Positions 1 through 64,000 of a stretch of DNA of 64,000 nt are shown piece by piece. Numbering within the stretch: the first letter of the stretch is position 1; every line of letters starts with the position of its first letter. The DNA lies in assembly GCA_028716965.1 (NCBI GenBank), contig JAQUOV010000004.1, positions 8,377-72,376 of the forward strand, in the 5' to 3' direction. The position numbers and the translations under genes are program-made. This DNA comes from Candidatus Omnitrophota bacterium. Lineage in GTDB: Bacteria > Omnitrophota > Gorgyraeia > Gygaellales > Profunditerraquicolaceae. The notes below the pieces were generated by a model, which did not search any database, was not told the DNA's origin, and saw only the letters and a list, made by a program, of their open reading frames with translations.

Positions 1-3
1 AAA

Positions 4-504
4 ATGCCTAGTGAAATATCTGTCGAAGTGATCGCTTCAAAGATTCTAATGATTCGCGGTAAAAGGGTTATGCTGGATAGAGATTTGGCTAACCTTTATG
101 AAGTTGATACAAGACAATTAACCCGCCAGGTAAGACGTAATATTGATAGATTCCCGGATGATTTTATGTTTCAGTTAACGAGGGAGGAACTCCAAAACTT
201 GATGTGCCAAATTGGCACATCAAGTTGGGGCGGTAATCGTAAGTTTCCTTATGTTTTTACTGAACAGGGTGTGGCTATGCTTTCGGGAGTGTTACGCAGC
301 AAGAGAGCCATACAGGTAAATATTCAAATTATGCGTGCTTTTATCCAATTAAAACGCTTGTTATTAGCTAACGTAGATCTTAGGCGTAAGATTGAAGGGA
401 TGGAGAAGAAATACGATAAGCAATTTGCAATCGTATTTCAGGCTATTAAACAGCTGTTAGAGTCGGCTCCGGTAAAAGAAAAAAGGATAACCGGTTTTCG
501 TTAG
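4..504 (+). CDS. ORF6N / KilA-N-like DNA-binding domain protein
   Basis: 166 aa; N-terminal pattern KILMIRGKRVMLDRDLANLYEVDTRQLTRQVRRNIDRFPDDFMFQLT is typical of ORF6N-domain proteins (often annotated as antirepressor/Rha-like). First gene of window, so upstream context is unknown. Confidence 0.6.
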   Translation: MPSEISVEVIASKILMIRGKRVMLDRDLANLYEVDTRQLTRQVRRNIDRFPDDFMFQLTREELQNLMCQIGTSSWGGNRKFPYVFTEQGVAMLSGVLRSKRAIQVNIQIMRAFIQLKRLLLANVDLRRKIEGMEKKYDKQFAIVFQAIKQLLESAPVKEKRITGFR

Positions 505-642
505 ATATAAAGACGTTTTATATAACCCACCCAGCCTCTTCGATTTACAAAACAATTCTTTGCAATCAAGAAAAAACAATTGTCTCATAACCTTAAGATA
601 TATAAATAGATATATAAAGCGTCTTTGAAACTTTGAAAATGT

Positions 643-670
643 TTGCCAAAAACAGTATTTCTGTTATAAT
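643..670 (+). promoter_or_regulatory. Candidate sigma70-type promoter for purB (TTGCCA, 16 nt, TGnTATAAT)
   Basis: TTGCCA at 643-648; extended -10 TGTTATAAT at 662-670. AAGGAG RBS at 692-697 precedes ATG 702. Sits in an AT-rich 200-bp leader. Confidence 0.4.
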
Positions 671-701
671 ATATTTCCCTAAAGATTAAGAAGGAGATGA
701 G

Positions 702-1994
702 ATGATTGAACGTTACAGCCTGCCGGAAATGAAAGCCATCTGGCAGGAGGAGTTTAAGTTTAAGACCATGCTGTTGATTGAGATACTGGCGCTTGAGGCC
801 TACTCTCAAAAAAAGATCGTCCCGCCGCAGGCAGTAGAACGCATCAAACAAAAAGCCAGGTTCAACCTTACCGAAATCCGCAGGATTGAAGAGAGGACAC
901 AACATGATGTTGTAGCTTTTGTCTCTAATGTAGCCCAATATATAGGAAAAGACGCCCAATATCTGCATATGGGCCTTACCTCTTCCGATATACTGGATAC
1001 TACCCTGGGGGTGCAGCTAAAATCCGCTTCCGATATATTGATTGAAGATTTAGAAAAGCTATTGCAGGTCCTGGCGAAAAAAGCCGGTGTTTATAAAGAT
1101 ATGGCCTGTATCGGACGCACGCACGGGGTGCATGCCGAGCCGACTACATTTGGCTTAAAGCTGGCGCTCTGGTTTGATGAAACATCCAGGAACCTGGCGC
1201 GTTTAAAGCAAGCCAAAGATGAAATTTGTGTAGGAAAGCTTTCCGGGGCCGTAGGCACATATTCCAATATTGAGCCGTTTGTAGAAAGTTATGTCTGCAG
1301 GAAGCTTGCCCTTAAGCCGGTGAACATCGCAACGCAGGTAATACAGAGGGATGTATACGCACAATATATAGCTACTCTTGCGGTTATCGGAGCTTCCCTG
1401 GAAAAATTCGCTACCGAAATCCGGCATTTGCAAAAGACAGAGGTCCTGGAAGCGGAAGAGCCTTTTGGCAAGGGCCAGAAGGGTTCAAGCGCCATGCCGC
1501 ATAAGCGCAACCCGGTGATCTGTGAACGTATCTGCGGGTTAGCGCGCCTGTTGCGCGCCAACGCCCAGGTAGCTTTAGAGAATGTCGCGCTCTGGCATGA
1601 AAGGGATATCAGCCATTCTTCGGTTGAGCGCGTGATCTTCCCGGATTCTACTTTGGCCCTGGATTATATGCTCAATAAGTTTATGGAGGTAGTCTCCGGG
1701 ATGAAGGTGTATCCGGAAAACATGCTTTCTAACCTGGCAAAGACGCGCGGACTGATCTTTTCGCAGCGGGTGTTGATTGCTTTAATGAATAAAGGCTTGT
1801 CCCGCACAAAGGCATACGATTTAGTGCAAAAAGCAGCTATGAAGACCTGGAGCGGAACAGGAAATTTTAAAGATAATCTTTTATCTATTCCGGAGGCAGC
1901 GAAATACTTAAGCGCCAAAGAACTGGATAAGATATTTGACCTGGATTATTATCTGCGTAACGTAAATAAGATTTTTAAGAAGGTCGGTTTATAG
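702..1994 (+). CDS. purB: Adenylosuccinate lyase
   Basis: 430 aa. Fumarate-lyase family signature GSSAMPHKRNP; N-terminus MIERYSLPEMKAIW is typical of PurB. Confidence 0.9.
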   Translation: MIERYSLPEMKAIWQEEFKFKTMLLIEILALEAYSQKKIVPPQAVERIKQKARFNLTEIRRIEERTQHDVVAFVSNVAQYIGKDAQYLHMGLTSSDILDTTLGVQLKSASDILIEDLEKLLQVLAKKAGVYKDMACIGRTHGVHAEPTTFGLKLALWFDETSRNLARLKQAKDEICVGKLSGAVGTYSNIEPFVESYVCRKLALKPVNIATQVIQRDVYAQYIATLAVIGASLEKFATEIRHLQKTEVLEAEEPFGKGQKGSSAMPHKRNPVICERICGLARLLRANAQVALENVALWHERDISHSSVERVIFPDSTLALDYMLNKFMEVVSGMKVYPENMLSNLAKTRGLIFSQRVLIALMNKGLSRTKAYDLVQKAAMKTWSGTGNFKDNLLSIPEAAKYLSAKELDKIFDLDYYLRNVNKIFKKVGL

Positions 1995-2032
1995 TATTTT
2001 TAATCCTTCCTTTTAAAGCCTCTTGGATAGAT

Positions 2033-4972
2033 ATGCAGTATAAAATAGAAGTAGTGGATAAACCCGGTATTTTTGACGCCATCGGCCAGGGTGTAAGGAA
2101 GGATATTCTTGACCTGGGGATAAACAGCGTTAAAGAGGTCAAGTTCATCCAGTGCTATATCCTCGAGGGTAATCTTACCGAAAACCAAGCCATTACAATC
2201 TGCCGGGAGCTTTTAACGGATAAAGTAGCGCAAGAGTACAGGATTGTATCTTCTTCCGGAAAAGCCCCTCTTAAAGCCAATCACCCGGCCTTATCGGATA
2301 GACCGGTGCGCGCCTCTGCGCTGCAGCATATAGTAGAAATCGCTTATAACCCGGGAGTGATGGACCCTGTAGAAGCATCGGTATTAAAAGGTATCCGCGA
2401 CCTGGGGATATTGGGAGCCGAATCAGTTAAGACCGCCAAAAAATATATTCTTTACGGAAAACTTTCCGCATCACAGCTAAAGACCATCTCGGAAAAACTT
2501 CTCTATAATAAGCTTATTCAGCATATAGTTGGCCCATCTCTGCCGCAGGGCGATATTAAGCATCAGCCCGGGTACTATTTTAATTTAGTTACAGTGGAGC
2601 TGCTTAAGGCTACAGACGCACGGCTTTTGGAGATAAGCAAGAAAGGCCAGCTCTTCCTGAATTTAGATGAGATGCGCCGGATCCGTGATTATTTCCGTAA
2701 GCAAAAACGCCAGCCCGTTGATTGCGAGCTGGAGACGATCGCCCAGACCTGGTCCGAACACTGTTACCATAAGACATTCCGCGGCAACATCGCCTATAAA
2801 GAAAGCAGGGCCGTTCCCGCCTTAGGGAACATGTCTATTAAAGGCTTGCTTAAGTCCACGATCATGAAGGCGACTAAAGAGTTGAATAAGAGCTGGTGTG
2901 TTTCTGTTTTTAAAGATAACGCCGGGGTGATCCGGTTTGATGAAAAAAACAATATCTGTTTTAAAGTTGAGACGCATAACCATCCGTCGGCCCTGGAGCC
3001 GTTCGGCGGGGCAAATACCGGTATCGGCGGGGTAATCCGCGACCCCATGGGCACGGGAATGGGCGCCAAACCGATCTTAAACAGCGATATATTTTGTTTT
3101 GCGCCGCCGGACCTGGAGTTTAATAAAGTGCCTGCCGGCTCTTTGCATCCGAAGCGGGTGATGAAGGGCGTAGTAAGCGGCGTGCGCGATTACGGCAACA
3201 AGATGGGGATCCCTACGGTAAACGGCGCGATATTGTTCCATAAGGATTTCGCAGGGAACCCGCTGGTATATTGCGGCACAGTGGGGATCATGCCCAAAGA
3301 TAAATCTTTTAAGAAAACCAATCCAGGCGACCTGGTGGTTGTTGTGGGCGGAGCAACCGGAAGGGACGGTATCCACGGAGCGACTTTTTCTTCCGGAGAG
3401 CTGACCCATGAATCCGAAACCATCTCAAGCGGCGCTGTGCAGATCGGCAATCCCATCCAGGAAAAAAAGATACTGGATACTATTTTGCAGGCCCGCGACA
3501 AAAACCTTTATAGCGCAATTACCGATTGCGGAGCAGGAGGCTTATCCAGCGCGGTAGGAGAGATGGGGGCGGAATTAGGGGCTAAAGTTTACCTGGACCG
3601 GGTGCCTTTAAAATACTCCGGACTCTCTTATATGGAGATATGGATATCCGAATCGCAGGAGAGGATGGTATTGTCCGTACCTTGCGGCAACATAGATAAG
3701 TTGATTGAGTTATTTGCCAGCGAAGATGTTGAGGCTACGGTAATCGGAGAGTTTACTAATACCAAAAGGCTTGAGCTTTATTACGAAGATAATCTGGTTT
3801 GTGATTTAGATATGCATTTCTTGCATGACGGCATACCGCAGGTTACCAAAAAAGCAGTATACACGCAGCCCAGGCACAAAGAGCCAAAAATACCTCTAAA
3901 GAAAAATCTTGCCGCCGACTTATTGAAACTGCTTGCGCATTACGATATCTGTTCCAAGGAGTGGATAATCCGGCAATATGACCATGAGGTGCAGGGCGGC
4001 TCGGTGATCAAGCCTTTGACAGGCATTGTCAACGACGGACCCTCTGACGCCAGTGTCACCAGGCCTTTGTTTGGTTGCCGCAAAGGAATAATCATTTCAA
4101 ACGGCATAAATTTCCGTTTTGGTTTTATTGACCCTTACTGGATGGCAGCATCCTGCATCGATGAAGCGTTGCGCCAGATTATTGCAGTGGGGGGGTCGCT
4201 TGAGGAGGTGGCGATACTGGATAATTTCTGCTGGGGCAACCCGGATAAACCCGACCGTTTAGGCAGCCTGGTGCGCGCTGCTTACGGCTGTTATGATGCC
4301 GCTAAAGCATACGGCGTGCCTTTTATCTCCGGCAAAGACAGCCTTTATAATGAATTCAGCGTGCACGGCAGGTCAACGGCTATTCCCGGCACGCTGCTTA
4401 TTTCGGCAATCAGCGTGATGAAAGACATAAATAAATCCGTATCCATGTACGCAAAAGAACCGGGCAATCTGGTCTATATAGCGGGAAAGACCCGCGATGA
4501 ATTAGGCGGCTCGCATTATTATGATTTATATAACGCCATCGGCAACCAGGTGCCTAAACTTAAGTACCGGGAGTCAAAAAGAACATTTACTGCTTTGAGC
4601 AAGGCGGCAGAAAAAGGCCTGGTTGAGTCCATGCATGATTGTTCTGACGGAGGGCTGGCAGTGGCGCTTTCCGAGATGGCTTTTAGCGGAGGCTTGGGCG
4701 CTGAAATATTCTTATCCGAAGCGCCTTATGAATCGTCAAACCCGAGAAATGACTTCCTGCTTTTTTCAGAGTCCAACTCCCGTTTTGTGGTAGAGGTAGA
4801 GAGGAAGAATAAAGAAAGGTTTGAGAAAATATTAAAGGGCGCGGATTTCGGGCTTGCAGGATGCTTAACAGGCGGCAATAATTTCAAGATATACGGCTTA
4901 GACGGCAAGCTTTGCGTGGATGCAGATACGCGTAGATTGAAAGAAAGCTGGCAAAAACCTTTAAGCTGGTAA
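2033..4972 (+). CDS. purL: Phosphoribosylformylglycinamidine synthase, PurS-PurL fusion
   Basis: 979 aa. N-terminal ~80 aa has a PurS-like fold (MQYKIEVVDKPGIFDAIGQ...). Remainder is small-type PurL (AIR-synthase-related domains, GGAANTGIGG-like motifs). The glutaminase subunit PurQ is encoded separately downstream. Confidence 0.9.
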   Translation: MQYKIEVVDKPGIFDAIGQGVRKDILDLGINSVKEVKFIQCYILEGNLTENQAITICRELLTDKVAQEYRIVSSSGKAPLKANHPALSDRPVRASALQHIVEIAYNPGVMDPVEASVLKGIRDLGILGAESVKTAKKYILYGKLSASQLKTISEKLLYNKLIQHIVGPSLPQGDIKHQPGYYFNLVTVELLKATDARLLEISKKGQLFLNLDEMRRIRDYFRKQKRQPVDCELETIAQTWSEHCYHKTFRGNIAYKESRAVPALGNMSIKGLLKSTIMKATKELNKSWCVSVFKDNAGVIRFDEKNNICFKVETHNHPSALEPFGGANTGIGGVIRDPMGTGMGAKPILNSDIFCFAPPDLEFNKVPAGSLHPKRVMKGVVSGVRDYGNKMGIPTVNGAILFHKDFAGNPLVYCGTVGIMPKDKSFKKTNPGDLVVVVGGATGRDGIHGATFSSGELTHESETISSGAVQIGNPIQEKKILDTILQARDKNLYSAITDCGAGGLSSAVGEMGAELGAKVYLDRVPLKYSGLSYMEIWISESQERMVLSVPCGNIDKLIELFASEDVEATVIGEFTNTKRLELYYEDNLVCDLDMHFLHDGIPQVTKKAVYTQPRHKEPKIPLKKNLAADLLKLLAHYDICSKEWIIRQYDHEVQGGSVIKPLTGIVNDGPSDASVTRPLFGCRKGIIISNGINFRFGFIDPYWMAASCIDEALRQIIAVGGSLEEVAILDNFCWGNPDKPDRLGSLVRAAYGCYDAAKAYGVPFISGKDSLYNEFSVHGRSTAIPGTLLISAISVMKDINKSVSMYAKEPGNLVYIAGKTRDELGGSHYYDLYNAIGNQVPKLKYRESKRTFTALSKAAEKGLVESMHDCSDGGLAVALSEMAFSGGLGAEIFLSEAPYESSNPRNDFLLFSESNSRFVVEVERKNKERFEKILKGADFGLAGCLTGGNNFKIYGLDGKLCVDADTRRLKESWQKPLSW

Positions 4973-4984
4973 GGGGGGTTTGAG

Positions 4985-5662
4985 ATGTCTAAAATAAAAT
5001 CGTGCGCTAAAAAAGATATGCTTGCCAGGGATGATTTTATCCAGGATGATACCTGGAGGATATTCCGTATTATGTCGGAGTTCGTGGACGGCTTTGAGAT
5101 ACTTTCCAGGGTAGGCAAGGCGGTTTCTATCTTCGGCTCGGCGCGCGCCAAACCCGAAAGCAGGCATTATAAGCACGCCGAGGAGATAGCTTATAATATC
5201 GCCAAGGCAGGCTACGCCGTAATTACCGGAAGCGGCCCGGGGCTGATGGAAGCTGCCAACAAAGGCGCCCGCAGGGCAGACGGTTATTCTATCGGATTAA
5301 ATATCCAGCTCCCCTGCGAACAGAAGCCGAACAGGTTCGTAGATACTGTTTTGAGCTTCCGTTATTTTTTCGTACGCAAGGTGATGTTTGTAAAATACGC
5401 CAAGGCTTTTGTAATCTTACCCGGAGGGTACGGCACGCTGGATGAGTTCTTTGAAGCAATTACACTTATTCAGACCAACAGGATAGCCAAATTTCCGGTG
5501 GTCCTTTTTGACAGCAAATATTGGAGGCCGTTATTGGATTGGTTGAAGTCCACGGTTTACAAACACGGCAATATAGACAAAGAGGATATGGAGTTGTTTG
5601 TTTTAGCCGATAACCCCAAAGAGGTGGTGCAGGCTATAAAAAGATTTTATGAAAAAGATTAA
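4985..5662 (+). CDS. LOG family protein (cytokinin riboside 5'-monophosphate phosphoribohydrolase-like / nucleotide nucleosidase)
   Basis: 225 aa. Motifs GSGPGLMEAANKGA and PGGYGTLDEFFE are characteristic of the TIGR00730/LOG family. Confidence 0.75.
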   Translation: MSKIKSCAKKDMLARDDFIQDDTWRIFRIMSEFVDGFEILSRVGKAVSIFGSARAKPESRHYKHAEEIAYNIAKAGYAVITGSGPGLMEAANKGARRADGYSIGLNIQLPCEQKPNRFVDTVLSFRYFFVRKVMFVKYAKAFVILPGGYGTLDEFFEAITLIQTNRIAKFPVVLFDSKYWRPLLDWLKSTVYKHGNIDKEDMELFVLADNPKEVVQAIKRFYEKD

Positions 5663-6428
5663 AGTTTGTATTTTAAGAAGCGCAGGCACTAATTGCGACA
5701 AGGAGACCGCAGCGGCATTTAAGATTGCCGGGGCAGAGCCGGAACTATTGCATATCAACAGCCTGGTAAGCCGCAAGCGCGTGCTTGGCGATTTCCATAT
5801 ACTGGCCCTTCCCGGAGGTTTTAGCTATGGCGACGATATTGCCTCGGGTAAAATATTTGCCAATGAGTTAAGGTTTAAGCTGGCGGATTCCCTGCGCCAG
5901 TTCATCGCCGAAGGAAAACTGATCATCGGTATCTGCAATGGTTTCCAGATTTTAGTTAAAAGCGGGCTTCTCCCGGGGTCTAAAGACCTAAAACAAGATA
6001 CCAGCCTGATCATCAATGACTCCGGTAAATTTGAAGCACGCTGGGTGTATCTTAAGCCGGGTGGAAAATGTGTATGGACAAAGGGCTTAAAGAAGGCCAT
6101 CTATCTTCCCGTAGCCCACGGGGAAGGAAAATTTGTCACGCAGGATAGATCTGTATTGAACCGGCTTAAAAAGAACAGGCAGGTTGTTTTTCAATATTGC
6201 GACGCAGAAGGCAGATTGTGCGCTTACCCGGGCAACCCGAACGGCTCAATAGAAAATATTGCCGGCATCACTGACCAGACAGGCAGGATCCTGGGTTTGA
6301 TGCCGCATCCGGAAAGGCATATCTACGCAGCAGCTCATCCGCGTAAATGGGGATTAAGATTTAACCGTGAAGGGGACGGCTTACAAATATTCAGAAATGG
6401 AGTGGAATATGTTAAAGAAAATCTGTGA
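5649..6428 (+). CDS. purQ: Phosphoribosylformylglycinamidine synthase, glutamine amidotransferase subunit
   Basis: 259 aa. Class I GATase with nucleophile in GICNGFQIL; N-terminus MKKIKVCILRSAGTNCD is typical of PurQ. Confidence 0.9.
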   Translation: MKKIKVCILRSAGTNCDKETAAAFKIAGAEPELLHINSLVSRKRVLGDFHILALPGGFSYGDDIASGKIFANELRFKLADSLRQFIAEGKLIIGICNGFQILVKSGLLPGSKDLKQDTSLIINDSGKFEARWVYLKPGGKCVWTKGLKKAIYLPVAHGEGKFVTQDRSVLNRLKKNRQVVFQYCDAEGRLCAYPGNPNGSIENIAGITDQTGRILGLMPHPERHIYAAAHPRKWGLRFNREGDGLQIFRNGVEYVKENL

Positions 6429-7884
6429 ATACAAGCGATGCCTGCCTGCCGACAGGCAGGAGCCAAAAGAGTATTGCGGGTTATTCGGGATAACTAATAA
6501 CAGGCAGGCAGTCTGGCTTACCTACCTTGGGCTTTTTGCCCAGCAGCACCGCGGCCAGGAGGCATGCGGGATCGTGGCGAATAACCAGGGGGTGCTTTCC
6601 ATCCATAAGAATATGGGGTTGGTCAGCGATGTATTCAGCGAGCAGGTGTTAAGCCGCCTGAAAGGGAATATAGCGGTGGGGCATGTGCGGTATTCTACTA
6701 CCGGCTCAAGCGTGTTAAAAAACTCCCAGCCGCTTTTGATTGACTACGCCAACGGCTCTATCTGTATCGCGCATAACGGCAACCTGGTGAATTCGCTTGA
6801 GCTGCGCCAGAAGCTTGAGAAAAGCGGTTCCATCTTTCAGACTACAACCGATTCGGAACTGGTCATCCATCTTATGGCGCGCAGCAATAAGCGCAGCCTG
6901 GAGGACAGCCTGGTTTATGCTTTAAAAAGGGTCAAAGGCGCCTATTCACTGGTATTGATGAACAGCAATTATTTAATCGGCGTAAGGGACCCGCACGGTT
7001 TCCGGCCGCTGGTTTTAGGGAAACTCGGCGCTTCATACTGCCTTGCTTCGGAGACTTGCGCTTTTGATTTGATCGGCGCTAAATTCGTGCGCGAGATTGA
7101 GCCCGGGGAGATAGTGCTGATTAATAACCAGGGTGATATAAAATCAATCAAGCCGAAAGAGCTGCTTGCCTGCCACCATTCGTTTTGTATCTTTGAGCAT
7201 GTTTATTTTTCCCGGCCGGATTCCAATGTCTTCGGCGAGACCGTGCATACTGTCCGGCGCAAGCTGGGCGCGCGATTAGCCAAAGAATACCCGGTAGAAG
7301 CTGATTTTGTGGTCCCGGTGCCGGACTCCGGGTTTTCAGCGGCCCTGGGCTATTCGCAGGAATCAGGTATCCCGTTGGAGATGGGGATCATCCGCAACCA
7401 TTATGTGGGCAGGACATTTATCCAGCCGGCGCAGGATTCCCGGGATATGGGGGTGCGGGTAAAGTTTAATATTTTAAAGGATATCCTTAAGGGCAAGCGC
7501 ATTATCGTAGTTGATGATTCTATTGTGCGCGGCACAACTTCAAAGATCCGCGTGCGCAACCTGCGTAAGGCCGGGGTAAAAGAGGTACATTTGAGGATCT
7601 CCTGCCCGGCGCACCGCTTTCCGTGTTTTTACGGGATTGATTTCCACCGCGCAAGCGAACTGATCGCAAATAAATACGATAGCCTGGAGAAGATCAGTAA
7701 ATATCTTGAGGTAGACAGCCTGGGATATTTAAGCTTAGAAGGGATGTTGGGCTGCCTTAAGCATCCTAAGGAAAGCTATTGCGCTTCATGCTGGACAGGA
7801 AAATACCCGTTAAGGCCGGAGAAGAGGCATAGTAAGTTTTCTTTAGAGAGAAGCTGCTGCGGACAGGGGGAGTTACAAGTATAA
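6409..7884 (+). CDS. purF: Amidophosphoribosyltransferase (propeptide-containing, Fe-S type)
   Basis: Ntn-hydrolase catalytic Cys in CGLFGI after a short propeptide. PRTase motif IIVVDDSIVRGTT. C-terminal Cys cluster (CASCWTGKYP) as in B. subtilis-type PurF. Start chosen at ATG 6409; the ORF is open from 6367. Confidence 0.88.
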   Translation: MLKKICEYKRCLPADRQEPKEYCGLFGITNNRQAVWLTYLGLFAQQHRGQEACGIVANNQGVLSIHKNMGLVSDVFSEQVLSRLKGNIAVGHVRYSTTGSSVLKNSQPLLIDYANGSICIAHNGNLVNSLELRQKLEKSGSIFQTTTDSELVIHLMARSNKRSLEDSLVYALKRVKGAYSLVLMNSNYLIGVRDPHGFRPLVLGKLGASYCLASETCAFDLIGAKFVREIEPGEIVLINNQGDIKSIKPKELLACHHSFCIFEHVYFSRPDSNVFGETVHTVRRKLGARLAKEYPVEADFVVPVPDSGFSAALGYSQESGIPLEMGIIRNHYVGRTFIQPAQDSRDMGVRVKFNILKDILKGKRIIVVDDSIVRGTTSKIRVRNLRKAGVKEVHLRISCPAHRFPCFYGIDFHRASELIANKYDSLEKISKYLEVDSLGYLSLEGMLGCLKHPKESYCASCWTGKYPLRPEKRHSKFSLERSCCGQGELQV

Positions 7885-7898
7885 AATAAGTATTTAGT

Positions 7899-7971
7899 GT
7901 TTTACGGGTCCTGTCGAGCCTTGTTTTCGCCGCACATTGCGGCTCAAATCAAGTCTCGCCACCCGTAAAAC
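7899..7971 (+). repeat. Family B 73-nt nested-hairpin repeat, copy 1 (purF-purM intercistronic)
   Basis: Outer stem GTTTTACGGGT/ACCCGTAAAAC, second stem CGAGCCTTG/CAAGTCTCG, inner hairpin GCCGCAcatTGCGGC. Second copy at 19476-19548. Confidence 0.7.
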
Positions 7972-8000
7972 TAATCAAGCATTTTATACAAAGGAGATAA

Positions 8001-9008
8001 GTGGTGGGGAAAATAACGTATAAGAAATCCGGAGTGGATATTGCCGGCGCCAATGTTTTTAAAAATAAGATAAAAAGTTTAGTCAGGAGATCCTTCCGCA
8101 AAGAGGTGCTTACGGATATCGGGGGTTTCGGCAGCTTCTTTAAATTACATAAGAATCAGTATAAAGACCCGGTGCTTGTCTCATCAAGCGACGGGGTGGG
8201 GACAAAACTGGTAATTGCAAAGCTGGTTAATAAGCATGATACAGTCGGAATTGATGCGGTGGCGATGAATGTTAACGACATCCTTTGCACCGGAGCCCAG
8301 CCGCTTTTCTTCCTGGATTATGTGGCTTTCAGCAAGGTCAAGGAGGATGTTTTAATTGATGTAGTAAGCGGAATAAATAAAGGTTGCATAGAGAGCGGTT
8401 GCTCGCTTATCGGAGGCGAGACCGCGCAGATGCCTGGGATGTATAAAGACGGTGAATACGATATCGCCGGTTTCTGCGTGGGGGTTGTAGAAAGGAATAA
8501 GATAATTAACGGCAAAAAGATTGAAGTTGGCGATAAGATAATCGGCATTGCCTCAAGCGGCCTGCATTCTAACGGCTATTCTTTGGTAAGAAAAGTTTTT
8601 AATCCCGCAGAACTAAAGAGAATGGGCGCGGAGCTGCTTAAACCTACGCGCATTTATGTTAAGCCTGTCTTAGAGATATTGCGCCAGTACGCAGAATCCG
8701 TCCATGGGGTAGCCCATATTACCGGAGGAGCATTTTACGATAAGATAAGCCGCGTATTGCCGAAAAATATTAACGCCCGTATAGAGAAGAATTCCTGGAT
8801 GCCACCCGAAATATTCCGCCTCATCCAGAGGAAAGGTAATATTGAAGATAAAGAGATGTATCATACCCTGAATATGGGCATTGGCCTGATTTTAGTTGTC
8901 AATGCGCAAGAAGCTTCAGCAATAATCAAGAAATTATCTGAATTGAAATTAAGGTCCTGGGTCATCGGCCAGGCAGTAAAGGGCAGGAGAAAGGTTGAGG
9001 TAGTATAG
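8001..9008 (+). CDS. purM: Phosphoribosylformylglycinamidine cyclo-ligase (AIR synthetase)
   Basis: 335 aa, GTG start after AAGGAG. PurM motifs GGFGSFF, SSSDGVGTKL, GGETAQMPG. Confidence 0.9.
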   Translation: MVGKITYKKSGVDIAGANVFKNKIKSLVRRSFRKEVLTDIGGFGSFFKLHKNQYKDPVLVSSSDGVGTKLVIAKLVNKHDTVGIDAVAMNVNDILCTGAQPLFFLDYVAFSKVKEDVLIDVVSGINKGCIESGCSLIGGETAQMPGMYKDGEYDIAGFCVGVVERNKIINGKKIEVGDKIIGIASSGLHSNGYSLVRKVFNPAELKRMGAELLKPTRIYVKPVLEILRQYAESVHGVAHITGGAFYDKISRVLPKNINARIEKNSWMPPEIFRLIQRKGNIEDKEMYHTLNMGIGLILVVNAQEASAIIKKLSELKLRSWVIGQAVKGRRKVEVV

Positions 9009-9023
9009 GGGGAGGCAATCAGG

Positions 9024-9491
9024 ATGGACGCTTATATAGAATTATTAAAAGAGTCTTATTATAAAGAGCGTAAAAAGCTTGAGGGGATGTGGATTTTTAA
9101 TCAAGAAGGGAAGCTAAGATTTCTGGCGGCAAGAAAAGAGATGCTGGATAAGGCTAAAGAGAACCTTTCCATATCACAAATGTTAGGCCGGCAGGATATT
9201 ACAGAAGATATTAAGGAAAATTTACTGCGCGACCGCAATAATGCAGAAAAAATAGAGGAATATTTGAAGAAGGCTATTGAGGGCGAGTTTTCGAATATTG
9301 AAAATGATGAAAAGGCGGAATTGAGGAACTCACAATATTCTTGCGATGATTACGCGGAATATGTATTGCAGATAGAGAAGGTAAATGCCCTGGAGGCGGA
9401 ATTAGAAAATAACCGTATGTTCTCTGATGCGGTTTATGAAGAGCAGAAAGCAATTGCCGAAGGTAAGAATAAAACAGGAGGTGGGGAATGA
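9024..9491 (+). CDS. Hypothetical coiled-coil protein
   Basis: 155 aa, charged and K/E-rich, no recognisable motif. Start overlaps the next gene, suggesting co-translation with the SPFH protein. Confidence 0.5.
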   Translation: MDAYIELLKESYYKERKKLEGMWIFNQEGKLRFLAARKEMLDKAKENLSISQMLGRQDITEDIKENLLRDRNNAEKIEEYLKKAIEGEFSNIENDEKAELRNSQYSCDDYAEYVLQIEKVNALEAELENNRMFSDAVYEEQKAIAEGKNKTGGGE

Positions 9492-10357
9492 ATATTTTAG
9501 GTATGGTAATTACGGCAGCAGTAGTAATATTCTTTATGGGTATCAGGATCGTGCGGCCTACACATAGAGGCTTAGTTGAAAGATTTGGCAAGTATAATCG
9601 CTTTGCTAACCCGGGATTTAACTGGGTATTTCCTATAATTGAAAATCTCTACCAGATTAATATCACTGAACAAATGGTGGATGCCGAGCCGCAGGAGATT
9701 ATCACTAATGACAACCTTAATGCCAAGGTTGACGCGCAGGTTTATTTTAAGGTAAAGGCAGATGAGGCGGATGTCAAGAACTGCCAGTACAGCGTCAATA
9801 ATTACCAGTGGCAGATCGTAAATTTAGCGCGCACCACATTAAGGAATATAATCGGTACTTTGACTTTAAAATCCGCCAACAGCGAAAGAGGCAAGATCAA
9901 CGCAGAGTTGCATAAAACGCTTTGCGAAGAGACTGCCAGCTGGGGCTTGGAGATTGTAAGGACCGAGTTAAAAGAGATTGACCCGCCCAAAGATGTGCAG
10001 GAGACGATGAATAAGGTTGTAAAAGCCGAGAATGAGAAGATCGCGGCAATTGATTATGCTACGGCAACTGAAACTGCTGCTGACGGTCAAAAAAGAGCAG
10101 AGATTAAAAAGGCCGAAGGTATCAAGCAGGCGCGCATATTAGAAGCTGAAGGCGAAGCCGCAGCGATAAAGTTAGTAAATGAAGCCGCAGAGCATTATTT
10201 TGTAGGTAATGCGCAGGTATTAAGAAAACTGGAAGCGGTTGAGAAGTCATTAGTAAATAACGCCAAGATTGTTATTCCGGCAAATACGGAGTTGGTGAAT
10301 GTGATTGGCGAAATGGCCGGCTTTTTACCGATTAAAAACAAAGAAGAAAAGAAATAG
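9488..10357 (+). CDS. SPFH/band-7 (stomatin/prohibitin-like) membrane protein
   Basis: 289 aa. N-terminal TM, then IVRPTHRGLVERFGKY...PGFNWVFPIIE typical of the SPFH domain, followed by an A/E-rich coiled-coil tail. Confidence 0.8.
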   Translation: MNILGMVITAAVVIFFMGIRIVRPTHRGLVERFGKYNRFANPGFNWVFPIIENLYQINITEQMVDAEPQEIITNDNLNAKVDAQVYFKVKADEADVKNCQYSVNNYQWQIVNLARTTLRNIIGTLTLKSANSERGKINAELHKTLCEETASWGLEIVRTELKEIDPPKDVQETMNKVVKAENEKIAAIDYATATETAADGQKRAEIKKAEGIKQARILEAEGEAAAIKLVNEAAEHYFVGNAQVLRKLEAVEKSLVNNAKIVIPANTELVNVIGEMAGFLPIKNKEEKK

Positions 10358-10393
10358 CTTTTGACATTTTACCTTTGGGTTGTTGTTTGCGTG

Positions 10394-10613
10394 CATTAAT
10401 GAATCTGTCGTTTTGCTCGCTCAGGTCGATTTTTTAACGCCAATGCTCTTTCGCATTTCGGTGGCTGCGGAACTTGCGGTATTTGCTCTTGCAAATACCG
10501 CTCAAGCATCCTCGCCATCCCCGTTTTGTCGCTTCGCTCCACGGGGATACCCGAAATGCTCAAGCTCCATTGGCTAAAATCGACATTCACTCGCAATAAC
10601 GCCAGATTCATTT
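10394..10613 (+). repeat. Family C MITE-like element, copy 1 (about 220 bp, about 45-bp imperfect TIRs)
   Basis: Head AATGAATCTGTCGTTTTGCTCGCTCAGGTCGATTTTTTAACGCCAATG is the inverted complement of tail CATTGGCTAAAATCGACATTCACTCGCAATAACGCCAGATTCATTT. Central hairpin TCCCCGT...ACGGGGA. About 85% identical to the copy at 36728-36944. Confidence 0.7.
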
Positions 10614-10624
10614 AGGCGTATTTA

Positions 10625-10705
10625 AGAGATAAGTTGTATTGTGCACATTTGCCGAAAATTTTCTAATGCGCGCTCCGCCAAAACCGCAAAACTTGATGAT
10701 TTTTA
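10625..10705 (+). repeat. Partial family D element (right-half fragment)
   Basis: GCACATTTGCCGAAAATTTTCTAATGCGC matches the D motif GCACACTTTTGCCGAAAATCTTCTAATTGTGCC seen in copies at about 29860-30085 and 54165-54395. Confidence 0.5.
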
Positions 10706-10750
10706 AAATCGCGCCTATAGATGTAATAAGAACAAATAAGAGGATTTATT

Positions 10751-11479
10751 ATGGATGATGGTCGTAAGTTTTTGAGATATATTGTTCCTGCTTTTGTTTA
10801 TTTTGTTGAAGTAATTTTATTTCTATCTTTATTTTTAGTTTTTAATCCTTCAATATGCACATTTAACTTATCAAACGATCTAATCAACGAAAATAATATT
10901 TTAGAAATCATTATTATGGGTTTTATTGTAAGTGGAGGATTAGGTGCTTTTTTTTGTCAAATATACCATGTAATCTATTCATTTCACGTAGTTGACCTTC
11001 GAAATTCCATAATAGATGCTATAGAAAAAGGATGTTTAAAAGTAATGGAGAGGGGCAAAGCTTTAGAAGCTAAGAACATAAAGAATTGTAACAAAAGAAT
11101 TTTCTTAATGATTGATACTGTTTTGTGGAGTCAGCGTAGTGAACTTAACAATAAAATTAAAGGAGCAAAAGATAGGACTCAAACATACCATGATCATTTG
11201 CATGGTATAGGTGGAGTAATTGTTGCTACTTTTTTTGCTTTTGTAAGTTGGTTCTTCATAATCGGATACATAGCAGAAGAAATGTGTCTATTCAATCTTG
11301 CGTATTGGTTTATTATTTGTTCCTGGGTTGTATTATTTATTATCTTCTTTCTTGGATACTTTAGAATAAGGGAACAACTAGAATTTCATCGCTATTCTAT
11401 TTTAATAGATGTTTTGAAAGATGATTTCTTTTGGAATAATAAGAAACCTGCGGAGGTAGATATTCCTTGGGTTAAGTAA
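10751..11479 (+). CDS. Hypothetical 4-TM membrane protein, compositionally foreign (about 30% GC)
   Basis: 242 aa, two hydrophobic helices at each end, central soluble region with HDHLHGIGG. Strongly AT-rich codon usage unlike all flanking genes. Lies directly after the C/D repeat pile-up. Confidence 0.55.
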   Translation: MDDGRKFLRYIVPAFVYFVEVILFLSLFLVFNPSICTFNLSNDLINENNILEIIIMGFIVSGGLGAFFCQIYHVIYSFHVVDLRNSIIDAIEKGCLKVMERGKALEAKNIKNCNKRIFLMIDTVLWSQRSELNNKIKGAKDRTQTYHDHLHGIGGVIVATFFAFVSWFFIIGYIAEEMCLFNLAYWFIICSWVVLFIIFFLGYFRIREQLEFHRYSILIDVLKDDFFWNNKKPAEVDIPWVK

Positions 11480-11722
11480 ATGAAAATAGAGGAGTAAATG
11501 GAGACAGAATGAGTAAATGGTTTCAAGATTATTTTAGCGGGTGAGTTGGTTTGATTTTGAGCAGGGCGTGGAGGCAAGGAGCGGGCACGGTTCCGTCATT
11601 TTAGTGTCAGAGAGCGACGCCAGCCGACTCGAGCGAAGTTTTGACACGCCGGGGCAAAACGAGCGTCCCTGCGAAAAACAAACCAAGCCAGGGCCCGCGC
11701 AAGGCAGGATTGAGGAGGGAAA

Positions 11723-12178
11723 ATGAGAAAAAGATTTATTTATCTTGGGTTAAGCGTTTTATGTTCTTTAGGTTTTCTGTTAAGTTATGCTGAAGCAGCG
11801 GACCAGGTGTCGGTAGAATTCAAGCTGGTTTGTGCAGGCTCAAGCCAGTCTGATTGCAGGAAAGCGGAAACGCCGAATAGATTTGAAGAACTTTATGTCA
11901 GCAAAACCCCATTTCTTTCAACAAAAGATATTGCGTCTGCAAAAATAACAGAGCAGGAGCCTAATATAGTGATTGATTTAAGATTTAATAAGGAAGCAAC
12001 GCAGAAATTTAACGAGATTACCTCTAAGAATGCGGGGAGAAGAATAGCCGTATTTCTTGATGGAAGCCTGCTTACTACTTCTAAGATTTATGATCCTGTT
12101 ACAACAGGAAAAATTACAATAACCACCAGCCTTACAAAAGAAAAAGCAAAGGCTTTAGTAGATTCTATTAACAAATAG
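11723..12178 (+). CDS. Hypothetical secreted protein (signal peptide)
   Basis: 151 aa. N-terminal signal peptide MRKRFIYLGLSVLCSLGFLLSYAEA; no confident family assignment. Confidence 0.5.
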   Translation: MRKRFIYLGLSVLCSLGFLLSYAEAADQVSVEFKLVCAGSSQSDCRKAETPNRFEELYVSKTPFLSTKDIASAKITEQEPNIVIDLRFNKEATQKFNEITSKNAGRRIAVFLDGSLLTTSKIYDPVTTGKITITTSLTKEKAKALVDSINK

Positions 12179-12193
12179 TTATGTTAAAATAAG

Positions 12194-12883
12194 ATGTTGA
12201 AGAAAATCTTGTGTGTTATAACATTAGTTTTATTTCCTTTGATGGCCTGGGCCGCGGAGTCTTGGGAGAAAAAAGGGGATTATTATTTTCTTGCCAAGAC
12301 CAGGGACAACTTTGCCTTGGAAGGCGCAGGCCCGAATATATTTGCCAGCAAATATTTGGCATACGGCGGAGTGGATTTCCTGGTGCGCGGGGAAAGCAGT
12401 TGGCAGGATTACGGAAGGCTTGATCTTGAAGGCAATAATATGTTCTCCCTGCCGATAAGGCCGGGGATGAAGGTGGAGGAGGTGCATTTTTTAGCAGGCG
12501 GCAATTACAGCAACAGCTATGAGCATGATGCGTCAATGCGCTTGTTCGGGGATAAATATTTTTACGCTACCCTTAGCGTTATCTTTGCATATGAAGACGG
12601 CACACATAATAACCTTTCCGTGCCGGTTTTCTGGGATTGGTTTGATATTGGAATCGGCGAATGGTCGAAGAACGGGGCAACCATTAAATCCTTAGGTGAA
12701 AACCCGGTGCGTCAAAAATGCAGCATGTTCCATATTATCTTTGTTAACCCCCGGCCGATGGAGCCGGTAAAGGATATCCTGGTTGCGGATAGCTGGATAG
12801 ATGACCGGCCTTTTTCAGATGTCTTTGCAGTAACAATTAAATCTTCTGATACACTGGATGCGGCAGCAAAAGGAGAGAAATAA
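12194..12883 (+). CDS. Hypothetical secreted protein (signal peptide)
   Basis: 229 aa. Signal peptide MLKKILCVITLVLFPLMAWAAES. Aromatic-rich mature region, no recognisable motif. Confidence 0.5.
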   Translation: MLKKILCVITLVLFPLMAWAAESWEKKGDYYFLAKTRDNFALEGAGPNIFASKYLAYGGVDFLVRGESSWQDYGRLDLEGNNMFSLPIRPGMKVEEVHFLAGGNYSNSYEHDASMRLFGDKYFYATLSVIFAYEDGTHNNLSVPVFWDWFDIGIGEWSKNGATIKSLGENPVRQKCSMFHIIFVNPRPMEPVKDILVADSWIDDRPFSDVFAVTIKSSDTLDAAAKGEK

Positions 12884-14172
12884 TGCGCATATTAGTGGTT
12901 GGTTCAGGCGGAAGAGAACATGCGTTGGCCTGGAAGATCGCTCAATCGCAAGCCGTGGATAAGATCTTTTGCGCTCCCGGTAACGGCGGTATTACGCACC
13001 TGGCAGAGTGCGTTGATATAAAGTCTGATGATATCTTTGGTTTGCTGGATTTTGCCAGAAAAGAAAAGATCGGCCTGACCGTGGTCGGTCCGGAGATACC
13101 TTTGGCTTTAGGTATCGTGGATGAGTTTATAAAAGCAGGGCTTAAGATATTCGGGCCGAATAAGAAAGCTGCTGCTCTTGAGGCAAGCAAGATTTTTAGC
13201 AAGCAGTTGATGGCAAAATACAATGTGCCTACCGCCGAGTTTAAGGTTTTTGATGACCCGGAAGAAGCGAAAAAATATATTGAGAAGAAGGGCGCGCCCT
13301 GCGTAGTCAAGGCTGACGGCCTGGCCGCCGGAAAAGGCGTGGTTGTGGCCAAAACCGTTAAGGAGGCAAAGGATGCGGTAAAAGCTATGATGCAGGACAA
13401 GGTCTTCGGCGATGCCGGCAAGAAAATAATCATTGAGGAGTGCCTTACCGGGCAGGAGGCCTCAATCATTGTGATCACGGATTCAAAACAGGTATTGGCA
13501 TTGGCTTCAGCACAGGACCACAAAAGTATTTTTGACAATGACCAGGGAGCAAACACCGGGGGCATGGGCGCTTATTCCCCCGCTTCCATTGTTACTCCTG
13601 GCATCCTGGTTGAGGTTATGGAAAAGATAATTTACCGCACTATTGACGGCTTGGCCAAAGAAGGCATAGATTATCGGGGAGTTTTGTATGCCGGAATAAT
13701 GCTGACTAAAGAAGGGCCGAAGACGCTTGAGTTTAATGTGCGTTTTGGCGATCCGGAGACAGAAGCAATACTGCCCAGGTTAAAATCGGATTTAGTGGAG
13801 GTAATGCTGGCGGCAACCGACGGAGAGTTGACCAAGGTAAAGAATTTATACTGGGATTCCCGCGCCTGTGTATGCGTGGTTTGCGCATCCGGAGGCTATC
13901 CGGGAAGTTATGCAAAAGATAAAGAGATCAAGGGGTTAAAGGAAGCGGAGAAATTAAAGGATATCGTGGTTTTTCACGCCGGGACTAAAAAAATGGGTGA
14001 TAAAATATTGACCAGCGGAGGCAGGGTCTTGGGGGTAACCGGATTAGGCACAACAATTGAGGATGCGATAGATAAAACATATAAAGCAGTGAGCAAGATC
14101 AGTTTTGAAGGCATGCACTATCGTACTGACATCGGGCATAAGGCAATAGGGCAGAAGGTAAGCCGCATATGA
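12883..14172 (+). CDS. purD: Phosphoribosylamine--glycine ligase
   Basis: 429 aa. N-terminus MRILVVGSGGREHALAWKIAQS is diagnostic of GAR synthetase; ATP-grasp fold. Confidence 0.9.
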   Translation: MRILVVGSGGREHALAWKIAQSQAVDKIFCAPGNGGITHLAECVDIKSDDIFGLLDFARKEKIGLTVVGPEIPLALGIVDEFIKAGLKIFGPNKKAAALEASKIFSKQLMAKYNVPTAEFKVFDDPEEAKKYIEKKGAPCVVKADGLAAGKGVVVAKTVKEAKDAVKAMMQDKVFGDAGKKIIIEECLTGQEASIIVITDSKQVLALASAQDHKSIFDNDQGANTGGMGAYSPASIVTPGILVEVMEKIIYRTIDGLAKEGIDYRGVLYAGIMLTKEGPKTLEFNVRFGDPETEAILPRLKSDLVEVMLAATDGELTKVKNLYWDSRACVCVVCASGGYPGSYAKDKEIKGLKEAEKLKDIVVFHAGTKKMGDKILTSGGRVLGVTGLGTTIEDAIDKTYKAVSKISFEGMHYRTDIGHKAIGQKVSRI

Positions 14173-14885
14173 GTTTAGAAAAGGAAAACCAGGCAGGCAA
14201 TTGGCCGGTTTTAGGAACAAAAGACATAGCCGGGGCTTATAAATTTTATGTTGAGAAGCTGGATTTTGTTCCCTGCGGGCAGTATGATAATGTTGCCGGC
14301 TTGGAGCAGGTGATTGTTAAACTGGATGGGTTTTTCCTTGTTCTTCGTAAATCGCAAGCAAGCGGCCCGCTTATCCAGGCAGAGCAAAAAATAGAAGGCA
14401 GGCAGGATCAGGACAGGGAGTTAGCGTTGTATATACCTGTGAGAGGTGTATTTGATTATTACAACGCGATAAAGAATAAAGGCGTAGATACGGTCACGGA
14501 AATCATAAAAGGGCCGGATGATTCGGATTTAAACTTTTTCAATCCGGATGAAGACGGTTTCTACCTCAAGGATGAAGACGGTAACCTTCTGGTTTTTTGG
14601 ACATATTATAGCGATCATTACAATCCCAGGTTTTGGGCTTGGGTTTGGGAACTTAAATTAACACCTGAAAGGATTATGCAGTTTAAGAAGCCGGCTAAGT
14701 TATCCGGAAAAGACAAAATCATTAATTGGGGATGTTTTATCGTTTTTTTCGCGGCTCTTATGGTTATCTTGGCTATTATAACAACTCATTACGCGGTATT
14801 TATAGCCGCGTCATTGGGTTTAGCGATTATAGGGGCTGTTATCAAATCTATTAATTGTTTTTGCCGTAAGCGTTATTCAAAATAG
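14169..14885 (+). CDS. Hypothetical protein, possible VOC/glyoxalase-like N-domain with C-terminal TM helices
   Basis: 238 aa. N-terminal region resembles the bleomycin-resistance/glyoxalase fold (weak). Two hydrophobic helices at the C-terminus. 4-nt overlap with purD. Confidence 0.45.
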   Translation: MSLEKENQAGNWPVLGTKDIAGAYKFYVEKLDFVPCGQYDNVAGLEQVIVKLDGFFLVLRKSQASGPLIQAEQKIEGRQDQDRELALYIPVRGVFDYYNAIKNKGVDTVTEIIKGPDDSDLNFFNPDEDGFYLKDEDGNLLVFWTYYSDHYNPRFWAWVWELKLTPERIMQFKKPAKLSGKDKIINWGCFIVFFAALMVILAIITTHYAVFIAASLGLAIIGAVIKSINCFCRKRYSK

Positions 14886-14921
14886 TATTTCGCCGGTTAA
14901 ATCTAAATATCAGGAGGAAAA

Positions 14922-15410
14922 ATGAAAAAAGCAGCGATAAGTATTATTATGGGCAGCCAATCCGACCTGGAGACGGTAAGCGAAGCAGTGGATGTCTTGA
15001 GGGAATTTAAGGCGGATTTTGAGGTGAGGATTTTATCTGCGCACCGCACTCCTAAAGAGGTTGCTCAATATGTAGAGGCGGCGCCGAAAAAAGGGACAAA
15101 GGTTTTTATCGCAGCAGCGGGGATGTCCGCGGCTTTAGCCGGGGTAGTGGCAGCGCATACCACATTGCCGGTTATCGGCATACCCATTGAAACAAAAAAC
15201 TTAAAAGGACTGGACTCTCTTTTATCAACCGTGCAGATGCCTGCCGGCATACCGGTTGCCTGTATGGCCATAGGAAAATCAGGGGCAAAGAATGCCGCGC
15301 TTTTTGCTTTGGAGATACTGGCAGTAAGCGACCATAAAATTACCACTAAGTTGCTTAATTACAAGAAACAGATGTGCCTTAAGATCAAGCAGGCGAAGAT
15401 CAGGTTATGA
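14922..15410 (+). CDS. purE: N5-carboxyaminoimidazole ribonucleotide mutase
   Basis: 162 aa. PurE motifs IIMGSQSD, SAHRTP, AAGMSAALAGVVAA. Confidence 0.9.
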   Translation: MKKAAISIIMGSQSDLETVSEAVDVLREFKADFEVRILSAHRTPKEVAQYVEAAPKKGTKVFIAAAGMSAALAGVVAAHTTLPVIGIPIETKNLKGLDSLLSTVQMPAGIPVACMAIGKSGAKNAALFALEILAVSDHKITTKLLNYKKQMCLKIKQAKIRL

Positions 15411-16468
15411 GTGCGACAAAAATAATAAAAATCAATCCGGTTTTGCCTGAAGAGGAGTATATCAGCCAGGCAGCTAAGGTTATTGCAGATGGCGGTCTGG
15501 TGGTTATCCCCACGGAGACTGTTTATGGTATTGCGGCCAATGCCTTGGATAAAAATACTTTGGATAAACTTTATGAGATTAAAAAGCGGTCAAAGGATAA
15601 GCCTTTTGCTTTGCTCATTGCGGATAAGATTAAGGTTGATGAACTTGCAAGCGATATACCGGTTGCTGCGTATAAATTAATGCATAAATTCTGGCCCGGG
15701 CCTTTGACAATTTTATTGAAGGCGCCAAGCGGCGGTAAGGTGGGGTTGCGTATGCCGGATGACCAGGTTGCTTTGAAGATTGTTGAGCGTTCAGCTGTTC
15801 CCGTAGCCTGTCCTTCGGCAAATATTTCGGGTTCTGCTGCCCCGGTTAACTTTGCAGAGGCGATTAAGGATATGAATGGCTTGGTAGAGCTGGCGCTTGA
15901 CGCCGGGGAAGCAAAAATAGGGATGGAATCCACTATTGTAGATTTAAGCGTTGAGCCGCTTAAAATAACAAGGAGCGGCTCAATAAAAGATGAAGAGATA
16001 AACGCGGTTGTAAAATCCAGGACCGTACTCTTTATCTGCACGGGAAACTCCTGCCGTTCGGTAATGGCCGAGGCGTATTTAAAAAAGCTCCTGGAAGAAC
16101 AGAAAAGGAGCGATGTGGAGGTGTTCTCCGCGGGGGTAATGATCCTTGCCGGGCTTGGCGCAAGCACAGAGACCAGGCAGGTATTGAAGAACGAAGGCAT
16201 GGATGTAAGTGCTCACCGTTCGCAAAGATTGACCAGGGAGATGGTGGACAGGTCCGATATCATACTGGTAATGGAGCCCATGCATGAGAAAAGGGTGCTT
16301 GAGCTTGCGCCGGAAGCAATGAACAGGCTTTTTTTATTGAAGGAATTTGCTAAAATGGATGATAATGATTTGGATATTGTTGACCCTATAGGAGGGTCGC
16401 TTGAGTTTTACGAGGATACTTTTCGCACAATTAAAGATGCCGTAGAAAGGATAAGTAAAATCATATGA
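15407..16468 (+). CDS. Threonylcarbamoyl-AMP synthase (TsaC/YrdC) fused to low-molecular-weight protein phosphatase (YwlE-like)
   Basis: N-terminal YrdC/Sua5 domain (VIPTETVYGIAANA). C-terminal LMW-PTP domain with P-loop CTGNSCRS and DP motif. Matches B. subtilis ywlC + ywlE fused into one ORF, followed by rpiB-glyA as in Bacillus. Confidence 0.85.
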   Translation: MSATKIIKINPVLPEEEYISQAAKVIADGGLVVIPTETVYGIAANALDKNTLDKLYEIKKRSKDKPFALLIADKIKVDELASDIPVAAYKLMHKFWPGPLTILLKAPSGGKVGLRMPDDQVALKIVERSAVPVACPSANISGSAAPVNFAEAIKDMNGLVELALDAGEAKIGMESTIVDLSVEPLKITRSGSIKDEEINAVVKSRTVLFICTGNSCRSVMAEAYLKKLLEEQKRSDVEVFSAGVMILAGLGASTETRQVLKNEGMDVSAHRSQRLTREMVDRSDIILVMEPMHEKRVLELAPEAMNRLFLLKEFAKMDDNDLDIVDPIGGSLEFYEDTFRTIKDAVERISKII

Positions 16469-16926
16469 GCGCGCTATTTATTGCTTCCGACCACGCAGGG
16501 TTTATTTTAAAAGAGAGGTTAAAAGAATACCTTAATAAAAATGGGCTTGCCATAAAAGACCTGGGCACATATTCAAAGGAGCGCTGCGATTATCCAGAAT
16601 ATGCCTATGGTTTGGCTAAGGCTGTTGCTTCAGGTAAGAATAACCGCGGGGTGCTTATTTGTAAAAGCGGTATAGGAAATTCTATCGTCGCCAACAAGGT
16701 CCCGGGAGTGCGCGCTGCGCTTTGCTATAACCTTAAGGCAGCAAAACTTAGCCGTCAGCATAATGATAGTAATGTTTTGGTGCTGGGTTCGGCTTTTGTC
16801 AGGACGGATTTAGCCAAGAGGATGGTTCCTGCTTGGTTAAACACGCAGTTCCTGGGAGGAAGGCATTTAAGAAGGGTAAAATTAATCAACAGCATTGAGA
16901 AAAAGATAAGGAGAGGCGCCAAGTGA
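16465..16926 (+). CDS. rpiB: Ribose-5-phosphate isomerase B
   Basis: 153 aa. RpiB/LacAB motifs [23 protein letters not shown]. Confidence 0.85.
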
Positions 16927-18170
16927 AACATTTAAAACAGATTGACCCGGAGATTTACGCAGCGATTAAGAAAGAGATGCAGCGCCAGGATGAGAACCTT
17001 GAGTTGATCGCCTCGGAGAACTTTGCTTCTTTGGGAGTGTTGGAGGCCCAGGGCTCTGTGTTGACCAATAAATATGCCGAGGGATATCCCGGCAGGCGCT
17101 GGTATGGCGGGTGTGAATATGTAGATACCGCAGAGAGCCTTGCTATTGAACGGGCCAAAGCAATATTCGGCGCAGAGCACGCCAATGTCCAGCCGCATTC
17201 AGGTTCGCAGGCGAATATGGCGGTGTATTTTGCGGCGATAAAACCGGGAGATACGGTCCTGGCTATGGATTTAGCTGCCGGAGGCCACCTCACCCACGGC
17301 CACCCGCATAATTTCTCCGGGATGTTTTATAAGATCGTCGGTTACGGCGTGGACAGGAAAAGCGAAACCCTGGATTATGATGCCATCCTTGAGCTTGCCA
17401 AAACACATAAGCCGAAGATGATACTGGCAGGCGCCTCGGCGTATCCAAGGACAATTGATTTTAAGAAGTTCCGCCAGATCGCTGACAGCGTCGGGGCGTA
17501 TCTATTCGTGGATATGGCGCATATCGCAGGGCTGGTCGCTGCCGGGGTTCATCCTTCTCCCGTACCTTACGCGGAGTTTGTTACCTCTACTACGCATAAG
17601 ACCTTGCGCGGCCCGCGCGGCGGGTTTATCCTTTGCAGGAAAGAGTTTGCCAAGAAAATAGACAGCCAGATCTTCCCCGGGATACAGGGGGGGCCGTTGA
17701 TGCATGTGGTTGCCGCCAAAGCCGTGGCATTTGCCGAGGCAATGACGCCGGAGTTTAAGCAATACCAGGCCCAGCTGGCTGAAAATGCCAGGGAGTTAGC
17801 AAAGGCTTTGGAGAAAAAAGGCTTTCGCATCGTATCCGGAGGCACGGATACGCATTTAATGCTCGTAGATCTGAATGCCAAAAATATTACCGGCTCCGAT
17901 GCTTCAAGGATTTTAGGGCAGGTAAATATTACGGTAAACAAGAACCTTATACCTTTTGATCAGAAGTCTCCGCTTGTAACAAGCGGTATCCGCCTGGGCA
18001 CGGCGGCAGTAAGCACGCGCAAGATGAAAGAGGCGCAGATGCAGAAGATCGCCGGTTTAATCAACGATGCGCTGGAAAACCAGGCCGATATGAATAAATT
18101 AACTGAAATCAAAAAGGAAACGATCGCTTTAGCCAGAAAGTTTCCGCTATATCCGGAGCTATTGAAATAA
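16923..18170 (+). CDS. glyA: Serine hydroxymethyltransferase
   Basis: 415 aa. PLP-site [19 protein letters not shown] and [10 protein letters not shown] motifs. Confidence 0.92.
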
Positions 18171-18251
18171 TATGAACCCCTCGCCTTCTGTAAATTTAAC
18201 TATTGAAGCCATGGGGTTTAATGAGCTGACTAAGGAAGAAGGTGCGGGATG
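18171..18251 (+). repeat. Family A junction element, copy A1 (short derivative of the GIY-YIG cassette)
   Basis: Left arm TATGAACCCCTCGCCTTCTGTAAATTTAAC, right arm GAAGGTGCGGGATGA. Contains in-frame micro-[29 protein letters not shown] whose TGA overlaps ATG 18249 of the downstream gene. Confidence 0.75.
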
Positions 18252-18710
18252 AAAAAGAGCAGAACTATACATAAGCGCCCTACGTGGGATGAATATTTCC
18301 TGGAGATGGCAGGCTTGGTTGCCAAAAGGTCAACCTGCCTGCGCCGCTCTGTTGGTGCGGTATTGGTAAGAGAAAAAAGAATTTTGGCTACCGGTTATAA
18401 CGGCGCTCCCAGCGGTTTGAAGCACTGTGTTGAAATCGGCTGTATACGCCAGCAGTTAAAGATACCTTCCGGAGAACGCCATGAATTATGCCGCGCCTTA
18501 CATGCAGAGCAGAACGCGCTTATCCAGGCCTGCCTGCACGGCATAAGCGTAAAAGGCGCAACTTTATATGCCACTAATCAGCCGTGCGTTATCTGCGCCA
18601 AGATGCTCATTAACGCCGGGATAAGGGAGATCGTAATTGCCGAAGGCTACCCGGACAAAATGGCGATGAGCTTCTTAAGGCAGGCAAAGATAAGAATAAG
18701 GAAAATATGA
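18249..18710 (+). CDS. Deoxycytidylate (dCMP) deaminase, ComEB-like
   Basis: 153 aa. CDA-fold zinc motifs HAEQNA and PCVICAKML; N-terminus KRPTWDEYF typical of dCMP deaminases. Stop TGA lies inside the left arm of element A2. Confidence 0.8.
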
Positions 18711-19011
18711 ACCCCGCACCTTCTTTAAATTCAATAATGTACCATGCGTATCTTCTTAAAAGTAAAAAGAATGATACTTTTTATATTGGATATACAAATA
18801 ATATTGAAAGAAGGTTAAAAGATCATAGCTCCGGGATAGTTGAATATGCAGGGAAATATGTGCCTTGGGAAATAGTGTATTATGAAAGCTCTATTTCCTT
18901 GGTTGATGCTAATCAAAGGGAGAGATCTCTTAAATCTTTTGGGAGGGCATATTCAGGTTTAAAACTTAGAATTAAAAATAGCTTGAATAAGAAAGAAGGT
19001 GCGGGGTGAAG
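18704..19011 (+). mobile_element. Family A full-length element: TIR-flanked YhbQ-like GIY-YIG cassette (putative autonomous copy)
   Basis: Left end ATATGAACCCCGCACCTTCTTTAAATTCAA and right end TTGAATAAGAAAGAAGGTGCGGGGTGAAG are inverted complements (16-bp perfect core ACCCCGCACCTTCTTT). The ends enclose a 100-codon GIY-YIG ORF. Confidence 0.75.
18707..19009 (+). CDS. GIY-YIG nuclease superfamily protein (UPF0213/YhbQ-like)
   Basis: 100 aa. [32 protein letters not shown] matches the GIY-(x10)-YIG plus conserved R/H catalytic region of YhbQ-like proteins. Conserved EGAG near the C-terminus as in E. coli YhbQ. ATG overlaps upstream TGA (ATGA); its TGA overlaps the nrdR GTG (GTGA). Confidence 0.8.
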
Positions 19012-19473
19012 TGTCCGTTTTGCGGATATAAAGAGGATAAGGTCGTGGACTCCCGCGCTACAGCCGAAGAATCGGCAGTCAGGCGCAGAAGGGAATGCCT
19101 GAAATGCGGCAAGCGTTTCACTACTTATGAGTATGTTGAAGAGGTCTCTTTGTTAGTGATCAAGAAAGACGGCCGCAGGGAGGCCTTTGACCGTAAAAAG
19201 ATCTTAGCCGGTATAATCCGCGCCTGCGAAAAGCGTCCGGTGAGCGTGGAAAAGATGGAAGGGGTAGTTGTCCAGGTTGAGCATGCCATCCAGAAGAAAA
19301 GTGACCGCGAGGTTTTGTCCAGCAGGATAGGGGAGCTGGTTATGGAGAAGCTTAAGCAGATTGATGATGTTGCTTATGTGCGCTTTGCCTCGGTCTATAG
19401 GCAGTTTAAGGACGTGGGGCAGTTTATGGTGGAGTTGAGGGATATTTTGGGCAAAGATAAGAAGAAGAAATAG
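19006..19473 (+). CDS. nrdR: Transcriptional repressor NrdR
   Basis: 155 aa. N-terminal zinc ribbon MKCPFCG...CLKCGKRFTTYE plus ATP-cone; GTG start supplied by the element A2 right arm. Confidence 0.9.
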   Translation: MKCPFCGYKEDKVVDSRATAEESAVRRRRECLKCGKRFTTYEYVEEVSLLVIKKDGRREAFDRKKILAGIIRACEKRPVSVEKMEGVVVQVEHAIQKKSDREVLSSRIGELVMEKLKQIDDVAYVRFASVYRQFKDVGQFMVELRDILGKDKKKK

Positions 19474-19475
19474 GC

Positions 19476-19548
19476 GGTTAGCGGGTCCTGGCGAGGCTTG
19501 TTTTCGCCGCGCACCGCGACTCAAATCAAGCCTCGCCACCCGCTAACT
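19476..19548 (+). repeat. Family B 73-nt nested-hairpin repeat, copy 2 (after nrdR)
   Basis: Outer stem GGTTAGCGGGT/ACCCGCTAAC, second stem GCGAGGCTTG/CAAGCCTCGC, inner CGCGcacCGCG. Same 73-nt length and architecture as 7899-7971, with compensatory substitutions. Confidence 0.7.
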
Positions 19549-19587
19549 ATATTTCTTGTCTTTCCCTAAAACATAGAGGAGCCGGTA

Positions 19588-20001
19588 ATGGTTGAGATGG
19601 AGTTGAATAAGATTGTAATTGACGAGAAACGGCATGACCAGTTGATTGTTTTGAAAGAAAAAGGCGGCACGCGGGTTTTGCCGATCGTCATCGGCCTAAA
19701 TGAGGCCTCGGCCATAAAATTAAAGATCAGCGGGTTCAACCCGCCGCGGCCCCTTACGCACGATTTAATTTATACGATGCTTAAGGATTTAAACGCGGAT
19801 GTGGAGAAGGTGATTATCGATAAGCTGGAAGATACCACCTTTCATGCCAAGATCTTTATTAAAACCGGCAGCGGAGATTCAAGGATCATTGATGCCCGCC
19901 CTTCGGATAGCGTGGCTTTGGCAGTGAGGTTCCATGCTCCGATTTTTGTAGAAGATGAGATCGTCAGGCAGTTTGAGTTGTTTGATAAAGATAAGCAGTA
20001 A
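19588..20001 (+). CDS. Bifunctional nuclease family protein (DUF151/BFN domain)
   Basis: 137 aa. LPIVIGLNEASAI...RPLTHDL pattern typical of the DUF151 family. Confidence 0.75.
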   Translation: MVEMELNKIVIDEKRHDQLIVLKEKGGTRVLPIVIGLNEASAIKLKISGFNPPRPLTHDLIYTMLKDLNADVEKVIIDKLEDTTFHAKIFIKTGSGDSRIIDARPSDSVALAVRFHAPIFVEDEIVRQFELFDKDKQ

Positions 20002-20028
20002 AATACCCCACCTTAAATCTTAACGCTT

Positions 20029-21477
20029 ATGGAGCTTGGATTTAACGAGAAAGATAAAAGTATTTTAAGGCCGGTTTATGATTTTGCCAAAACCAGGAAG
20101 GTAAAATTATACCTTGTGGGCGGGGCGCTGCGCGATTTAATCTTAAGACGCCGGAAGAGTAATCCGGATTTTGATTTTTGCCTGTGCCGCGGGGCGATAA
20201 ATTTCGGCCGTAAGTTAGCCGCGAAACTAAGGGCAGGATTTGTAGTCCTGGATGAGGAGCACGCTGCCTGCCGGCTGGTAAAGAAGATCGGCGATAAGGT
20301 TTATACTTTTGATTTTACGGATTTCCGCGCCAGGACCCTGGAAAAAGACCTTTTGCACCGGGATTTTACCATAAACTCCATGGCCGTGGAGTTTAAAGAT
20401 GTCTTTAGCGGAGAAGATTTAAGCACATTAATTATTGATCCTTATTCCGGCAGGCAGGATATTAAGCGCAAGATCATCCGTGCCTGCGGCAGCAACTCTT
20501 TCAAAGAAGACCCTTTGCGGATCCTGCGCGCTTTTAGCTTTAGCTGTATGCTGGATTTTGCCCTGGATAAAGAAACATTGCGCCTGGCAAAAAAAGATAA
20601 ACATTTGATCAGCGATGTATCAAGCGAGCGCATCCGGGAAGAGTTATTCAAGATCTTTGACAGCCTTACGGCCGGTGCTTCTTTAGCTGTGTTGGACAAG
20701 CTTAAGATTTTAGAGATTATTTTCCCCGAGATAAAGCCCATGCGCGGTATCGGCCAGGGGCCTTATCATCACCTGGACGTCTGGCAGCATACCCTGGAGA
20801 CCTTAAGCCAGTTTGAGTTATTATTGAGCTCCTTTAAACAGAACCCTGAAATAAGCAAGTATCTGGAAGAGGAGGTCGCCGGACAGCGCAAAAGGTCAAG
20901 CCTTTTGAAGCTGGCCTGTATTTTGCACGATGTAGGTAAGCCGAAAGCCTTGCGCAGGGAAAAGGGCAAGATTATCTTCCATGGCCATGAAAGAATAGGC
21001 CTGGGAATAACCCGTATGATTTCCCGCAGGCTGAAGTTATCCAATGACGAAACCCGCTCCCTGGAAAGGATTGTACTCTGGCATTTAAGGCCGGGATACC
21101 TGGCGGACTGCATTCGGCCGACTGAGCGGGCGATCTTCAGGTATTTTCGCGATACCGGGGATGATGCCCTGGCAGTGCTTTTGTTATCGCTGGCTGACCA
21201 GCGTGCTACCAAAGGCCCGCTGACCACAGCGCTTTCGCGCGTACGCCATGAGAAAACAACAAAGGCGTTAATTAAAAGGCTGTTAAAACAAAAAGACGAA
21301 AAGGAATTAACCCGCCTTTTAAACGGCAATGACCTGATGCGTAAATTCAAATTAATGCCTTCGCCGCTGATCGGCAAAGTGCTCGCGGGCCTGGAGGAGG
21401 CGCAGGCCATCGGCAGGATTAAGAATAAAGAGCAGGCTTTTAAACTGGCAGCTTCCATAATTAAACAAAAAAAATGA
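20029..21477 (+). CDS. cca: CCA tRNA nucleotidyltransferase / poly(A) polymerase family with HD domain
   Basis: 482 aa. Pol-beta NTase head motif LVGGALRDLIL. HD motif region ILHDVGKP...HGHE. Confidence 0.85.
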   Translation: MELGFNEKDKSILRPVYDFAKTRKVKLYLVGGALRDLILRRRKSNPDFDFCLCRGAINFGRKLAAKLRAGFVVLDEEHAACRLVKKIGDKVYTFDFTDFRARTLEKDLLHRDFTINSMAVEFKDVFSGEDLSTLIIDPYSGRQDIKRKIIRACGSNSFKEDPLRILRAFSFSCMLDFALDKETLRLAKKDKHLISDVSSERIREELFKIFDSLTAGASLAVLDKLKILEIIFPEIKPMRGIGQGPYHHLDVWQHTLETLSQFELLLSSFKQNPEISKYLEEEVAGQRKRSSLLKLACILHDVGKPKALRREKGKIIFHGHERIGLGITRMISRRLKLSNDETRSLERIVLWHLRPGYLADCIRPTERAIFRYFRDTGDDALAVLLLSLADQRATKGPLTTALSRVRHEKTTKALIKRLLKQKDEKELTRLLNGNDLMRKFKLMPSPLIGKVLAGLEEAQAIGRIKNKEQAFKLAASIIKQKK

Positions 21478-23969
21478 AGAAGTTCATCATAATCGCCTTA
21501 ATCCTGCTTCTGCTTGTTTTTGCGGGGGCCGTGTATCTGAACGCTTTTTTCCTCCCCGGAAAGATAAAATCCATCATTGTCTCCACTTTGGCCCAGAAAA
21601 CAGGCAAGAATGTTACTCTTAGGTCTGTAGAGTTTAATATATTCAAAGGGCTGGTGCTGCGCGACCTGTCCATCTCAGACAACCAGCAGGTAATTGTAAG
21701 CGCCCGCCAGGCAAACTGCGTTATTTTCATCTGGCCTGTCTTTAAAAAGAAGATTATTATCCCCAGTATAAGCCTTAAAAGCCCGTATATATTTTTGGAG
21801 CGCAGAAAGGACGGTTCTTTTAACCTCCAGGATATTTTTGCCTCTGGCCCTGCGCTTGTAAAGTTGCCTGAAGCAAAGGAATCTAAATCAGGGAACTCCC
21901 AATTCAGCGTATCGGTTTACAGGATAAATATATCTTCCGGAACTATTGTTTTCCAGGATGATACCCCGGCAGTTCAGTTCAAGAAAGAGATAAACAATAT
22001 CCAGCTTAGCGTTGGCCTTGCTCTGCCGGTAAGCGTAAAGTTTAATTTTAAAGGGGACCTCGTTAATAACTCCGCGCCTTCTGCCCCTGCCGCCGGCTCT
22101 GTTTATGCCTGGGGAGAATACAGGATTTTAGGCCGAAAGCTATCCGCTAATTTATCGGCCAATAACCTGCTGCCCGCTGATTTCAAGCCTTATTACGGTA
22201 ATCTTGGTTTGGATTTGCTTTCGGGTACAGTTGACGCGCAGGCAAAAATAAATCTTAGGGAACAGGTCTTGCATATTGAGACAACCGCCAAAGCTGCCAA
22301 GCTGATTTTTGCGAAGAATAAGGTCACTGCCAGTTTAAACCTGGGCCTGGAAACCAAGGTCAATTATAACCTGCAGTCTAAAAAGGTTTCTTTTGACGGT
22401 AATTGCGATATCCGGCAGGCCGATATAAGCGGTTTGGATTTCTTCGGGGAACTGAAAAATCTTTATGGAAAAATTTCTTTTAACGAGCGTTCTTTGGTGG
22501 CCCAGGGTTTAAAGGCGGAAGTTTTAGGTATCCCATTTGAGGTTAACCTGGGGATCAAAGATTTTAACACTTGGGCCTTGAATATAAGCACTAATTTGAG
22601 CTTAAGCTTTCTGCCGGAGATCGCAAAGGAGAAATTTAATTTTACAAATGTGAACTCCGCGCTGGGCAAGGCGGAGTTGTTTGTTAAACTGCATCCGGAC
22701 GGAAAAGGCGGCTGGGCAATACAAGGTAAAGTGGATATCGCAGAGGCAGGCCTGAAATTTTCCCGGCAGGACGTGCCGGTAGAGAATATTTTCGCCACCT
22801 TTGAATTCAGCCAGCAGGGATTCAGCTGGTCGGAGACAAGATTTAAATATCAGGGGGTGGATTACCAGAGCAGCGGTGAGCTGTCTGACTTCTCCGCGCC
22901 TAAGGTAAGGATGCAGTTGTCTTCGCGGAGTTTATCCGTGGCCACTGTTTTTGAGATTGTTGGTAAGAAGATCAAGATTACCCAGGCCAAAGGTAAATAC
23001 CTTAATTCCCAGTTTCTCATCAGCGGCGATATTGATAATTCCGATCCTGCCGCACCGCAGGTGGATGTTGACGGAAAAGTTAACCTGGACCTGGGGGATT
23101 TAAGCGCGGCATGGGAGAAGAAATATCCTGCCATAAAGAATATGCAGCCAAAAGGCCAGCTGGATGCGCAGTTTAATCTGAACGGGCGGGTCCATGATAT
23201 CAAGAGTTGTTCTATCCAGGCAAAATTGTCCAGCAATAACATTTCTTTGCATGGTTTAAGCGCAAGCCAGTTCATGCTGGATTACCTGCAAGAGCAGAAG
23301 ATAGCCAGGGTAACTTCAATAGGCGCCGTTTTTTACGACGGGACAATTAACGGCAGCGCATCGCTTAACCTTGATTCGGATAATTTGCCGTATCATATAG
23401 AGCTGGCGGCAGAGGGAGTAAGGCTTGAGAAGCTGAAGCAGGATACATCATCCAGGAATAAAAATATCTCCGGTGTTTTGCGCGGGGAAATTAAACTTAA
23501 CGGTTTCTCCGGGGATTTGAATAAACTTAGCGGCTCGGGTGATTTTTCCGTCAAAGAAGGCAGGCTCTGGGAGTTGAATTTACTCCAGGGAGTGGGAAAG
23601 CTGTTATTTGCCAAGGACCTGGCAAGTATTGAGCTTTCGGAATGCGCATGCGCATTCCTGGTAAAAAGCGGCTTTGCTTATACGGATAACCTGAAGCTAA
23701 AGGGAAATGTCGCCGAACTTGCCGGGCCATTCAAGATCGGTTTTAACGGTTCCCTTGACGCAGCTTTAGAGGTGGATATCTTAAGCGAGATGGTGCCTTT
23801 AAGCGGTACGTTAAAGGATATTACTACCGCATTTATGGGCAAGGTGGGTAAAATCGGCGTAATTAAATTAAGCGGCTCGCTAAGTGAACCAAAATATTCC
23901 TTCCGGCCGGCTGTAACCAATATTATTAAAGGCCTTACCGATGTTTTTTTTGGTAAGAAGCCCCAATAA
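21474..23969 (+). CDS. AsmA-family / DUF748-like large membrane-anchored periplasmic protein
   Basis: 831 aa. N-terminal TM anchor MKKFIIIALILLLLVFAGAVYL, then a long beta-rich repetitive region typical of AsmA/TamB-like outer-membrane biogenesis proteins. Confidence 0.65.
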   Translation: MKKFIIIALILLLLVFAGAVYLNAFFLPGKIKSIIVSTLAQKTGKNVTLRSVEFNIFKGLVLRDLSISDNQQVIVSARQANCVIFIWPVFKKKIIIPSISLKSPYIFLERRKDGSFNLQDIFASGPALVKLPEAKESKSGNSQFSVSVYRINISSGTIVFQDDTPAVQFKKEINNIQLSVGLALPVSVKFNFKGDLVNNSAPSAPAAGSVYAWGEYRILGRKLSANLSANNLLPADFKPYYGNLGLDLLSGTVDAQAKINLREQVLHIETTAKAAKLIFAKNKVTASLNLGLETKVNYNLQSKKVSFDGNCDIRQADISGLDFFGELKNLYGKISFNERSLVAQGLKAEVLGIPFEVNLGIKDFNTWALNISTNLSLSFLPEIAKEKFNFTNVNSALGKAELFVKLHPDGKGGWAIQGKVDIAEAGLKFSRQDVPVENIFATFEFSQQGFSWSETRFKYQGVDYQSSGELSDFSAPKVRMQLSSRSLSVATVFEIVGKKIKITQAKGKYLNSQFLISGDIDNSDPAAPQVDVDGKVNLDLGDLSAAWEKKYPAIKNMQPKGQLDAQFNLNGRVHDIKSCSIQAKLSSNNISLHGLSASQFMLDYLQEQKIARVTSIGAVFYDGTINGSASLNLDSDNLPYHIELAAEGVRLEKLKQDTSSRNKNISGVLRGEIKLNGFSGDLNKLSGSGDFSVKEGRLWELNLLQGVGKLLFAKDLASIELSECACAFLVKSGFAYTDNLKLKGNVAELAGPFKIGFNGSLDAALEVDILSEMVPLSGTLKDITTAFMGKVGKIGVIKLSGSLSEPKYSFRPAVTNIIKGLTDVFFGKKPQ

Positions 23970-24001
23970 TTAGAAAAGAGAGGGGTAGCATCCGGGTATA
24001 A

Positions 24002-24928
24002 ATGCAAGAGTCCAGGTTGATTTTATTCGCGTTGTTTATTGGCTTATTCAGCCAGGCCCATCTTTATGATGTATACGCAGAAGAATCCGGTGCTGCGGTA
24101 AAGTCCGTCTATCGCCAGAAGCTCGGACAGGTTATAGAGGTAAAAAAGGAGGAGCTTCCTTGTGAACTGGACAGCTATGTGCGTTATATGCCCTCACAAC
24201 AGGCCCGTGCCCAATCAGGTAAAGTAGCAGTTACGGATTCAGCCTCCGAATTCAGTTATGATGTCAAAATTTTCGGTAAATTGCCGGTGGAGCTGGCGGT
24301 TGGGTCAAGATATATAGGGATAAACAATACAACTGACATAAAGTTTCCGGCGCGCTTGACCCAGTTATCGGTAGGCGCTGAAACCGTCCTGCCGTTCTTT
24401 TTTAATAAGACTTATTTTGTCCTGGGGTTTGCCCCGTCGTTTTACAGTGATAATTGGAATCTTAATTCTTCCTCTTTCCGCATCCCGCAGCGTTACTTCC
24501 TTATTTATCAGCCGGACCAGAAATGGACTTTTATCTGCGGTGTGGGTGTGTATCCGGATTTTAAGGATGTGGTCATACCGATCCTGGGTTTTATCTATAA
24601 GCCTGACTCCAGGCTTACCTTTAATATTGTCCCCAATAAGCCGGAGATCACTTATGATCTAAGCGATAAATTAACCCTGTTTTTTGAAGGGGAAATATCG
24701 GAAGATGAGTTTGAGGTGGACAAGGATAACCTGAAAAATGTGGTGCTTGAATACAATGAAATGCATTTAGGCGCGGGGGTTAAATACCGGGTCAATAAAT
24801 ATATCCAAAGCTCAATCTCCGCCGGATGCGTATTCAACCGTTCCATTAAATACCGGCACGAGGAGCTGGGCAAGGCAGGAATTAAAAACGGCTTATATAC
24901 TGAATTGCGCCTGGATATATCAATATGA
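24002..24928 (+). CDS. Hypothetical secreted / outer-membrane-like protein
   Basis: 308 aa. Signal peptide. Alternating aromatic/hydrophobic pattern with a C-terminal aromatic residue, suggestive of a beta-barrel; no family assignment. Confidence 0.45.
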   Translation: MQESRLILFALFIGLFSQAHLYDVYAEESGAAVKSVYRQKLGQVIEVKKEELPCELDSYVRYMPSQQARAQSGKVAVTDSASEFSYDVKIFGKLPVELAVGSRYIGINNTTDIKFPARLTQLSVGAETVLPFFFNKTYFVLGFAPSFYSDNWNLNSSSFRIPQRYFLIYQPDQKWTFICGVGVYPDFKDVVIPILGFIYKPDSRLTFNIVPNKPEITYDLSDKLTLFFEGEISEDEFEVDKDNLKNVVLEYNEMHLGAGVKYRVNKYIQSSISAGCVFNRSIKYRHEELGKAGIKNGLYTELRLDISI

Positions 24929-25578
24929 GCGTAAATAAAATATTAAAGACTTTAAGATTAATTGAAGCTCAGGTCAAAGATTATATCATCCCTTCGGTTA
25001 CCCGGGTTTCTAAAAGCAAAGACCCTTACCGCGTCTTAATCTCCTGCCTGCTTTCGCTGCGCACAAAAGACAAAACTACGATTAATGCCAGCCAAAGATT
25101 GTTTAAGGTTGCGGACAGCCCGGAAAGTATGCTAAAATTAACTGTTGGAAAACTCCGGAGGTTGATCTACCCTGTAGGTTTTTACCGCAATAAAAGCAAG
25201 GTAATCTTAAGTTTAAGCAGGAGGTTAATTGAGGAATATTCCGGCAAGGTCCCGGGCTCATTGCATGCCCTTTTAGGGTTAAACGGCGTAGGCAGGAAAA
25301 CAGCTAACCTGGTTTTAGGTTTGGGTTTTGGTATCCCGGCAATCTGCGTGGATACGCATGTGCACAGGATATCAAACCGTCTGGGCTGGGTAAGCACAAA
25401 TAATCCTGAAGAGACAGAACTTGCCCTGCAAAAGATTATTCCCAGGGGGAAGTGGATCAAGTTAAATACCATCCTGGTAAGTTTCGGGCAGAATCTATGT
25501 TTTCCGGTTTCGCCATTTTGCAGCAGGTGCGATGTTTACGGGTTTTGTAAAAGAAGGGGCGTGGGTAAATCGCGTTAA
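24925..25578 (+). CDS. nth: Endonuclease III-like HhH-GPD base-excision glycosylase
   Basis: 217 aa. HhH motif LLGLNGVGRKTANLVL, catalytic region VDTHVHRI, C-terminal 4Fe-4S Cys cluster CxxxxxxCxxCxxxxxC. Confidence 0.8.
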   Translation: MSVNKILKTLRLIEAQVKDYIIPSVTRVSKSKDPYRVLISCLLSLRTKDKTTINASQRLFKVADSPESMLKLTVGKLRRLIYPVGFYRNKSKVILSLSRRLIEEYSGKVPGSLHALLGLNGVGRKTANLVLGLGFGIPAICVDTHVHRISNRLGWVSTNNPEETELALQKIIPRGKWIKLNTILVSFGQNLCFPVSPFCSRCDVYGFCKRRGVGKSR

Positions 25579-25584
25579 CCAAAA

Positions 25585-26319
25585 ATGAGGATGCGCTTGA
25601 TTAAAGAGGGCAGGCTTAGTAAATACAACCCGGTTGCTCTATTGCTGTTTTTCTTAAGTGTACCGGGTTTCATGCCCTGGGCAGCCGCAGACACCATTTA
25701 TTTAAAAAACGGCCGCAGCATTGAAGGGATAGTGAAGAAAGAAAATGCGGATGATATAGAGCTTGAAATCAGCTTTGGCTCAATGAAATTTCCCCAAAAG
25801 CAGATTGACCATATAGTCAGGTCTTCTCCCAGGGAGGCTGAGCTGATCAGGCAGGAGTGGGTTAAGGAAAAAATAAGAGCGCAGGAAAGGGCAAAAGAGG
25901 CGGAGTTAAGAAGGGAGTATGAGCCTAAGGAAGTAAGCGTGGATAAGCAGAGCGGGCATGTAAAGGTGACGACCACCTTGAATAATAAGGCCAAGGCCAA
26001 CCTTATCCTGGACACGGGGGCCTCCTTGGTAATATTATCAAGTAAAATAGCCAATAGCTTAGGGATAAAAGATGATGCCAATAGCCCCAGCGCAGTAGAT
26101 TTGATAATGGCAGACGGCCGCTCGGTTAGGGCAAGGATGGTCACTTTGGATTCTGTTAAGGTCCAGGATTCCGAGGTTAAGGATATTGAGGCGGCGATCA
26201 TGCCTGAAAAGGAGAGTGCCTCTATTCCCGAGGACGGCCTATTGGGTATGTCTTTTTTAAAGAAATTTAACTTTAAAATTGACCAGAAAAACGACAAATT
26301 GATATTGGAGAAATTGTAA
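25585..26319 (+). CDS. Retropepsin-like (clan AA) aspartic protease, secreted
   Basis: 244 aa. Signal peptide, coiled-coil linker, then [13 protein letters not shown] motif (DTG active site) of bacterial retropepsin-like proteases. Confidence 0.7.
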
Positions 26320-26320
26320 A

Positions 26321-26737
26321 ATGAAATCCTACACAGGCTACCTTTATTTTAATACTGCTAAAAAACAGGAGTTTATCAATATCACTGACCAGGTGGAAGA
26401 GGCCTTGCGTAAAAGCAAGATCAAAGAAGGGTTGTGTCTGGTTAACTCTATGCATATAACCGCAAGCGTTTTTATCAATGACGATGAAAGCGGGCTGCAT
26501 AAAGATTTCTCCGTCTGGCTTGAGAAGCTGGCGCCGTTTGGGAAAGACAAGTATCAGCATAATTTAACCGGCGAAGACAATGGGGACGCGCATTTGAAGC
26601 GTACGGTTATGGGCAGGGAGGTAGTGGCGGCGGTGACGGAGGGGAAACTGGATTTCGGGCCGTGGGAACAGATCTTTTACGGAGAGTTTGACGGGCAGAG
26701 GAAGAAGAGGGTGTTAATAAAAATAATAGGTGAATAA
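26321..26737 (+). CDS. YjbQ/UPF0047 family protein (secondary thiamine-phosphate synthase-like)
   Basis: 138 aa. ITDQVEEAL...[27 protein letters not shown] matches the YjbQ family. Confidence 0.8.
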
Positions 26738-26921
26738 TTTGCGGCTGCTTTGGTTTGTTTTCTGTATACTGGCCTCGGGGTCCTGCCGCCGAAGTCTCCC
26801 CATTCCTGCGGGCAAGTTTGTCCTCGGAACGGGGATGCCCCTCTTTGGCGTCACCCCTCGGCAGGCAATATGAATCAAGCACCTTTTATTTCTAATATTT
26901 TGATTAATACAGGAGGAATTT

Positions 26922-27851
26922 GTGAGGATAAAGAATACGGAGATTAAGGTTGTGCTGGGGGATATTACGGAGATAAGGGCGGATGCGATTGTGAATGCCG
27001 CTAACAACAAGCTGGTTATGGGCGGGGGAGTAGCCGGGGTAATTAAGAAAAAAGGCGGCAAGGTGATTGAAGAGGAGGCGCTTAAGAAGGGGCCGATAGG
27101 TATCGGAGAGGCGGTTGAGACTTCCGCCGGAGAGCTGGCGGCAAAATATGTGATTCATGCGGCGACCATGGGAATGGATTTTAAAACAGATGAAGTGATG
27201 ATCCGTAATGCCTGCAGGAGTTCCTTAAAGCTGGCCGAAGAATTGAAGATTGGTTCTGTTGTTTTTCCGGCTTTGGGGTGCGGCACAGGAGGCTTTCCGC
27301 TTTTGGCTTGCGCAAAGATTATGGCGCAGGAAGTGCTAAGACACCTGCGGGAAGAAAATACCTGTTTAGATGAGATTGTTTTCTGCCTTTATACTCAAGA
27401 TGCGTTTACGGTTTTTAATAAAGGCGTTTTAGGGTATTTGGAATACGTGACTACAAAGTTATCCTCGGGCCCGTTTGTGACGGTAGATGCGATTATTGAA
27501 TTGCCCGAGGGGATTGTAATTATCCAGCGCAGCAACCCGCCGTTTGGCTGGGCGCTTCCGGGAGGGTTTGTGGATTACGGCGAAAGCCTGGAGCAGGCGG
27601 TAAAAAGAGAGGCTAAAGAAGAAACAAACCTGGATTTAATTAACATCAAGCAATTCCGCACTTATTCAAATCCCAAGCGCGACCCAAGATTCCACACTAT
27701 CGGTACGGTATTCATTGCTAAAGCAAAAGGTAGGCCTAAGGCAGGGGATGACGCGGCAGGTTTAAAAATTATCAAACCTGCCGAGATAGAGAAGCTTGAT
27801 TTTGCTTTTGACCACAAAGACATCCTTCATGATTACCTCAAAACAAAATAG
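26922..27851 (+). CDS. Macro domain (ADP-ribose/O-acetyl-ADP-ribose binding) fused to Nudix hydrolase
   Basis: 309 aa, GTG start after GGAGGA. N-terminal macro motifs [21 protein letters not shown] and HAATMG. C-terminal Nudix box [29 protein letters not shown]. Confidence 0.8.
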
Positions 27852-27923
27852 GGACGTTTCTTGACCCAATCGGAGAAGTGTCCCCATAGGGGACACTTCT
27901 CCCTTTAGCTTGAGAAACGTCCC
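27851..27923. terminator. Family E 73-nt palindromic hairpin between convergent genes (likely bidirectional terminator), copy 1
   Basis: GGGACGTTTCTTGACCCAATCGGAGAAGTGTCCCC pairs with GGGGACACTTCTCCCTTTAGCTTGAGAAACGTCCC. Located between the Macro-Nudix stop (27851) and the helicase stop (27929). Confidence 0.6.
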
Positions 27924-27928
27924 TAATA

Positions 27929-29809
27929 TTAACCTTCGCGGAGTTGTTTTTCGGCGTCAACAATATCGCGGTTTATTACGCGGATAGTTTCTTTTATTTT
28001 GTCTTTAAGCAGGTAAGAGGCAATCGGCGCCTGCGAGATCTCCCTTAAAACCTGCACGCTCATCCTGAAATAACGCACTACCTCGCCTTCGTCGCAATCA
28101 GTCATCTGCAGGGTTTTACCGAAGTTTGTCCCGCGCAGCCATGCCTCCATGCTGGAACAGAGATGAAAATAGGGCAGCTTACTGAAGGGGTAGATCTTAT
28201 AGCGGCGCTCCTTGTCTTTTAATCTGTCATATGTTTCTTCGCAGGTACGTTTGAGCGCGCGGCTGGATTTAGATATACTTGACGGCATGCGCTGATTTTT
28301 GCGCGGCTCAAAAACAACCGCGGAAGCCACTACGCCTAATTCAAATTCATCCAGCTGCTCAAGTATATTTTGGTCATATAATTCCGCCAGGACCAATTCA
28401 TATCCGTAAATAGTTTTAGCGAACCTTCCTTTTTCGGAAAGTTTCCCTTCATGGATGTAACCCAATTCTTTGAGCAGCCTTAGTTTTGCGTCCAGCAGGT
28501 TTAATGCCTGTTTTTGCTCATTCTTGCGCGACTGATAATAATGCAAAGAGAGGGGGTAGATTTTAAATAAATCCTCCTGGTATTTTTCGTAAAGGTTAAG
28601 AATAGTGGCATAAGAGGTGTTCAGCTGGCTCTTTACCTCTTCGGGCTTGCCGAAGATTATCCTGCTGACCTCTTCAAAATTTATCCTCTGCGGGTTAACC
28701 CGCGTGTAAACAAACCCTTCTTTATCTATCCCGCGCCTTCCGGCCCTGCCGGCCATCTGATAAAAGTCGCGCGTTTTCAGGTTGCGCACGTAAGTGCCGT
28801 AAAATTTACGCAGGCCGTCAAACATTACCGAGCGGCTGGGCATATTGATCCCCAGGGCAAAGGTTTCGGTAGTAAAAATAACTTTGAGCAGGCGGCTGGT
28901 AAAAAGCCGCTCGATTACCTCCTTTAAGGTAGGCAGCATCCCGGCATGATGATAGGCAATGCCGCGCTGTACCAGGGGATAGAGGATCTGCGCCGACTGT
29001 TCATGTTTTAAATTAAACCGTTCAAGCAGGTCTTCGTACATCTGGGTGATCGCGCGGGATTCTTTGGCGTCCAGGAATTTAAATCCGTATAAATCCTGGG
29101 CTAATTCCTCCGCGCGTTTGCGGCTGAAGACAAAATATATCGCCGGCAGCCCGTCGTTTGTACGCAGGTAGTCGATCAGTGAATTCAACCTGTTGGGTTT
29201 AGCGGAGCGCAGGCGTTTAAGGCGCTCAATTTTATCCACGATTTCATTCTGGCACTGGAAAAGGAAATGCAGCGGCACCGGCCGGTTTTCTTCAATGACT
29301 ACTTTTATGGCTTTATCGTGGATAGATTCGATCCAGCTGGCGAATTGTTTGATATTGGGGATGGTCGCGGATAACCCCAGCAGGTTCATCTGTTTAGGCA
29401 GGAAGATCAATGATTCCTCCCAGACCGTGCCGCGTTCGGGGTTATCAATGTAATGGATCTCGTCAAAGATGATCCAGGAGTATTTATCAAGGCTCTCTGG
29501 CTCATCCAGTATTTTGTTGCGGAAGATCTCGGTAGTCATGATCAGTACCGGGGCCTGGGGATTAATGGAAACGTCGCCGGTAAGGATGCCGATATTGTCC
29601 TGGAACTGGGCCTGGAAGTCGCGGAACTTCTGGTTGGAGAGAGCTTTAATCGGCGCGGTATAAATTACCCCCAGGTTATTGCGGATAGAGTTACTGATAA
29701 TGTACTCGGCAATCGCTGTTTTACCCGCCCCTGTAGGAGCAGAGACAATTACGGAGTGGCCCTGGTTGATATGGTCAATGGCTTCCTGCTGGAACCGGTC
29801 GTAAATCAT
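27929..29809 (-). CDS. Ski2-like DEXH-box helicase (DEIH)
   Basis: 626 aa. Walker A APTGAGKT, DEIH box, SAT motif, QMAGRAGRRG motif VI; overall Ski2/Hel308-like core. The only confident minus-strand gene in the window. Confidence 0.8.
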   Translation of the reverse strand: MIYDRFQQEAIDHINQGHSVIVSAPTGAGKTAIAEYIISNSIRNNLGVIYTAPIKALSNQKFRDFQAQFQDNIGILTGDVSINPQAPVLIMTTEIFRNKILDEPESLDKYSWIIFDEIHYIDNPERGTVWEESLIFLPKQMNLLGLSATIPNIKQFASWIESIHDKAIKVVIEENRPVPLHFLFQCQNEIVDKIERLKRLRSAKPNRLNSLIDYLRTNDGLPAIYFVFSRKRAEELAQDLYGFKFLDAKESRAITQMYEDLLERFNLKHEQSAQILYPLVQRGIAYHHAGMLPTLKEVIERLFTSRLLKVIFTTETFALGINMPSRSVMFDGLRKFYGTYVRNLKTRDFYQMAGRAGRRGIDKEGFVYTRVNPQRINFEEVSRIIFGKPEEVKSQLNTSYATILNLYEKYQEDLFKIYPLSLHYYQSRKNEQKQALNLLDAKLRLLKELGYIHEGKLSEKGRFAKTIYGYELVLAELYDQNILEQLDEFELGVVASAVVFEPRKNQRMPSSISKSSRALKRTCEETYDRLKDKERRYKIYPFSKLPYFHLCSSMEAWLRGTNFGKTLQMTDCDEGEVVRYFRMSVQVLREISQAPIASYLLKDKIKETIRVINRDIVDAEKQLREG

Positions 29810-29859
29810 GATTTCTATTATAAGCCAAAAAGCCGCAACCGCAATATAATAATCTCAAT

Positions 29860-30085
29860 TATTCGCTTTCCGTCTTTCGCTTCGGCACGAAGATTTTCGC
29901 TGTGTGCTTCGGTTTACGTCTCGTTTCGGCAGCGCAGGTTCCTTACGCAATAAGGCATTGCCTGCACTCGCCGTAAAGCCTTGCACACTTTTGCCGAAAA
30001 TCTTCTCATTGTGCCTCCAGCAAAAGACGGAAATCTCATGGCGAGAAACAAGCCAAGGCAGCTCCGATAGCTAAAATCATTGATT
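29860..30085 (+). repeat. Family D MITE-like long-hairpin element, copy 1
   Basis: TTCCGTCTTTCGCTTCGGCACGAAGATTTTCGCTGTGTGC ... GCACACTTTTGCCGAAAATCTTCTCATTGTGCC ... CAAAAGACGGAA; arms are imperfect inverted complements. Homologous to 54165-54395. Confidence 0.65.
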
Positions 30086-30113
30086 TATCTTATAATAATA
30101 ATATAATAAAAAT

Positions 30114-30671
30114 ATGGGATATGAGGCAGCGCTTGATAAAGCGTGGAAGGATTTATTTAATCTTAACCCTAATCCTGCCAAGAATTTATTAGTTAAGTTC
30201 CTGGCGGATGAATATAGCGTAGATACGCAGGAAAGAAAGATTTTTTCTTCTTCCTGCAATGTACAGGCGAAGGATTTTGTCAGTATTCTGCTCTTGCATT
30301 ATCTGGCGCAAAAATTAAGAGGTTTGCCTGCGTTAAGCGGCCGCTGGCTTACCTTTAGGGAGTTTTCCGGTGTGGAGGGTTATTATGAGGCTTTCCACAG
30401 GCGTTGTATAGGGCCGGTAATCCGCAAATATGGCAAGAATACGGATGCCTTAAAAGATGTATTATCCAGATTGCCGGCGAAGCTTTCGCAGGGAGGGGAT
30501 ATCAGCCTGGTTATAGAGGCCTTTGCAGGCGTACCGGTACTGGTAAAATTATGGAAGCAGGACCCCGAGTTCGGGCCTGACGCAAATATGTATTTTGATG
30601 CGAGCATAAAGAGTATTTTTTGTACCGAAGATATCGTGGTATTGGCCCAGATAGTTGCTTCCCAGTTATGA
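30114..30671 (+). CDS. Hypothetical protein (possible DUF3786-like)
   Basis: 185 aa, no signal peptide, weak resemblance to DUF3786 proteins. 4-nt overlap with the downstream thermonuclease. Confidence 0.45.
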   Translation: MGYEAALDKAWKDLFNLNPNPAKNLLVKFLADEYSVDTQERKIFSSSCNVQAKDFVSILLLHYLAQKLRGLPALSGRWLTFREFSGVEGYYEAFHRRCIGPVIRKYGKNTDALKDVLSRLPAKLSQGGDISLVIEAFAGVPVLVKLWKQDPEFGPDANMYFDASIKSIFCTEDIVVLAQIVASQL

Positions 30672-31249
30672 GGAAAACTAAATCCCGGCAGAAGAAAATA
30701 ATTCTTTCGTTTCTCTTAGGGCTGTTGGCCTTAACGGGGTATTTTTTCGGCGATAATTTAGGGCTGCCTTTTAAGCATAAGGAAGGTTTCCGGGGGTATG
30801 TTTCCTCCGGCGATAATGACGATTATGGGAATCCCCTGGTAACAAGAGTTGTTGATGGGGATACCTTGAAGTTGGAAAACGGCAAATTCCTGCGTTTGTT
30901 GGGGATTGATACGCCGGAGATGCATGAGTCAGCCAAGCTTTTTCGCGATGCCAGGCGTACCGGGCAGAAGGCTGAAGAGATCAAGAAGCTTGGCAGGCAG
31001 TCTTATGAATTCACTAAGCAACTGGCGCAGGGTAAGCGCGTAAGGCTGGAGTTTGATAAGGAAAGATACGATAAGTATGGAAGAATCCTGGCCTATGTTT
31101 ATTTGCCCGACGGAAGGTTGCTGAATGCCTTGATTGTTGAGGAGGGGTATGCCTCGTTGATGAATTACCCTCCGAATGTAAAATATGCGGATTTATTCTC
31201 AAGGCTGTACCGCCAGGCGCGTGAAAATAAGCGCGGGCTCTGGAGATAA
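30668..31249 (+). CDS. Thermonuclease (staphylococcal nuclease-like), membrane-anchored/secreted
   Basis: Start ATG 30668 (MRKTKSRQKKIILSFLLGLLALTGYF signal/anchor). SNase motifs VTRVVDGDTLKL, LRLLGIDTPE, YGRILAYVYL. Confidence 0.8.
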   Translation: MRKTKSRQKKIILSFLLGLLALTGYFFGDNLGLPFKHKEGFRGYVSSGDNDDYGNPLVTRVVDGDTLKLENGKFLRLLGIDTPEMHESAKLFRDARRTGQKAEEIKKLGRQSYEFTKQLAQGKRVRLEFDKERYDKYGRILAYVYLPDGRLLNALIVEEGYASLMNYPPNVKYADLFSRLYRQARENKRGLWR

Positions 31250-31276
31250 ACGGATAAATAATTTAAGGAGGAATAT

Positions 31277-32323
31277 ATGTTGAGATATTTGACCGCAGGC
31301 GAATCACACGGAAAAGCAATTGTGGCTATCCTGGAAGGGTTTCCCGCAGGCCTTAAAGTGGATGTAAACAGGATGAATAAGGAATTAAAGCGCAGGCAGT
31401 GCGGGTTTGGCAGGGGTAAGCGCATGCAAATAGAAAACGACCGGGTGGAAATAACCTCCGGCCTTAAGAATAATATTACTCTCGGCAGCCCGGTTACCTT
31501 ATTCATCAAGAATAAGGACACCAGCATTGAAAAACTGCATAAGGTTATTGCTGCCCGGCCCGGCCATGCGGATTTAGCCGGATTATTGAAATATGGTTTT
31601 ACGGATATAAGAGAGGTATTGGAACGCGCCTCGGCGCGCAGCACGGCAGGCACCGTCGGCTTAGGGGCACTATGCAAAAAATTCCTGGATGAGTTTGGCA
31701 TAACTATTACCAGCAGGGTTTTGTCGATAGGCGGCGAATCTACCTCTAAGGGGATAATTGCAAAAATAACCGAAGCGATTAAAAATAAAGATACAGTAGG
31801 CGGCGTTTTTGAGGTAGTCGCCAAAAAAGTCCCCGTCGGCCTGGGTAGTTATGTGCAGGCTGACCGCAGGCTGGACAGCCGCTTGGCAGGCTCAGTCATC
31901 TCTATCCCGGGAGTCAAATCTTTTGAGGTTGGGCTGGGTTTAGGTTATGCCGTCAGCTTCGGTTCAGAGGTGCACGATGCGATTTATTATAATAAGAACA
32001 AAGGGTATTCCAGAAGGACCAATAATGCCGGAGGCATTGAAGGCGGGGTATCTAACGGCCAGGATATAGTGTTGCGCGCCTGTATGAAGCCGATAGCGAC
32101 ACTGATGAACCCGCTGGATTCGGTAAATATATCTACTAAGAAACCCGCCAAGGCAGCCACCGAGCGTTCGGATACCTGCGTGGTGGAATCCGCCGGCGTG
32201 GTGGCCGAGGCAGCATGCGCGCTTGTCTTGGCCGATGCCTTTCTTGAAAAATTCGGCTCGGATTCATTGGCTGATATTAAAAAAAATTATGCTAATTACA
32301 GGAACAGGATAGCACATGCCTAA
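31277..32323 (+). CDS. aroC: Chorismate synthase
   Basis: 348 aa. N-terminal MLRYLTAGESHGKA and GRSSARET-like SARSTAG motifs. Confidence 0.9.
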   Translation: MLRYLTAGESHGKAIVAILEGFPAGLKVDVNRMNKELKRRQCGFGRGKRMQIENDRVEITSGLKNNITLGSPVTLFIKNKDTSIEKLHKVIAARPGHADLAGLLKYGFTDIREVLERASARSTAGTVGLGALCKKFLDEFGITITSRVLSIGGESTSKGIIAKITEAIKNKDTVGGVFEVVAKKVPVGLGSYVQADRRLDSRLAGSVISIPGVKSFEVGLGLGYAVSFGSEVHDAIYYNKNKGYSRRTNNAGGIEGGVSNGQDIVLRACMKPIATLMNPLDSVNISTKKPAKAATERSDTCVVESAGVVAEAACALVLADAFLEKFGSDSLADIKKNYANYRNRIAHA

Positions 32324-32603
32324 TCTCAGTTACCATAATATAAAAATTGCAAAATCCGAACACACTAAAGAAGTAGTCGTAGAAGGGGAGGTGAGCAACC
32401 ATACTGAAAAGTCTTATGCTACGGTTGCGGTACGGGTTGTGCTTTTTATCAAGAATATAACTGTGGCCAATATGGTGTTTACGATTAACGGCCTGCCTGC
32501 GGGGGGCACCAGGCCATTTAAAAAGACCATTGATGACCTGGAGTATGAGCAGGTAGGCAAGGATATCAACCGTTACGATATCTATACCGAAAGCGCATTT
32601 TGA
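32316..32603 (+). CDS. Hypothetical small protein
   Basis: 95 aa, overlaps the aroC stop by 8 nt; no motif recognised. Confidence 0.4.
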   Translation: MPNLSYHNIKIAKSEHTKEVVVEGEVSNHTEKSYATVAVRVVLFIKNITVANMVFTINGLPAGGTRPFKKTIDDLEYEQVGKDINRYDIYTESAF

Positions 32604-32674
32604 TTTTTTAAAGAATATTTCAAGTTAGATAGTTTCCCCTTTTTCGTCTATTGCCGCAGAAAGGGGTGATCAAG

Positions 32675-32926
32675 ATGGAAAAGGCAATAAGCGTCAGCCG
32701 TGTCTGCAGGTTAGACAGTGATTCAAAACTTAAGGCTTTTGTTGATGTTTCAATCTCAGGAGTAGTGGTCAAAGGCTTTAGCGTAGTAAATGGCAGTAAA
32801 GGGTTATTCGTGAGTATGCCGCGTCATCAAGGCAAGGATGGGAAATGGTATAACACGGTTTATCCTTCTACCAAGGAGTTGAAACAGCAGTTAAGCGAAG
32901 CGGTATTAGAAGCGTATAACAGTTAG
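32675..32926 (+). CDS. spoVG: SpoVG family protein
   Basis: ATG 32675 after an AAGGGG RBS (the ORF is open from TTG 32651). Pattern KAFVDVSISGVVVKGFSVVNGSKGLFVSMPRHQGKDGKWYNTVYP matches SpoVG. Confidence 0.75.
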   Translation: MEKAISVSRVCRLDSDSKLKAFVDVSISGVVVKGFSVVNGSKGLFVSMPRHQGKDGKWYNTVYPSTKELKQQLSEAVLEAYNS

Positions 32927-32934
32927 TTAACTAA

Positions 32935-33025
32935 CGGATGGTCCTTAAGCCAAGGGAAAAGTGTCCTTTGTAGAGGAAGTTATCCACTACGGGGACACTT
33001 CTCCGATTGGCTCAAGAAACGTCCC
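32935..33025 (+). repeat. Family E hairpin, degenerate copy 2 (after spoVG)
   Basis: Right half GGGGACACTTCTCCGATTGGCTCAAGAAACGTCCC (32991-33025) is the inverted complement of the E1 left arm. Left partner CCAAGGGAAAAGTGTCC is degenerate. Confidence 0.5.
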
Positions 33026-33035
33026 TGCTTAAAAG

Positions 33036-33653
33036 ATGAATATTTATTTAGTGGGGTTTATGGGTACCGGAAAAACCTCTGTCGGCTGCCAGTTGGCTAA
33101 GGAAAAGGGGTTGAATTTCGTGGATTTGGATGAGCTTATTGAATTGAAAGAACAACGCAGGATTGTGGATATTTTCTGCAGGGAAGGCGAGGCATATTTC
33201 CGTAAAATCGAGAAAAGGGTTTTAAGAGATGTTTCAACCCAAAAGGACTTTGTAGTTGCCTGCGGCGGCGGAGTTGTTTTAGACAAAGACAATATCAAGC
33301 TGATGAAAAAAACAGGTACGATGATTTGCCTTAGCGCCAGCCCCGAAGAAATACTCAAGAGGACCTCCGCAAATAAAGACCGGCCGCTTTTGAATGTAGA
33401 TAAACCCAAGAAACGCATAGAGCTTTTATTAAAGATGCGCGCGCCTTATTATATGCAGGCCGATAAGATAATTGACACATCGCGCTTTTCGGTTAAGCAG
33501 GTGGCCGGGAAGATATCTAAAATGCTTGCCAGTAAGGGGCGGAGCCTCTCCTCCGGGTCAAAGCCCGGGGTTGCCAAAAGCGGAATATTTGAGCGGCCAA
33601 AAATCCATCCTTGCACTAAAGGGCGGGGTTCCCGGCCGCGAAAGCATGAATGA
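33036..33653 (+). CDS. aroK: Shikimate kinase with low-complexity C-terminal extension
   Basis: P-loop GFMGTGKTSVG at the N-terminus. About 170-aa kinase core plus a 35-aa basic tail that overlaps the dprA start. Confidence 0.8.
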   Translation: MNIYLVGFMGTGKTSVGCQLAKEKGLNFVDLDELIELKEQRRIVDIFCREGEAYFRKIEKRVLRDVSTQKDFVVACGGGVVLDKDNIKLMKKTGTMICLSASPEEILKRTSANKDRPLLNVDKPKKRIELLLKMRAPYYMQADKIIDTSRFSVKQVAGKISKMLASKGRSLSSGSKPGVAKSGIFERPKIHPCTKGRGSRPRKHE

Positions 33654-34731
33654 TTTTGAGTCTTTGGTAAGCCTGAACCTTATCCCGCAGATAGGCAGCG
33701 TATGCCTGGAGCGCCTGCTCGGATATTTTAATAAACCCCAGGATATATTCAAAGCCAGCCGGAAGAGCCTGGAAGGGGCCGTAGGCGCAAAGATCAGCGA
33801 GCGTATAGTTGCATTTGATACCAGGAATTTAGATAATGACTTAGGGCAGGCTAAAAAAGCGGGAGTGGAGATTGTCACGCTCTTTGACGCAGGTTACCCG
33901 CAGAGCTTAAAACAGATACCGGGTTTGCCGATTGTGCTTTATGTTTCAGGCAGGATAACCGAGGCAGATAATTTAAGCCTGGGCATTGTCGGTTCACGCC
34001 GCGCCTCGTTTTACGGCTTAAGCAGCGCGGAGAGGTTTGCTGCGGAGCTGGCTTCAAATAACCTGACCGTTGTTTCGGGTATGGCCAGGGGCGTGGATAC
34101 TTATGCCCATCGCGGAGCATTAAAAGTACGCGGCCGCACGATCGCGGTAATGGGCAGCGGTTTTAATCATATTTATCCTCCTGAAAACCGGGGGCTTGCC
34201 GCAGAGATAGCAGAAAGCGGCGCGGTGATTTCAGAGTTTCCAATGGATGCAAAGCCCCTGGCGCAGAATTTCCCCCGGCGCAACCGCCTGATCAGCGGCT
34301 TGAGTTTAGGTGTCTTGGTTACCGAAGCAGCCAGGAACAGCGGGGCGTTAATTACCGTAGATTTTGCTTTGGAGCAAGGAAGAGAGGTTTTTGCTTTGCC
34401 GGGCAGGATTGATTCCTGCGGGTCAATGGGGACTAATGAGATGCTTAAACAGGGCGCAAAGCTGGTTACCTCCAGCCAGGATATCCTTGAGGAGCTGGGT
34501 TTGGATCCTTCCCGTAATGGGGACCAATCTGCGCCGGCGGAAAAAGAAAATATTTTATGTGCAAAAGAAGAAGATATGCTTTATAATTGCATAAACCGCA
34601 AGGCCGTCGCAATCGATGATTTGATAGAAAAAACATCCTTAGAAAGCGGCAAAGTTTCAGAGCTGATTTTGAAGTTACAATTTAAGAAGTTGATCAGGGA
34701 GTTACCGGGTAAACAATTTATAAGGAGCTAA
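33646..34731 (+). CDS. dprA: DNA processing protein A (SMF/DprA)
   Basis: Start ATG 33646 (MNDFESL...). Rossmann-like DprA core GIVGSRRAS...VVSGMARGVDTYAHRGAL...ALPGRIDS plus a C-terminal winged-helix-like region. Confidence 0.85.
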   Translation: MNDFESLVSLNLIPQIGSVCLERLLGYFNKPQDIFKASRKSLEGAVGAKISERIVAFDTRNLDNDLGQAKKAGVEIVTLFDAGYPQSLKQIPGLPIVLYVSGRITEADNLSLGIVGSRRASFYGLSSAERFAAELASNNLTVVSGMARGVDTYAHRGALKVRGRTIAVMGSGFNHIYPPENRGLAAEIAESGAVISEFPMDAKPLAQNFPRRNRLISGLSLGVLVTEAARNSGALITVDFALEQGREVFALPGRIDSCGSMGTNEMLKQGAKLVTSSQDILEELGLDPSRNGDQSAPAEKENILCAKEEDMLYNCINRKAVAIDDLIEKTSLESGKVSELILKLQFKKLIRELPGKQFIRS

Positions 34732-36732
34732 ATGTCTAAAAATCTGGTTATCGTAGAGTCGCCTACCAAGGCTAAAACCATAAGCAAGATCCTGGGCCAG
34801 GATTTTAGCGTGGTTTCCTCCATGGGGCATATTATTGACCTGCCGCAGAAAGAATTGGGCGTAGATGTAGATAATAATTTCAAGCCGGAATATGTGATTA
34901 TCCCGGCCAGAAAGAAATTGTTGACCCAGCTTAGAAAAGAGGCCAAGTCAAAAGAGAAGATATATGTGGCAACCGACCCTGACCGGGAGGGTGAGGCAAT
35001 CGGCTGGCAGATAAAAGAAAAGGTCTTTAAGGGCAAGGATGTCCTGCGGGTAAGTTTTCATGAGATTACCCCGCATGCGGTAGGGGAGGCCTTTAAATCC
35101 GCACGTGAGTTTGACGCCAATATGATTGAGGCCCAGGTCGGCCGCAGGGTGCTGGACCGTATCGTCGGATATTTCTTGAGCCCTTTACTTTGGAAAAAAC
35201 TTGCCCGCGGTTTAAGCGCAGGGCGCGTGCAATCCGTAGCCTTAAGGCTGATCGTGGAACGGGAACGCCAGATCCAGGCCTTTACCGCCAGCGAATATTG
35301 GGAGATTATCGCGGAGTTATTTAAGCCTAAGGTCTTCGGGGAGAGTAGTTTTTGCGCTAAACTTGAAAAGATAGACGGTGAAAAAGCGCAGATTAAGACC
35401 CAGGATGAAGCGCAAGCGATCGTAGAGCAGCTTAAGGAAAAAGAGTTTAAGGTCCTGGAGGTTAAGCAAACAGAAAAGAAACGCTATGCCCCGGCTCCAT
35501 TTATCACCAGCACTATGCAGCAGGAGGCCTTTAATAAGCTTAAGTTTAATGCCTCCAAAACCATGATGGTGGCGCAGCAGCTTTACGAGGGTATTGATAT
35601 CGGCGGGGATAACCCCCTGGGCTTGATTACTTATATGCGTACGGATTCTCCGAATACCGCTCCGGAGGCAGTTGCCGAAGTGCGTGAGCATATCGGCAGG
35701 GTCTTCGGCAAGGATTTTGTCCCGGAGAAACCGAATTTTTTCAAGGCTAAAAAATCAGCGCAGCAGGCGCATGAAGCGATCCGGCCAAGCTATGTTTCGC
35801 GTTCTCCGGAAAGCATGAAAGATTTCTTAAGCCACGACCAGTTTCGTTTATATGAGCTCATTTATAACCGTTTCCTGGCCAGCCAGATGAAACCCGCTGA
35901 ATTCCTGGCTACTTCGGTAGATATCTGCGCGGATAAATATTTGTTTGCGGCTAACGGAAGCCATTTGCTTTTTGAGGGGTTCCTGGCTGCTTACAACAGG
36001 ACCGAAGAGGAGGAAAAGGATGACGAGGAGGAGAAAGAAAAAAACAAGAATGTGGTCCCTCCTTTAGAACAAGGAGAGGTTCTCGGTCTGACTAAGCTTG
36101 TGCCCTCCCAACATTTTACCAAGCCGCCTCCGAGGTTTTCGGACAGCTCTTTAGTCAAGGCCCTGGAAGAGGACGGGATCGGCCGGCCTTCAACCTACGC
36201 GCCGATTATTTACACGCTCATTCTGCGCGATTATGTGCGCAGGATTAAAGGCTATCTTAACCCCACGGAGCTTGGTTTCAAGGTCAGCGATATGCTGGTA
36301 GAATATTTCCCGAAGATTATAGATGTCAAGTTTACCGCGCTTATGGAGGATGAGCTGGATGAGATTGAAGAAGGCAGGCTTAAGCGCGTGGAGGTATTAA
36401 AAGAATTCTACGCCCCTTTTAAAGAGAGCCTGGATTTTGCCCAGGCGAATATAAAGAAGGAGGTTATTACTACCGATCAGATTTGCGATAAATGCGGCAA
36501 GCCTTTTATCATAAAGTGGGGCCGGCGCGGTAAATTCCTGAGTTGTTCGGGTTTTCCCTCCTGCAAGAATTCCAGGTCTATTACTTCCGGTGTCAAATGC
36601 CCGGAAGAAAATTGCGGCGGGGAATTGATCGAGCGCAGGTCAAAGCGCGGTTTTTTCTATGGTTGTTCAAACTTTCCGAAATGCACCTTTACCTCGCGTA
36701 CGTTGCCGCAGGATAAGGAAGATACGCAATGA
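34732..36732 (+). CDS. topA: DNA topoisomerase I
   Basis: 666 aa. TOPRIM N-terminus MSKNLVIVESPTKAKTISKILG, active-site Tyr region, C-terminal Cys4 zinc ribbons (CDKCGKP, CPEENCGG). Confidence 0.92.
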   Translation: MSKNLVIVESPTKAKTISKILGQDFSVVSSMGHIIDLPQKELGVDVDNNFKPEYVIIPARKKLLTQLRKEAKSKEKIYVATDPDREGEAIGWQIKEKVFKGKDVLRVSFHEITPHAVGEAFKSAREFDANMIEAQVGRRVLDRIVGYFLSPLLWKKLARGLSAGRVQSVALRLIVERERQIQAFTASEYWEIIAELFKPKVFGESSFCAKLEKIDGEKAQIKTQDEAQAIVEQLKEKEFKVLEVKQTEKKRYAPAPFITSTMQQEAFNKLKFNASKTMMVAQQLYEGIDIGGDNPLGLITYMRTDSPNTAPEAVAEVREHIGRVFGKDFVPEKPNFFKAKKSAQQAHEAIRPSYVSRSPESMKDFLSHDQFRLYELIYNRFLASQMKPAEFLATSVDICADKYLFAANGSHLLFEGFLAAYNRTEEEEKDDEEEKEKNKNVVPPLEQGEVLGLTKLVPSQHFTKPPPRFSDSSLVKALEEDGIGRPSTYAPIIYTLILRDYVRRIKGYLNPTELGFKVSDMLVEYFPKIIDVKFTALMEDELDEIEEGRLKRVEVLKEFYAPFKESLDFAQANIKKEVITTDQICDKCGKPFIIKWGRRGKFLSCSGFPSCKNSRSITSGVKCPEENCGGELIERRSKRGFFYGCSNFPKCTFTSRTLPQDKEDTQ

Positions 36733-36944
36733 ACCTTGTAAATTTCTCGCTCAAGCCGATTTTTTAACGCCAATGTTCTTTCATATTCCGGCGGTTGCAG
36801 AACTTACGGTATTTGCTCTGGCAAATACCACTCAAACAGCTTCGCCGTCCCCGTTTTGTCGCTTCGCTCCACGGGGATTCCCGGAATACTGAAAGCTCCA
36901 TTGGCTAAAATCGACATTCGCTCGAAATTTACCAGGTTCATTTT
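36728..36944 (+). repeat. Family C MITE-like element, copy 2 (inserted at the topA stop codon)
   Basis: Head AATGAACCTTGTAAATTTCTCGCTCAAGCCGATTTTTTAACGCCAATG and tail CATTGGCTAAAATCGACATTCGCTCGAAATTTACCAGGTTCATTT are inverted complements. The topA TGA lies inside the terminal AATGAACC. Confidence 0.7.
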
Positions 36945-36970
36945 ACGAGACCGGAAAACGAATAAAATAT

Positions 36971-37840
36971 ATGGAAAAATATATTGAGAAGTTTATCCGT
37001 TACCTGGAGATAGAAAAGAATTATTCCGGGCACACTGTGCTTAACTACAGGTTGGACCTTGAGGATTTCGGCAGGTTCCTTGCCGGCACGGAATTAGAAA
37101 AGATAGACTATCTTTCGCTTAGGAAATACCTGGGGGTCTTAAAAGAAAAGAATTTAGGCAACCAGAGTATCGGCCGCCGGCTTTCTGCCCTGCGCAGTTT
37201 TTTCAGGTTTCTCTGCCGTGAAGGGTATCTTAAAACAAACCCTATCCTTATGCTTTCCAGCCCCAAACTGGATAAACACCTGCCTTCTTTTATGACGGAG
37301 GATGAGGTGAGCAAACTTATTGAGTCAGCTTTTGCCAGGGGTGAAGCCGACATCCTGGGTTTACGCGACCGGGCGGTCCTGGAGGCATTTTACTCAAGCG
37401 GCCTGCGTATTTCGGAGCTGGTGGGTTTGAATTTAGACGATATTGATTTTATCGGCGGCATCTTAAAAATAAGAGGGAAGGGAAAGAAGGAAAGGGTGGT
37501 GCCGGTCGGGGAAGCGGCGCTGATGGCGATTAAGAAATACCTGGATAGGAGAAAAAAGCAATCCTCCGCCGTATTCTTAAACAGAAATTCCCGGCGGATT
37601 ACTACGCGCGGCGTACGTTATATACTGGTAAAATACCTGCGCCTGGCCGGGACAAAGCCGGGGGTTTCCGCGCATACCTTCAGGCATTCCTTTGCCACCC
37701 ATCTTTTAAACCGCGGGGCAGACCTGCGCACGGTGCAGGAACTCCTGGGGCATGCGAACCTTTCTACGACCCAGATTTATACGCATCTGACAACTGAAAA
37801 GCTAAAGAGTGTTTATGATAAGGCACACCCGCACGCATAG
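36971..37840 (+). CDS. xerC: Tyrosine recombinase XerC/XerD
   Basis: 289 aa. N-terminal SAM-like domain, catalytic R...HxxR...Y (HTFRHSFATHLL, LGHANLSTTQIYTH). Confidence 0.85.
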   Translation: MEKYIEKFIRYLEIEKNYSGHTVLNYRLDLEDFGRFLAGTELEKIDYLSLRKYLGVLKEKNLGNQSIGRRLSALRSFFRFLCREGYLKTNPILMLSSPKLDKHLPSFMTEDEVSKLIESAFARGEADILGLRDRAVLEAFYSSGLRISELVGLNLDDIDFIGGILKIRGKGKKERVVPVGEAALMAIKKYLDRRKKQSSAVFLNRNSRRITTRGVRYILVKYLRLAGTKPGVSAHTFRHSFATHLLNRGADLRTVQELLGHANLSTTQIYTHLTTEKLKSVYDKAHPHA

Positions 37841-37885
37841 GAAAGCAGCATATAGCAGGTAGCATATGGAATTTAGGGAAAAACT

Positions 37886-39157
37886 ATGTTTATATTGTAT
37901 GATTTTATATTTTTAATCTTCGCGCTACTTTACCTGCCGGTATATTTATTCAAAGGCAAGTTTCATCGCGGTTTCTTAAGGCGGCTGGGGTTTTTGCCCG
38001 ACGGTTTAGAGTTGGACAGGCCTATCTGGATCCATGCGGTAAGCGTAGGGGAGGCTGTCTCAATAAAAGGGCTGGCCGGCGGGTTAAGAAAGGCATATCC
38101 CGGCAAGAAGTTAGTCATCTCTACCGTCACTGCCACAGGCAATAAGATTGCCGCGGGATTAACTGTTGAAGGCGACCTCTTGACCTATCTTCCTTTGGAT
38201 TTTAGCTTTATCGTAAGAAAAGTAATAAAGAAGGTCAACCCTTGTTTGTTTATCATCGCGGAAACGGAGATCTGGCCGAATTTAATCACCTGCCTGCATA
38301 AACAGAAGATCCCGGTATTTACGGTTAACGGCCGGATATCGGACGGCTCTTATTCCGGATACCGCGCGGTAAGATTTTTGATCGGGCCGATCTTACGCAA
38401 GATCAGGCAGTTCTGCGTGCAATCGGATGTTGATGCAGCGCGGTTAAGAAGCCTGGGCGTAGATGGAGAGAATATCCAGGTTACCGGGAACGTAAAATTT
38501 GACATTGATCTTGAGACTGCCGCAGGTTTTGATGCGCAGGCGTTCCGGCAGAAACTCTGGCTGGGTTTAGATGAGAAATTATGGGTCTGCGGCAGCACGC
38601 ATCCGCATGAAGAAGAATTGATTATTGAGGCCTACAAAAAGATTCTGCCTGCTTTTCCCAAGTTGAAACTTCTTCTTGCGCCGAGGCATCCTGAGCGCAG
38701 CGGCGATGTAGGCAGATTAGTTTCGGAAAATCATTTTATGCCGGTATTCATCTCAAGTATATCCGGTGCATGCCCTACCTGCATAAATAGCCCCGTCTTT
38801 ATCCTTGATCTGATGGGGGAGCTGCCGGATTATTATTCCGCCGCGGATATTGTTTTTGTCGGCGGCAGCCTGGTTAAGACAGGTGGACACAATATCCTTG
38901 AGCCGTCCAGCCTGAAGAAGCCGGTATTCTTCGGCCCGTATATGTTTAATTTCCGGGATATCAGCCGCCTGTTCGTAGAAAATAAAGCCGGTATTATGGT
39001 AGGTGATGCCGATGATCTGGTAATCAAGATGAAAGAGGTATTAGGCAGCAGCCTGCTGGCTAAACAGCTGGGCGGGCGTGCGTATGATTTGATTGCCAGT
39101 AACAGGGGCGCAACCGGAAGAAATATTGGGGTGATCAGGCGGTTTGTGCCGGGATAA
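37886..39157 (+). CDS. waaA: 3-deoxy-D-manno-octulosonic acid (Kdo) transferase
   Basis: 423 aa. N-terminal membrane anchor, IWIHAVSVGE motif, GT-B fold typical of KdtA/WaaA. Confidence 0.85.
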   Translation: MFILYDFIFLIFALLYLPVYLFKGKFHRGFLRRLGFLPDGLELDRPIWIHAVSVGEAVSIKGLAGGLRKAYPGKKLVISTVTATGNKIAAGLTVEGDLLTYLPLDFSFIVRKVIKKVNPCLFIIAETEIWPNLITCLHKQKIPVFTVNGRISDGSYSGYRAVRFLIGPILRKIRQFCVQSDVDAARLRSLGVDGENIQVTGNVKFDIDLETAAGFDAQAFRQKLWLGLDEKLWVCGSTHPHEEELIIEAYKKILPAFPKLKLLLAPRHPERSGDVGRLVSENHFMPVFISSISGACPTCINSPVFILDLMGELPDYYSAADIVFVGGSLVKTGGHNILEPSSLKKPVFFGPYMFNFRDISRLFVENKAGIMVGDADDLVIKMKEVLGSSLLAKQLGGRAYDLIASNRGATGRNIGVIRRFVPG

Positions 39158-39169
39158 AAAGGAGATAAA

Positions 39170-39640
39170 ATGCCGGAGGATATTTATTTGACCCAGGAAG
39201 GTTATGAGAAGTTAGTTAACGAGCTGGAGTATTTAAAGACAGTTAAACGCCGGCAGCTTTCTAAGGCGGTAGGGGATGCCCGCTCGCACGGAGATATCAG
39301 CGAGAATGCCGAGTATGACGCGGCAAAAGATGCCCAGGGGCATAATGAAAAACATATCGCGGAGCTGGAAGAAAAACTTTCGCGGGTGCGCATACTGGAT
39401 AAAGATATGCCCCGGGACCAGGTCCTTATCGGGGCAAAAGTAAAACTGGTTGATCTGGACACAGAAGAGGAGATGGAGTATACGCTGGTTTCAGAGCTTG
39501 AGGCCGACTATAATCAAAATAAGATTTCTGTCACCTCTCCGGTGGGAGAGGGTTTGTTGGGGCATAAGGAGAATGAGACAGTAGAGATAAAGGTCCCGGC
39601 AGGCCTCTTGAAATATAAAATAATCAAGATATCGCGTTAG
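39170..39640 (+). CDS. greA: Transcription elongation factor GreA
   Basis: 156 aa. N-terminal coiled-coil with DxSENAEYDAAK and C-terminal FKBP-like domain. Confidence 0.9.
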   Translation: MPEDIYLTQEGYEKLVNELEYLKTVKRRQLSKAVGDARSHGDISENAEYDAAKDAQGHNEKHIAELEEKLSRVRILDKDMPRDQVLIGAKVKLVDLDTEEEMEYTLVSELEADYNQNKISVTSPVGEGLLGHKENETVEIKVPAGLLKYKIIKISR

Positions 39641-39646
39641 GTGCTT

Positions 39647-40084
39647 ATGGAAAAGTTTATGCGGGAGGCAATTAGGGAGGCCAGGAAAAGCCTTATTGAA
39701 GAGGGTATCCCCATCGGGGCGGTACTGGTAAAGGATGGCGTAATTATTGCCAGGGGCCATAACAGGCGCATACAAAAGAATTCCGCGATCCTGCACGCGG
39801 AGATGGATTGCCTGGAGAATGCCGGCAGATTAAAAAGCGCAGATTACAAAAAATGCGTTATTTATTCCACGCTTTCGCCCTGCGATATGTGCATGGGGGC
39901 AATACTGCTTTATAAAATACCTAAGGTGGTAATCGGCGAAAATAAAACTTTCAAAGGGCCTGAGAGTTACGCCAGAAAAAGAGGGGTAAAGATTATCAAC
40001 CTGGATTCTGCGGATTGCAAAGATTTGATGCGGCAGTTTATCAAAAACCGCCCTAAATTATGGGATGAAGATATAGGAGAATAG
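39647..40084 (+). CDS. CDA-fold nucleoside deaminase, yeast Fcy1-like cytosine deaminase type
   Basis: Motifs HAEMDCLEN and TLSPCDMCMGAIL. C-terminal KDLMRQFIKNRPKLWDEDIGE closely parallels the Fcy1 C-terminal helix. Confidence 0.75.
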   Translation: MEKFMREAIREARKSLIEEGIPIGAVLVKDGVIIARGHNRRIQKNSAILHAEMDCLENAGRLKSADYKKCVIYSTLSPCDMCMGAILLYKIPKVVIGENKTFKGPESYARKRGVKIINLDSADCKDLMRQFIKNRPKLWDEDIGE

Positions 40085-40087
40085 CCT

Positions 40088-40261
40088 GTGGCAATTGAAA
40101 AGATCGGGCATCTGAAAGTCCAGATTTTTAAGATTAAGAACCGCCGGGGGTATGCGGCTGTCTGCTTTGACCATCTTACGGAAGGCAAGTCGGCGCAGGA
40201 GGCTTATGCGCGCATGGTCAAGGCCTTGCGCCGCAGCAGCAATATCGAGAAAGGCTTTTAA
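40088..40261 (+). CDS. Possible small protein (57 aa, GTG start), hypothetical
   Basis: Open frame VAIEKIGHLKVQIFKIKNRRGYAAVCFDHLTEGKSAQEAYARMVKALRRSSNIEKGF in the gap between two + strand genes. Not in the provided ORF track (below 60 aa). Confidence 0.3.
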   Translation: MAIEKIGHLKVQIFKIKNRRGYAAVCFDHLTEGKSAQEAYARMVKALRRSSNIEKGF

Positions 40262-40269
40262 TAAGAGCA

Positions 40270-40695
40270 ATGTTTAAACCTAAGAAACAATGTTTGAACT
40301 GTATGGCCAGGACCAGGTGCAGGGATACCGCTGTTTCCTGGCTGTTCCTCTTTATAGGGATAATGGCGACGATCTCCATAAGGGTGATAAACCTTGTTTT
40401 ATCATTTGGGCCATTCTGGCCGAAGTTTTTCTGGTATTTAGGCGTAGCAGGGTTCTTTTTGTATTTTCTTTATAAATTCAGGCAGGACAAGGTATTGCGC
40501 CGGGAACTGGAAAAATACCAGATCCATAATAAGATTTCAAATACCCAGGTTTTAGATAGCCAGGACAGGGAATTTTTGCGCACCATGCTCTGCCGCCTGC
40601 GTTCAAACAAAGATGCCATAAATTATTTTTTCATTTTCAGCAGTTCAGCTATTGTGATGGTCCTGGCGCTTTATCAGGATTTTATCAGAAGATAA
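40270..40695 (+). CDS. Hypothetical membrane protein
   Basis: 141 aa, three predicted TM helices, N-terminal Cys-rich segment CLNCMARTRC. Confidence 0.45.
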   Translation: MFKPKKQCLNCMARTRCRDTAVSWLFLFIGIMATISIRVINLVLSFGPFWPKFFWYLGVAGFFLYFLYKFRQDKVLRRELEKYQIHNKISNTQVLDSQDREFLRTMLCRLRSNKDAINYFFIFSSSAIVMVLALYQDFIRR

Positions 40696-40699
40696 AGAA

Positions 40700-41614
40700 A
40701 TGAAGATCAAATATTGGGTTTTGCTTTCGCGCGCCCCGTTCTTAAGCGTGGTTATCCTGCCGTTTGTTTTGGGCACGCTGCTGGCGCAGCGCCTTACGGG
40801 AAAATTTAACCCGGCAATCTTCTTCTTAGGATTATCAGGTGCTATACTTATACAATTATCCGCCCACTATAGCGGAGAGGTTTATGATCTAAAAGAAGAC
40901 CGCCTGGCCGGGGCTTTAGGCAAAAGCCAGTTTAGCGGCGGCAGCCAGGTACTGGTGGATAATTTAATCCCCGGGGGAAAAGTAAAGGCTTTAATATATG
41001 CGGTTATTGCGCTGGCCCTGGCAATAGGGGCGATCCTGCAGTTTTATTTTAAAACCGGGGGATCTACTCTCCTCTTGGGCATTTCAGGGATGATCTGCGC
41101 TTTATTCTATTCTAAGCCTCCGTTGCGCTGGGTAAGCCGTGGTTTAGGCGAGATTTTAATTGCCTATAGCTTCGGCCTTTTAGCCGTAAATACCGCATTC
41201 TATATCCAGGTTTCCAGGTTTGATATTTCAGCTCTTTTCATATCCCTGCCTATTGCTTTTTCCGTGGCAAATATAATATTGATTAATGAATACCCGCATT
41301 ACCGGGCGGATAAAGAGGCAGGCAAAGAGAATCTATTGGTGCGCATAGGAAAAGAAAAAGGGGCTTTTCTTTATACATTGCTTGTTGTCTGCGCGGGGGC
41401 AGCTTTTTGCCTGGCTTTGACCAAGTCCCTGCCTATGGAGAGCGCCTTATTTTATTTCCCGGTATTAATTACTGCCGTGATCCTGGCATATTTAATGCTT
41501 AGAGGCGCATATGAAAATAGGCTCTTGCTTGAAAGAATGTGCGCGATGACTATCCTGGTTAATTTAGGGACTTGTTTTTCTTGTATATTGGGGTTATTGA
41601 TAAGCAAGGCATGA
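40700..41614 (+). CDS. UbiA-family prenyltransferase (MenA-like)
   Basis: 304 aa polytopic membrane protein. UbiA-type Asp-rich region (YDLKEDRLAG) and NEYPHYRADKEAGK second motif. Confidence 0.75.
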   Translation: MKIKYWVLLSRAPFLSVVILPFVLGTLLAQRLTGKFNPAIFFLGLSGAILIQLSAHYSGEVYDLKEDRLAGALGKSQFSGGSQVLVDNLIPGGKVKALIYAVIALALAIGAILQFYFKTGGSTLLLGISGMICALFYSKPPLRWVSRGLGEILIAYSFGLLAVNTAFYIQVSRFDISALFISLPIAFSVANIILINEYPHYRADKEAGKENLLVRIGKEKGAFLYTLLVVCAGAAFCLALTKSLPMESALFYFPVLITAVILAYLMLRGAYENRLLLERMCAMTILVNLGTCFSCILGLLISKA

Positions 41615-41997
41615 TGAAGATCACCGGTTTCAGGTTAATTATACTTATTTTGCCGCTTGCTTTATTCACCATGGCTTTCGCAGAAGGAGATTTTTCCCGC
41701 GAATTCAAAATTATACGCCTCCCCCAGGGGAAGAGCATGACCATAGATTTGAAGTCTAATCCCGCAACCGGATACAGCTGGCGCTTAGCCGCAATATCGG
41801 ATAAAGGCGTGCTTGAGTTTCTGAAAAAAGAGTTTTTCCCGGCCGAAGAAAAACTTTTAGGCGCGGGGGGCGTAGAAAAGTGGAGTTTTAAGACGCTTAA
41901 AAGCGGCAAGGCAACTGTTGTTTTTGAATATGCGCGCGAATGGGAAAAGGATGCGCCGCCGGCGAAGAAAGAGGAGTTTAGTATTTTTGTAAAATGA
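41611..41997 (+). CDS. Chagasin-family protease inhibitor I42, secreted
   Basis: Signal peptide MMKITGFRLIILILPLALFTMAFA; chagasin loop motif NPATGYSW. Confidence 0.7.
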   Translation: MMKITGFRLIILILPLALFTMAFAEGDFSREFKIIRLPQGKSMTIDLKSNPATGYSWRLAAISDKGVLEFLKKEFFPAEEKLLGAGGVEKWSFKTLKSGKATVVFEYAREWEKDAPPAKKEEFSIFVK

Positions 41998-42041
41998 AGC
42001 CTGCGGGCTAATGTCCGGGTTAACTTTCGGGGCAGGTTAAT

Positions 42042-42518
42042 ATGAAAACTAATGATAAAAAATTTATGCGCCTGGCGATCGAAAAGGCCAGGGATGGCAT
42101 AAGCAAAGGCCAGACGCCGTTTGGCGCCTGTATCGTAAAAGGGAACAAGGTCATCTCTTGTTGTCATAACCTTGTTTGGAAAAATACCGATATTACCGGC
42201 CATGCCGAAATAACGGCAATCCGCCAGGCCTGCAAAAAGCTTAAAAAAGTTGACCTCTCCGGTTGTGTTATCTATTCCACATGCGAGCCTTGCCCGATGT
42301 GTTTTGCGGCATGCCATTGGGCAAGGGTCAGAAGGGTTGTTTTCGGCTGCGCGATTAAAGATGCGAAGGGTTATGGTTTTAATGAATTGCAGGTTTCTAA
42401 CCGGCAATTAAAACTTCTGGCAAAAAGCAAGGTCAGGATCACCGCGGGAGTATTACTGGAGGAGAATATCGGGCTTTTTAATCTCTGGAAGGCGCAGGCA
42501 AAGCCCAGGGCTTATTAA
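42042..42518 (+). CDS. CDA-fold deaminase (tRNA adenosine deaminase TadA / guanine deaminase type)
   Basis: 158 aa. HAEITAIRQA and CEPCPMCFAACHWARVRRVVFG zinc-binding motifs. Confidence 0.75.
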   Translation: MKTNDKKFMRLAIEKARDGISKGQTPFGACIVKGNKVISCCHNLVWKNTDITGHAEITAIRQACKKLKKVDLSGCVIYSTCEPCPMCFAACHWARVRRVVFGCAIKDAKGYGFNELQVSNRQLKLLAKSKVRITAGVLLEENIGLFNLWKAQAKPRAY

Positions 42519-42572
42519 CGAAGATTGTAATATATTCCCGGGCGTGTTAATATAGAGAAAGTGAGGGGATAA

Positions 42573-42956
42573 ATGTATAAGGTGGAGGTTGTGCATAAAC
42601 AGGACCTGGCCTTCAGTGTAAAGTCAGGCGAAAGCGAATTCTTGGTGGATGCAAAAGGCAATGGGTTGACCCCTTTGCATGCGCTGCTGGCCGGTTTAGG
42701 CAGTTGTGTCGGAGTTTATATCCGCAAATATGCCGAAGGCTCAAAGTTGAACCTGGAAAATTTCGAGGTTAATGTTTCTGCGGAGCTTTCTAAGGAATCT
42801 CCTTTGTCTTTCAGGCAGATCAGTGTGGGGATAGATTTAAAATCCTCTCTGGCCGATGAACGCAGGCAGAAGGCGCTGCTTGAGTTTATCAAAAACTGCC
42901 CCGTGCATAATACTTTGAAGATAAACCCGCTTATTGAATTTAAATTGATATGTTAG
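42573..42956 (+). CDS. OsmC/Ohr family peroxiredoxin-like protein
   Basis: 127 aa. LAGLGSCVG motif with the conserved Cys pair (second in CPVHNTL). Confidence 0.75.
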   Translation: MYKVEVVHKQDLAFSVKSGESEFLVDAKGNGLTPLHALLAGLGSCVGVYIRKYAEGSKLNLENFEVNVSAELSKESPLSFRQISVGIDLKSSLADERRQKALLEFIKNCPVHNTLKINPLIEFKLIC

Positions 42957-43672
42957 AGATAAAGATAAGGCAGAATAGCAATATCATTATCCTGGATTTA
43001 TCCGGCCGTGTAGATGCCAATTCCGCAAAACTGGTGGAGATAGTCGGCCAGTGCCTGCGTGAAGGGTATGCGGATATCCTCTGTAATTTAGAGGAGGTGG
43101 AGAGTATTGATTATATCGGTATCTCGGTGCTGGTTATCGCCTATAAAGAGGTGGTTAATAACCGCGGGAGAATGAAATTCATGAATATCCCCATACATCT
43201 CAGGGGGGTGTTTACGGTTTCCGGAATGGATAGGGCCATTGAGATTTACGCTACGGAAGAGTCGGCATTGAATAGTTTTAAGGAAGATAAGGTGATTGAA
43301 GGCATCAAGAAGATGCAGCTTCGCCGCAGGTTCAAGCGCCTGCCCATTGATTTAAAAATAGAGTTAAAATCTAAAACCTCCGGTCAGCCAAGCTGCCTTA
43401 AGGTTGATATATTAAATTTAAGCGCCGTAGGCGCCTTTATATTCGGTTGCGATAAGTTCAAGCTCGGCGACGAATTAATACTTAACATGAAACTGGCGCC
43501 CAGAGAGGAAGAGCTTGTGCTTGACGCATCCGTAGTATGGATCCCGGATAAAGAGGTCCAGCCGCACGAGTATCCGGGTATCGGCGTAGAGTTCCGTAAC
43601 CTCTCTGCCGAAACTCAGCAAAAGCTGATTGATTTCATCGAACGTAACCTTTCCTTTATGTCCTCTGATTGA
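42950..43672 (+). CDS. STAS domain (anti-sigma-antagonist-like) fused to PilZ domain
   Basis: N-terminal STAS pattern IIILDLSGRVDANSA...VESIDYIGISVLV. C-terminal RRFKRLPID...DxSxxG-like segment (DILNLSAVGAFIF) typical of PilZ c-di-GMP receptors. Confidence 0.6.
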   Translation: MLEIKIRQNSNIIILDLSGRVDANSAKLVEIVGQCLREGYADILCNLEEVESIDYIGISVLVIAYKEVVNNRGRMKFMNIPIHLRGVFTVSGMDRAIEIYATEESALNSFKEDKVIEGIKKMQLRRRFKRLPIDLKIELKSKTSGQPSCLKVDILNLSAVGAFIFGCDKFKLGDELILNMKLAPREEELVLDASVVWIPDKEVQPHEYPGIGVEFRNLSAETQQKLIDFIERNLSFMSSD

Positions 43673-43682
43673 TTATTGATAT

Positions 43683-44339
43683 ATGAAAAAGCTGAAAATA
43701 AGGCCGCGGGCAATTATTTTTGACATGGACGGGGTAATTGTTGATTCCATGCCTTATCACTTTATCGCCTGGTATGAGGCTTTAAGGCCATGGGGGGTGC
43801 GGGTAAGCTGTTTTGAGGTTTACATGCAGGAAGGGGAGCGTTGGGAAGCTACCCTTAAGGGGCTGCTAAGGCGCGCAAAGATCAAACCGACCAAGAAAAT
43901 CTTAAAGGCAATATTCAGCCTGCGCCAGAAGGTATTCAGGCGTTATTTCAAGCGTTATATCTTTCATGGCGCTTATGAATTATTGGTTGCATTAAAAAAA
44001 CAGGGTTTCAGGCTGGGATTAGTTACGGGAAGCCCGCTCAACGAGATAAAAAGTATCCTGCCTGTTAAGCTGCGCAGGGTTTTTAACGCCGTAGTAGCCG
44101 GCAACCAGGTTAAAAAAGGTAAGCCTCATCCTGAACCTTATCTTAAGGCAGCCGGATTATTGGGGCTTGAACCGGGAACCTGTTTGGTTGTAGAGAACGC
44201 TCCCCTCGGTATAGCTTCAGCTAAACAGGCAGGGATGCCGTGTATAGCTGTTTCCACCAGCCTGCCTAAAGAGTATTTGTCCGGTGCGGATATAGTTGTC
44301 AGCCAACTCGCTCAGATCTCCAGTTACATCCCGCTTTAA
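43683..44339 (+). CDS. HAD-superfamily hydrolase (beta-phosphoglucomutase-like subfamily IA)
   Basis: Motif I IIFDMDGVIVDS, motif II LVTGS, motif IV region with conserved D. Confidence 0.75.
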   Translation: MKKLKIRPRAIIFDMDGVIVDSMPYHFIAWYEALRPWGVRVSCFEVYMQEGERWEATLKGLLRRAKIKPTKKILKAIFSLRQKVFRRYFKRYIFHGAYELLVALKKQGFRLGLVTGSPLNEIKSILPVKLRRVFNAVVAGNQVKKGKPHPEPYLKAAGLLGLEPGTCLVVENAPLGIASAKQAGMPCIAVSTSLPKEYLSGADIVVSQLAQISSYIPL

Positions 44340-44454
44340 TTACATATCTTATTGGTATTCTTGCGTTTTAATCTTTGAAACCATTTGCTTGGATACGCCT
44401 TATGTGATAATATACTTTTTTAAAGAACCCTTATTCGGAGAGAGGAGCAGGAGT

Positions 44455-44727
44455 ATGGATTGGAAGATTTTCTTGGCTACTTTTGGCGCAGTATTCTTTG
44501 CGGAATTAGCGGATAAGACCCAGTTGGTGGGTATCGGCATGGCAGCTAAGACCGGTAAGCCCGTTTCTGTCTGGTTAGGTTCAGTATCGGCCTATGTTAT
44601 TGTCACGTTGATCTCGGTTTTCCTGGGATCTGTTTTAGCCAAATTTATCCGGCCCGAGCTGGTGCGTTATATAGGCGCATCCCTGTTTATTATTATCGGG
44701 TTTTTGATGCTTTTTAAGGCAATTTAA
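44455..44727 (+). CDS. UPF0016 (Gdt1/TMEM165-like) cation transporter half-unit
   Basis: Start ATG 44455 after GGAGCAGGAG. Signature ELADKTQL (E-x-G/A-D-K-T); three TM helices (single-repeat form). Confidence 0.65.
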   Translation: MDWKIFLATFGAVFFAELADKTQLVGIGMAAKTGKPVSVWLGSVSAYVIVTLISVFLGSVLAKFIRPELVRYIGASLFIIIGFLMLFKAI

Positions 44728-44735
44728 TATTCATT

Positions 44736-45797
44736 ATGTCTTTATCAAGAGATTATTTGTATGATTTAGTTACCTGTAAGGCAAAAGGGCCGTTGGCGGC
44801 GCTTTTAAGAGGTTTGTTGTTTTTATTTTCCTTGCTTTATGGGCTGGCTGTGGTTATCCTGGCGGGTTTTTATAAGCTGCGTCCGGCGCATGTTAGTTGC
44901 AAAGTAATCAGCGTAGGCAATATTACTTTGGGCGGCACAGGGAAGACTGCCCTTGTGGAATATTTGGCGGCTAAGTTAAGCAGGAAAGGGATCAAAGTGG
45001 CGGTGCTCACCCGGGGATATAAAAGAAACGTAAAGCTCCCGGGGATGCAGGGCATGGGTGATGAGCCGCAGATGCTGCAAAAGAAACTTCCGCAGGTACC
45101 AGTGGTTGTAGATAAGGACAGGTTGAGGGCGGCAGGTCAGGCAATCAAAGATTATGCCGCCGATGCCCTGATCCTGGACGACGGTATGCAGCAGTGGAGG
45201 ATATTCAAAGATTTGGAGTTTATAACGATTGATGCCGGGAATCCTTTTGGCAATTATCGCTTGCTTCCGGCAGGTTTTTTACGCCAGCCGCTGGGTGCAT
45301 TAAGGCATTCAGAGATATTTGTTTTGACCCAGGTTAACCCCGGGCAGGATACAACAGCCCTTACGGAGAGGTTAAAGCAGATTAATCCCCGCGCCTTGAT
45401 TGCGGAATCAAGACATAAGCCCGAGGGCTTTAGCAAGCTGGGCAGCCCGGGTGAAATTTTAAGCGTGGACAGCTTTAAGGGTGTATCTGCGGTAGTCTTC
45501 TCGGGGATTGGCAGCCCACAGGCGTTTGAAGATACGGTCCGCTGGCTGGGAATTGGTGTAGCCCGGGCTTTAAGGTTTGCCGATCATCATGATTATACGG
45601 AGACGGATTTAGAAGGCATTATCGGATGCGCAAAAAAAATGTGTTTGGATACGATTATTACAACTGAAAAGGATGCCGTAAAGATCGCCAGGCTTAAATT
45701 TGGCCGCTCGCGCATATTTTCTTTGAACATCAAACTGGTTATAACTAAAAATGAAGCAGAATTTGATCGCCGATTACTTAAGCTGTTTTCTCTTTAG
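44736..45797 (+). CDS. lpxK: Tetraacyldisaccharide 4'-kinase
   Basis: 353 aa. N-terminal TM and P-loop VGNITLGGTGKT typical of LpxK. Confidence 0.85.
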   Translation: MSLSRDYLYDLVTCKAKGPLAALLRGLLFLFSLLYGLAVVILAGFYKLRPAHVSCKVISVGNITLGGTGKTALVEYLAAKLSRKGIKVAVLTRGYKRNVKLPGMQGMGDEPQMLQKKLPQVPVVVDKDRLRAAGQAIKDYAADALILDDGMQQWRIFKDLEFITIDAGNPFGNYRLLPAGFLRQPLGALRHSEIFVLTQVNPGQDTTALTERLKQINPRALIAESRHKPEGFSKLGSPGEILSVDSFKGVSAVVFSGIGSPQAFEDTVRWLGIGVARALRFADHHDYTETDLEGIIGCAKKMCLDTIITTEKDAVKIARLKFGRSRIFSLNIKLVITKNEAEFDRRLLKLFSL

Positions 45798-47715
45798 GGC
45801 CGCAAGCCTCCTTACTTCTTTTCTGCCTTTAAATGTGAGCCTGTTTTTTGGCAGGAGGCTGGGGGACCTTATTTATTTCTTTGATGCCCGGCACCGCGGG
45901 ATCGCCTGCGCCAATATCAGGAGGGCCATAGTAATGAATAATGACTTCCTGCAGGCCCGCAAGATAACACGCAGGGCTTATCAGTCTTTTGGCCAGAACC
46001 TTATAGAGATTTCTTTTATCCCGCGCATAAATAAAAAATATCTTGATAAATTCATCCATATTGAAAACAGGCAGTATATTGATGAAGCCTTTAAAAGGGG
46101 CAAAGGGGTAATCTTTCTGGCTGCCCATGAAGGTAATTGGGAGCTTTCTAATATTATCTGTGCCAACCTGGGTTTTTCGTTTATCCTGTTTGTCCGCGAC
46201 CAGGGTTTCGTGCGGCTAAACGCCCTGCTTAATTCTTACCGGCTTAAGCAGGGCGCAAAGATTATCCATAAAAAAACCGGGCTGCGCCAGTTGATTGATG
46301 TGCTTGAAAGCAACCAATCCATAGGCATGACCGTTGACCAGGGGGGCAAGCACGGAGAGGTAGTGAATTTCTTTGGCAAATCCGCCTCGATGTCTACCGG
46401 TGCGGTGAAGCTGGCCCTGAAACATGACTGTTCCATAATCCCTGTTTTTTATACGCGCATAAAAGGGCCTCATACTAAAGTTATCCTGGATCAGGTTTAT
46501 ACGGTAAGCAAAAGCGGGGACCTGCAAAGGGACCTGCGCGATAACCTGGAGAGGCTGGTCAATATTTACGAGAAATATATCCGGCAATACCCCCACGAGT
46601 ATCTCTGGACTTATAAAATTTGGAAGTATGGCAAAGAAAAAGATATCCTCATTCTTTCCGACGGTAAGGCCGGGCACCTGCGCCAGTCTGAAAGCGTAGC
46701 TAAGTTAGCCAGCCGGAAATCAGCTGCCCGGGGGGTAAAGACTACTTTGTCTATTTGCGAAGTGAAATTCCGCACCAGCCTGCGCAGGTTTATATTCAGC
46801 CGGATGGTTGTACTATGCGGCAGGCATCAATACCATCTCTGCCTGCGTTATCTGCGCTATGCGCTGGAGGCAGCAAGCTGGCAGAGTTTGATCGGTTTCA
46901 AGCCCGATATTGTTATTTCCGCAGGGGGTAAATTGAGCGGGGTAAATTATATGCTGGCTAAAATAAACCAGGCTAAATCAATTGTCCTGATGCGTCCGGC
47001 AGCCCTAAACCCAAAGGGATTTGACCTGGCAATTATTCCCGAACACGATATGCCGCAGGGCCGTGGTTTGGCTTTCAGGAAAAATATAGTACTAACCGAA
47101 GGGGCGCTTAATTTGGTGGATGCGGATTATCTAAGAGAAAGGTCAGAGAGGCTGCAGCAGTCAGGTTTTTTGAAAGGGCCTTTGTTGAAACCCTGTATCG
47201 GAGTTTTGATCGGCGGCAATAGCAGGAAGTTTTCAATTACCCGGCAGGCGATAATAGAACTGGCAGGTCAAATCAAGGGGGCTGCTGAAAAGCTTGATGC
47301 GGATATCCTCTTATCCACCTCGCGCCGTACGCCGCCTGAAATAGAACAGCTGCTTAAAAATGAATTTGAAGCTTATCCGCGCTGCAGGCTTTTAATTATT
47401 GCCAATGAAAGAAATCATCCTGATGCCGTAGGCGGCATACTGGGGTTAAGCAGGGTAATTGTCAGTTCGCCGGAGAGCATCTCCATGATCTCCGAAGCGG
47501 TGGCGGCAGAAAGATATGTTATCGTATTTATGGCCTCCGGCCTTAGTATGAAGCATCGGCGTTTCTTGAAAAGTTTTCAGGACAAGAGGTATATATATAT
47601 AAAACAGGCTGGAGAGTTGTTTAGCTCCATTGAAGAGATATGGCAAAACCGTCCTGAGCTTAACTTTTCTGCGGATAACTCAAGGGTAAGCGCAGCTTTA
47701 GATAAAATACTATGA
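45751..47715 (+). CDS. Lipid A late acyltransferase (LpxL/HtrB family) fused to ELM1/DUF1022-like domain
   Basis: N-terminal half has the HX4D acyltransferase motif (AAHEGNWELS) and EYLWTYKIWKY motif of LpxL. C-terminal ~330 aa resembles the mitochondrial-fission ELM1 / DUF1022 glycosyltransferase-like family. Annotated start overlaps lpxK by 47 nt, so the true start may be later. Confidence 0.7.
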   Translation: MKQNLIADYLSCFLFRAASLLTSFLPLNVSLFFGRRLGDLIYFFDARHRGIACANIRRAIVMNNDFLQARKITRRAYQSFGQNLIEISFIPRINKKYLDKFIHIENRQYIDEAFKRGKGVIFLAAHEGNWELSNIICANLGFSFILFVRDQGFVRLNALLNSYRLKQGAKIIHKKTGLRQLIDVLESNQSIGMTVDQGGKHGEVVNFFGKSASMSTGAVKLALKHDCSIIPVFYTRIKGPHTKVILDQVYTVSKSGDLQRDLRDNLERLVNIYEKYIRQYPHEYLWTYKIWKYGKEKDILILSDGKAGHLRQSESVAKLASRKSAARGVKTTLSICEVKFRTSLRRFIFSRMVVLCGRHQYHLCLRYLRYALEAASWQSLIGFKPDIVISAGGKLSGVNYMLAKINQAKSIVLMRPAALNPKGFDLAIIPEHDMPQGRGLAFRKNIVLTEGALNLVDADYLRERSERLQQSGFLKGPLLKPCIGVLIGGNSRKFSITRQAIIELAGQIKGAAEKLDADILLSTSRRTPPEIEQLLKNEFEAYPRCRLLIIANERNHPDAVGGILGLSRVIVSSPESISMISEAVAAERYVIVFMASGLSMKHRRFLKSFQDKRYIYIKQAGELFSSIEEIWQNRPELNFSADNSRVSAALDKIL

Positions 47716-47794
47716 ACCTCGCACCTTCTAAGTATCCGACTATTAAAGGTATGAGGTTGAATGGATTTATTAAAGAGGAAGGTGCGGGGTGAAG
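47711..47794 (+). repeat. Family A junction element, copy A3
   Basis: TATGAACCTCGCACCTTCT ... GAGGAAGGTGCGGGGTGAAG. In-frame micro-ORF MNLAPSKYPTIKGMRLNGFIKEEGAG. Supplies the TGA stop of the upstream gene and the GTG start of the downstream gene. Confidence 0.75.
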
Positions 47795-49882
47795 ATACTG
47801 CAGATATTACCGGAGCTTAATGTGGGGGGAGTTGAGACCGGGACCCTGGATTTATCTAAATACCTTGTGCGCCTTGGGCATAAGGTAGTAGTGGTTTCTG
47901 CCGGCGGAAAACTGGTGGAAGAACTTCAGGCATGCGGCGCCAGGCATTACACTCTGGCAGTGCATAAGAAATCAATCTTTTCTATATTTAAATTGGTCCC
48001 AGTATTGGCGCAGATCATTAAACAGGAAGAGATTGATATCGTGCATGCCCGTTCGCGCGTACCGGCATGGATTGCTTATTTTGCCTGCCGCAGGACGCGG
48101 GCCGTATTTGTAACTACCTGCCACGGTTATTATAAAAAACATTTTTTCAGCCTGGTAATGGGCTGGGCCAAGAGGGTGATTGTTTTAAGCAATGTGATCG
48201 CCCGGCACATGATTGATGATTTCGCAGTGCCGCATGAGCGCATCAGGCTTATCCCGCGCAGCGTGGATTTAGAGAGGTTTAAATACCTTGACCCCAAGCT
48301 GAAAAGAAAAGATGAATTTAACGTGGGGATCATCGGCAGGATTACTCCTTTAAAAGGCCACTTGCATTTTATTAAAGCTATGGCGCGCATCTCCAGGATC
48401 GTCCCCCGTTTAAAGATCTGGATAGTCGGCGATGCCCCGGCGTCAAAAGAGGCGTATAAGGAAGAGGTGCAGGTGTTGGTGCGCCGGCTCGGGCTCTGGC
48501 ATTGCACAGAATTTTTGGGCACGCAGCGGGATATCCCGGGGATATTGGCGCATTTAGACCTTGTAGTTCTGGCTACTACAACCCATGAAGCATTCGGCAG
48601 GGTGATCGTTGAGGCCCAGGCTTCCGGCGTGCCGGTAGTAGCTACCAAAGTAGGCGGGGTAATCGATATTATTGAGGATGGGAAAAACGGGCTGTTAGTG
48701 CCTCCTGCCGACCACAAAAGTATGGCGGATGCCGTATTACGTATTTTTGAAGATACGCAGTTAGCTCAGAACCTGGCTGAAAATGCCTATATAAAGATTA
48801 AAGAAAAGTATACCGTAGAGTTGATGGTTAAAAATACCCTGGATGTTTACCGTGAAGCATTAAGCAATTTTAAGCTCCTGATAATCAAATTCAGTTCCCT
48901 GGGGGATATAATCCTATCCACGGCGGCATTAAGGGCAATATGGCAGAAGTTTTCCAAAAGCAATTACAAGATAAGTTTCCTGACCGGGGAGGAATCAAAA
49001 GAGGTGCTCTTAAGGAGCCCTTACATTGACGAGCTTTTGGTATGCGACCTGAAGAATAACGATAAAGGGCTAAAAGGTCTATGGGGTATCGGCAGTGTAT
49101 TAAGAAAAAAGCATTTTGATATGGTCATCGACCTGCAGAATAACCGGGCCAGCCATATACTTTCTTATTTAAGCGGCTGTATTAATTGCTACGGTTATGA
49201 CAACGGGAAGTTTTCCTTTTTGCTCCAGCACCGCATTAAAGACGAGAAGCCTCCTATTGACCCGGTAACGCACCAGTTCAGGATATTGAAGATGCTTGGT
49301 ATTGACCTTTTGGATAATGCGCTTGAGCTCTGGCCTTCTTCCGAAGACGTAAAACATATAGAGGAGCTTTTGAATGCCCAATGGTTAAGCCAGGCGCAGA
49401 AAATAGTAGGTATTAATATCAGCGCTTCCAAGAGATGGAGTACTAAGCTTTGGCCGCACCAGTACCTGGTGCGGCTTTGCGAGGAGCTGGGTATGCGCGA
49501 TATCCGCGTGGTAATCACCGGCACGGCCCAGGATTTAGGTGATGCAGAGCTGCTCGTAAACTCTCTTAAGGGCGCAAAGGTTATTAATGCCTGCGGGAAA
49601 ACCACTGTTAATGAGCTGGCGGTTTTAATTAAAAAATGCCATGTATTTATTTCAGCTGATTCTTCCCCTTTGCATATAGCATCGGCGGTGGGGACACCTT
49701 TTATCGCGCTCTTTGGCCCGACTGACGCCAGGCGGCATCTGCCTCCCGGCAAGGACCGCATTGTGATGAATAAGGATTTAAACTGCAGTCCTTGTTATAA
49801 AACTAAGTGCCGCTCTATGCGCTGTATGAAAGGTATTGCTCCGGATGAGGTGCTATCGGCGGTGGAAAAGTTGCTCAGATGA
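47789..49882 (+). CDS. Glycosyltransferase family 4 fused to family 9 (heptosyltransferase-like) domain
   Basis: N-terminal GT4 (MKILQILPELNVGGVETGTLDL...; EAFGRVIVEAQASGVPVVAT). C-terminal GT9 (LLIIKFSSLGDIILSTAALRAI ... SADSSPLHIASAVGTP). Confidence 0.75.
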   Translation: MKILQILPELNVGGVETGTLDLSKYLVRLGHKVVVVSAGGKLVEELQACGARHYTLAVHKKSIFSIFKLVPVLAQIIKQEEIDIVHARSRVPAWIAYFACRRTRAVFVTTCHGYYKKHFFSLVMGWAKRVIVLSNVIARHMIDDFAVPHERIRLIPRSVDLERFKYLDPKLKRKDEFNVGIIGRITPLKGHLHFIKAMARISRIVPRLKIWIVGDAPASKEAYKEEVQVLVRRLGLWHCTEFLGTQRDIPGILAHLDLVVLATTTHEAFGRVIVEAQASGVPVVATKVGGVIDIIEDGKNGLLVPPADHKSMADAVLRIFEDTQLAQNLAENAYIKIKEKYTVELMVKNTLDVYREALSNFKLLIIKFSSLGDIILSTAALRAIWQKFSKSNYKISFLTGEESKEVLLRSPYIDELLVCDLKNNDKGLKGLWGIGSVLRKKHFDMVIDLQNNRASHILSYLSGCINCYGYDNGKFSFLLQHRIKDEKPPIDPVTHQFRILKMLGIDLLDNALELWPSSEDVKHIEELLNAQWLSQAQKIVGINISASKRWSTKLWPHQYLVRLCEELGMRDIRVVITGTAQDLGDAELLVNSLKGAKVINACGKTTVNELAVLIKKCHVFISADSSPLHIASAVGTPFIALFGPTDARRHLPPGKDRIVMNKDLNCSPCYKTKCRSMRCMKGIAPDEVLSAVEKLLR

Positions 49883-49958
49883 ACCCCGTATCTTCTCTAT
49901 TTAACTATTGAAGCCCATACGGGTTAAAGAATTGGTTAAGAATGAAGGTGCGATGAAT
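49878..49958 (+). repeat. Family A junction element, copy A4 (degenerate)
   Basis: GATGAACCCCGTATCTTCTCTATTTAACTATTGAAGCC ... AAGAATGAAGGTGCGATGAAT. Frame broken by an internal stop; right arm runs in-frame into the ATG of the downstream GT4 gene. Confidence 0.65.
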
Positions 49959-51053
49959 ATATTATTTATAGCTAATCATCTTAATATAGGCGGCATATCC
50001 AGTTACCTGTATGCCTTGGCAGGCGGGTTAAGGGAGGATGGGCATAATGTTTATGTTGCTTCCAGCTCCGGCGAGCTTTTGGAAGACTTTGCGTCAGCGG
50101 GTATAAAACATATAACAATTCCGATAAGCACGAAAAAAGAGGTTAGCCCGAAAATTATAATTAGCTTCTTAAAACTCAAAAAAGAGATCAAAAGATATAA
50201 TATTGATTTGCTGCATTCAAACAGCCGGACTACCCAGGTTTTAGGAAGCCTGTTGAGCCGTTATACGGGGAAGCCACATATCTTTACCTGCCACGGTTTT
50301 TTTAAGCCGAGATTCTCGCGCAGGCTTTTTCCCTGCTGGGGCAAGGCCATGATCGCAATAAGCCGAGAGGTAAAGGAGCATTTGATCTCTGATTTCAAGC
50401 TGGATAATGAGAGGATAAACGTAATCAATAATGGCATAGACCTGCAAAGATTTGGCGATTTCTCCGCCCGGCAAAAACTAAGGGAGGGTTTAGGCATAGG
50501 AAACATTCTTTTGGTCGGTATTGTTGCCCGTTTATCCGATGTCAAAGGGCATACCTACCTGCTTAAAGCTATGCGGTCCGTTATAAAGAGTTTCCCTTTG
50601 GTTAAGCTGCTTATCGTAGGCGAAGGGAAAATGAGGGATATACTGGTAAAGGAAACCGAAGATTTAGGTATTAAAGATAATGTTTTATTTTTGCCGCAAG
50701 CAGGAGGCAGGGAAAATGTGCTTGCGGCAATGGATGTTTTTGTCATGCCGTCATTGCAGGAAGGATTAGGTCTGGCACTTATGGAGGCGATGGCACAGGG
50801 GTTGGCAGTTGTGGGCTCGGCAGTAGGGGGAATAAAGAGTTTGATTAAAGACGGTTATAACGGGCTGCTGGTTGAGCCAGCTTGCCCCGAAGCTTTGGCG
50901 CAGGCAATCATGCGCCTGCTTGGCGATGAGCGGATGCGCAATGTTTTAGGCTCCAACGCGCGCAGGTTCATCACCGATAATTTCTCAAAGAAGAAAATGG
51001 TTGATGCGACAGAAAAGGTCTACGAAAAATGTTTAGAGAAAACGGGTAATTAA
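49953..51053 (+). CDS. Glycosyltransferase family 4
   Basis: Start ATG 49953 (MNILFIANHLNIGG...); the ORF is open from 49908 through the repeat arm. GT4 EX7E region (EGLGLALMEAMAQGLAVVGS). Confidence 0.75.
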   Translation: MNILFIANHLNIGGISSYLYALAGGLREDGHNVYVASSSGELLEDFASAGIKHITIPISTKKEVSPKIIISFLKLKKEIKRYNIDLLHSNSRTTQVLGSLLSRYTGKPHIFTCHGFFKPRFSRRLFPCWGKAMIAISREVKEHLISDFKLDNERINVINNGIDLQRFGDFSARQKLREGLGIGNILLVGIVARLSDVKGHTYLLKAMRSVIKSFPLVKLLIVGEGKMRDILVKETEDLGIKDNVLFLPQAGGRENVLAAMDVFVMPSLQEGLGLALMEAMAQGLAVVGSAVGGIKSLIKDGYNGLLVEPACPEALAQAIMRLLGDERMRNVLGSNARRFITDNFSKKKMVDATEKVYEKCLEKTGN

Positions 51054-51081
51054 TGTTTATTCTCCGGGGGTATAAGCGTAA

Positions 51082-52119
51082 ATGAGCAAGGTTAAGCAGG
51101 CAGAACGTATCCTTATTTTTAATGTTAACTGGCTGGGGGATGTTTTGTTTTCTACCGCCACCATCAGGAATGTGCGCAGGAATTACCCCGAAAGCTATAT
51201 CGCCTGCGTGATCCCCAGCCGTTGTTACCCGATATTAAAAGGCAATCCGCATCTAGATGAAGTGATTATCTTTGATGAAAAAGACAGGCATAAGGGGATG
51301 CTTGCCAAGCTCAATTTTATCAGGCTGCTGAAGAGCAAGAAATTTGATACTGTATTCCTGTTGCACCGTTCATTCAGCCGGGCTCTCATTTGCCGATTGG
51401 CCGGCATAGGGCAGAGGATCGGCTATCATACCAAAAAACGTTCTTTCCTCCTTACCCGCAGGATTGTTATGCCGAAACAGGATTCCCTACACCGCATAGA
51501 TTTTTACCTGAATGTTATTGAAAAGGCGGGGCTGCGCGTAGAAGACAGGTACCTGGATTTTTCTTTTACCCCCGAAGAAGAAAAATATGTGGATGATTTT
51601 TTAAGCCGGAACTCTGTGCATCAAGATGATCTCCTGGTTGTGCTTAACCCCGGGGGAAATTGGATCCCCAAGCGTTGGCCCAGGGATTATTGGGCGCTCC
51701 TGGCGGATAAATTAATCAGCGAAATAAAAGCGAAAGTGGTCATCACCGGCAGCATCTCTGATTTGCCATTGGTTAACCAGATAAAAGAAAAAATGAGAGA
51801 GAAGCCTTTAGTCTCCTGCGGAGTTTTTAATATAAAACACCTGGGTGCGCTGGCCAGGAGGGCGGATATGTTTATTACCGCCGATACCGGCCCGATGCAT
51901 ATCGCCAATGCCGTGGGGGCTAAAAAGGTGATAGCGATTTTCGGGCCGACGGCCAAAGAGATTACCGGCCCCTATCCGGATACGAATGTGGTTATTTTAC
52001 AGAAAGATACCGGCTGCCTGATACCGTGTTATAGGGTAAATTGCCGGAATAACCGTTGCATGAAAGCGGTTACTCCCGATGATGTCTTGGCGCAAATCAG
52101 GAAGATCAGGAAGAGATGA
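51082..52119 (+). CDS. Glycosyltransferase family 9 (ADP-heptose:LPS heptosyltransferase, WaaF/WaaC-like)
   Basis: ILIFNVNWLGDVLFSTATIRNV and TADTGPMHIANAVGAK motifs of GT9. Confidence 0.8.
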   Translation: MSKVKQAERILIFNVNWLGDVLFSTATIRNVRRNYPESYIACVIPSRCYPILKGNPHLDEVIIFDEKDRHKGMLAKLNFIRLLKSKKFDTVFLLHRSFSRALICRLAGIGQRIGYHTKKRSFLLTRRIVMPKQDSLHRIDFYLNVIEKAGLRVEDRYLDFSFTPEEEKYVDDFLSRNSVHQDDLLVVLNPGGNWIPKRWPRDYWALLADKLISEIKAKVVITGSISDLPLVNQIKEKMREKPLVSCGVFNIKHLGALARRADMFITADTGPMHIANAVGAKKVIAIFGPTAKEITGPYPDTNVVILQKDTGCLIPCYRVNCRNNRCMKAVTPDDVLAQIRKIRKR

Positions 52120-54131
52120 AGATACTTTTCGTGACTTTAAGCAATATAGGCGACTGCATTTTGACCCTTCCGGTTTTAGATGCCTTGCGCAACGAATACC
52201 CTCAGGCCCTGATCAGCTGTCTTGTGCCTGAACGGCCTAAGGAAATTTTCATCAACAATCCCGCCGTAGAAAAGATAATCGTTTTTGATAAGCGTTCCAG
52301 CCTGGCGGATAAGATAAAATTGTTCCTTTCTCTGAGCAGGGAAAGGTTTGATATAGTCATTGATTTACGAAACAGCTTTTTCGGGGCCTTCCTGCCGGCT
52401 AAAAAAAGGAGTTCGCCGCTGCGCTTCATTCCGGGCAAGTTCAGGCATATGAAAGATAAGCATCTGTTCTGGGCGGGTTTTGCCGGTTATCCTATGAGGG
52501 ATAAAAAACAGCAATCTTTGGTTATTGCCCCCGAAGATGTTGCTTATATTGAGAAGATTTTGAATAGCCGCGGGCTGACTGACAGCGCTAAATTGATCGT
52601 GGTTTCTCCCGGAGCAAGGAGCCAGGTCAAACGCTGGGATAAGCATAATTTCAGCCTGCTTTGCAGTCGGCTTATAAAAGAAGGCTGGGATATCGCCCTG
52701 GCAGGGGATAAGAGCGATGAGCCTGTATGTGAATATGTTTTTCATGCGGCTCCGGAAAAAATACTCAATCTTTGTTCTAAAACTTCAATCAGCCAACTGG
52801 CTGCCTTGTTAAAAAAATCACGCCTTCTTGTTACTAACGACAGCGCGGTAATGCATTTGGCCAGCTATTTAAATGTCCCGGTTGCTTCAATATTCGGGCC
52901 TACTGATGAAAACAAATACGGTCCCTGGTCGCAGAAGAAACTAATTATAAAAAAAGACATCTTCTGCCGGCCGTGCGAAAAAGCCCAGTGCCGTTTTGCT
53001 ACTCTGGCATGTTTATCTTGCCTGAAGGTTGATGATGTGCTTGGGCAGATAAAGGGTTTGCTTAAGGGTGCGGAAAATCCGGATACCGGCAATACCCGCC
53101 AAAGCTATAGGCGTATCCTGGTTGTGCGCACTGACCGCATAGGCGATGTGCTGTTGTCTACGCCGGTAATTAAAGCTTTAAGGGATAAGTATCCCCAGGC
53201 TTACATTTCCATGATCGTGGCCCCTTATGCGCGGGATATTGTGGAGGGCAACCCGTATCTGGATGAAATTATAATTTATGATAAGGATAACAAACATAAA
53301 GGTTGGCTGCATTCACTTAAATTTGCCCGCAAATTAAGAAAAAAGAGATTTGATTTAGCGGTGATATTACATCCTACCAACCGCATGCATCTGCTGCTTT
53401 TTCTTACCGGGATCCCCAAGCGGTTAGGTTATAAACGCAAATTTGGTTTTTTGAATAATCCGGCAAAAGCCCATCTAAAACAGGAAGGCCTAAAGCATGA
53501 ATCAGAATATAACCTGGATTTAGTGCGCGATTTAGGCATAAGCGGCAATCCGCAGGACCTCTTCATGCCTGTAAGGCAGGAATCAGAGCAGTGGGTCAAT
53601 GATTTATTCTCCGGGTGCGGGATCAAAGAGGCGGATAAATTGCTGGCGATTAATCCCGGCGCAAGCTGTCCCTCAAAGATCTGGCCGGCGGCTAACTTTG
53701 CGCAGGTTGCCGAAATATTAGCCAGGCGGCATAGTTTTAAAATCCTGATTGTCTCCGGGCCCAAGGATACTTTGCTTGCAAACATGATCGCTAATAAAAT
53801 CGGTGAGCAGGCGGTAAACCTGTCCGGCAAGACCTCGGTAAGCCACCTGGCCAGTGTCCTTAAAAGGTGCGTTTTATTTATTTCTAATGATTCCGGGCCG
53901 GTTCATATTGCGTCAAGTTTAGGGGTGCCGGTTGTTTCTATTTTTGGGCGTAACCAGCCCGGGCTTAGCCCGCGGCGCTGGGGGCCGTTAGGCAGGAAGG
54001 ATAAATACCTGCATAAAGACGTAGGCTGCATCCAATGCCTGGCGCATAACTGTAAAAAGGAGTTTGCCTGCCTTAAGGCAATCAGCGTTGAGGATGTGCT
54101 TGCTGCCGTCGAATCCATACTCAAAGGTTAA
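52116..54131 (+). CDS. Tandem double glycosyltransferase family 9 (two heptosyltransferase domains in one ORF)
   Basis: First GT9 domain MKILFVTLSNIGDCILTLPVLDAL ... NDSAVMHLASYLNVP. Second RRILVVRTDRIGDVLLSTPVIKAL ... NDSGPVHIASSLGVP. Confidence 0.75.
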   Translation: MKILFVTLSNIGDCILTLPVLDALRNEYPQALISCLVPERPKEIFINNPAVEKIIVFDKRSSLADKIKLFLSLSRERFDIVIDLRNSFFGAFLPAKKRSSPLRFIPGKFRHMKDKHLFWAGFAGYPMRDKKQQSLVIAPEDVAYIEKILNSRGLTDSAKLIVVSPGARSQVKRWDKHNFSLLCSRLIKEGWDIALAGDKSDEPVCEYVFHAAPEKILNLCSKTSISQLAALLKKSRLLVTNDSAVMHLASYLNVPVASIFGPTDENKYGPWSQKKLIIKKDIFCRPCEKAQCRFATLACLSCLKVDDVLGQIKGLLKGAENPDTGNTRQSYRRILVVRTDRIGDVLLSTPVIKALRDKYPQAYISMIVAPYARDIVEGNPYLDEIIIYDKDNKHKGWLHSLKFARKLRKKRFDLAVILHPTNRMHLLLFLTGIPKRLGYKRKFGFLNNPAKAHLKQEGLKHESEYNLDLVRDLGISGNPQDLFMPVRQESEQWVNDLFSGCGIKEADKLLAINPGASCPSKIWPAANFAQVAEILARRHSFKILIVSGPKDTLLANMIANKIGEQAVNLSGKTSVSHLASVLKRCVLFISNDSGPVHIASSLGVPVVSIFGRNQPGLSPRRWGPLGRKDKYLHKDVGCIQCLAHNCKKEFACLKAISVEDVLAAVESILKG

Positions 54132-54164
54132 TTGATATTTTGTTCTTCGAGATATTGTTCGCAT

Positions 54165-54395
54165 GCGAAAATTTCGCCGTGCGCTAAGCTTTCCGTCTTT
54201 TGTTTCGGCACGAAGATTTTCGCCGTGTGCTTTAAGTTTACGTCTCGCTGCGGCTGCAGTATACTTACGCTGGTAAGATTCTGCCTTCGCTCGACGTAAT
54301 TCCTCGCACACTTTTGCCGAAAATCTTCTAATTGTGCCTTAAGCAAAAGCCGTAAATCTTAGCGAGAGGCAAGTCTCGGCAAACCCGCTAAATTG
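54165..54395 (+). repeat. Family D MITE-like long-hairpin element, copy 2
   Basis: CGCTAAGCTTTCCGTCTTTTGTTTCGGCACGAAGATTTTCGCCGTGTGC ... GCACACTTTTGCCGAAAATCTTCTAATTGTGCC ... CAAAAGCCGTAAATCTTAGCG. Homologous to 29860-30085. Confidence 0.65.
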
Positions 54396-54426
54396 AATAA
54401 ATATCCATTTGCTTTGGGATTAAATT

Positions 54427-55374
54427 GTGCTAAAATCATTGTCTATGATTGATCCAAAGAAGGTAAAAAGGTATTCTATCAAAACACGCTTCAGTAAGGT
54501 GAATGAGAAGGATTTTGCACTTAAGCCGGCTAAACTTAAGAGCTTCCGCGCCTTCTTAGATTCCTTGCCGGATATCCTTAAAGCCAGGGATTTGCGCGCC
54601 CTTTCTGCGGATGTCGCCTCGGCAGCCAGGAAGAAGAAGGCGGTGATTTTGATGGCCGGCGCGCACGTGATTAAGTGCGGGCTTAACCCGGTGTTAATAG
54701 AGCTGATGAGAAAGAAGGTAATCAGCTGTATCTGCCTTAACGGCGCCGGGATCATCCATGATTTTGAGATTGCCTTTCAGGGCAAAACATCCGAAGACGT
54801 TGCCGAAAACCTTAAAAACGGCAGTTTCGGCATGGGCAAGGAAACCGCGGATTTTATTAATCAGGCGGTTAAAGACGGGGTGAGCGAAGGCTTAGGCCTG
54901 GGCAGTTCCGTGGGAAAGATGATCTCCGATGAGAAATTGGCGTATAAGGATTTGAGCCTGCTTTATAACGCTTATAAATATAATCTGCCGGTATGCGTTT
55001 TCGTGGGGATCGGTACGGATATCATCCATCAGCATCCTTCATTTGACGCCGGTTTAACCGCCGAAGGCTCGTTGCGCGATTTCCACACTCTCGTCGAGAA
55101 GATAAGCTCGTTAAACAAAGGGGGAGTGGTTTTAAATTTTGGTTCAGCGGTGCTTTTACCCGAAGTATTCTTAAAAGCGCTTAACCTGGCGCGAAACCTC
55201 GGGAATAAAGTCAAGGATTTTACTACCGCCAACTTTGATATGATTTATCATTACCGGCCGGCGCAGAATGTGGTGAACCGTCCTACTCATTCAGGAGGCA
55301 GGGGCTATTACATTATCGGCCATCACGAGATAATGCTGCCGCTTTTAGCGCAGGCGGTCATCGAAAAAATATGA
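54427..55374 (+). CDS. Deoxyhypusine synthase-like family protein
   Basis: 315 aa. Segments CLNGAGIIHDFE, PVCVFVGIGTDIIHQ and GGVVLNFGSAV parallel the DHS/homospermidine-synthase fold motifs. Embedded within the LPS gene block. Confidence 0.5.
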   Translation: MLKSLSMIDPKKVKRYSIKTRFSKVNEKDFALKPAKLKSFRAFLDSLPDILKARDLRALSADVASAARKKKAVILMAGAHVIKCGLNPVLIELMRKKVISCICLNGAGIIHDFEIAFQGKTSEDVAENLKNGSFGMGKETADFINQAVKDGVSEGLGLGSSVGKMISDEKLAYKDLSLLYNAYKYNLPVCVFVGIGTDIIHQHPSFDAGLTAEGSLRDFHTLVEKISSLNKGGVVLNFGSAVLLPEVFLKALNLARNLGNKVKDFTTANFDMIYHYRPAQNVVNRPTHSGGRGYYIIGHHEIMLPLLAQAVIEKI

Positions 55375-55453
55375 ACCCCGCACCTTTTTTAATTTAGTTA
55401 TTATAAGGTGCAGGGGTTAGAATTCATGAATAAAGAGAAGGTGCGGGGTGAAG
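55370..55453 (+). repeat. Family A junction element, copy A5 (degenerate)
   Basis: TATGAACCCCGCACCTTTTTTAATT ... AAGGTGCAGGGG ... AATAAAGAGAAGGTGCGGGGTGAAG. Micro-ORF broken (MNPAPFLI stop); 1-nt deletion in the right arm. Confidence 0.7.
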
Positions 55454-56464
55454 AACCTAAAAAAGATAATCGCAAAGTTCAATCAGGCAAAGATCTTAGT
55501 TGCCGGCGATCTGATTCTTGATCAGCATATTTGGGGCAATGTTGAAAGAATCTCTCCGGAGGCGCCTGTACCGATTGTCCGCGCCAATAGAAGGAATTAT
55601 GTCCCCGGAGGCGCAGCCAATGTCGCTAACAATATTAGCGCTTTCGGCGCCAAAGTCAGCCTATGCGGGGTATTGGGTGACAGCAAAGACCCGGCTACAG
55701 AAAAGTTTCAGCTTGAGGCTAAGAAACTGGGCATTGATACTAAAGGTGTATTTTTTGAAGAGGGCAGGAAAACAACCCTCAAGACCAGGATTATTGCCGG
55801 CCATCAGCAGGTAGTAAGAGTTGATTGGGAAGATGTGCATAATGTCTCCAGGCATATAAAAGATAAGCTTATTAAATACCTTGTTGATAATATAAGAAAA
55901 TTTGACGCTGTTATTATTGAGGATTATGGAAAGGGGCTTCTTGACCGGCAATTGACGAGGCATATTATTAAAACAGCCAGAGATTTTAAGAAGATAGTAA
56001 CCGTTGATCCGAAAGAGAATAATTTTGATTGCTATAAGCAGGCTACCTGTATTACCCCTAACCGAAAAGAAACCCAGAACGCCATTAGGTATCTTAAGAT
56101 GAATGACCGGGGGAATTTGTTCAGGATTTACAAAGAGGACCTGCTTATGGACGGTGATATTATAAAAGCGGGAGAGGAAATATTGGAGTATTTGCAATTA
56201 GAGAGCCTTTTGATTACGCTTGGCGAAGGCGGCATGTGGCTTTTTGAGAAGGGGCAGAATAAACCTATTCCGACCGTAGCACAGGAGGTTTTTGATGTAT
56301 CAGGCGCAGGGGATACGGTAATCAGCAGTTTTACCCTGGCGCTTTGTGCCGGCGCTTCAAAACTGGAGGCTGCGCATATCGCTAATTTCGCCGCAGGAAT
56401 TGTAGTGGGTAAATTGGGTACTGCTGTAACAAATTGCCGGGAACTTTTAGAGAGGATTAAATAA
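55448..56464 (+). CDS. hldE: D-glycero-beta-D-manno-heptose-7-phosphate kinase (HldE/RfaE domain I, PfkB family)
   Basis: GTG start within the repeat arm. KILVAGDLILDQHIWGNVERISPEAPVP N-terminus and GAGD motif (DVSGAGDT) of RfaE kinase domain. Confidence 0.8.
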   Translation: MKNLKKIIAKFNQAKILVAGDLILDQHIWGNVERISPEAPVPIVRANRRNYVPGGAANVANNISAFGAKVSLCGVLGDSKDPATEKFQLEAKKLGIDTKGVFFEEGRKTTLKTRIIAGHQQVVRVDWEDVHNVSRHIKDKLIKYLVDNIRKFDAVIIEDYGKGLLDRQLTRHIIKTARDFKKIVTVDPKENNFDCYKQATCITPNRKETQNAIRYLKMNDRGNLFRIYKEDLLMDGDIIKAGEEILEYLQLESLLITLGEGGMWLFEKGQNKPIPTVAQEVFDVSGAGDTVISSFTLALCAGASKLEAAHIANFAAGIVVGKLGTAVTNCRELLERIK

Positions 56465-56465
56465 A

Positions 56466-57206
56466 ATGGATGTAATCGCAGTTATACCGGCCAGGTATTC
56501 ATCTACCAGGTTTAAAGCCAAAGTGCTGGCTGATATCATGGGTAAGCCCATGTTGCAGCATGTATGGGAACGGGCTAAGGCAAGCCGCATATTGGATGAT
56601 TTGATTATTGCCTGTGATGATGAGATAATCCGCAAGGCAGCTGTGAAGTTCGGGGCTAAAACCGTGATGACCTCAAAAGAGCATACCTGCGGCACTGACA
56701 GGATAAGCGAGGTGGTCAACCCCCTGGATGTAAAGGTTGTTATAAATATACAAGGGGATGAACCGTTGATCCATCCGATGATGATCGATAATGTCGCGCG
56801 GGCATTATTAGAAGACAGCTCATTGAGCATGGCGACGATTATGAAGAGGATTGAAGACCCCGCGCAGGTTGCCGATCCGAACGTGGTAAAGGTAGTGGTG
56901 GACAAGAACGGCCTTGCCTTGTATTTCTCGCGTGCCCCTATTCCTTATCTGGCAGAGAACGCAGAGGTAAAAGATGCACTTTATTACAAACATATCGGGC
57001 TTTACGGTTATACCAAGGATTTCCTTTTTACTTATAAAAACCTGCCTGTTTCCAATCTTGAGAAGGCCGAGAAACTGGAGCAGCTGCGCGTATTGGCGGA
57101 AGGATTTAAAATTAAAGTGATCGAGACTAAATTTGATACCATAAGCGTGGATACTCCGGAGGACCTGGAGAAGGTGAAAGAATTATTGCAAAAGGGGATA
57201 AGCTGA
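56466..57206 (+). CDS. kdsB: 3-deoxy-manno-octulosonate cytidylyltransferase (CMP-Kdo synthetase)
   Basis: N-terminus MDVIAVIPARYSSTRFKAK and IQGDEPLI motif. Confidence 0.9.
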   Translation: MDVIAVIPARYSSTRFKAKVLADIMGKPMLQHVWERAKASRILDDLIIACDDEIIRKAAVKFGAKTVMTSKEHTCGTDRISEVVNPLDVKVVINIQGDEPLIHPMMIDNVARALLEDSSLSMATIMKRIEDPAQVADPNVVKVVVDKNGLALYFSRAPIPYLAENAEVKDALYYKHIGLYGYTKDFLFTYKNLPVSNLEKAEKLEQLRVLAEGFKIKVIETKFDTISVDTPEDLEKVKELLQKGIS

Positions 57207-58018
57207 TGCATGAGGTTAGCGCGGGGAATATAAAATTCGGGGCCGGCAATCCGCTCGTGCTTATTGCCGGGCCTTGTGTTATTGAGTCGGAAAGCTCATG
57301 CCTTAAGGCTGCCGGAAGGATTAAGGCGATCGTTTCTTCCTGCGGGGTCCCGTTTGTTTTTAAATCCAGCTTTGATAAGGCCAACCGGCTTTCCGGAGAT
57401 TCTTACCGCGGCCCGGGCCTAAGCAAGGGTTTGGTTATTTTGAAAAAAGTAAAGCAGCAGTTAAAGGTCCCTGTTTTAAGCGATGTGCACTGCGCAAAGG
57501 ATATGCCTGCGGCCGCTGAAGTGCTGGATATTATCCAGATACCGGCTTTTTTGTGCCGTCAGACGGATATTGTATTGGCAGCCGCAAAAACCGGCAAGGT
57601 GGTCAATATAAAGAAAGGCCAGTTCCTTGCGCCCTGGGATATTTTACCCATCATCAAAAAGGTGGAATCCGCCGGGAATAAGAAGATATTGATTACGGAA
57701 AGAGGGGTAAGTTTTGGTTATAATAACCTGGTTACGGATTACCGCAGCCTTTCGATTATGCGTAATTTCGGGTATCCGGTAATTTACGATGCTACCCACA
57801 GCGTGCAGCTTCCCGGCGGGAAAGGCACCTGTTCAGGCGGGCAAAGCGAATTTGTTGCGGGGTTATCCAGGGCAGCCGTAGCTTTCGGCTGCGACGGGCT
57901 GTTCCTTGAGGTGCATGTTGACCCTAAAAGCGCGCCTTGCGACGGAGCGAACATGATTAATTTCAGCAAGCTGGAAGCCTTATTGAAACAAATCAGAAAG
58001 ATCGAGAGAGCATTATGA
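57206..58018 (+). CDS. kdsA: 2-dehydro-3-deoxyphosphooctonate aldolase (Kdo-8-P synthase)
   Basis: LIAGPCVIES, DATHSVQLPGG and KGTCSGGQSEF motifs of KdsA. Confidence 0.9.
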   Translation: MHEVSAGNIKFGAGNPLVLIAGPCVIESESSCLKAAGRIKAIVSSCGVPFVFKSSFDKANRLSGDSYRGPGLSKGLVILKKVKQQLKVPVLSDVHCAKDMPAAAEVLDIIQIPAFLCRQTDIVLAAAKTGKVVNIKKGQFLAPWDILPIIKKVESAGNKKILITERGVSFGYNNLVTDYRSLSIMRNFGYPVIYDATHSVQLPGGKGTCSGGQSEFVAGLSRAAVAFGCDGLFLEVHVDPKSAPCDGANMINFSKLEALLKQIRKIERAL

Positions 58019-58160
58019 ACCCCCGCACCTTCTGTAAATTCAAGTATCAGGAGAATACGGCTTAATGATTTAAATAAGAATGAAGGTTCCGGGATAAGTT
58101 GGTTTGAGGTTAAGATTTAAGATTTGAATGAATTCATAGGAGGAAGGTGCTGGGTGAAGA
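58014..58160 (+). repeat. Family A junction element, copy A6 (with duplicated right arm)
   Basis: TATGAACCCCCGCACCTTCTGTAAATTCAAG ... AATAAGAATGAAGGTTCCGGGATAAG ... GGAGGAAGGTGCTGGGTGAAG. Extra C breaks the micro-ORF frame. Confidence 0.7.
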
Positions 58161-59122
58161 TAAACGTGATTAAACGGGCAAAAGAGGTCCTGGATATTGA
58201 GGCGCAAGCAATCAGGCTGCTTAAGGGCCGTCTGGATAAGGGGTTTGTTAAGGCAGTGGAATTAATCCTTAAGAATAAAGGCCGGGTCGTAGTCAGCGGT
58301 ATGGGCAAGACCGGCATTATCGCGCAAAAACTTTCCGCCACCCTTGCTTCTACCGGCACGCCCAGTTTGTTTATGCATACGGCAGAAGCCATTCACGGAG
58401 ACCTGGGAAAGGTTACCGATGATGATGTAGTGGTCATTCTTTCCAACAGCGGCTCGACGGAGGAGATGAAACAACTGCTGCCTTTGCTTAAAAAAATAGG
58501 CTCGCCGATTATTTCGCTCACCGGAAATTTAAAATCAGTGCTTGCCAGGCACAGTGATGTGGTCCTGGATGTTTCAGTTGAAAAAGAGGCCTGTCCGTTA
58601 GGATTGGCGCCTACGGCTTCCACTACCGCTACTTTGGCGATGGCGGATGCTTTGGCAGTGTGTCTTTTGGAGTTAAAAGGGTTTAAGGAAAAAGATTTTG
58701 CTTTTTTCCATCCCGGAGGGGCTTTAGGCAGGCGCCTGCTTTTAAAGGTTGAGGATATTATGCGCCGGGCGCATGGCAACGCCGTGGTGGATGAGCATAA
58801 AAAAGTTTCACAGGTCTTATGCGCGATTACCCGCGCCCGGGCAGGTTCGGCAACAGTCGTGGATAAACGCGGTAAATTAAAAGGCATTTTTACCGACGGA
58901 GACTTGCGCCGGCACCTGGAGAGCGATAAGGATTTGACTAATCGTGCGGTCAAAGAGGTAATGACCAGGAACCCTACCGTTGTCAATAAGGATATGCTGG
59001 CCGCAGAGGCAATGCGCATATTACAGGCTAAGAAAATAGATGAGGTGCCCGTAGTAGACAAGTTTATGCGTCCGGTGGGTTTGTTAGATGTGCAGGACCT
59101 GCTTAAGGCAGGCCTGGTTTAA
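58154..59122 (+). CDS. kdsD: Arabinose-5-phosphate isomerase (SIS + tandem CBS), KdsD/GutQ type
   Basis: Start taken as GTG 58154 (MKINVIKRAKE...) by analogy with the other junction elements; an in-frame ATG at 58124 is also possible. SIS motif VVVSGMGKTGIIAQK, tandem CBS domains at the C-terminus. Confidence 0.8.
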   Translation: MKINVIKRAKEVLDIEAQAIRLLKGRLDKGFVKAVELILKNKGRVVVSGMGKTGIIAQKLSATLASTGTPSLFMHTAEAIHGDLGKVTDDDVVVILSNSGSTEEMKQLLPLLKKIGSPIISLTGNLKSVLARHSDVVLDVSVEKEACPLGLAPTASTTATLAMADALAVCLLELKGFKEKDFAFFHPGGALGRRLLLKVEDIMRRAHGNAVVDEHKKVSQVLCAITRARAGSATVVDKRGKLKGIFTDGDLRRHLESDKDLTNRAVKEVMTRNPTVVNKDMLAAEAMRILQAKKIDEVPVVDKFMRPVGLLDVQDLLKAGLV

Positions 59123-59124
59123 CC

Positions 59125-59667
59125 ATGCTTGATAAAATAACAAAAAAAGAGTTGAAGAGGCGCCTGGGGAAGATCAGGCTGCTTTTGCTGGATGTCGACG
59201 GCGTCTTGACCGACGGCAGGATAATCTACGATTCGCAGGGTGGTGAGCTTAAATTTTTTGATGTGCACGACGGCCTGGGGGTTTTCGTTTTGCGTAAAGC
59301 AGGGATCCCTACGATTTTGATTACCGCCAAAGGCTCCAGGGCCATTTTGCCGCGCGCCAGAGATATGGGGGTGGCCGAAGTCTTCTCCGATATCTTTCCT
59401 AAGACCGCGGTGCTGGGAAAGATTATCAGGAGATACAAAGTTTCGGTAGATGAGATTTGTTTTGTGGGGGATGACCTGGTGGACCTTTCGCTGATGCGTG
59501 AAGTGGGCTTACCGGTAGCAGTAGGTAATGCTTCCGGCGAAATAAAGGAAGCTGCGCTTTATGTAACCACCCATACGGGCGGCCGCGGCGCCGTCAGGGA
59601 GGTAGCCGAAATGATCATTAAATCGCAGGGCAAGTGGAAAGATATCTTAAAATTTTATGGCGTTTAG
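59125..59667 (+). CDS. kdsC: 3-deoxy-D-manno-octulosonate 8-phosphate phosphatase
   Basis: HAD motif LLLLDVDGVLTDG; GDDLVDL motif. Confidence 0.85.
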   Translation: MLDKITKKELKRRLGKIRLLLLDVDGVLTDGRIIYDSQGGELKFFDVHDGLGVFVLRKAGIPTILITAKGSRAILPRARDMGVAEVFSDIFPKTAVLGKIIRRYKVSVDEICFVGDDLVDLSLMREVGLPVAVGNASGEIKEAALYVTTHTGGRGAVREVAEMIIKSQGKWKDILKFYGV

Positions 59668-60553
59668 GAAGTTCGTATTCTTAACCTTAGCCTTTATATT
59701 CTTTTCCGGGAGTTCTTTCGCGGTTGAAACCGATAAGGCAATAAACGAAGATAAAGATTCCGGCCAGCAGATCGGTGATTTCTCTCTCTCCGGGTACGGA
59801 GAGAAGGGGAAGAAGGCCTGGGACTTAGCCGGAAAATCAGCGGATATATATAATGAAGTAGTCAAACTTAAAGAGGTAGTGGGCAACCATTACGCGGATA
59901 AAGATGAGATTAACCTTACCGCCGATAACGGGGATTTCAACAAGAGCAGCGGGGTGGTGCATTTAGAAAATAATGTGGTAATCACCACTTCTAACGGCGC
60001 AAAACTCACTACTGATTCCCTGGATTGGGACCGCAAGCAGCAGATAGTCAGCACATTGGATAAAATCAGCCTCAAGCGCCCGGATATGAACCTTACCGGA
60101 GAAGGCGCGATAGGCCAGACCGCCCTTAAACAGATGTCCCTGGAAAAAAATGTGCGCCTGGATATTGAGCCTTTAGATAAACAGAAGGGGAAGAAAAATA
60201 AGATCATCATTATCTGTGACGGCCCCCTGGAGGTGAATTACGAAAAAAATATTGCCATATTTAATAATAATGTTAAAGTAGAAACGCCGGATTTGACCAT
60301 GTATAGCGATAAGATGCGGGTTTATTTTACTCCCAAACAGGAAGGCTTAAAGAAGGATGCCGATCCTGCGGGGATGTCCAGTTCCATCAATAAAATTATT
60401 GCCCAGGGGAATGTGCGTATATTACGCGGCGAAAATACTTCTTTCAGCCAGGAGGCTGTCTATACCGCCCTGGATAAAAGGATAGTTTTGACCGGCAGGC
60501 CGCAGATAGAGATTTATCAGACGGAGAATTTGAATGCAGCTTTTGGAAACTAA
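59657..60553 (+). CDS. LPS export periplasmic protein, LptC/LptA (OstA-like) family
   Basis: Signal/anchor MAFRKFVFLTLAFIFFSGSSFA. Repeated beta-jellyroll OstA-like segments (VHLENNVVITTSNGAKLTTDSLDWD; AIFNNNVKVETPDLTMYSDKMRVYF). Directly upstream of lptB. Confidence 0.6.
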   Translation: MAFRKFVFLTLAFIFFSGSSFAVETDKAINEDKDSGQQIGDFSLSGYGEKGKKAWDLAGKSADIYNEVVKLKEVVGNHYADKDEINLTADNGDFNKSSGVVHLENNVVITTSNGAKLTTDSLDWDRKQQIVSTLDKISLKRPDMNLTGEGAIGQTALKQMSLEKNVRLDIEPLDKQKGKKNKIIIICDGPLEVNYEKNIAIFNNNVKVETPDLTMYSDKMRVYFTPKQEGLKKDADPAGMSSSINKIIAQGNVRILRGENTSFSQEAVYTALDKRIVLTGRPQIEIYQTENLNAAFGN

Positions 60554-61256
60554 AGGTTTAGCCAAGTCTTACGACGGCCGGACGGTAGTCAACGGAGTGG
60601 ATATTACGGTCAAGCGGGGAGAGATCGTCGGTTTATTGGGGCCTAACGGCGCGGGAAAGACCACGACTTTTTACATGATCGTAGGCATTGTCCCGCCGAA
60701 GTGCGGTACGATTGTTTTTGACAACCATGAAATTACGAACCTGCCGATCCATGAACGCGCGCGTTTCGGTATCGGTTATCTTTCCCAGGAGGCTTCCATA
60801 TTCCGGAAGCTGACGGTTGCGGAAAACATAAATGCGATCCTGGAAACACTTCCCCTCAGCCGTTCGCAGAGGAAGCGCAGGCTGGTTTCCCTGCTGGAAG
60901 AATTGAATATCGCGCATTTGGCTAAAAACAAGGCATACACCTTAAGCGGAGGGGAAAGGAGGCGCCTTGAGATTACCCGCGCGCTTGTGACCAACCCTTC
61001 TTTTATACTTTTGGATGAACCTTTTTCCGGCATTGACCCTATAGTAGTAAACGAGGCCCAGGAGATTATCAAGGAACTGAAGGCAAAGGGGCTGGGGATT
61101 TTATTAACCGATCATAATGTGCGCGAGACCCTGGCTATAACTGACCGGGCATATTTGATCGCCGACGGCTCTATTCTCATTTCAGGCACGGCGCATGAGT
61201 TGATTAACCATCCGCGCGCGCGCCAGGTTTACCTGGGGGAGAAGTTTAGAATGTGA
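60534..61256 (+). CDS. lptB: LPS export ABC transporter ATP-binding protein
   Basis: Walker A GPNGAGKTT, signature LSGGERRRLEI, Walker B ILLDEPFSGID. Confidence 0.9.
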   Translation: MQLLETKGLAKSYDGRTVVNGVDITVKRGEIVGLLGPNGAGKTTTFYMIVGIVPPKCGTIVFDNHEITNLPIHERARFGIGYLSQEASIFRKLTVAENINAILETLPLSRSQRKRRLVSLLEELNIAHLAKNKAYTLSGGERRRLEITRALVTNPSFILLDEPFSGIDPIVVNEAQEIIKELKAKGLGILLTDHNVRETLAITDRAYLIADGSILISGTAHELINHPRARQVYLGEKFRM

Positions 61257-61260
61257 GTGA

Positions 61261-61304
61261 GGCCACGACTTAGCGAGCGGTAAGCGAAGCTAAGTCGTTT
61301 GGCC
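61261..61304 (+). terminator. Stem-loop after lptB (possible terminator/processing hairpin; no U-tract)
   Basis: GGCCACGACTTAGC gagcggtaagcgaa GCTAAGTCGTTTGGCC; 14-bp stem with one bulge. Confidence 0.35.
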
Positions 61305-61322
61305 GAACTCATACCCGCGAAT

Positions 61323-61352
61323 GCGTGAAAATTTTAGTTAAAATTTTCACGC
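61323..61352 (+). promoter_or_regulatory. Perfect 14-bp-arm palindrome upstream of tig-clpP (candidate operator)
   Basis: GCGTGAAAATTTTA GT TAAAATTTTCACGC. Arms are exact reverse complements; located about 55 nt upstream of the tig ATG. Confidence 0.4.
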
Positions 61353-61405
61353 AGAATCTGAGCGGGTATATTGTATTAATAAAGAAAAAATACGAAAGGA
61401 TTCAA

Positions 61406-62284
61406 ATGAAAACTGAAGTAAAGAAATTAGATAGCACTAAATATGAGTTAAATGTAGCGGTAAGCGGTGAACTGGTCAAGAATAAATTTGATCTGGTCTT
61501 CTCCCAGGTGGCAAAAGAAGCAAAGGTGCCGGGCTTCCGGCCGGGTAAAGCTCCGCGTGATGTTTTAGAAAAACATTATTCTTCTTCTATCCGCCAGCAG
61601 GTCTTAAAGGAGCTTGTCCCGGATGTGTATAATCAGGCGGTTACGGCGGAAAAACTTGACGTGATCGAACTGCCGCAGATAAGCGATGTGAAGCTGGACA
61701 ATAATAACCTTTCTTTTAAGGCGGTAGTTGAGGTAACTCCGGAGATTGCGATTAAGGATTATAAGAAGCAAAAGATAAATTACAAGATAGTATCGGTAAG
61801 CGCCGATGAAGTCAAGAAGCAGATTGATTCCGTTAAGCAGTCGCGCAAAGCGGAAGTTTTAGACGATAAATTCTGCCGCTCTTTGGGTTATCCCAGCCTG
61901 GCGGAGTTCGAGAAGGCAGTGGAAAGGCAGATTTTTATTTCCAAGGAAAACCAAGAGCGCCAGCGCATTGAGAATGAATTCATCGCTGACCTCTTGAAGG
62001 GTTTAGAATTTAAACTGCCGGAAAGCCTGGTCGCCCGGCAGACAGAGGATATGCTGCGTCAGGCAAAATTGGATTTGGCGATGAAGGGTATCCCGCGGGA
62101 TAAGATCGAGGAGCAGGAGAAGATGATCCTGGAAGGGATAGAGCCGCAGGCTAAAAAACAGGTTAAGGTTTATCTGGTTTTAGCCCAGATTGCCAAGAAA
62201 GAGGGTATTGCCGTAGATGACCACATGCCGGCTAAGGTAATGGAGTTTTTGTTAAGCCATGCGGATTGGCAGGAAACTAATTAA
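61406..62284 (+). CDS. tig: Trigger factor, short form lacking the central PPIase (FKBP) domain
   Basis: Start ATG 61406 after AAAGGA. N-terminal ribosome-binding domain with GFRPGKAP signature. C-terminal arm domain follows directly, giving 292 aa versus about 430 in canonical TF. Confidence 0.8.
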
Positions 62285-62297
62285 AGCGGAGGATACT

Positions 62298-62903
62298 ATG
62301 GAGACAAAAATGCAGACACTGGTTCCGATGGTAATTGAACAAACCGCCAGAGGCTATGAACGCGCTTACGATATTTATTCACGCCTTTTAAAAGACCGCA
62401 TTGTTTTTATCGGCACGCCCATTGATGATTATGTGGCCAACCTGGTGATTGCCCAGATGCTTTTTTTGCAGATGGAAGAGAAGGATAAGGACATTAATAT
62501 ATATATCAATTCGCCCGGAGGTTCGGTTACCGCCGGCCTGGCGATATATGATACCATGCAGTTCATAAAATGCGACGTGGCAACCTATTGCGTGGGCCAG
62601 GCAGCCAGCATGGGAGCGATCCTGTTGGCGGCAGGGACCCGGGGGAAACGTTTTGTTCTTCCTAATTCGCGCATAATGATCCATCAGCCCTGGGGCGGGG
62701 TGCAGGGGGCGGCAGCCGATATATCCATCCAGGCCAAGGAGATCTTAAAGTTGCGCGATAAAATTAATGAGATCCTGGCGCAGCATACCTCCCAGCCGCT
62801 GGACAAGATACAAAAGGATACGGACAGGGATTATTTCATGTCCGCTCAAGAGGCAAAGGATTACGGGATAATTGATGAAGTAGTATTAAACAACAAGAAA
62901 TAA
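62298..62903 (+). CDS. clpP: ATP-dependent Clp protease proteolytic subunit
   Basis: Start ATG 62298 after GGAGGA. Catalytic Ser in GQAASMGA, His in MIHQP; INSPGGSV motif. Confidence 0.92.
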
Positions 62904-62918
62904 AAAAGGGGAATGAAA

Positions 62919-64000
62919 GATGAGAAAAAATTATTTGCTAACACCGGGTCCGACTCCGCTGCCGCCTGAAGTATGCCAGGCTTTGGGTAAACCGATTATC
63001 CATCACCGTACACCGCAGTTTCAGGCAATACTTAAAGAGGCCGGCGAAGGGTTAAAATATGTGTTTCAGACACAGTCGGATGTCTTTATCCTTACCTCAT
63101 CCGGTACAGGCGCGATGGAGGCAGCGGTAGCGAACCTGCTTTCAGCGCAGGAGATTGCGATTACCGTCGAAGGCGGTAAGTTTGGAGAACGCTGGACAGA
63201 GTTATGCAAAAGTTACGGCGTGCAGGCAGAGGTAATTAAGGTTGAATGGGGCAAGGCAGTGGACCCCGCAGAGATCGAGAAGCGCCTTAAGAATAATCCG
63301 GATATAAAAGCCGTTTTTACCACGCTTTGCGAAACATCTACCGGAGTGGTCAGCGATATTGAGGCAATCGGCAAGGTTGTGGCTAAATATAATGCGGTCC
63401 TGGTCGTGGATGCGATCAGCGGCCTGGGAGCTATTGATTTAAAAACCGATGCCTGGGGTGTTGATGTCTGCGTTTCAGGTTCACAAAAAGGTTTTATGCT
63501 TCCCCCCGGACTTGCCTTTATATCCGTAAGCAAGAAGGCGTGGGATTTGATCGCCGTTTCCAAAAGCCCAAGGTTTTATTTTGATTTAAAGGCAGCTAAA
63601 AAAGCAATTCAAAGCGTAGATACCCCTTTTACTCCGGCGATCTCGCTGGTTATCGCTTTAGTAGAGGTGTTAAAAATTATGAAACAGGACGGCCTGGATA
63701 ATATATTCAAGCGCCATAGGATTATGGCCGACGCTACCAAGGCTGCCATGAAGGCATTAGGCCTGGAGCTGTTTGCGCCCAGCGCTTCTTCAGACGTAGT
63801 CACCGCGGTAAAAGTCCCTGCCGGTGTTGAAGGGGAGAAACTGGTTAAAACCATGCGCGATGTTTACGGGGTAACTATCGCCGGCGGCCAGGCGGAGTTA
63901 AAAGGAAAGGTCTTCAGGTTTGCCCATATGGGGTTTATTGAAGAGTTTGATATTATCGCCGGTATCGCCTGCCTGGAGAAGGTTTTGAAAGAGGCGGGGT
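62919..64000 (+). CDS. Class V aminotransferase (serine-pyruvate / alanine-glyoxylate aminotransferase family), 3' end beyond the window
   Basis: Open frame from ATG 62919 with no stop before 64000 (not in the ORF track because it is unterminated). N-terminus LLTPGPTPLPPEV and PLP-lysine region VSGSQKGFMLPPGLAF typical of AGXT/SPT-type enzymes. Confidence 0.8.

Follow-up and report, generated by a model that had tools for sequence, protein, structure and literature searches.

Nested intercistronic hairpins in Omnitrophota: a probable superfamily of small palindromic repeats resembling miniature mobile DNA

The nested 73-nt hairpins found between operon genes of a Candidatus Omnitrophota genome probably belong to a superfamily of small, non-coding palindromic repeats that is confined to one lineage and is of the MITE, ERIC and REPIN kind. 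The superfamily is previously undescribed; the kind of element is expected and the host is new. The hairpins behave like miniature mobile DNA rather than like a dedicated regulatory RNA, and they probably also act as operon-internal mRNA hairpins. A host-selected, orientation-independent hairpin, serving mRNA protection or perhaps as a DNA-level signal, is a serious rival, if an unlikely one. The phylum Omnitrophota is uncultivated, its cells are mostly very small, and to our knowledge almost nothing is known of its non-coding DNA or mobile elements. All of the sequence evidence comes from metagenome-assembled genomes (MAGs) and metagenome contigs; related sequences are cited below by locus handles (L001 and so on), and the window is the whole 64-kb stretch of DNA that was analysed. 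Three copies and two conserved modules in the window were as follows.

7899–7971, + strand: copy 1, subfamily A, between the purF stop (7884) and the purM start (8001)
7905–7916, + strand: 5' half of the base module of copy 1, CGGGTCCTG plus the 1x1 position, with its 3' partner CACCCG at 7960–7965
7929–7945, + strand: apical module of copy 1, a TC/TC 2x2 internal loop round a G+C hairpin (TC-GCCGC...GCGGC-TC)
19476–19548, + strand: copy 2, subfamily A, 2 nt past the nrdR stop codon (19471–19473) and 40 nt upstream of a BFN-domain gene (19588)
26771–26866, + strand: third copy, type C, between the UPF0047 gene (26321–26737) and the Macro-NUDIX gene (26922–27851)

The preliminary description had reported copies 1 and 2 as a pair of equal length with a common core, and both were found in the window sequence at these positions, each 73 nt long. 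The neighbours were confirmed as purF and purM for copy 1 and as nrdR and the gene for a bifunctional-nuclease (BFN)-domain protein, followed by a CCA-adding enzyme gene, for copy 2. Each half of the shared core occurs exactly twice in the 64 kb with up to three mismatches allowed, against an expectation of 0 from shuffles. Copy 1 has the outer stem GTTTTACGGGT/ACCCGTAAAAC with a 5' bulge CCT, the middle stems CGAG/CTCG and CTTG(TTT)/(AAA)TCAAG, a TC/TC internal loop and the apical hairpin GCCGCA-cat-TGCGGC. Copy 2 has the outer stem GGTTAGCGGGT/ACCCGCTAAC with the same CCT bulge, a perfect 11-bp middle stem and the apical hairpin CGCG-cac-CGCG. Each folds as one long nested hairpin, with RNA fold energies of −35.7 and −45.6 kcal/mol for copies 1 and 2 (z = −7.6 and −7.3) and 0 of 200 shuffles folding as well as either; the reverse strands and the DNA folds were as good or slightly better. 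Matched substitutions had been claimed for both the outer and the second stems. For the outer stems the claim holds, with three true compensatory pairs (T-A to G-C, T-A to A-T and A-T to G-C). The second stem does differ between the copies, but not by compensatory swaps: the mismatches T.C and C.T of copy 1 are Watson–Crick pairs in copy 2, and double changes appear there only with further copies, as C-G to U-A in L012 and as replacement of the whole stem in L017 and L041.

A covariance-model search, as suggested in the preliminary description, was combined with exact-pattern scans and placed the element at about 12 separate intergenic positions. An exact scan for the internal-loop core in 185,579 species-representative genomes gave five true loci, four labelled Omnitrophota and one Planctomycetales, together with 11 chance matches, and JGI metagenomes scanned with a second exact pattern added more loci. 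Under the covariance model, built from seven copies, canonical elements score 85–102 bits (copy 1, 101.7; copy 2, 93.8), and divergent members missed by the exact patterns score 37–72 bits (L019, L017 at 2024–2104, L020 at 3735–3812 and L041 at 15451–15531). The model found no further canonical copy in the window. The occupied junctions include purF|purM, nrdR|BFN, argF|argG, DUF362|mtnA, malQ|PP-loop ATPase, ABC|oxidoreductase and PNP|IF-2B, among others.

The hosts are closely related Omnitrophota MAGs and metagenome contigs, and the genomes that could be placed by a PurM or PurD orthologue are all close relatives, with PurD 80–89 % and PurM 81–87 % identical. Copy number is low, at two to three per 64 kb in the window and one exact-core locus per representative genome, and no copy was seen in 21 kb of the closest relative (L054). 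A custom base-module scan of about 450 kb of related DNA gave no new sites; its criteria were too strict for types B, C and D, so that the density of the superfamily is only roughly estimated. A phage, plasmid or viral origin was considered and rejected: blastn of phage and plasmid collections returned no match to the element, and two IMG/VR pattern matches were not members. One MAG, CAYRUB010000009.1 (L013/L040), is recorded as 'uncultured Planctomycetales'. It is syntenic with the Omnitrophota window and its PurM and PurD are 83–85 % identical, and to judge from this synteny and identity the label looks wrong.

A lack of covariation in further copies was one of two outcomes that the preliminary description had set as refuting; the stems do covary in them. 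Over 14 distinct sequences, in an alignment fitted to the model, 94.9 % of pair cells were standard pairs and 11 of 28 pairs had double-sided changes; 0 of 500 shuffles reached the observed pairing and covariation, and pairing fell to 30–45 % when the 3' partners were slid by 1–3 columns as a control. The middle stem differs throughout in L017b and L041 (CTTGGATTG/CAATCCAAG and CCTGGACTG/CAGTCCAAG versus CGAGCCTTG/CAAGTCTCG), with the unpaired motifs unchanged. This covariation shows that the hairpin is maintained; it is no proof by itself of an RNA nature or of selection on RNA, because DNA palindromes covary too.

Each member folds as a single long, imperfect hairpin, 73 to about 190 nt in length (198 nt in L063). 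Its consensus ends, TTAGCGGGTCCTG ... CACCCGCTAA, form a stem with a fixed 3-nt CCT bulge, and the interior differs by subfamily, such that A', B and D have only these ends in common with A. As terminal inverted repeats, TTAGCGGGT(CCTG) ... (C)ACCCGCTAA, they recur at unrelated sites across A, A', B and D, and the outermost 5–7 nt vary (TTTTAC, TTTGC, CCGC). The base module consists of GGGT paired to ACCC, then the 5' CCT bulge, a G-C pair and the 1x1 position. The string GGGTCCTG is by alignment column conservation the most conserved across subfamilies A, A', B, C and D, and is common to L017b, L020b, L036/L045, L040n, L063, L066 and the third window copy. The apical module is conserved in A and A', and in L063 about 110 nt extra are nested there. 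Fold z-scores of the elements range from −4.3 to −7.6, with only −2.9 for the 198-nt element of L063.

The third window copy, type C, shares only the inner GGGGTCCTG...CACCCC of the ends. Its base module reads GGGGT, bulge CCT, G-C pair and C.T mismatch ... CACCCC, with a TC/TC loop in the outer stem, and its interior is unrelated to that of A. It would belong to the superfamily by base-module architecture alone, because it is a single copy among the sequences examined and its fold z-score is only −1.5 for a 126-nt segment.

When orthologous spacers of close relatives are compared, a given spacer may have or lack an element, carry it in inverted form or hold a member of another subfamily in its place. 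At purF|purM, the window, L013/L040 and L027 carry an A element; the site is empty in L034/L054 and L039, where the genes overlap by 4 nt (ATGA), and in L041, which has a 36-nt hairpin-free spacer. In L036–38 and L045–50 the same site holds hairpin B, with the base TTTGCGGGTCCTGCC...GTCACCCCAAAA and the downstream spacer as at A sites. At nrdR|BFN, A is found in the window and L025 (which has a G-C to C-G swap relative to copy 2), A' in L041/L042 and B in L040; the outer stems are alike (GGTTAGC, GGCTAAT, GGTTGGC) and the interiors differ. The B interiors at nrdR|BFN in L040 and at purF|purM in L045 are 96 % identical, with different outer stems. The nrdR|BFN site is empty, with a 40-nt spacer, in L054, the closest relative by PurD (89 %). 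The phylogenetic distribution is patchy, since this genome lacks the element and less closely related ones have it, and it calls for precise loss or lateral exchange of the spacer. At PNP|IF-2B, L020 has an 85-nt insertion, and in L058, L063 and L066 the stop lies at or near the start (TAA-ATG). The spacer upstream of PNP holds an A-like element in L020, a long A' with about 110 extra nt at the TC/TC loop in L063 and type D in L066/67, the latter two both in the opposite orientation.

Filled and empty orthologous alleles were thus observed at three sites, which is the mobility criterion for MITEs. The elements sit in short spacers that separate co-directional genes, and the stop codon of the gene upstream is usually only a few bases away. 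Over 1.66 kb, L032 and L012 are collinear and 82 % identical, and here the element is inverted in place while being 94.8 % identical. Element identity is 90–98 %, against 80–88 % for flanking coding DNA and 75–80 % for adjacent spacer. The second refuting outcome of the preliminary description was that the element is a fragment of a larger insertion sequence (IS), which the further copies do not support: similarity among non-orthologous copies ends at the hairpin, so that the element is not a piece of a larger IS.

In L040, at about 7860–7900 on the minus strand, what may be an isolated 5' half of the element (TTTACACGGGTCCTGGCGAATCTTGCCTCTCGCAGC) adjoins a Fic-domain gene that is absent from the window synteny; a 3' half was not recognisable. 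This fragment may be what is left of a copy that decayed or was interrupted.

Seven sites are co-oriented with the flanking genes, six occurrences are antisense and one site is in a divergent spacer, with about one-third of sites antisense; L020 carries two copies 900 bp apart in opposite orientations. Antisense copies score 72–98 bits in the canonical DNA sense and, where obtained, 25–43 bits on the reverse strand, so that the asymmetric motifs are kept in DNA terms and not in transcript terms. There was no wobble bias for either strand, the stem mismatches being four G-T and seven A-C, counts that are uninformative on strand. A scan with 4227 Rfam covariance models at the gathering threshold returned no match in the window and five related loci, and at E<=10 only chance miRNA-precursor-like matches of at most 17 bits were seen, against thresholds of 57–73. 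The preliminary description had offered two interpretations. The REP-like intercistronic element is borne out as a dispersed intergenic palindrome with compensatory pairing. Selection on a strand-specific RNA is not, given the in-place inversion, the antisense placement, the lack of wobble bias and the lack of an Rfam match.

In particular, a riboswitch, a small self-cleaving ribozyme or an sRNA gene is very unlikely. RNAs of these types can also be dispersed short conserved structures, and such a reading would account for 73 nt of conserved structure in which unpaired nucleotides are invariant and stems covary, beside several metabolic genes (purF/purM, argF/argG, mtnA). However, orientation to genes varies, the copies lie in unrelated gene contexts, close relatives do without the element at the site, and the interior is replaceable by the unrelated hairpins B, C and D with only the base kept. 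The element is moreover a single unbranched hairpin, without the junction or pseudoknot typical of known ribozymes. Strand-specific RNA is argued against because the elements are dispersed, filled or empty, invertible, alike only at their ends, able to hold nested inserts and indifferent to the direction of transcription. A hammerhead was rejected, as the string CUGNNGAG is not conserved as a CUGANGA box. K-turns need tandem G.A pairs following the bulge; on reading the sequence, a K-turn was rejected on either strand, with no such pairs at the required place.

A broader host function deserves more weight, although we regard it as doubtful. The hairpin would then be a cis-acting element of intercistronic mRNA selected for operon regulation, as a barrier to 3' exonucleases, a place where RNase III/E processes the mRNA or a lineage-specific RNA-binding protein attaches, or a means of translation uncoupling, and would have spread or been converted only secondarily. 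All copies lie in transcribed spacers, nearly always between co-directional genes, often 0–15 nt from the stop codon, with a separate SD and start codon further downstream. Both strands form a very stable hairpin; the CCU bulge and the UC/UC loop are kept while the stems covary, as in protein-binding RNAs. The element is better conserved than the neighbouring spacer, and such conservation could alternatively reflect host-level selection on an RNA or DNA signal. The few copies fit a selected host element equally well. Against this, antisense copies (L015, L019, L020a, L032, L063, L066) keep the DNA sense of the motifs, so that their transcripts carry the complements; at a shared site the element has been flipped in place, and neither strand favours G-U over A-C. 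In the closest relatives these operon junctions function without the element, and no Rfam family matches it.

A factor-independent terminator or attenuator between cistrons might be suspected from a strong G+C-containing hairpin right after a stop codon, and is hardly probable here. The tails of the two copies are TAATCAAG and TATATTTC; there is no T-run past the stem on either strand, so the element is not an intrinsic terminator, and a terminator scan called none at copy 1 or 2. The downstream genes purM, BFN, argG and mtnA are also tightly linked in the operon, overlapping or abutting the upstream gene in relatives.

An integron-like or Xer-like recombination site, that is, an attC-type folded site marking gene cassettes, is the least probable reading that we weighed. 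The imperfect palindrome is of attC-like size with conserved extrahelical bases and a variable centre, its ends GTTAGC...GCTAAC resemble GTTRRRY, and different interiors occur at one site. In attC sites, R'' (RYYYAAC) stands at the 5' end and R' (GTTRRRY) at the 3' end. The motif order here is reversed, with GTTAGC at the 5' end and GCTAAC at the 3' end. The neighbours are conserved housekeeping operon genes in fixed order rather than cassettes. No integron integrase (IntI) lies nearby, and the window's single tyrosine recombinase gene, 17 kb off, is of the ordinary XerC/D type. Translation was likewise discounted: no reading frame is common to the copies, and as regards a coding or readthrough peptide, the two window copies share their frame with the upstream stop by chance, the frame in L001 differing from both.

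Returning to the reading as a mobile palindromic repeat, the conserved asymmetric ends would be the recognition site of a trans-acting transposase or recombinase working on DNA. The ends are read in this way because the properties of the element match those of palindromic repeats of the MITE, ERIC and REPIN kind. The putative enzyme would probably act on the extruded or single-stranded hairpin, and selection for recognition, together with copying or conversion from other copies, may hold the elements at 90–98 % identity while genes stand at 80–88 %. Once inserted, an element would be co-transcribed with the operon in either orientation as a hairpin of −35 to −50 kcal/mol, which may keep 3' exonucleases away from the upstream cistron and let neighbouring genes be translated independently. 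Such a role in mRNA would be a side effect or an exaptation and not the cause of the sequence conservation.

Neither a transposase or parent IS with matching ends nor a Y1-transposase domain was found among the roughly 20 window ORFs scanned, of about 60 likely genes. No consistent direct repeat marks a target-site duplication at the hairpin in 16 copies, and comparison of filled with empty alleles at three sites gave none either, with junctions that are not base-precise. A 2-nt TA hidden within the stem is possible for TTAGC-type copies and is absent in the TTTGC and CCGC types. A more specific and more speculative proposal, which we think improbable, is that GGGTCCTG with its 3-nt bulge, paired to CACCC, forms the landing pad of a putative hairpin-specific DNA enzyme of Omnitrophota that inserts, flips and swaps the hairpin 'cassettes' A, A', B, C and D at the same operon junctions. 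If true, this would be a new type of single-hairpin mobile element without target duplication or, alternatively, a host-domesticated system tuning operon expression by hairpin exchange.

The window genome has acquired several other small inserts relative to its closest relative, L054. A second repeat family was found with a longer version as follows.

18165–18253, 47705–47793, 55364–55452 and 58009–58097: second repeat family, about 84–89 nt
18702–19011: 300-nt version of the second family, with an ORF at 18707–19009 (100 aa)

The second family has the inverted ends CCCC(G/T)C(A/G)CCTTC ... GAAGGTGCGGG(G). An 84-nt element with the ends CCCCGCACCTTC...GAAGGTGCGGGG is inserted between the SHMT and dCMP deaminase genes in the window genome. 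Compared with the empty site of L054 (..AAATAATATGAAAAAG..), the copy at 18165–18253 is an insertion flanked by duplicated ATGAA. This copy forms an in-frame mini-ORF (ATG AAC CCC ... GGA TGA) and preserves translational coupling because its stop overlaps the ATG of the next gene. A similar retention of translational coupling has been described for mycobacterial MIRUs (PMC3184786). The 300-nt insertion has the same ends as the 84–89-nt family and lies exactly between the dCMP deaminase gene and nrdR, with overlapping stop and start on both sides; its 100-aa ORF had no NCBIfam match. In L054, L040, L041 and L034 the deaminase gene and nrdR overlap directly and this ORF is absent. Insertion of small elements is active in the lineage, because the same genome has other small repeat families, one of them with the ATGAA duplication.

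Several further repeats were noted. A family of long near-perfect palindromes (AGGGACGTTTCT..GGGGACACTTCTCC..) is represented at 27850–27925 and 32950–33030, and related short GGGACTGTCCC-type palindromes lie in intergenic spacers of the clade (L020 at 3697–3727, L039 at about 20030–20060 and L058 at about 720–745). Two copies of a repeat of about 200 nt, 83–94 % identical, are at 10398–10597, upstream of an ORF without a Pfam match (10751–11479), and at 36728–36928, upstream of the XerC/D-type gene (36971–37840). A family of about 180 nt (29865–30045 and 54188–54368, plus 10639–10683) contains TTTTGCCGAAAAT(C/T)TTCT(A/C)AT with the inverted partner GAAGATTTTCGC, and recurs in intergenic spacers of relatives (L063 at about 2090–2260, L066 at about 2200–2340). 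Nearly all sizeable ORFs of the window are on the + strand, with exceptions at 27929–29809 and 41559–42407. Over the full 64 kb, neither an RNA gene nor a riboswitch was called by the Rfam scan at the gathering threshold.

A repeat superfamily is now defined for this group, together with a covariance model and distinct end motifs. It can be used in the annotation of MAGs, in avoiding spurious ORF calls across the hairpins and in tracking strain-level variation. The re-use of the same junctions by different subfamilies in both orientations amounts to a natural experiment on the entry of palindromes into tightly packed, coupled operons. Discovery of the mobilising enzyme could bring to light a DNA transposase that recognises hairpins and has unusual properties.

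Several known classes of palindromic repeat invite comparison. REP sequences and BIMEs are 20–40 bp long and tagged with GTAG or CGTC (Di Nocera et al. 2013, PMC3733652). The Omnitrophota element is like them in lying between unidirectionally transcribed ORFs downstream of coding regions, in being plausibly transcribed with a role in mRNA stabilization, and in the different arrangement of orthologous spacers among strains. It differs in its length of 73 nt or more, in its low copy number and in having no tetranucleotide tag, GTAG or CGTC occurring in 1 of 16 copies, as expected by chance.

REPINs are REP doublets that form hairpins and are mobilised by RAYT transposases (Bertels & Rainey 2011, PMC3116915). 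Each consists of two inverted copies of a 20–40-nt REP, usually with a GTAG tag, and there are usually tens to hundreds per genome beside a single RAYT gene (PMC3116915). The likeness is in a hairpin-forming extragenic unit of about 70–110 nt predicted to fold in single-stranded DNA or mRNA, in compensatory stem changes, in vertical persistence in a lineage and in a non-autonomous nature without coding capacity. The Omnitrophota element, in contrast, has no GTAG/CGTC tag and few copies, and its arms are not separable REP units: they are imperfect inverted repeats that fold, are not recognisable as stand-alone REPs, and no clear singlets were seen.

MITEs are defined as short (<200–400 bp), non-coding and folding into a long hairpin (PMC3184786). 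The present elements agree with MITEs in length, lack of coding, hairpin, shared terminal inverted repeats, and filled and empty sites, and depart from them in the flanking target-site duplication. Correia elements (CREE/NEMIS) of Neisseria are 104–157 bp long with 26-bp terminal inverted repeats and a TA duplication, and have an IHF site, promoters and hundreds of copies (PMC3184786). With these and other MITEs (RUP, Nezha) the Omnitrophota element has in common terminal inverted repeats round a non-coding core, subtypes with the same ends and other interiors, presence or absence between close strains, and insertion beside or between genes with co-transcription as a hairpin. It differs from Correia elements in TIR-like ends of only about 10–13 nt, in its few copies and in that no target duplication or parent IS was found.

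ERIC/IRU elements of Enterobacteriaceae are imperfect palindromes of about 127 bp, classed as MITEs, and the ERIC-type elements of Photorhabdus and Xenorhabdus have TA flanks and target duplications (PMC3184786). The Omnitrophota element is about half as long (73 nt), has no sequence similarity to ERIC/IRU, belongs to another host phylum and, unlike the ERIC-type elements, showed no duplication; its interior is also exchangeable between subfamilies that share only ends of about 10–13 nt. Both are long imperfect palindromes of modest copy number in transcribed intergenic regions. Their sequence is highly conserved among related species, the sites that they occupy vary from genome to genome, and they are found in both orientations. 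Both have longer variants by internal insertion (here L063, B and D) and can act as an mRNA hairpin. By analogy of behaviour, ERIC/IRU is the closest known counterpart of the Omnitrophota element, with REPINs and Correia-type MITEs next.

Follow-up and report, generated by a model that had tools for sequence, protein, structure and literature searches.

The closest described systems to the locus analyzed here are integron cassettes, with attC sites of 57-141 nt, dispersed palindromic repeats such as Correia elements, ERIC and BIMEs, and defence hotspots set between core genes. Among the last, cDHS1 and cDHS2 of Pseudomonas aeruginosa are flanked by core genes, and homologous recombination has been proposed as the route by which their content is transferred (PMC10250203). 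The PDC systems of PADLOC are defence candidates that have not been experimentally validated (10.1101/2024.01.29.577857). Literature searches on Omnitrophota repeats or hotspots, and on PDC-S33, returned nothing specific. Here, a 64,000-nt stretch of DNA from a Candidatus Omnitrophota bacterium (the window) was analyzed, and one of its intergenic spacers is probably a miniature hotspot for accessory, possibly defence, genes that are exchanged by homologous recombination via conserved flanks and shared palindromes.

This spacer (the slot, positions 10358-11722) lies between an SPFH gene and ORF151 within a purF-purM-...-purD-purE cluster, with purF, purM, SPFH, purD and purE as its neighbours. 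The flanking genes and the cassette between them are arranged as follows.

9488 to 10357, + strand: SPFH/Band_7 gene, the conserved left flank (Pfam Band_7, 1.3e-39)
10698 to 10750, + strand: cassette leader with ribosome-binding site AAGAGG, common only to the ORF242-bearing relatives L006 and L007
10751 to 11479, + strand: ORF242, a 4-TM cassette gene of 242 aa and 729 nt (from composition, family and predicted topology)
11480 to 11528, + strand: cassette 3' tail with two copies of GAGTAAATGG, at 11492-11501 and 11511-11520
11723 to 12178, + strand: ORF151, a predicted secreted SecDF_P1_head-like protein, the right flank (Pfam, 8.5e-18)

Eight syntenic loci with core genes 77-99% identical at the protein level were found in metagenomes, and a scan of genome contigs with ORF151 alone yielded no relatives among the GTDB representatives so searched. 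The SPFH gene is 91-99% identical in protein and 82-87% in DNA to its counterparts in L013-L019, and ORF151 orthologs stand immediately 3' of the slot in nine relatives, the window allele having diverged furthest (58-68% aa) and shifted most towards AT among them. Between these flanks the spacer measures 358-1448 nt and its ORFs are unrelated between loci. Its content differs in nearly every relative, and nine sampled slot versions represent eight distinct gene contents; the small insertion hotspot proposed in an earlier reading of the sequence alone is supported, and all four elements on which that reading drew lie at the positions it gave or a few bases away. Near-empty L014 has the arrangement expected of genomes lacking the insert, with SPFH followed after 358 nt by the ORF151 ortholog, without repeats and without the AT-rich gene, and five other relatives carry unrelated, mostly AT-rich genes in the spacer. 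Each allele consists of between one and three short genes, every one of which runs in the direction of the cluster. Among the alleles are two that encode TM proteins of 236 and 194 aa, one with a Gly-rich protein, and one that combines a 157-aa protein with a lipoprotein. The main cassette genes mostly encode membrane or secreted proteins and mostly have 28-34% GC and a GC3 of 19-29%, compared with a GC3 of 0.5-0.6 in core genes. The L019 allele encodes a RelA/SpoT protein (Pfam RelA_SpoT, 2.4e-19) matching PDC-S33 of PADLOC (E = 1.2e-118), which is a defence candidate rather than a validated system and is matched by one of the nine slot alleles; the other cassette proteins gave no PADLOC or Pfam match.

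Slot content has been swapped wholesale between otherwise near-identical genomes. L017 and L019 are 94.1% identical over 5262 nt of left flank and 95.2% over the right flank, with 100% identical ORF151 proteins, and the flanks of L007 and L018 are 97.4% and 93.1% identical; in both pairs the slot contents are unrelated, and the same core flanks thereby enclose different content in close relatives. These pairs bear directly on whether ORF242 could be a native, vertically inherited gene with a low GC content stemming from hydrophobic amino-acid composition or selection for weak expression, a reading that is highly improbable and already largely refuted by synteny. The ORF242 homologs of L006 and L007 (75% and 57% identical) are equally low in GC, that of L007 stands directly 5' of the ORF151 ortholog, and both speak for a native gene. 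The sequence-only reading had named conservation of the AT-rich gene at this site as the finding that would count against an island, and it was encountered in these two contigs only. The two homologs do not rescue a native origin because the L007/L018 and L017/L019 pairs combine near-identical flanks with different cassettes; moreover, ORF242 is missing from six of eight informative relatives, which have unrelated genes in its place, and a homolog in Omnitrophota genome GCA_028716625.1 lies in another genomic context.

The same question was addressed through base composition. ORF242 had been called an outlier in GC content and codon usage, and with 29.5% GC and 23.0% GC3, against a window mean of 46.3% GC, it is the lowest-GC 729-nt segment of the 64 kb (mean 0.463, sd 0.030; ~5.6 sd) and has the lowest synonymous-codon score of 63 ORFs (z = -4.08; next -2.0). 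Amino-acid composition combined with host codon usage lowers the GC expected of a native gene from 47% to 39.6%, but this accounts for less than half of the deficit, and ~10 of the 17 missing points are left to codon choice, equal to 6 sd of the host spread. Other spacers of the same cluster hold accessory genes with host-like GC and without palindromes, and general regional plasticity alone therefore does not explain the AT-richness of the slot. In the GC-rich gap that follows the gene (11480-11722, 51.9% GC), the direct repeat reported earlier is GAGTAAATGG, which has no other occurrence in the whole window (chance expectation 0.16). Window positions 11466-11527 (62 nt) correspond to 447 nt in L006 (812-1258) coding for an extra TM segment of ~130 aa, and the tail at 11480-11528 may possibly be the remnant start of a lost second gene, tentatively suggested by its resemblance on inspection to a ribosome-binding site and ATG.

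Classical marks of a genomic island were lacking at the slot: a tRNA/tmRNA scan gave no hit in the whole 64 kb, repeat comparison of the window detected no direct repeats bracketing the insert, and neither an adjoining integrase nor att-like direct repeats were found at the slot. A sigma-70 promoter scan of the slot returned no more sites than shuffles did, the terminator-like matches in the slot fall inside palindromes, and Rfam gave nothing credible for the whole window at the gathering threshold or for 10300-11800 at E <= 5. What brackets the cassette is instead a set of palindromic elements, which also occur elsewhere in the window.

10396 to 10614, + strand: C element, an imperfect, MITE-like palindrome of 219 nt with terminal inverted repeat AATGAATCTG / CCAGATTCATT
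10639 to 10697, + strand: 3' arm of a D element, a truncated palindrome (nhmmer, model positions 116-174 of 179)
11529 to 11713, + strand: R element, a GC-rich palindrome of 185 nt 5' of ORF151, the right slot boundary, with ends TTAGCGGGT...ACCCGC
29862 to 30045, + strand: full D copy (repeat comparison, nhmmer)
36728 to 36943, + strand: second C copy (paralog) in an ordinary intergenic spacer
54184 to 54368, + strand: full D copy (repeat comparison, nhmmer)

The two repeat-family members said to lie back to back within 10394-10705 are thus the C element and the D arm, and the gap after the gene, correctly described as GC-rich, is now recognized as a conserved palindromic R element bounding the slot. 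The two C copies of the window are 85.6% identical over 202 nt (10396-10614 against 36743-36943), and the C element folds as DNA at -59.4 kcal/mol (z = -9.15; 0/200 shuffles as good); further copies occur in L016, at the orthologous site and 92% identical, and in L018, with an internal deletion. D is present three times in the window and as full copies in L007 (187-360; fold z = -4.94) and L017 (6601-6774), and the D arm of the slot is 95-97% identical to L006, L007 and L017. The R element, which bounds the slot on the right in most relatives, was found in nine loci overall and in both orientations: at the orthologous position in L013, L015, L016, L017 (as a variant), L018 and L020, as its 5' part only in L006 (at the contig end) and L019, and inverted to the left of the cassette in L013 and L019. 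Its single-sequence fold is not significant (z = -1.56), and pairing in its outer stem is kept via compensatory changes in 8 of 33 pairs. No second copy of the 11480-11722 gap was detected within the window at E <= 0.1, and its repeat nature is visible only in relatives. A 61-aa ORF inside R (11541-11726) was rejected as coding, its frame being lost in L013 and L016; ORFs inside the palindromic elements shift frame between loci.

These junctions also speak to the possibility that a short AT-rich contig was misjoined at repeats into the MAG contig by assembly or binning, which is the least credible of the explanations weighed. Independent Logan assemblies of the gene do end inside the D arm and R (contigs of 919 and 926 nt), but each of these contigs has exactly the D arm and the start of R at its sides, matching the window. 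The order D arm-homolog-R was assembled independently in L006 and the order D-homolog-ORF151 in L007, and the outer junctions recur as well (SPFH-C in L016, R-ORF151 in L013 and L018).

Together, the C, D, R and P families are GC-rich, non-coding and multi-copy, are nested or truncated in one another, and recur in shuffled combinations around different genes. They resemble MITEs in having terminal inverted repeats or hairpins (C and D folds, R stem compensation) and in being dispersed with insertion polymorphism at orthologous sites; the purF|purM spacer, for example, is occupied by one palindrome in the window and by another in L016, and L017-L019 lack any there. No clear target-site duplication was seen around the two C copies, and no transposase was found in the examined sequence. 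Palindromes at orthologous sites are 87-97% identical in DNA as compared to 69-87% for flanking coding genes, and R is 87-93% identical next to an ORF151 that is only 69-74% identical. Conservation exceeding that of genes is not expected of simple, junk-like MITEs, which hints at selection on the elements or a dedicated role for them.

One such role would be that of attC-analogous sites for a site- or structure-specific recombinase, making the slot a one- or two-cassette array. The cassettes are compact (an ORF with a leader of ~45 nt and a tail of 25-50 nt) and co-oriented at all loci, a long imperfect palindrome lies 3' of each (L017 reads ORF-palindrome-ORF-palindrome), six different cassettes meet the right junction at the same motif, ...GAT(T/A)ATTTTAGCGGG, and both the conservation of the palindromes beyond coding DNA and the compensatory changes in the R stem would fit. 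Even so, an integron-like system is unlikely here. Inspection of the junctions aligned from seven loci and of the element ends revealed no GTTRRRY/RYYYAAC core sites, the elements (175-219 nt) are longer than attC, and no integrase was identified among the genes around the slot. Furthermore, the same families occupy cassette-free spacers (36728, 29862, 54184 and purF|purM), the exchange between L017 and L019 spans the whole spacer including the palindromes and breaks off where the core genes end, and the mosaic identity within ORF242 described below favours homologous exchange. A bolder proposal is that C, D, R and P are recognition structures of a dedicated Omnitrophota cassette exchange working without attC or IntI and moving single AT-rich genes into the spacers of housekeeping operons, and that the ORF242 family is at the same time a new, structurally unprecedented anti-phage membrane effector. 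Dedicated exchange would explain why the palindromes are more conserved than genes, have compensatory stems and always sit at cassette junctions; the two parts taken jointly are, however, improbable.

Homologous recombination through conserved flanks and shared palindromes is the preferred reading, and it is one that we infer from the pattern of common and non-common blocks, no event having been directly observed. Across the D arm, the leader and the start of ORF242 (its first 65 nt), the window, L006 and L007 show 83-95% identity to one another. Further 3', identity between the window and L007 drops to 45-77%, and identity to L006 falls from ~90% to 60-77% at 11233, a mosaic that points to homologous exchange. 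Homology to L017, which carries another cassette behind the same D element, stops near 10706. Following this reasoning, alleles would be exchanged by homologous recombination anchored in the conserved flanking genes, and the shared palindromes may act as additional anchors, providing portable homology and landing pads for one another. The palindromes themselves would be MITE-like elements, possibly insulating or processing transcripts.

ORF242 had been described as a 4-TM protein of no recognisable family, which holds for curated libraries (no match in Pfam, NCBIfam, PADLOC or PHROG) but not beyond them, as it belongs to a large uncharacterised family with 405 cluster representatives in at least eight phyla plus one archaeal MAG. 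The protein is predicted to have four TM helices with an N-in/C-in topology, and its AlphaFold2 model has a pLDDT of 92.2. No significant relative emerged from a PDB profile search (best E = 0.021), from Foldseek of the model against the PDB (best E = 0.23, TM 0.22) or from a fold search of BFVD (best E = 0.43), and therefore no activity is ascribed to it. Sixty relatives searched against curated profile libraries gave scattered single noise matches only, and neither ORF242 nor 59 relatives matched PADLOC. A Csx27 match (1 of 60 members, E = 0.004) was judged noise, and neither profile nor fold searches lent support to reading the N-terminal RRFLRY motif as a Tat signal, or to a rhomboid-like Ser/His dyad or a PAP2-like motif.

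Family members are solo genes without a fixed gene partner and are spread patchily across their phyla, a distribution at odds with a native gene; at all 13 further loci, from Nitrospirae, Acidobacteria, Proteobacteria, Phycisphaerae, Bacteroidota and other groups, the family gene lies below its own locus in GC. ORF242 is a solo gene that moves horizontally and belongs to a widespread family of 4-TM proteins. Whether it was left behind by a phage or other mobile element, as a moron or superinfection-exclusion gene, was considered as well: it is an AT-rich solo gene, its product is a membrane protein whose external loop is hypervariable, and some family members adjoin a transposase, an IS200-like Y1 transposase or an integrase. 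Such a remnant is nevertheless very unlikely, given that PHROG and BFVD gave no match, two family members had 0 matches in 50,697 phage and 72,556 plasmid records, a pattern scan of IMG/VR found no relative, the slot has no tRNA, integrase or att-like repeats, and the insert is only ~0.8 kb.

At around 8 of 20 family loci, restriction-modification, TA, ABC-ATPase defence-like or transposase genes lie no more than 3-4 genes away, and many members have housekeeping genes as neighbours. R9, S61, D148 and H151 form a conserved polar cluster, which together with two GxG helix motifs suggests a channel or catalytic site. ORF242 most likely acts in conflict at the membrane, for instance in phage defence, exclusion or immunity, with defence assigned only through guilt by location. 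New immune and conflict genes are most productively sought in variable slots between core genes, and this slot belongs to a phylum that lacks a cultured model and has hardly any annotated defence genes. Its versions supply several unannotated small proteins that are directly testable, and the ORF242 family (at least 400 clusters) combines a confident predicted structure and a clear motif set with the absence of any fold relative, making it a tractable target. Shuffled cassettes bounded by palindromes also offer a concrete setting in which to ask whether gene exchange is promoted by long palindromic repeats.

Overall, the slot resembles hotspots flanked by core genes, such as cDHS1 and cDHS2, and integration hotspots generally in its fixed position between conserved core genes and in having content that differs between close relatives, GC below the core genome, no obvious mobile-element machinery and at least one predicted defence allele. 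It differs from them in size (0.36-1.45 kb and 1-3 genes, compared with a median of 26 kb), in sitting inside a biosynthetic gene cluster, in the conserved palindromes, common to several alleles, that bracket its cassettes, and in that most of these cassettes have no known defence homology. Like integron cassettes and CALINs, its units are compact, co-oriented and single-ORF, each followed by an imperfect palindrome, and like Vibrio VCRs these palindromes form related repeat families; unlike in integrons, attC core motifs and IntI were not found at the slot, the elements exceed attC in length and also stand alone in ordinary spacers, and there are one or two units rather than an array. The C, D, R and P elements share with Correia elements, ERIC and BIMEs a non-coding, multi-copy, intergenic nature, a length of 60-220 nt, terminal inverted repeats, nesting or truncation, and presence/absence polymorphism at orthologous sites, but have no Rfam match or sequence relation to any named family and, at orthologous sites, are conserved beyond the neighbouring genes. 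Finally, ORF242 differs from PDC candidates in that it resembles no PADLOC model in sequence or fold; it is solo, patchy, low in GC and found in variable regions, as are these candidates and single-gene membrane defence or abortive-infection effectors, and in a sister genome the slot it occupies is taken by a PDC-S33 homolog.

In a metagenome scan with ORF151 as the query, eight loci of related genomes were recovered, and nearly every genome was found to hold its own content in the spacer (slot) between the SPFH gene and ORF151 of the pur cluster, which supports the insertion hotspot or island proposed in the sequence-only reading. Protein identity of the relatives to the window was 89-93% for purF, 82-85% for purM, 91-99% for SPFH, 77-81% for orf229 and 82-86% for purD. 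The cassette proteins of different loci showed no mutual relationship, and all were carried on the operon strand.

Features of the window slot and its flanks
9488-10357: SPFH gene, left flank
10396-10614: C element, 219-nt imperfect palindrome
10639-10697: D fragment, 3' arm only of a ~180-nt palindrome
10751-11479, forward strand: ORF242, AT-rich cassette gene, 242 aa
11480-11528: tail
11529-11713: R element
11723-12178: ORF151, secreted SecDF_P1_head-like protein, right flank

Slot contents in the window and in related loci (L numbers); C, D, R and P are palindromic element families
Window, 1365 nt: C, D arm, ORF242, R
L006, contig incomplete: D arm, ORF242 homolog (75%) with extra TM segment, 5' part of R
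L007, contig incomplete: 127-aa gene (3' end), D, ORF242 homolog (57%), P
L013, 1225 nt: inverted R-like element, unrelated 236-aa TM protein (28% GC), R
L014, 358 nt: small Cys-rich secreted ORF, no repeats
L016, 1209 nt: C, 215-aa Gly-rich protein, R
L017, 1448 nt: D, 51-aa and 157-aa ORFs (32% GC), P, 62-aa lipoprotein, R variant
L018, 1386 nt: 127-aa secreted protein, internally deleted C, 194-aa TM protein (29% GC), R
L019, 1404 nt: inverted R-like element, 352-aa RelA/SpoT protein (34% GC), first 55 nt of R

The L019 protein (5536-6594) matched Pfam RelA_SpoT (2.4e-19) and, over its full length, PADLOC PDC-S33 (E = 1.2e-118); the PDC entries are untested candidate systems that come from 'guilt by embedding' predictions (10.1101/2024.01.29.577857).

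The ORF151|orf229 and orf229|purD spacers likewise carry strain-specific genes (L013 2165-2482; L015 608-928; L019 7143-7463; L014 1532-2364 and 3068-3865; L016 5261-6214), among whose products are a cupin-like 106-aa protein, lipoproteins, a TPR protein and an ankyrin protein; contrary to the slot, these genes have host-like GC and no palindromes. Both orf155 (9024-9491) and orf238 (14169-14885; glyoxalase-like N-terminus and TM tail) were absent in all relatives, where purM directly adjoins SPFH and purD directly adjoins purE, and they appear to be seamless strain-specific insertions with start/stop overlaps and without repeats. ORF151 evolves much faster than its neighbours (58-68% identity between window and relatives, 71-100% among relatives), and the window copy is AT-shifted, with a GC3 of 0.31, ~8 points under the amino-acid expectation.

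ORF242, identical in sequence to NCBI protein PHT50_02730, has 29.5% GC and 23% GC3, forms the lowest-GC 729-nt window in the 64 kb (~5.6 sd under the mean) and has the lowest synonymous-codon score among 63 ORFs (z = -4.08), in agreement with the deviant GC and codon usage initially ascribed to it. Written in host codons, the same protein would have a GC of 39.6%, and the loss of ~10 further GC points is therefore due to codon choice (6 sd of the host spread). The family gene also fell below the GC of its locus in 13 of 13 further loci. An ORF242 homolog in GCA_028716625.1 lies in a different context, between a methyltransferase on its 5' side and two AT-rich proteins with Rx4H motifs, one with a sub-threshold HEPN match, on its 3' side; GC-rich palindromic sequence again brackets it. 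On the left, L017 and L019 share 94.1% identity across 5262 nt, to 19 nt beyond the SPFH stop, and on the right 95.2% from 12 nt ahead of the ORF151 start; their ORF151 proteins are identical and the intervening 1.4 kb is unrelated. Similarly, L007 and L018 have flanks of 97.4% and 93.1% identity and different cassettes. Together, the two pairs, the GCA_028716625.1 context and the 13 low-GC loci argue for replacement rather than slow divergence.

Exchange between near-identical genomes takes the whole spacer including its palindromes, with breakpoints at the core-gene ends. Within ORF242 (10637-11479 compared) identity is mosaic: the D arm, leader and first 65 gene nt are 83-95% identical among the window, L006 and L007, and identity between window and L006 falls abruptly at 11233, from ~90% to 60-77%, in the TM3-loop-TM4 region, a sequence pattern that points to recombination within the gene or to diversifying selection acting on its external loop. 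Whole-spacer exchange and mosaicism both fit homologous recombination, by which alleles would be swapped via conserved flanks and shared palindromes; recombination through flanks has likewise been proposed for core defence hotspots (PMC10250203). A site-specific, integron-like cassette mechanism is a less probable alternative; four points weigh against it, as neither attC core motifs nor a recombinase near the slot were found, the elements are long, and they are also present away from cassettes. At the slot, neither a tRNA nor an integrase nor direct repeats on its two sides were found. Origin of the arrangement as an assembly artefact is unlikely because each junction was reproduced by independent contigs.

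The gap after ORF242 (11480-11722) was described as GC-rich with a direct repeat, and indeed has 51.9% GC and holds GAGTAAATGG at 11492-11501 and 11511-11520, the only copies in the window. Its tail stands where L006 has 447 nt coding for an additional 130-aa TM segment, and GGAGTAAATGGAGACAGAATGAG in the tail is similar to that segment's RBS and start; tentatively, a second gene may therefore have been lost from the window cassette.

The C element has a DNA fold of -59.4 kcal/mol (z = -9.15) and a paralog at 36728-36943 (85.6% identity); full D copies lie at 29862-30045 and 54184-54368, and that of L007 has a fold z of -4.94. All elements listed by the sequence-only reading are present in the window, including the two repeat-family members ahead of ORF242. 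Around different cassettes, C, D, R and P reappear in shuffled combinations: D lies upstream of ORF242 (window, L006, L007) and of unrelated genes (L017), P downstream of the ORF242 homolog (L007) and the 157-aa gene (L017), R downstream of five different cassettes and C upstream of three. In seven loci the right junction falls at one and the same motif, ...GAT(T/A)ATTTTAGCGGG, and the left side is a pile-up of nested and truncated elements (R-like left arm, then D, in L007 and L017; C, then D arm, in the window; C ends only in L018). The elements are mobile or unstable independently of the cassettes: at the purF|purM spacer the window has a 62-nt palindrome, L016 another one and L017-L019 none; ordinary spacers without a foreign gene also hold the same families. 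Short palindromes with TTAGCGGGT-type ends like R sit in two spacers, one of them purF|purM (window 7903-7968 and 19478-19546; L016 1460-1602). When the window R, C and D elements were compared with L013, L016, L017 and L018, orthologous DNA identity was 87-93% for R, 92% for C and 95-97% for the D arm, versus 69-87% for adjoining genes, and in 8 of 33 pairs of the R outer stem, compensatory substitutions kept the pairing. This unexpected conservation above coding DNA possibly reflects selection on structure, gene conversion among copies or recent lateral spread.

Elsewhere in the window, a 100-aa GIY-YIG gene (18696-19011; 33% GC, Pfam 3.4e-12) is placed exactly between two short inverted arms that recur without the ORF at several other gene junctions (18161-18254, 47701-47794, 55360-55395, 58064-58098); it looks like a small mobile gene with miniature derivatives, inserted between translationally coupled genes. 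A 5.1-kb segment lies between a 77-nt near-perfect hairpin (27849-27925) and a 44-nt inverted copy (32983-33026), 93% identical.

The ORF242 protein was predicted to have four TM helices, N-in/C-in (hydropathy and positive-inside rule), with a cytoplasmic insert of ~77 residues between TM2 and TM3. Its description as lacking a recognisable family holds for curated libraries (no match in Pfam, PADLOC, PHROGs or NCBIfam) but not beyond them. A word-indexed search of 5.8 billion proteins returned four clusters only (ORF242; a 382-aa form of 75% identity, L006; a 57% form, L007 and L008; a 53% form, second Omnitrophota genome), whereas their profile, run against 1.84 billion cluster representatives, matched 405 proteins at E <= 1e-3, of which 117 reached E <= 1e-10; nearly all are of 225-270 aa and align over their full length. 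Among the sources that have a name are Acidobacteria, Phycisphaerae, Nitrospirae, Beta- and other Proteobacteria, Saprospiraceae, Nitrospinota and one Hodarchaeota MAG; the clusters are almost always singletons annotated as hypothetical. Across 210 members M1, F7, R9, P13, G14, S61, G62, G65, W126, D148, H151 and G154 are conserved. The AlphaFold2 model (60 sequences; pLDDT 92.2, pTM 0.87) had no fold relative in the PDB by Foldseek (best E 0.23, TM 0.22) or in BFVD (best E 0.43), and 60 relatives lacked Pfam, PADLOC and PDB sequence matches. The locus brings to light a large uncharacterised membrane-protein family.

A conflict-related membrane role for ORF242 (defence, exclusion or immunity) is a possible reading, short of probable, though none of the alternatives has better support. 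ORF242 is a solo, mobile, AT-rich gene for a membrane-embedded protein with a hypervariable TM3-loop-TM4 part, and its slot also houses the defence-candidate allele of L019. Within a few genes of the family member, about 8 of 20 loci carry restriction-modification, toxin-antitoxin, ABC-ATPase (NsnB/Gabija-like), Uma2/PDC-S03 or transposase genes; the remainder have housekeeping or unknown neighbours. PHROGs, BFVD, phage, plasmid and IMG/VR searches gave no phage or plasmid link. In L001, the second Omnitrophota genome, two AT-rich proteins 3' of the ORF242 homolog (10857-12466) each carry an Rx4H motif, one with a sub-threshold HEPN_MAE_28990 match (E = 0.045), and may be RNase-type defence partners.

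Overall, the analysis supports the hotspot interpretation and makes it more precise. The slot is unusual in its miniature size, its placement within a housekeeping gene cluster and its modular palindromic cassette boundaries, conserved above the neighbouring genes. It belongs to known kinds, combining a core-flanked variable slot with MITE-like palindromes.

Follow-up and report, generated by a model that had tools for sequence, protein, structure and literature searches.

The 64,000-nt window, meaning the whole stretch of DNA analysed here, carries two copies of a 215-bp intergenic repeat that we refer to as family C. Copy 1 (10398–10612) lies between an SPFH/Band_7 gene (9488–10357) and an unannotated ORF of 242 amino acids (10751–11479). 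Copy 2 (36728–36942) lies between topA (34732–36732; Pfam Topoisom_bac, Toprim and Zn_ribbon_Top1) and a xerC-like recombinase gene (36971–37840). Both elements are assigned to the minus strand as the inferred folded strand, which in each case is antisense to the operon. A first-pass annotation of the sequence had placed them at 10394–10613 and 36728–36944, and both copies are indeed present with slightly narrower limits. They are 86.8% identical in a gapped alignment (184 of 212 positions), in line with the earlier estimate of about 85%, and 83% identical over 166 nt without gaps. The 30-mer TCCCCGTTTTGTCGCTTCGCTCCACGGGGA, which contains the central hairpin described previously (TCCCCGT ... 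ACGGGGA), is the same in both copies and occurs nowhere else in the window, even when 3 mismatches are allowed; shuffled sequence likewise gave 0 matches. No further full or partial copy was detected in the window with nhmmer. The topA stop codon, as had been noticed, lies within the terminus of copy 2, with the TGA at 36730–36732 falling inside the terminal AATGAACC.

Each copy is almost fully self-complementary, with a long closing rod that leads to a three-way junction with two hairpins. In copy 1, the outer closing stem P1 is formed by AATGAATCTG (10398–10407) and CAGATTCATT (10603–10612). Inside it is a conserved internal loop, with TTTTGCTCGCTCAG (10411–10424) opposite ATTCACTCGCAATAA (10585–10599). 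The rod continues through P2, which pairs GTCGATTTT (10425–10433) with AAAATCGAC (10576–10584), and P3, which pairs CGCCAATG (10438–10445) with CATTGGC (10568–10574), to P5, in which GCATTTCGG (10453–10461) pairs with CCGAAATGC (10551–10559) and closes the three-way junction. The two hairpins are the hypervariable P7 (GCGGTATTTGC tctt GCAAATACCGC, 10476–10501) and P8 (10518–10547), the latter being the central hairpin mentioned above. On the minus strand, the tip of P8 reads GAGCGAAGCGA and includes GCGAAGC. Copy 2 has a P8 of the same sequence (36848–36877), a P7 with the core GGTATTTGC tctg GCAAATACC (36806–36831), and a P1 that joins AATGAACCTT (36728–36737) to CAGGTTCATT (36933–36942). The minus-strand consensus of the internal loop, 5'-GAGCGA / 3'-AGCGAG, would allow a GC/CG step to be surrounded by two tandem sheared G.A pairs; copy 1 itself has the variant GAGTGA on the facing side.

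The fold of both copies is far more stable than that of shuffled sequences (plus strand z = -10.1 and -8.4, minus strand z = -10.7 and -8.7 for copies 1 and 2, respectively), and none of 200 shuffles matched it. The terminal inverted repeats had been put at about 45 bp. Paired arms are present, but that length is too low, since bulged pairing extends over ~70 nt per arm. Ungapped arms span 20 nt at 85% complementarity in copy 1 and 36 nt at 81% in copy 2, and each copy is ~80% identical to its own reverse complement.

Relatives of these elements were found in public data, with at least 117 full-length sequences (111 of them distinct), nearly all from Omnitrophota MAGs or metagenomes. A 26-mer from P8 occurs exactly in 21 loci of ~15 MAGs, nearly all named Omnitrophota, and a right-arm pattern matched at least 120 metagenome loci. 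The elements are about 215–240 bp long and occupy sites between housekeeping genes. About 3 extra full copies were seen in ~850 kb of flanking sequence, and the window holds 2 in 64 kb. Clustering at <95% identity yielded 103 representatives with a median pairwise identity of 72%. A duplicated gene fragment had been raised as an alternative origin, but stop codons and frame shifts differ between copies and indels are not multiples of three, which excludes a coding-gene fragment. The largest 'ORF cluster' among the related loci proved to be a spurious frame across the element. Searches of phage, plasmid and viral collections gave no match to family C, and an origin in any of these was rejected on that basis. 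The whole window has no Rfam match at gathering thresholds. With E values up to 10, the sole match to copy 1 is Poribacteria-1 RNA (RF03113), aligned on the minus strand over the two internal hairpins and their linker; it scores 17 bits, below the gathering score of 74.2, with E = 1.5 for 421 nt searched, and was rejected as not credible. Nothing relevant was found in the literature on Omnitrophota repeats, MITEs or ncRNAs, or on Poribacteria-1. Family C is a previously undescribed family of non-coding, hairpin-forming repeats present throughout the candidate phylum Omnitrophota.

Across the 103 diverse copies, compensatory double changes were observed at 39 of the 50 base pairs (688 cells). 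Paired cells amount to 93.6%, compared with 80.0% in shuffles, and none of 500 shuffles attained the observed value; slid controls reached at most 42%. The consensus structure was also computed with RNAalifold. All ten pairs of P1 show double changes, as do all five counted pairs in each of P5 (helix 6) and P7 (helix 8). P2 (helix 3) is nearly invariant, with 96% of cells paired, and P3 (helix 4) is 99% paired with double changes at 4 pairs, its arms covarying to CAAAAG/CTTTTG and CCAAAG/CTTTGG in other copies. The P7 stem exists in at least five interchangeable types, and its conserved loop reads CUCU (plus strand) or AGAG (minus strand). The TCGCTC motif of the internal loop is found on both sides in >90% of copies. 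Overall, P1 and P7 are variable, and the inner arms, loops and junction are >90% conserved; a side hairpin on the rod is optional and present in only some copies. The termini fall into at least six covarying types, with a stem length that varies, mostly between 7 and 15 bp past CTG. One terminus, AATGAAYCTG, recurs in many copies and also in a chimera with the core of another family. The shared ATGAACC end pointed out in the first-pass annotation is real, but only one among several covarying terminus types. Throughout the element, pairing is kept by compensatory changes, and loops and junctions are kept in sequence.

The selected fold is that of the window's minus strand. For copy 1, the minus strand is predicted to fold at -103 kcal/mol and the plus strand at -91.7 with RNA parameters, and at -63.4 versus -58.0 with DNA parameters; for copy 2, the values are -92.2 kcal/mol (minus) and -81.0 (plus). 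Of the 103 copies, 101 fold more stably as the minus strand, with a mean difference of 13 kcal/mol, and the consensus alifold energy is -57.9 for the minus strand versus -36.7 for the plus strand. The minus strand has 137 wobble pairs and the plus strand 47. This asymmetry has the same sign in elements co-oriented with neighbouring genes (71 versus 22) and in anti-oriented ones (24 versus 3); a mutational bias was ruled out as its source, since the sign is unchanged when the element is inverted relative to genes. Unpaired bases of the minus strand are 45% A, 31% G, 17% U and 7% C, and those of the plus strand are 40% U and 34% C. Hairpin loops on the minus strand include 57 GNA and 27 GNRA loops, compared with 3 GNA, 3 UNCG and 1 GNRA on the plus strand. 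Mini-hairpin DNA motifs of the GCGAAGC type (reviewed in PMC13037366) were found on the minus strand of 87 of 103 copies, compared with 19 for the plus strand and 26 for shuffled sequence; GCGAAGC itself occurs 77 times.

The orientation of the element relative to its neighbours is biased 3:1 (39 versus 12). In about three quarters of copies, the folded strand is absent from the mRNA and is the template both for leading-strand synthesis and for transcription. The spacer is longer on the 5' side of the minus strand (median 96 nt) than on the 3' side (17 nt), also in anti-oriented copies, and 49 of 63 genes on the 5' side are divergent. The next ORF is at most 32 nt away in about a quarter of copies, an ORF end touches or overlaps the element coordinates in 14 of 39 co-oriented cases, and ten copies sit in divergent promoter regions. 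One gene context can carry either orientation. When loci L010 and L061 are compared, such a flip is not explained by simple inversion in place; because the position of the element in the intergenic region also differs, independent insertion or rearrangement is more likely.

Sequence signals for independent expression were not apparent. Across the family, nothing beyond P1 is conserved in sequence, and on neither side does a -10/-35-like site recur at a set distance. Promoter-like matches were not enriched on any side or strand, with 45 of 91 on the required side and 29–44 of 91 on control sides. A U-tract after the stem is absent from both strands, in the window copies as in the family, which rules out an intrinsic terminator.

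Copies that are 94–98% identical occur in wholly unrelated flanks, with similarity ending exactly at the ends of the closing stem; the limits of the unit are exactly the two closing-stem arms. Among orthologous intergenic regions, some carry the element and others lack it; examples are a clean empty site (L035 versus L053) and a 23-nt remnant (L040). Truncated and internally deleted derivatives occur, as do mosaics and chimeras with other hairpin repeat families. Direct repeats beside the arms of the 103 copies measure 0 nt in 47, 1 nt in 43, 2 nt in 10 and 3 nt in 3. Where near-identical copies sit in unrelated flanks, their junctions lack both a target-site duplication and a conserved target motif, the flanks being simply AT-rich. 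These observations support occasional mobility of family C: intergenic regions acquire and lose copies, which can be nested with other hairpin families, and no target site is duplicated in the process. At the same time, resident copies persist at orthologous positions and change far more slowly than synonymous sites do. Orthologous copies are 72–92% identical, compared with 35–67%, near saturation, at four-fold sites of the adjacent gene, and the element is about as conserved as the neighbouring housekeeping proteins. Conservation this strong at orthologous sites argues for a resident function.

The first-pass annotation had described the elements as MITE-like. Classical MITEs are defined by terminal inverted repeats, target-site duplications and a DDE transposase that acts in trans (PMC3184786), and on that reading family C would be a deletion derivative of an IS, moved by a transposase that binds the ~45-bp repeats. 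Part of the description stands: family C is non-coding, has inverted arms and bears signs of past mobility, namely dispersed copies, presence/absence polymorphism and truncated remnants. The recurrent AATGAAYCTG terminus, found also in the chimera with another family's core, is likewise in keeping with a MITE. Like Correia/NEMIS, RUP and Nezha, it is small, non-autonomous and intergenic, has TIR-like arms and can overlap gene ends. However, of the conserved termini, target-site duplications and cognate IS transposase that mark such MITEs (PMC3184786), none was found. Direct repeats are limited to 0–1 nt in 90 of 103 copies, and the lack of target-site duplications largely refutes the MITE reading. 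The many terminus types with compensating changes and a variable stem length, around a conserved interior, also speak against it. A transposase sharing the inverted repeats had been proposed as a check, and none was found in 916 kb of related loci, nor was a longer parent element with these arms or any split pair of arms enclosing a longer insert. This survey covered about 8–14 kb around each copy; the tested neighbours (SPFH, topA, xerC, queA, folD and rpsI among them) and the recurrent ORF clusters are all housekeeping genes and include neither a transposase nor an RT. The copies are moreover old and divergent, with no recent burst (those in the window differ by 13%), their multi-helix fold is under strand-specific selection, and the conservation of orthologous copies far exceeds that of neutral sites. 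We regard a classical MITE as very improbable.

Other dispersed repeats offer closer parallels. REPIN and REP-BIME elements, with their RAYT (TnpA-REP) transposases, are likewise non-coding, palindromic and intergenic, and form a long hairpin in single-stranded nucleic acid. REPIN hairpins commonly carry compensatory changes, and a single-stranded DNA intermediate has been proposed for them (Bertels & Rainey 2011, PMC3116915). They share with family C the compensatory hairpin changes, the absence of target-site duplications and of an internal transposase, the clusters and mosaics in shared intergenic regions, and long-term vertical persistence. The two differ in length (about 70–110 bp for REPINs versus about 215–240 bp), have no sequence similarity, and differ in that no RAYT is linked to family C among the neighbours examined. 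REPIN copies number in the hundreds, whereas those of family C appear to be tens at most. The ERIC/IRU elements of Enterobacteriaceae (about 127 bp) are also imperfect palindromes found in transcribed intergenic regions in either orientation, at low to moderate copy number, with conservation across species and intergenic occupancy that differs between genomes. They are classed among MITEs, and ERIC-type elements are reported with terminal inverted repeats, target duplications and flanking 5'-TA-3' (PMC3184786); neither the duplication nor the flanking TA is seen in family C. ERIC forms a single rod, in contrast to the three-way junction of family C, and belongs to another phylum; it is probably unrelated to family C in sequence, and family C is restricted to Omnitrophota-type MAGs. 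Strand-specific folded DNA is also known from hairpin signals of the GCGAAGC type, such as the phage G4 origin, ssiA and the N4 early promoters (PMC13037366), and is plausible for family C. The minus-strand tip of P8 is the canonical GCGAAGC mini-hairpin, and variants fit GCGNNAGC or CCGNNAGG. Those signals, however, sit in phage and plasmid origins and promoters, whereas family C is chromosomal and dispersed between housekeeping genes. Two further systems were considered and rejected. Retron msr-msd elements have paired ends as well, but no RT lies beside the window copies or among the tested neighbours. Integron attC sites (57–141 bp) are shorter, unconserved in sequence and arranged in cassette arrays by intI, whereas family C has a strongly conserved core, is flanked by core housekeeping genes rather than cassettes and forms no arrays.

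The reading we tentatively prefer, while giving it slightly less than an even chance, is that family C is a structured dispersed repeat of the REPIN/ERIC kind, acting as single-stranded DNA or RNA, with a behaviour nearest to REPIN/BIME and ERIC. Such elements would spread rarely and in trans through a single-stranded minus-strand hairpin intermediate, mobilised perhaps by a tyrosine HUH enzyme (RAYT/IS200-type), as with REPINs, or an equivalent. The folded single-stranded or cruciform form of resident copies is probably also recognised by a host or domesticated protein, and the 3:1 orientation bias may reflect selection that keeps the less stable, pyrimidine-looped strand in operon mRNA and in the lagging-strand template. 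Several observations fit less well. No RAYT/IS200-type or other transposase was found near any copy, the tested neighbours all being housekeeping genes, and each genome seems to hold a modest number of copies, far fewer than typical REPIN populations. The conservation pattern is reversed, since REPIN ends (the REP 16-mers) are their most conserved part and the spacer is variable, while family C has variable ends and a conserved branched core. In the IS608 paradigm, the active strand is on the lagging-strand template; about three quarters of family C copies have the folded strand on the opposite, leading-strand template. A fold with a three-way junction, an optional branch and conserved A/G-rich loops is more complex than known transposase-binding hairpins and resembles structured RNA, and conservation at orthologous sites points to a resident function that this reading leaves unspecified.

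In a possible, though unlikely, alternative, each element encodes a structured nucleic acid of a new class and of minus polarity, a ~215-nt three-way-junction RNA, or retron-like ssDNA from a sense transcript, with its ends paired in P1. The family would be a multi-copy, occasionally mobile ncRNA gene under purifying selection at orthologous sites phylum-wide, transcribed from variable flanking promoters (for instance divergently, from that of the 5'-side gene) and spread by duplication or retro-duplication. If true, this would make family C a functional ncRNA that is 'SINE-like' but bacterial, and that would have a protein partner of its own. The very strong covariation with conserved loops and junctions, the A- and G-rich unpaired bases typical of structured RNAs, the GNRA/GNA loops and tandem G.A motifs, the optional, variable-length hairpins at fixed positions, the purifying selection and the larger 5'-side spacer with its mostly divergent gene are all consistent with this. 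The lack of conservation outside P1, of promoter enrichment and of a U-tract is not, nor is the space of at most 32 nt before the next ORF in about a quarter of copies. Wobble pairs are also few for such divergence (2.7% of cells, versus 688 double-change cells), the C(GAA)G triloop of the DNA mini-hairpin, not a tetraloop, prevails among the loops, no Rfam family matches, and exact boundaries and mosaics with other repeats are the behaviour of a mobile unit. Less probable still, in our view, is a cis-acting RNA hairpin co-transcribed in either orientation as ERIC/REP-like 'operon punctuation', which would stabilise 3' ends, be processed by RNase III/E or insulate the translation of adjacent genes from one another. 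Copies are squeezed into very short spacers of co-directional housekeeping genes and often overlap the upstream stop codon, as at topA; the same gene context accepts both orientations; pairing is near-perfectly Watson-Crick, hence both strands fold; all seven hairpin repeats in the window place the pyrimidine-looped strand in mRNA; and orthologous conservation is strong. Against this, the selection on pairing is strand-specific and acts for a strand that is missing from the mRNA in about three quarters of copies, the asymmetry does not flip with orientation, a simple stabilising hairpin needs neither conserved loops nor a three-way junction, and the copies in divergent promoter regions would lie outside any operon transcript.

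Omnitrophota are uncultured and often ultra-small bacteria, and no published description of their non-coding repertoire was found. Family C provides a very well supported consensus structure, built on >100 diverse sequences and 39 covarying pairs and absent from Rfam. Several such repeat families share and reshape the intergenic regions of Omnitrophota, which affects the assembly and annotation of their MAGs. Family C behaves like a mobile unit, lacks the hallmarks of MITEs driven by transposases, is conserved at orthologous sites, and has a selected strand that is usually antisense to the surrounding genes. It therefore bears on an old question about REP, ERIC and REPIN repeats, namely whether such bacterial palindromes are parasitic, serve as domesticated DNA signals or act as RNAs, for which it offers an information-rich, testable case with a clear strand asymmetry.

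Two copies of family C, a non-coding hairpin repeat of ~215-240 bp, are present in the window as the first-pass annotation had reported, with best limits at 10398-10612 and 36728-36942 (10394-10613 and 36728-36944 in that annotation). They are 83% identical over 166 nt without gaps and 86.8% identical with gaps (184/212 positions); nhmmer found no further copies in the window. The central hairpin was also correctly described: its 30 nt are the same in both copies, with no other window site at ≤3 mismatches and 0 matches in shuffles. Each copy is ~80% identical to its own reverse complement. The inverted arms are genuine, but the 45 bp proposed for them is too short, since the entire element, two internal hairpins aside, is one interrupted stem. 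Both copies fold more stably than dinucleotide shuffles (z -8.4 to -10.7; 0/200 shuffles as stable). Copy 1 neighbors an SPFH/Band_7 gene and an unannotated ORF, and copy 2 topA and a xerC-like gene. The topA stop does lie inside the copy 2 terminus, as had been noted: the stop codon of ORF 34732-36732 is the TGA within the terminal AATGAACC.

A profile was built from the first 21 copies, found as exact matches to the central 26-mer in a species-representative genome collection. Nearly all of these 21 loci are in MAGs named Candidatus Omnitrophota, with 1-3 matches per MAG, and a degenerate right-arm pattern was seen at no fewer than 120 loci in a metagenome collection. The profile search yielded 117 full-length copies (111 distinct), as well as truncated ones, and clustering left 103 representatives at <95% identity, with a median pairwise identity of 72%. 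Family C is a large family that appears confined to Omnitrophota; nothing similar was found in the viral contigs, phage records and plasmid records searched. No Rfam 15 family matches it, the sole alignment at E ≤10 being Poribacteria-1 (17 bits vs a gathering score of 74), and literature searches found no published description. Its kind, the bacterial intergenic palindromic repeat, is already known; family C itself is absent from Rfam and the searchable literature.

The anatomy was derived from family alignments and folds, and sequences are given as the plus strand. In the outer stem P1, AATGNNNCTG pairs with CAGNNNCATT, and its outer 7-15 bp occur as several recurrent types, each mutually complementary. 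A short variable stem follows, and after it a conserved internal loop with TCGCTC on either side. P2 (GTCGATTTT/AAAATCGAC) hardly varies; about a third of copies have an extra hairpin (11-40 nt) inserted at one fixed bulge, and P3 (CGCCAATG/CATTGGC) covaries to CAAAAG/CTTTTG. After a short helix, P5 closes a three-way junction, of which one branch is P6-P7 and the other is hairpin P8; the stem of the hypervariable P7 occurs in five or more interchangeable types, but its CUCU loop is conserved. Among the 103 representatives, standard pairs fill 93.6% of 5052 pair cells vs 80.0% in column shuffles (0/500 reach it), two-sided changes occur in 39 of 50 pairs (688 cells), and pairing falls to 24-42% when partners are slid by 1-3 columns. 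The element is non-coding, which argues against an origin of the copies as gene fragments.

The selected fold is that of the window's minus strand. In 101 of the 103 copies this strand is the more stable one, the mean difference being 13 kcal/mol; RNAalifold gives -57.9 for the minus and -36.7 for the plus strand, and DNA folding parameters point in the same direction. Consensus helices contain 137 plus-strand A.C cells, which are G.U on the minus strand, vs 47 plus-strand G.T cells. Split by orientation, the counts are 71 v 22 where a copy is co-oriented with both neighbor genes and 24 v 3 where it is anti-oriented; the asymmetry is intrinsic to the element, with the same sign in both orientations, and thus is not explained by a replication or transcription mutation bias. 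Wobble pairs are rare on both strands (2.7% of cells on the minus strand, 0.9% on the plus), but double changes with compensation are plentiful. The unpaired positions of the minus strand are A 45%, G 31%, U 17% and C 7%, those of the plus strand U 40%, C 34%, A 20% and G 5%. Among the hairpin loops predicted for the minus strand are 57 GNA triloops and 27 GNRA tetraloops; the plus strand gives 3 GNA, 3 UNCG and 1 GNRA. Read on the minus strand, the conserved internal loop is 5'-GAGCGA/3'-AGCGAG, a sequence from which two tandem sheared G.A pairs, with a GC/CG step between them, are inferred to be possible. The P8 tip is GCGAAGC, known as an "extraordinarily stable mini-hairpin" of DNA (PMC13037366), and mini-hairpin consensus motifs occur in 87 of 103 copies on the minus strand vs 19 on the plus strand and 26 when shuffled.

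Neighboring genes are all housekeeping (queA, tgt, folD, MTHFR, rpsI, rplS, trmD, ruvB, ABC exporters, heptosyltransferase, topA, xerC), and no transposase or reverse transcriptase was found among neighbors or recurrent ORF clusters. Conservation ends exactly at the P1 ends, with no target-site duplication around the element and no promoter-like site at a fixed distance on either side. Where the flanking genes are co-directional, the element's plus strand is the gene strand in 39 cases and the opposite in 12; a further 10 copies lie in divergent intergenic regions and 2 in convergent ones. On the plus-strand 5' side the nearest gene is very close (median gap 17 nt), and its stop codon is often overlapped by the element; on the other side the median gap is 96 nt. 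The terminal AATGA repeatedly forms the upstream gene's stop, as for folD (~10082-10090 of related locus L048) and topA (window 36728-36732). At locus L040 (~8507-8530) most of the element is lost, and the 23-nt end that is kept still supplies the folD stop codon. Nearly all long ORFs of window 1-64000 are plus-strand, and its GC skew is positive along the whole length, which places the window within a single replichore whose genes here run in the direction of replication. At gathering thresholds, Rfam models gave no tRNA or other RNA in the window.

Conservation at orthologous sites, compared with that of adjacent genes, is evidence for constraint. Identity of the element between genomes is 72-92% in four orthologous locus groups, vs only 35-67% at four-fold degenerate sites in adjacent genes; for the window vs L006, an orthologous locus, the values are 92% and 43%. 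Orthologues have locus-specific features in common, such as TTTTGCTCGCTC and the P1 type of copy 1, L006 and L090. P7 can be swapped wholesale between orthologues, indicating exchange among copies. Other comparisons indicate mobility. Five copy pairs are 94-98% identical in otherwise unrelated loci, with similarity stopping at the closing stem, and the same gene pair can hold the element in either orientation and at differing intergenic positions. Compared with L053, L035 is a clean empty site. Window regions 54132-54426 and 29810-30113 contain another repeat family only; their orthologues (L061/L079/L094 and L028, respectively) also have family C. Derivatives include deleted copies and solo arms: an internally deleted copy at L086 (2274-2359), where the deletion fuses two TTTTGTCGCT motifs, from the left internal loop and the P8 loop, and solo right arms at L060, L088, L101 and L115, all of which are family C decay products.

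Three or more further hairpin repeat families, all also in the window, form mosaics with family C, and one chimera joins family C arms to another family's core. Family D3 (7885-7975 and 19462-19552; ~80 nt, 80% identical over 81 nt aligned) has stems ACGGGT/ACCCGT and CGAGCCTTG/CAAG.CTCG around a GCCGC..GCGGC hairpin. In many Omnitrophota loci, D3 relatives adjoin copies of family C; at L015 (4620-4750), one D3 relative is combined with family C arms in a chimera. Family B is an inverted-repeat element of ~185 nt (29862-30048 and 54185-54371, with a half copy at 10639-10683); family C copy 1 is followed 25 nt downstream by a solo right arm of family B, and in the intergenic regions orthologous to both full B copies the family C element is also present in other genomes. 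A near-perfect palindrome of 77 nt (27849-27925; 37-nt arms, 84% complementary, 3 nt apart) is probably a fourth repeat family, and a relative lies beside L015 4560-4620. All seven of these hairpin repeats in the window, the family C copies included, have the same polarity, with unpaired purines at 18-28% on the plus (gene-sense) strand and 69-87% on the minus strand, which is the more stable in 6 of the 7. This shared polarity suggests a rule that holds across all of the families and extends beyond family C.

Under the published definition (PMC3184786), the first-pass assignment as MITE-like does not hold for a classical MITE, as target duplications and conserved termini are lacking and no cognate transposase was found in 916 kb of related loci. 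Ranked first instead, with a probability somewhat short of even, is a REPIN/ERIC-like structured repeat. Spread of such a repeat would be rare and would proceed via a single-stranded hairpin of the minus strand, and proteins would recognize the element in its folded DNA form. This is consistent with a unit bounded exactly by the hairpin, the absence of a TSD, the mosaics, the few wobble pairs, the DNA mini-hairpin motif, and the precedent of REPIN, a hairpin with compensatory changes (PMC3116915). However, no candidate enzyme was found among the neighboring genes, the conservation pattern is the inverse of that of REPIN, and the selected strand conflicts with the usual orientation.

The elaborate fold, purine-rich loops, purifying selection and larger spacer on what would be the ncRNA 5' side could alternatively reflect a minus-strand structured ncRNA. 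We consider this rather unlikely, given that there is no conserved promoter or terminator and the element mostly runs antisense to operons whose genes are closely packed. A hairpin acting in cis within operon mRNAs would fit the location but not the strand asymmetry, and appears improbable. Family C differs from the REPIN, ERIC and MITE families in architecture and conservation pattern, and it combines an unusually clear strand-specific structural signal with deep orthologous conservation.
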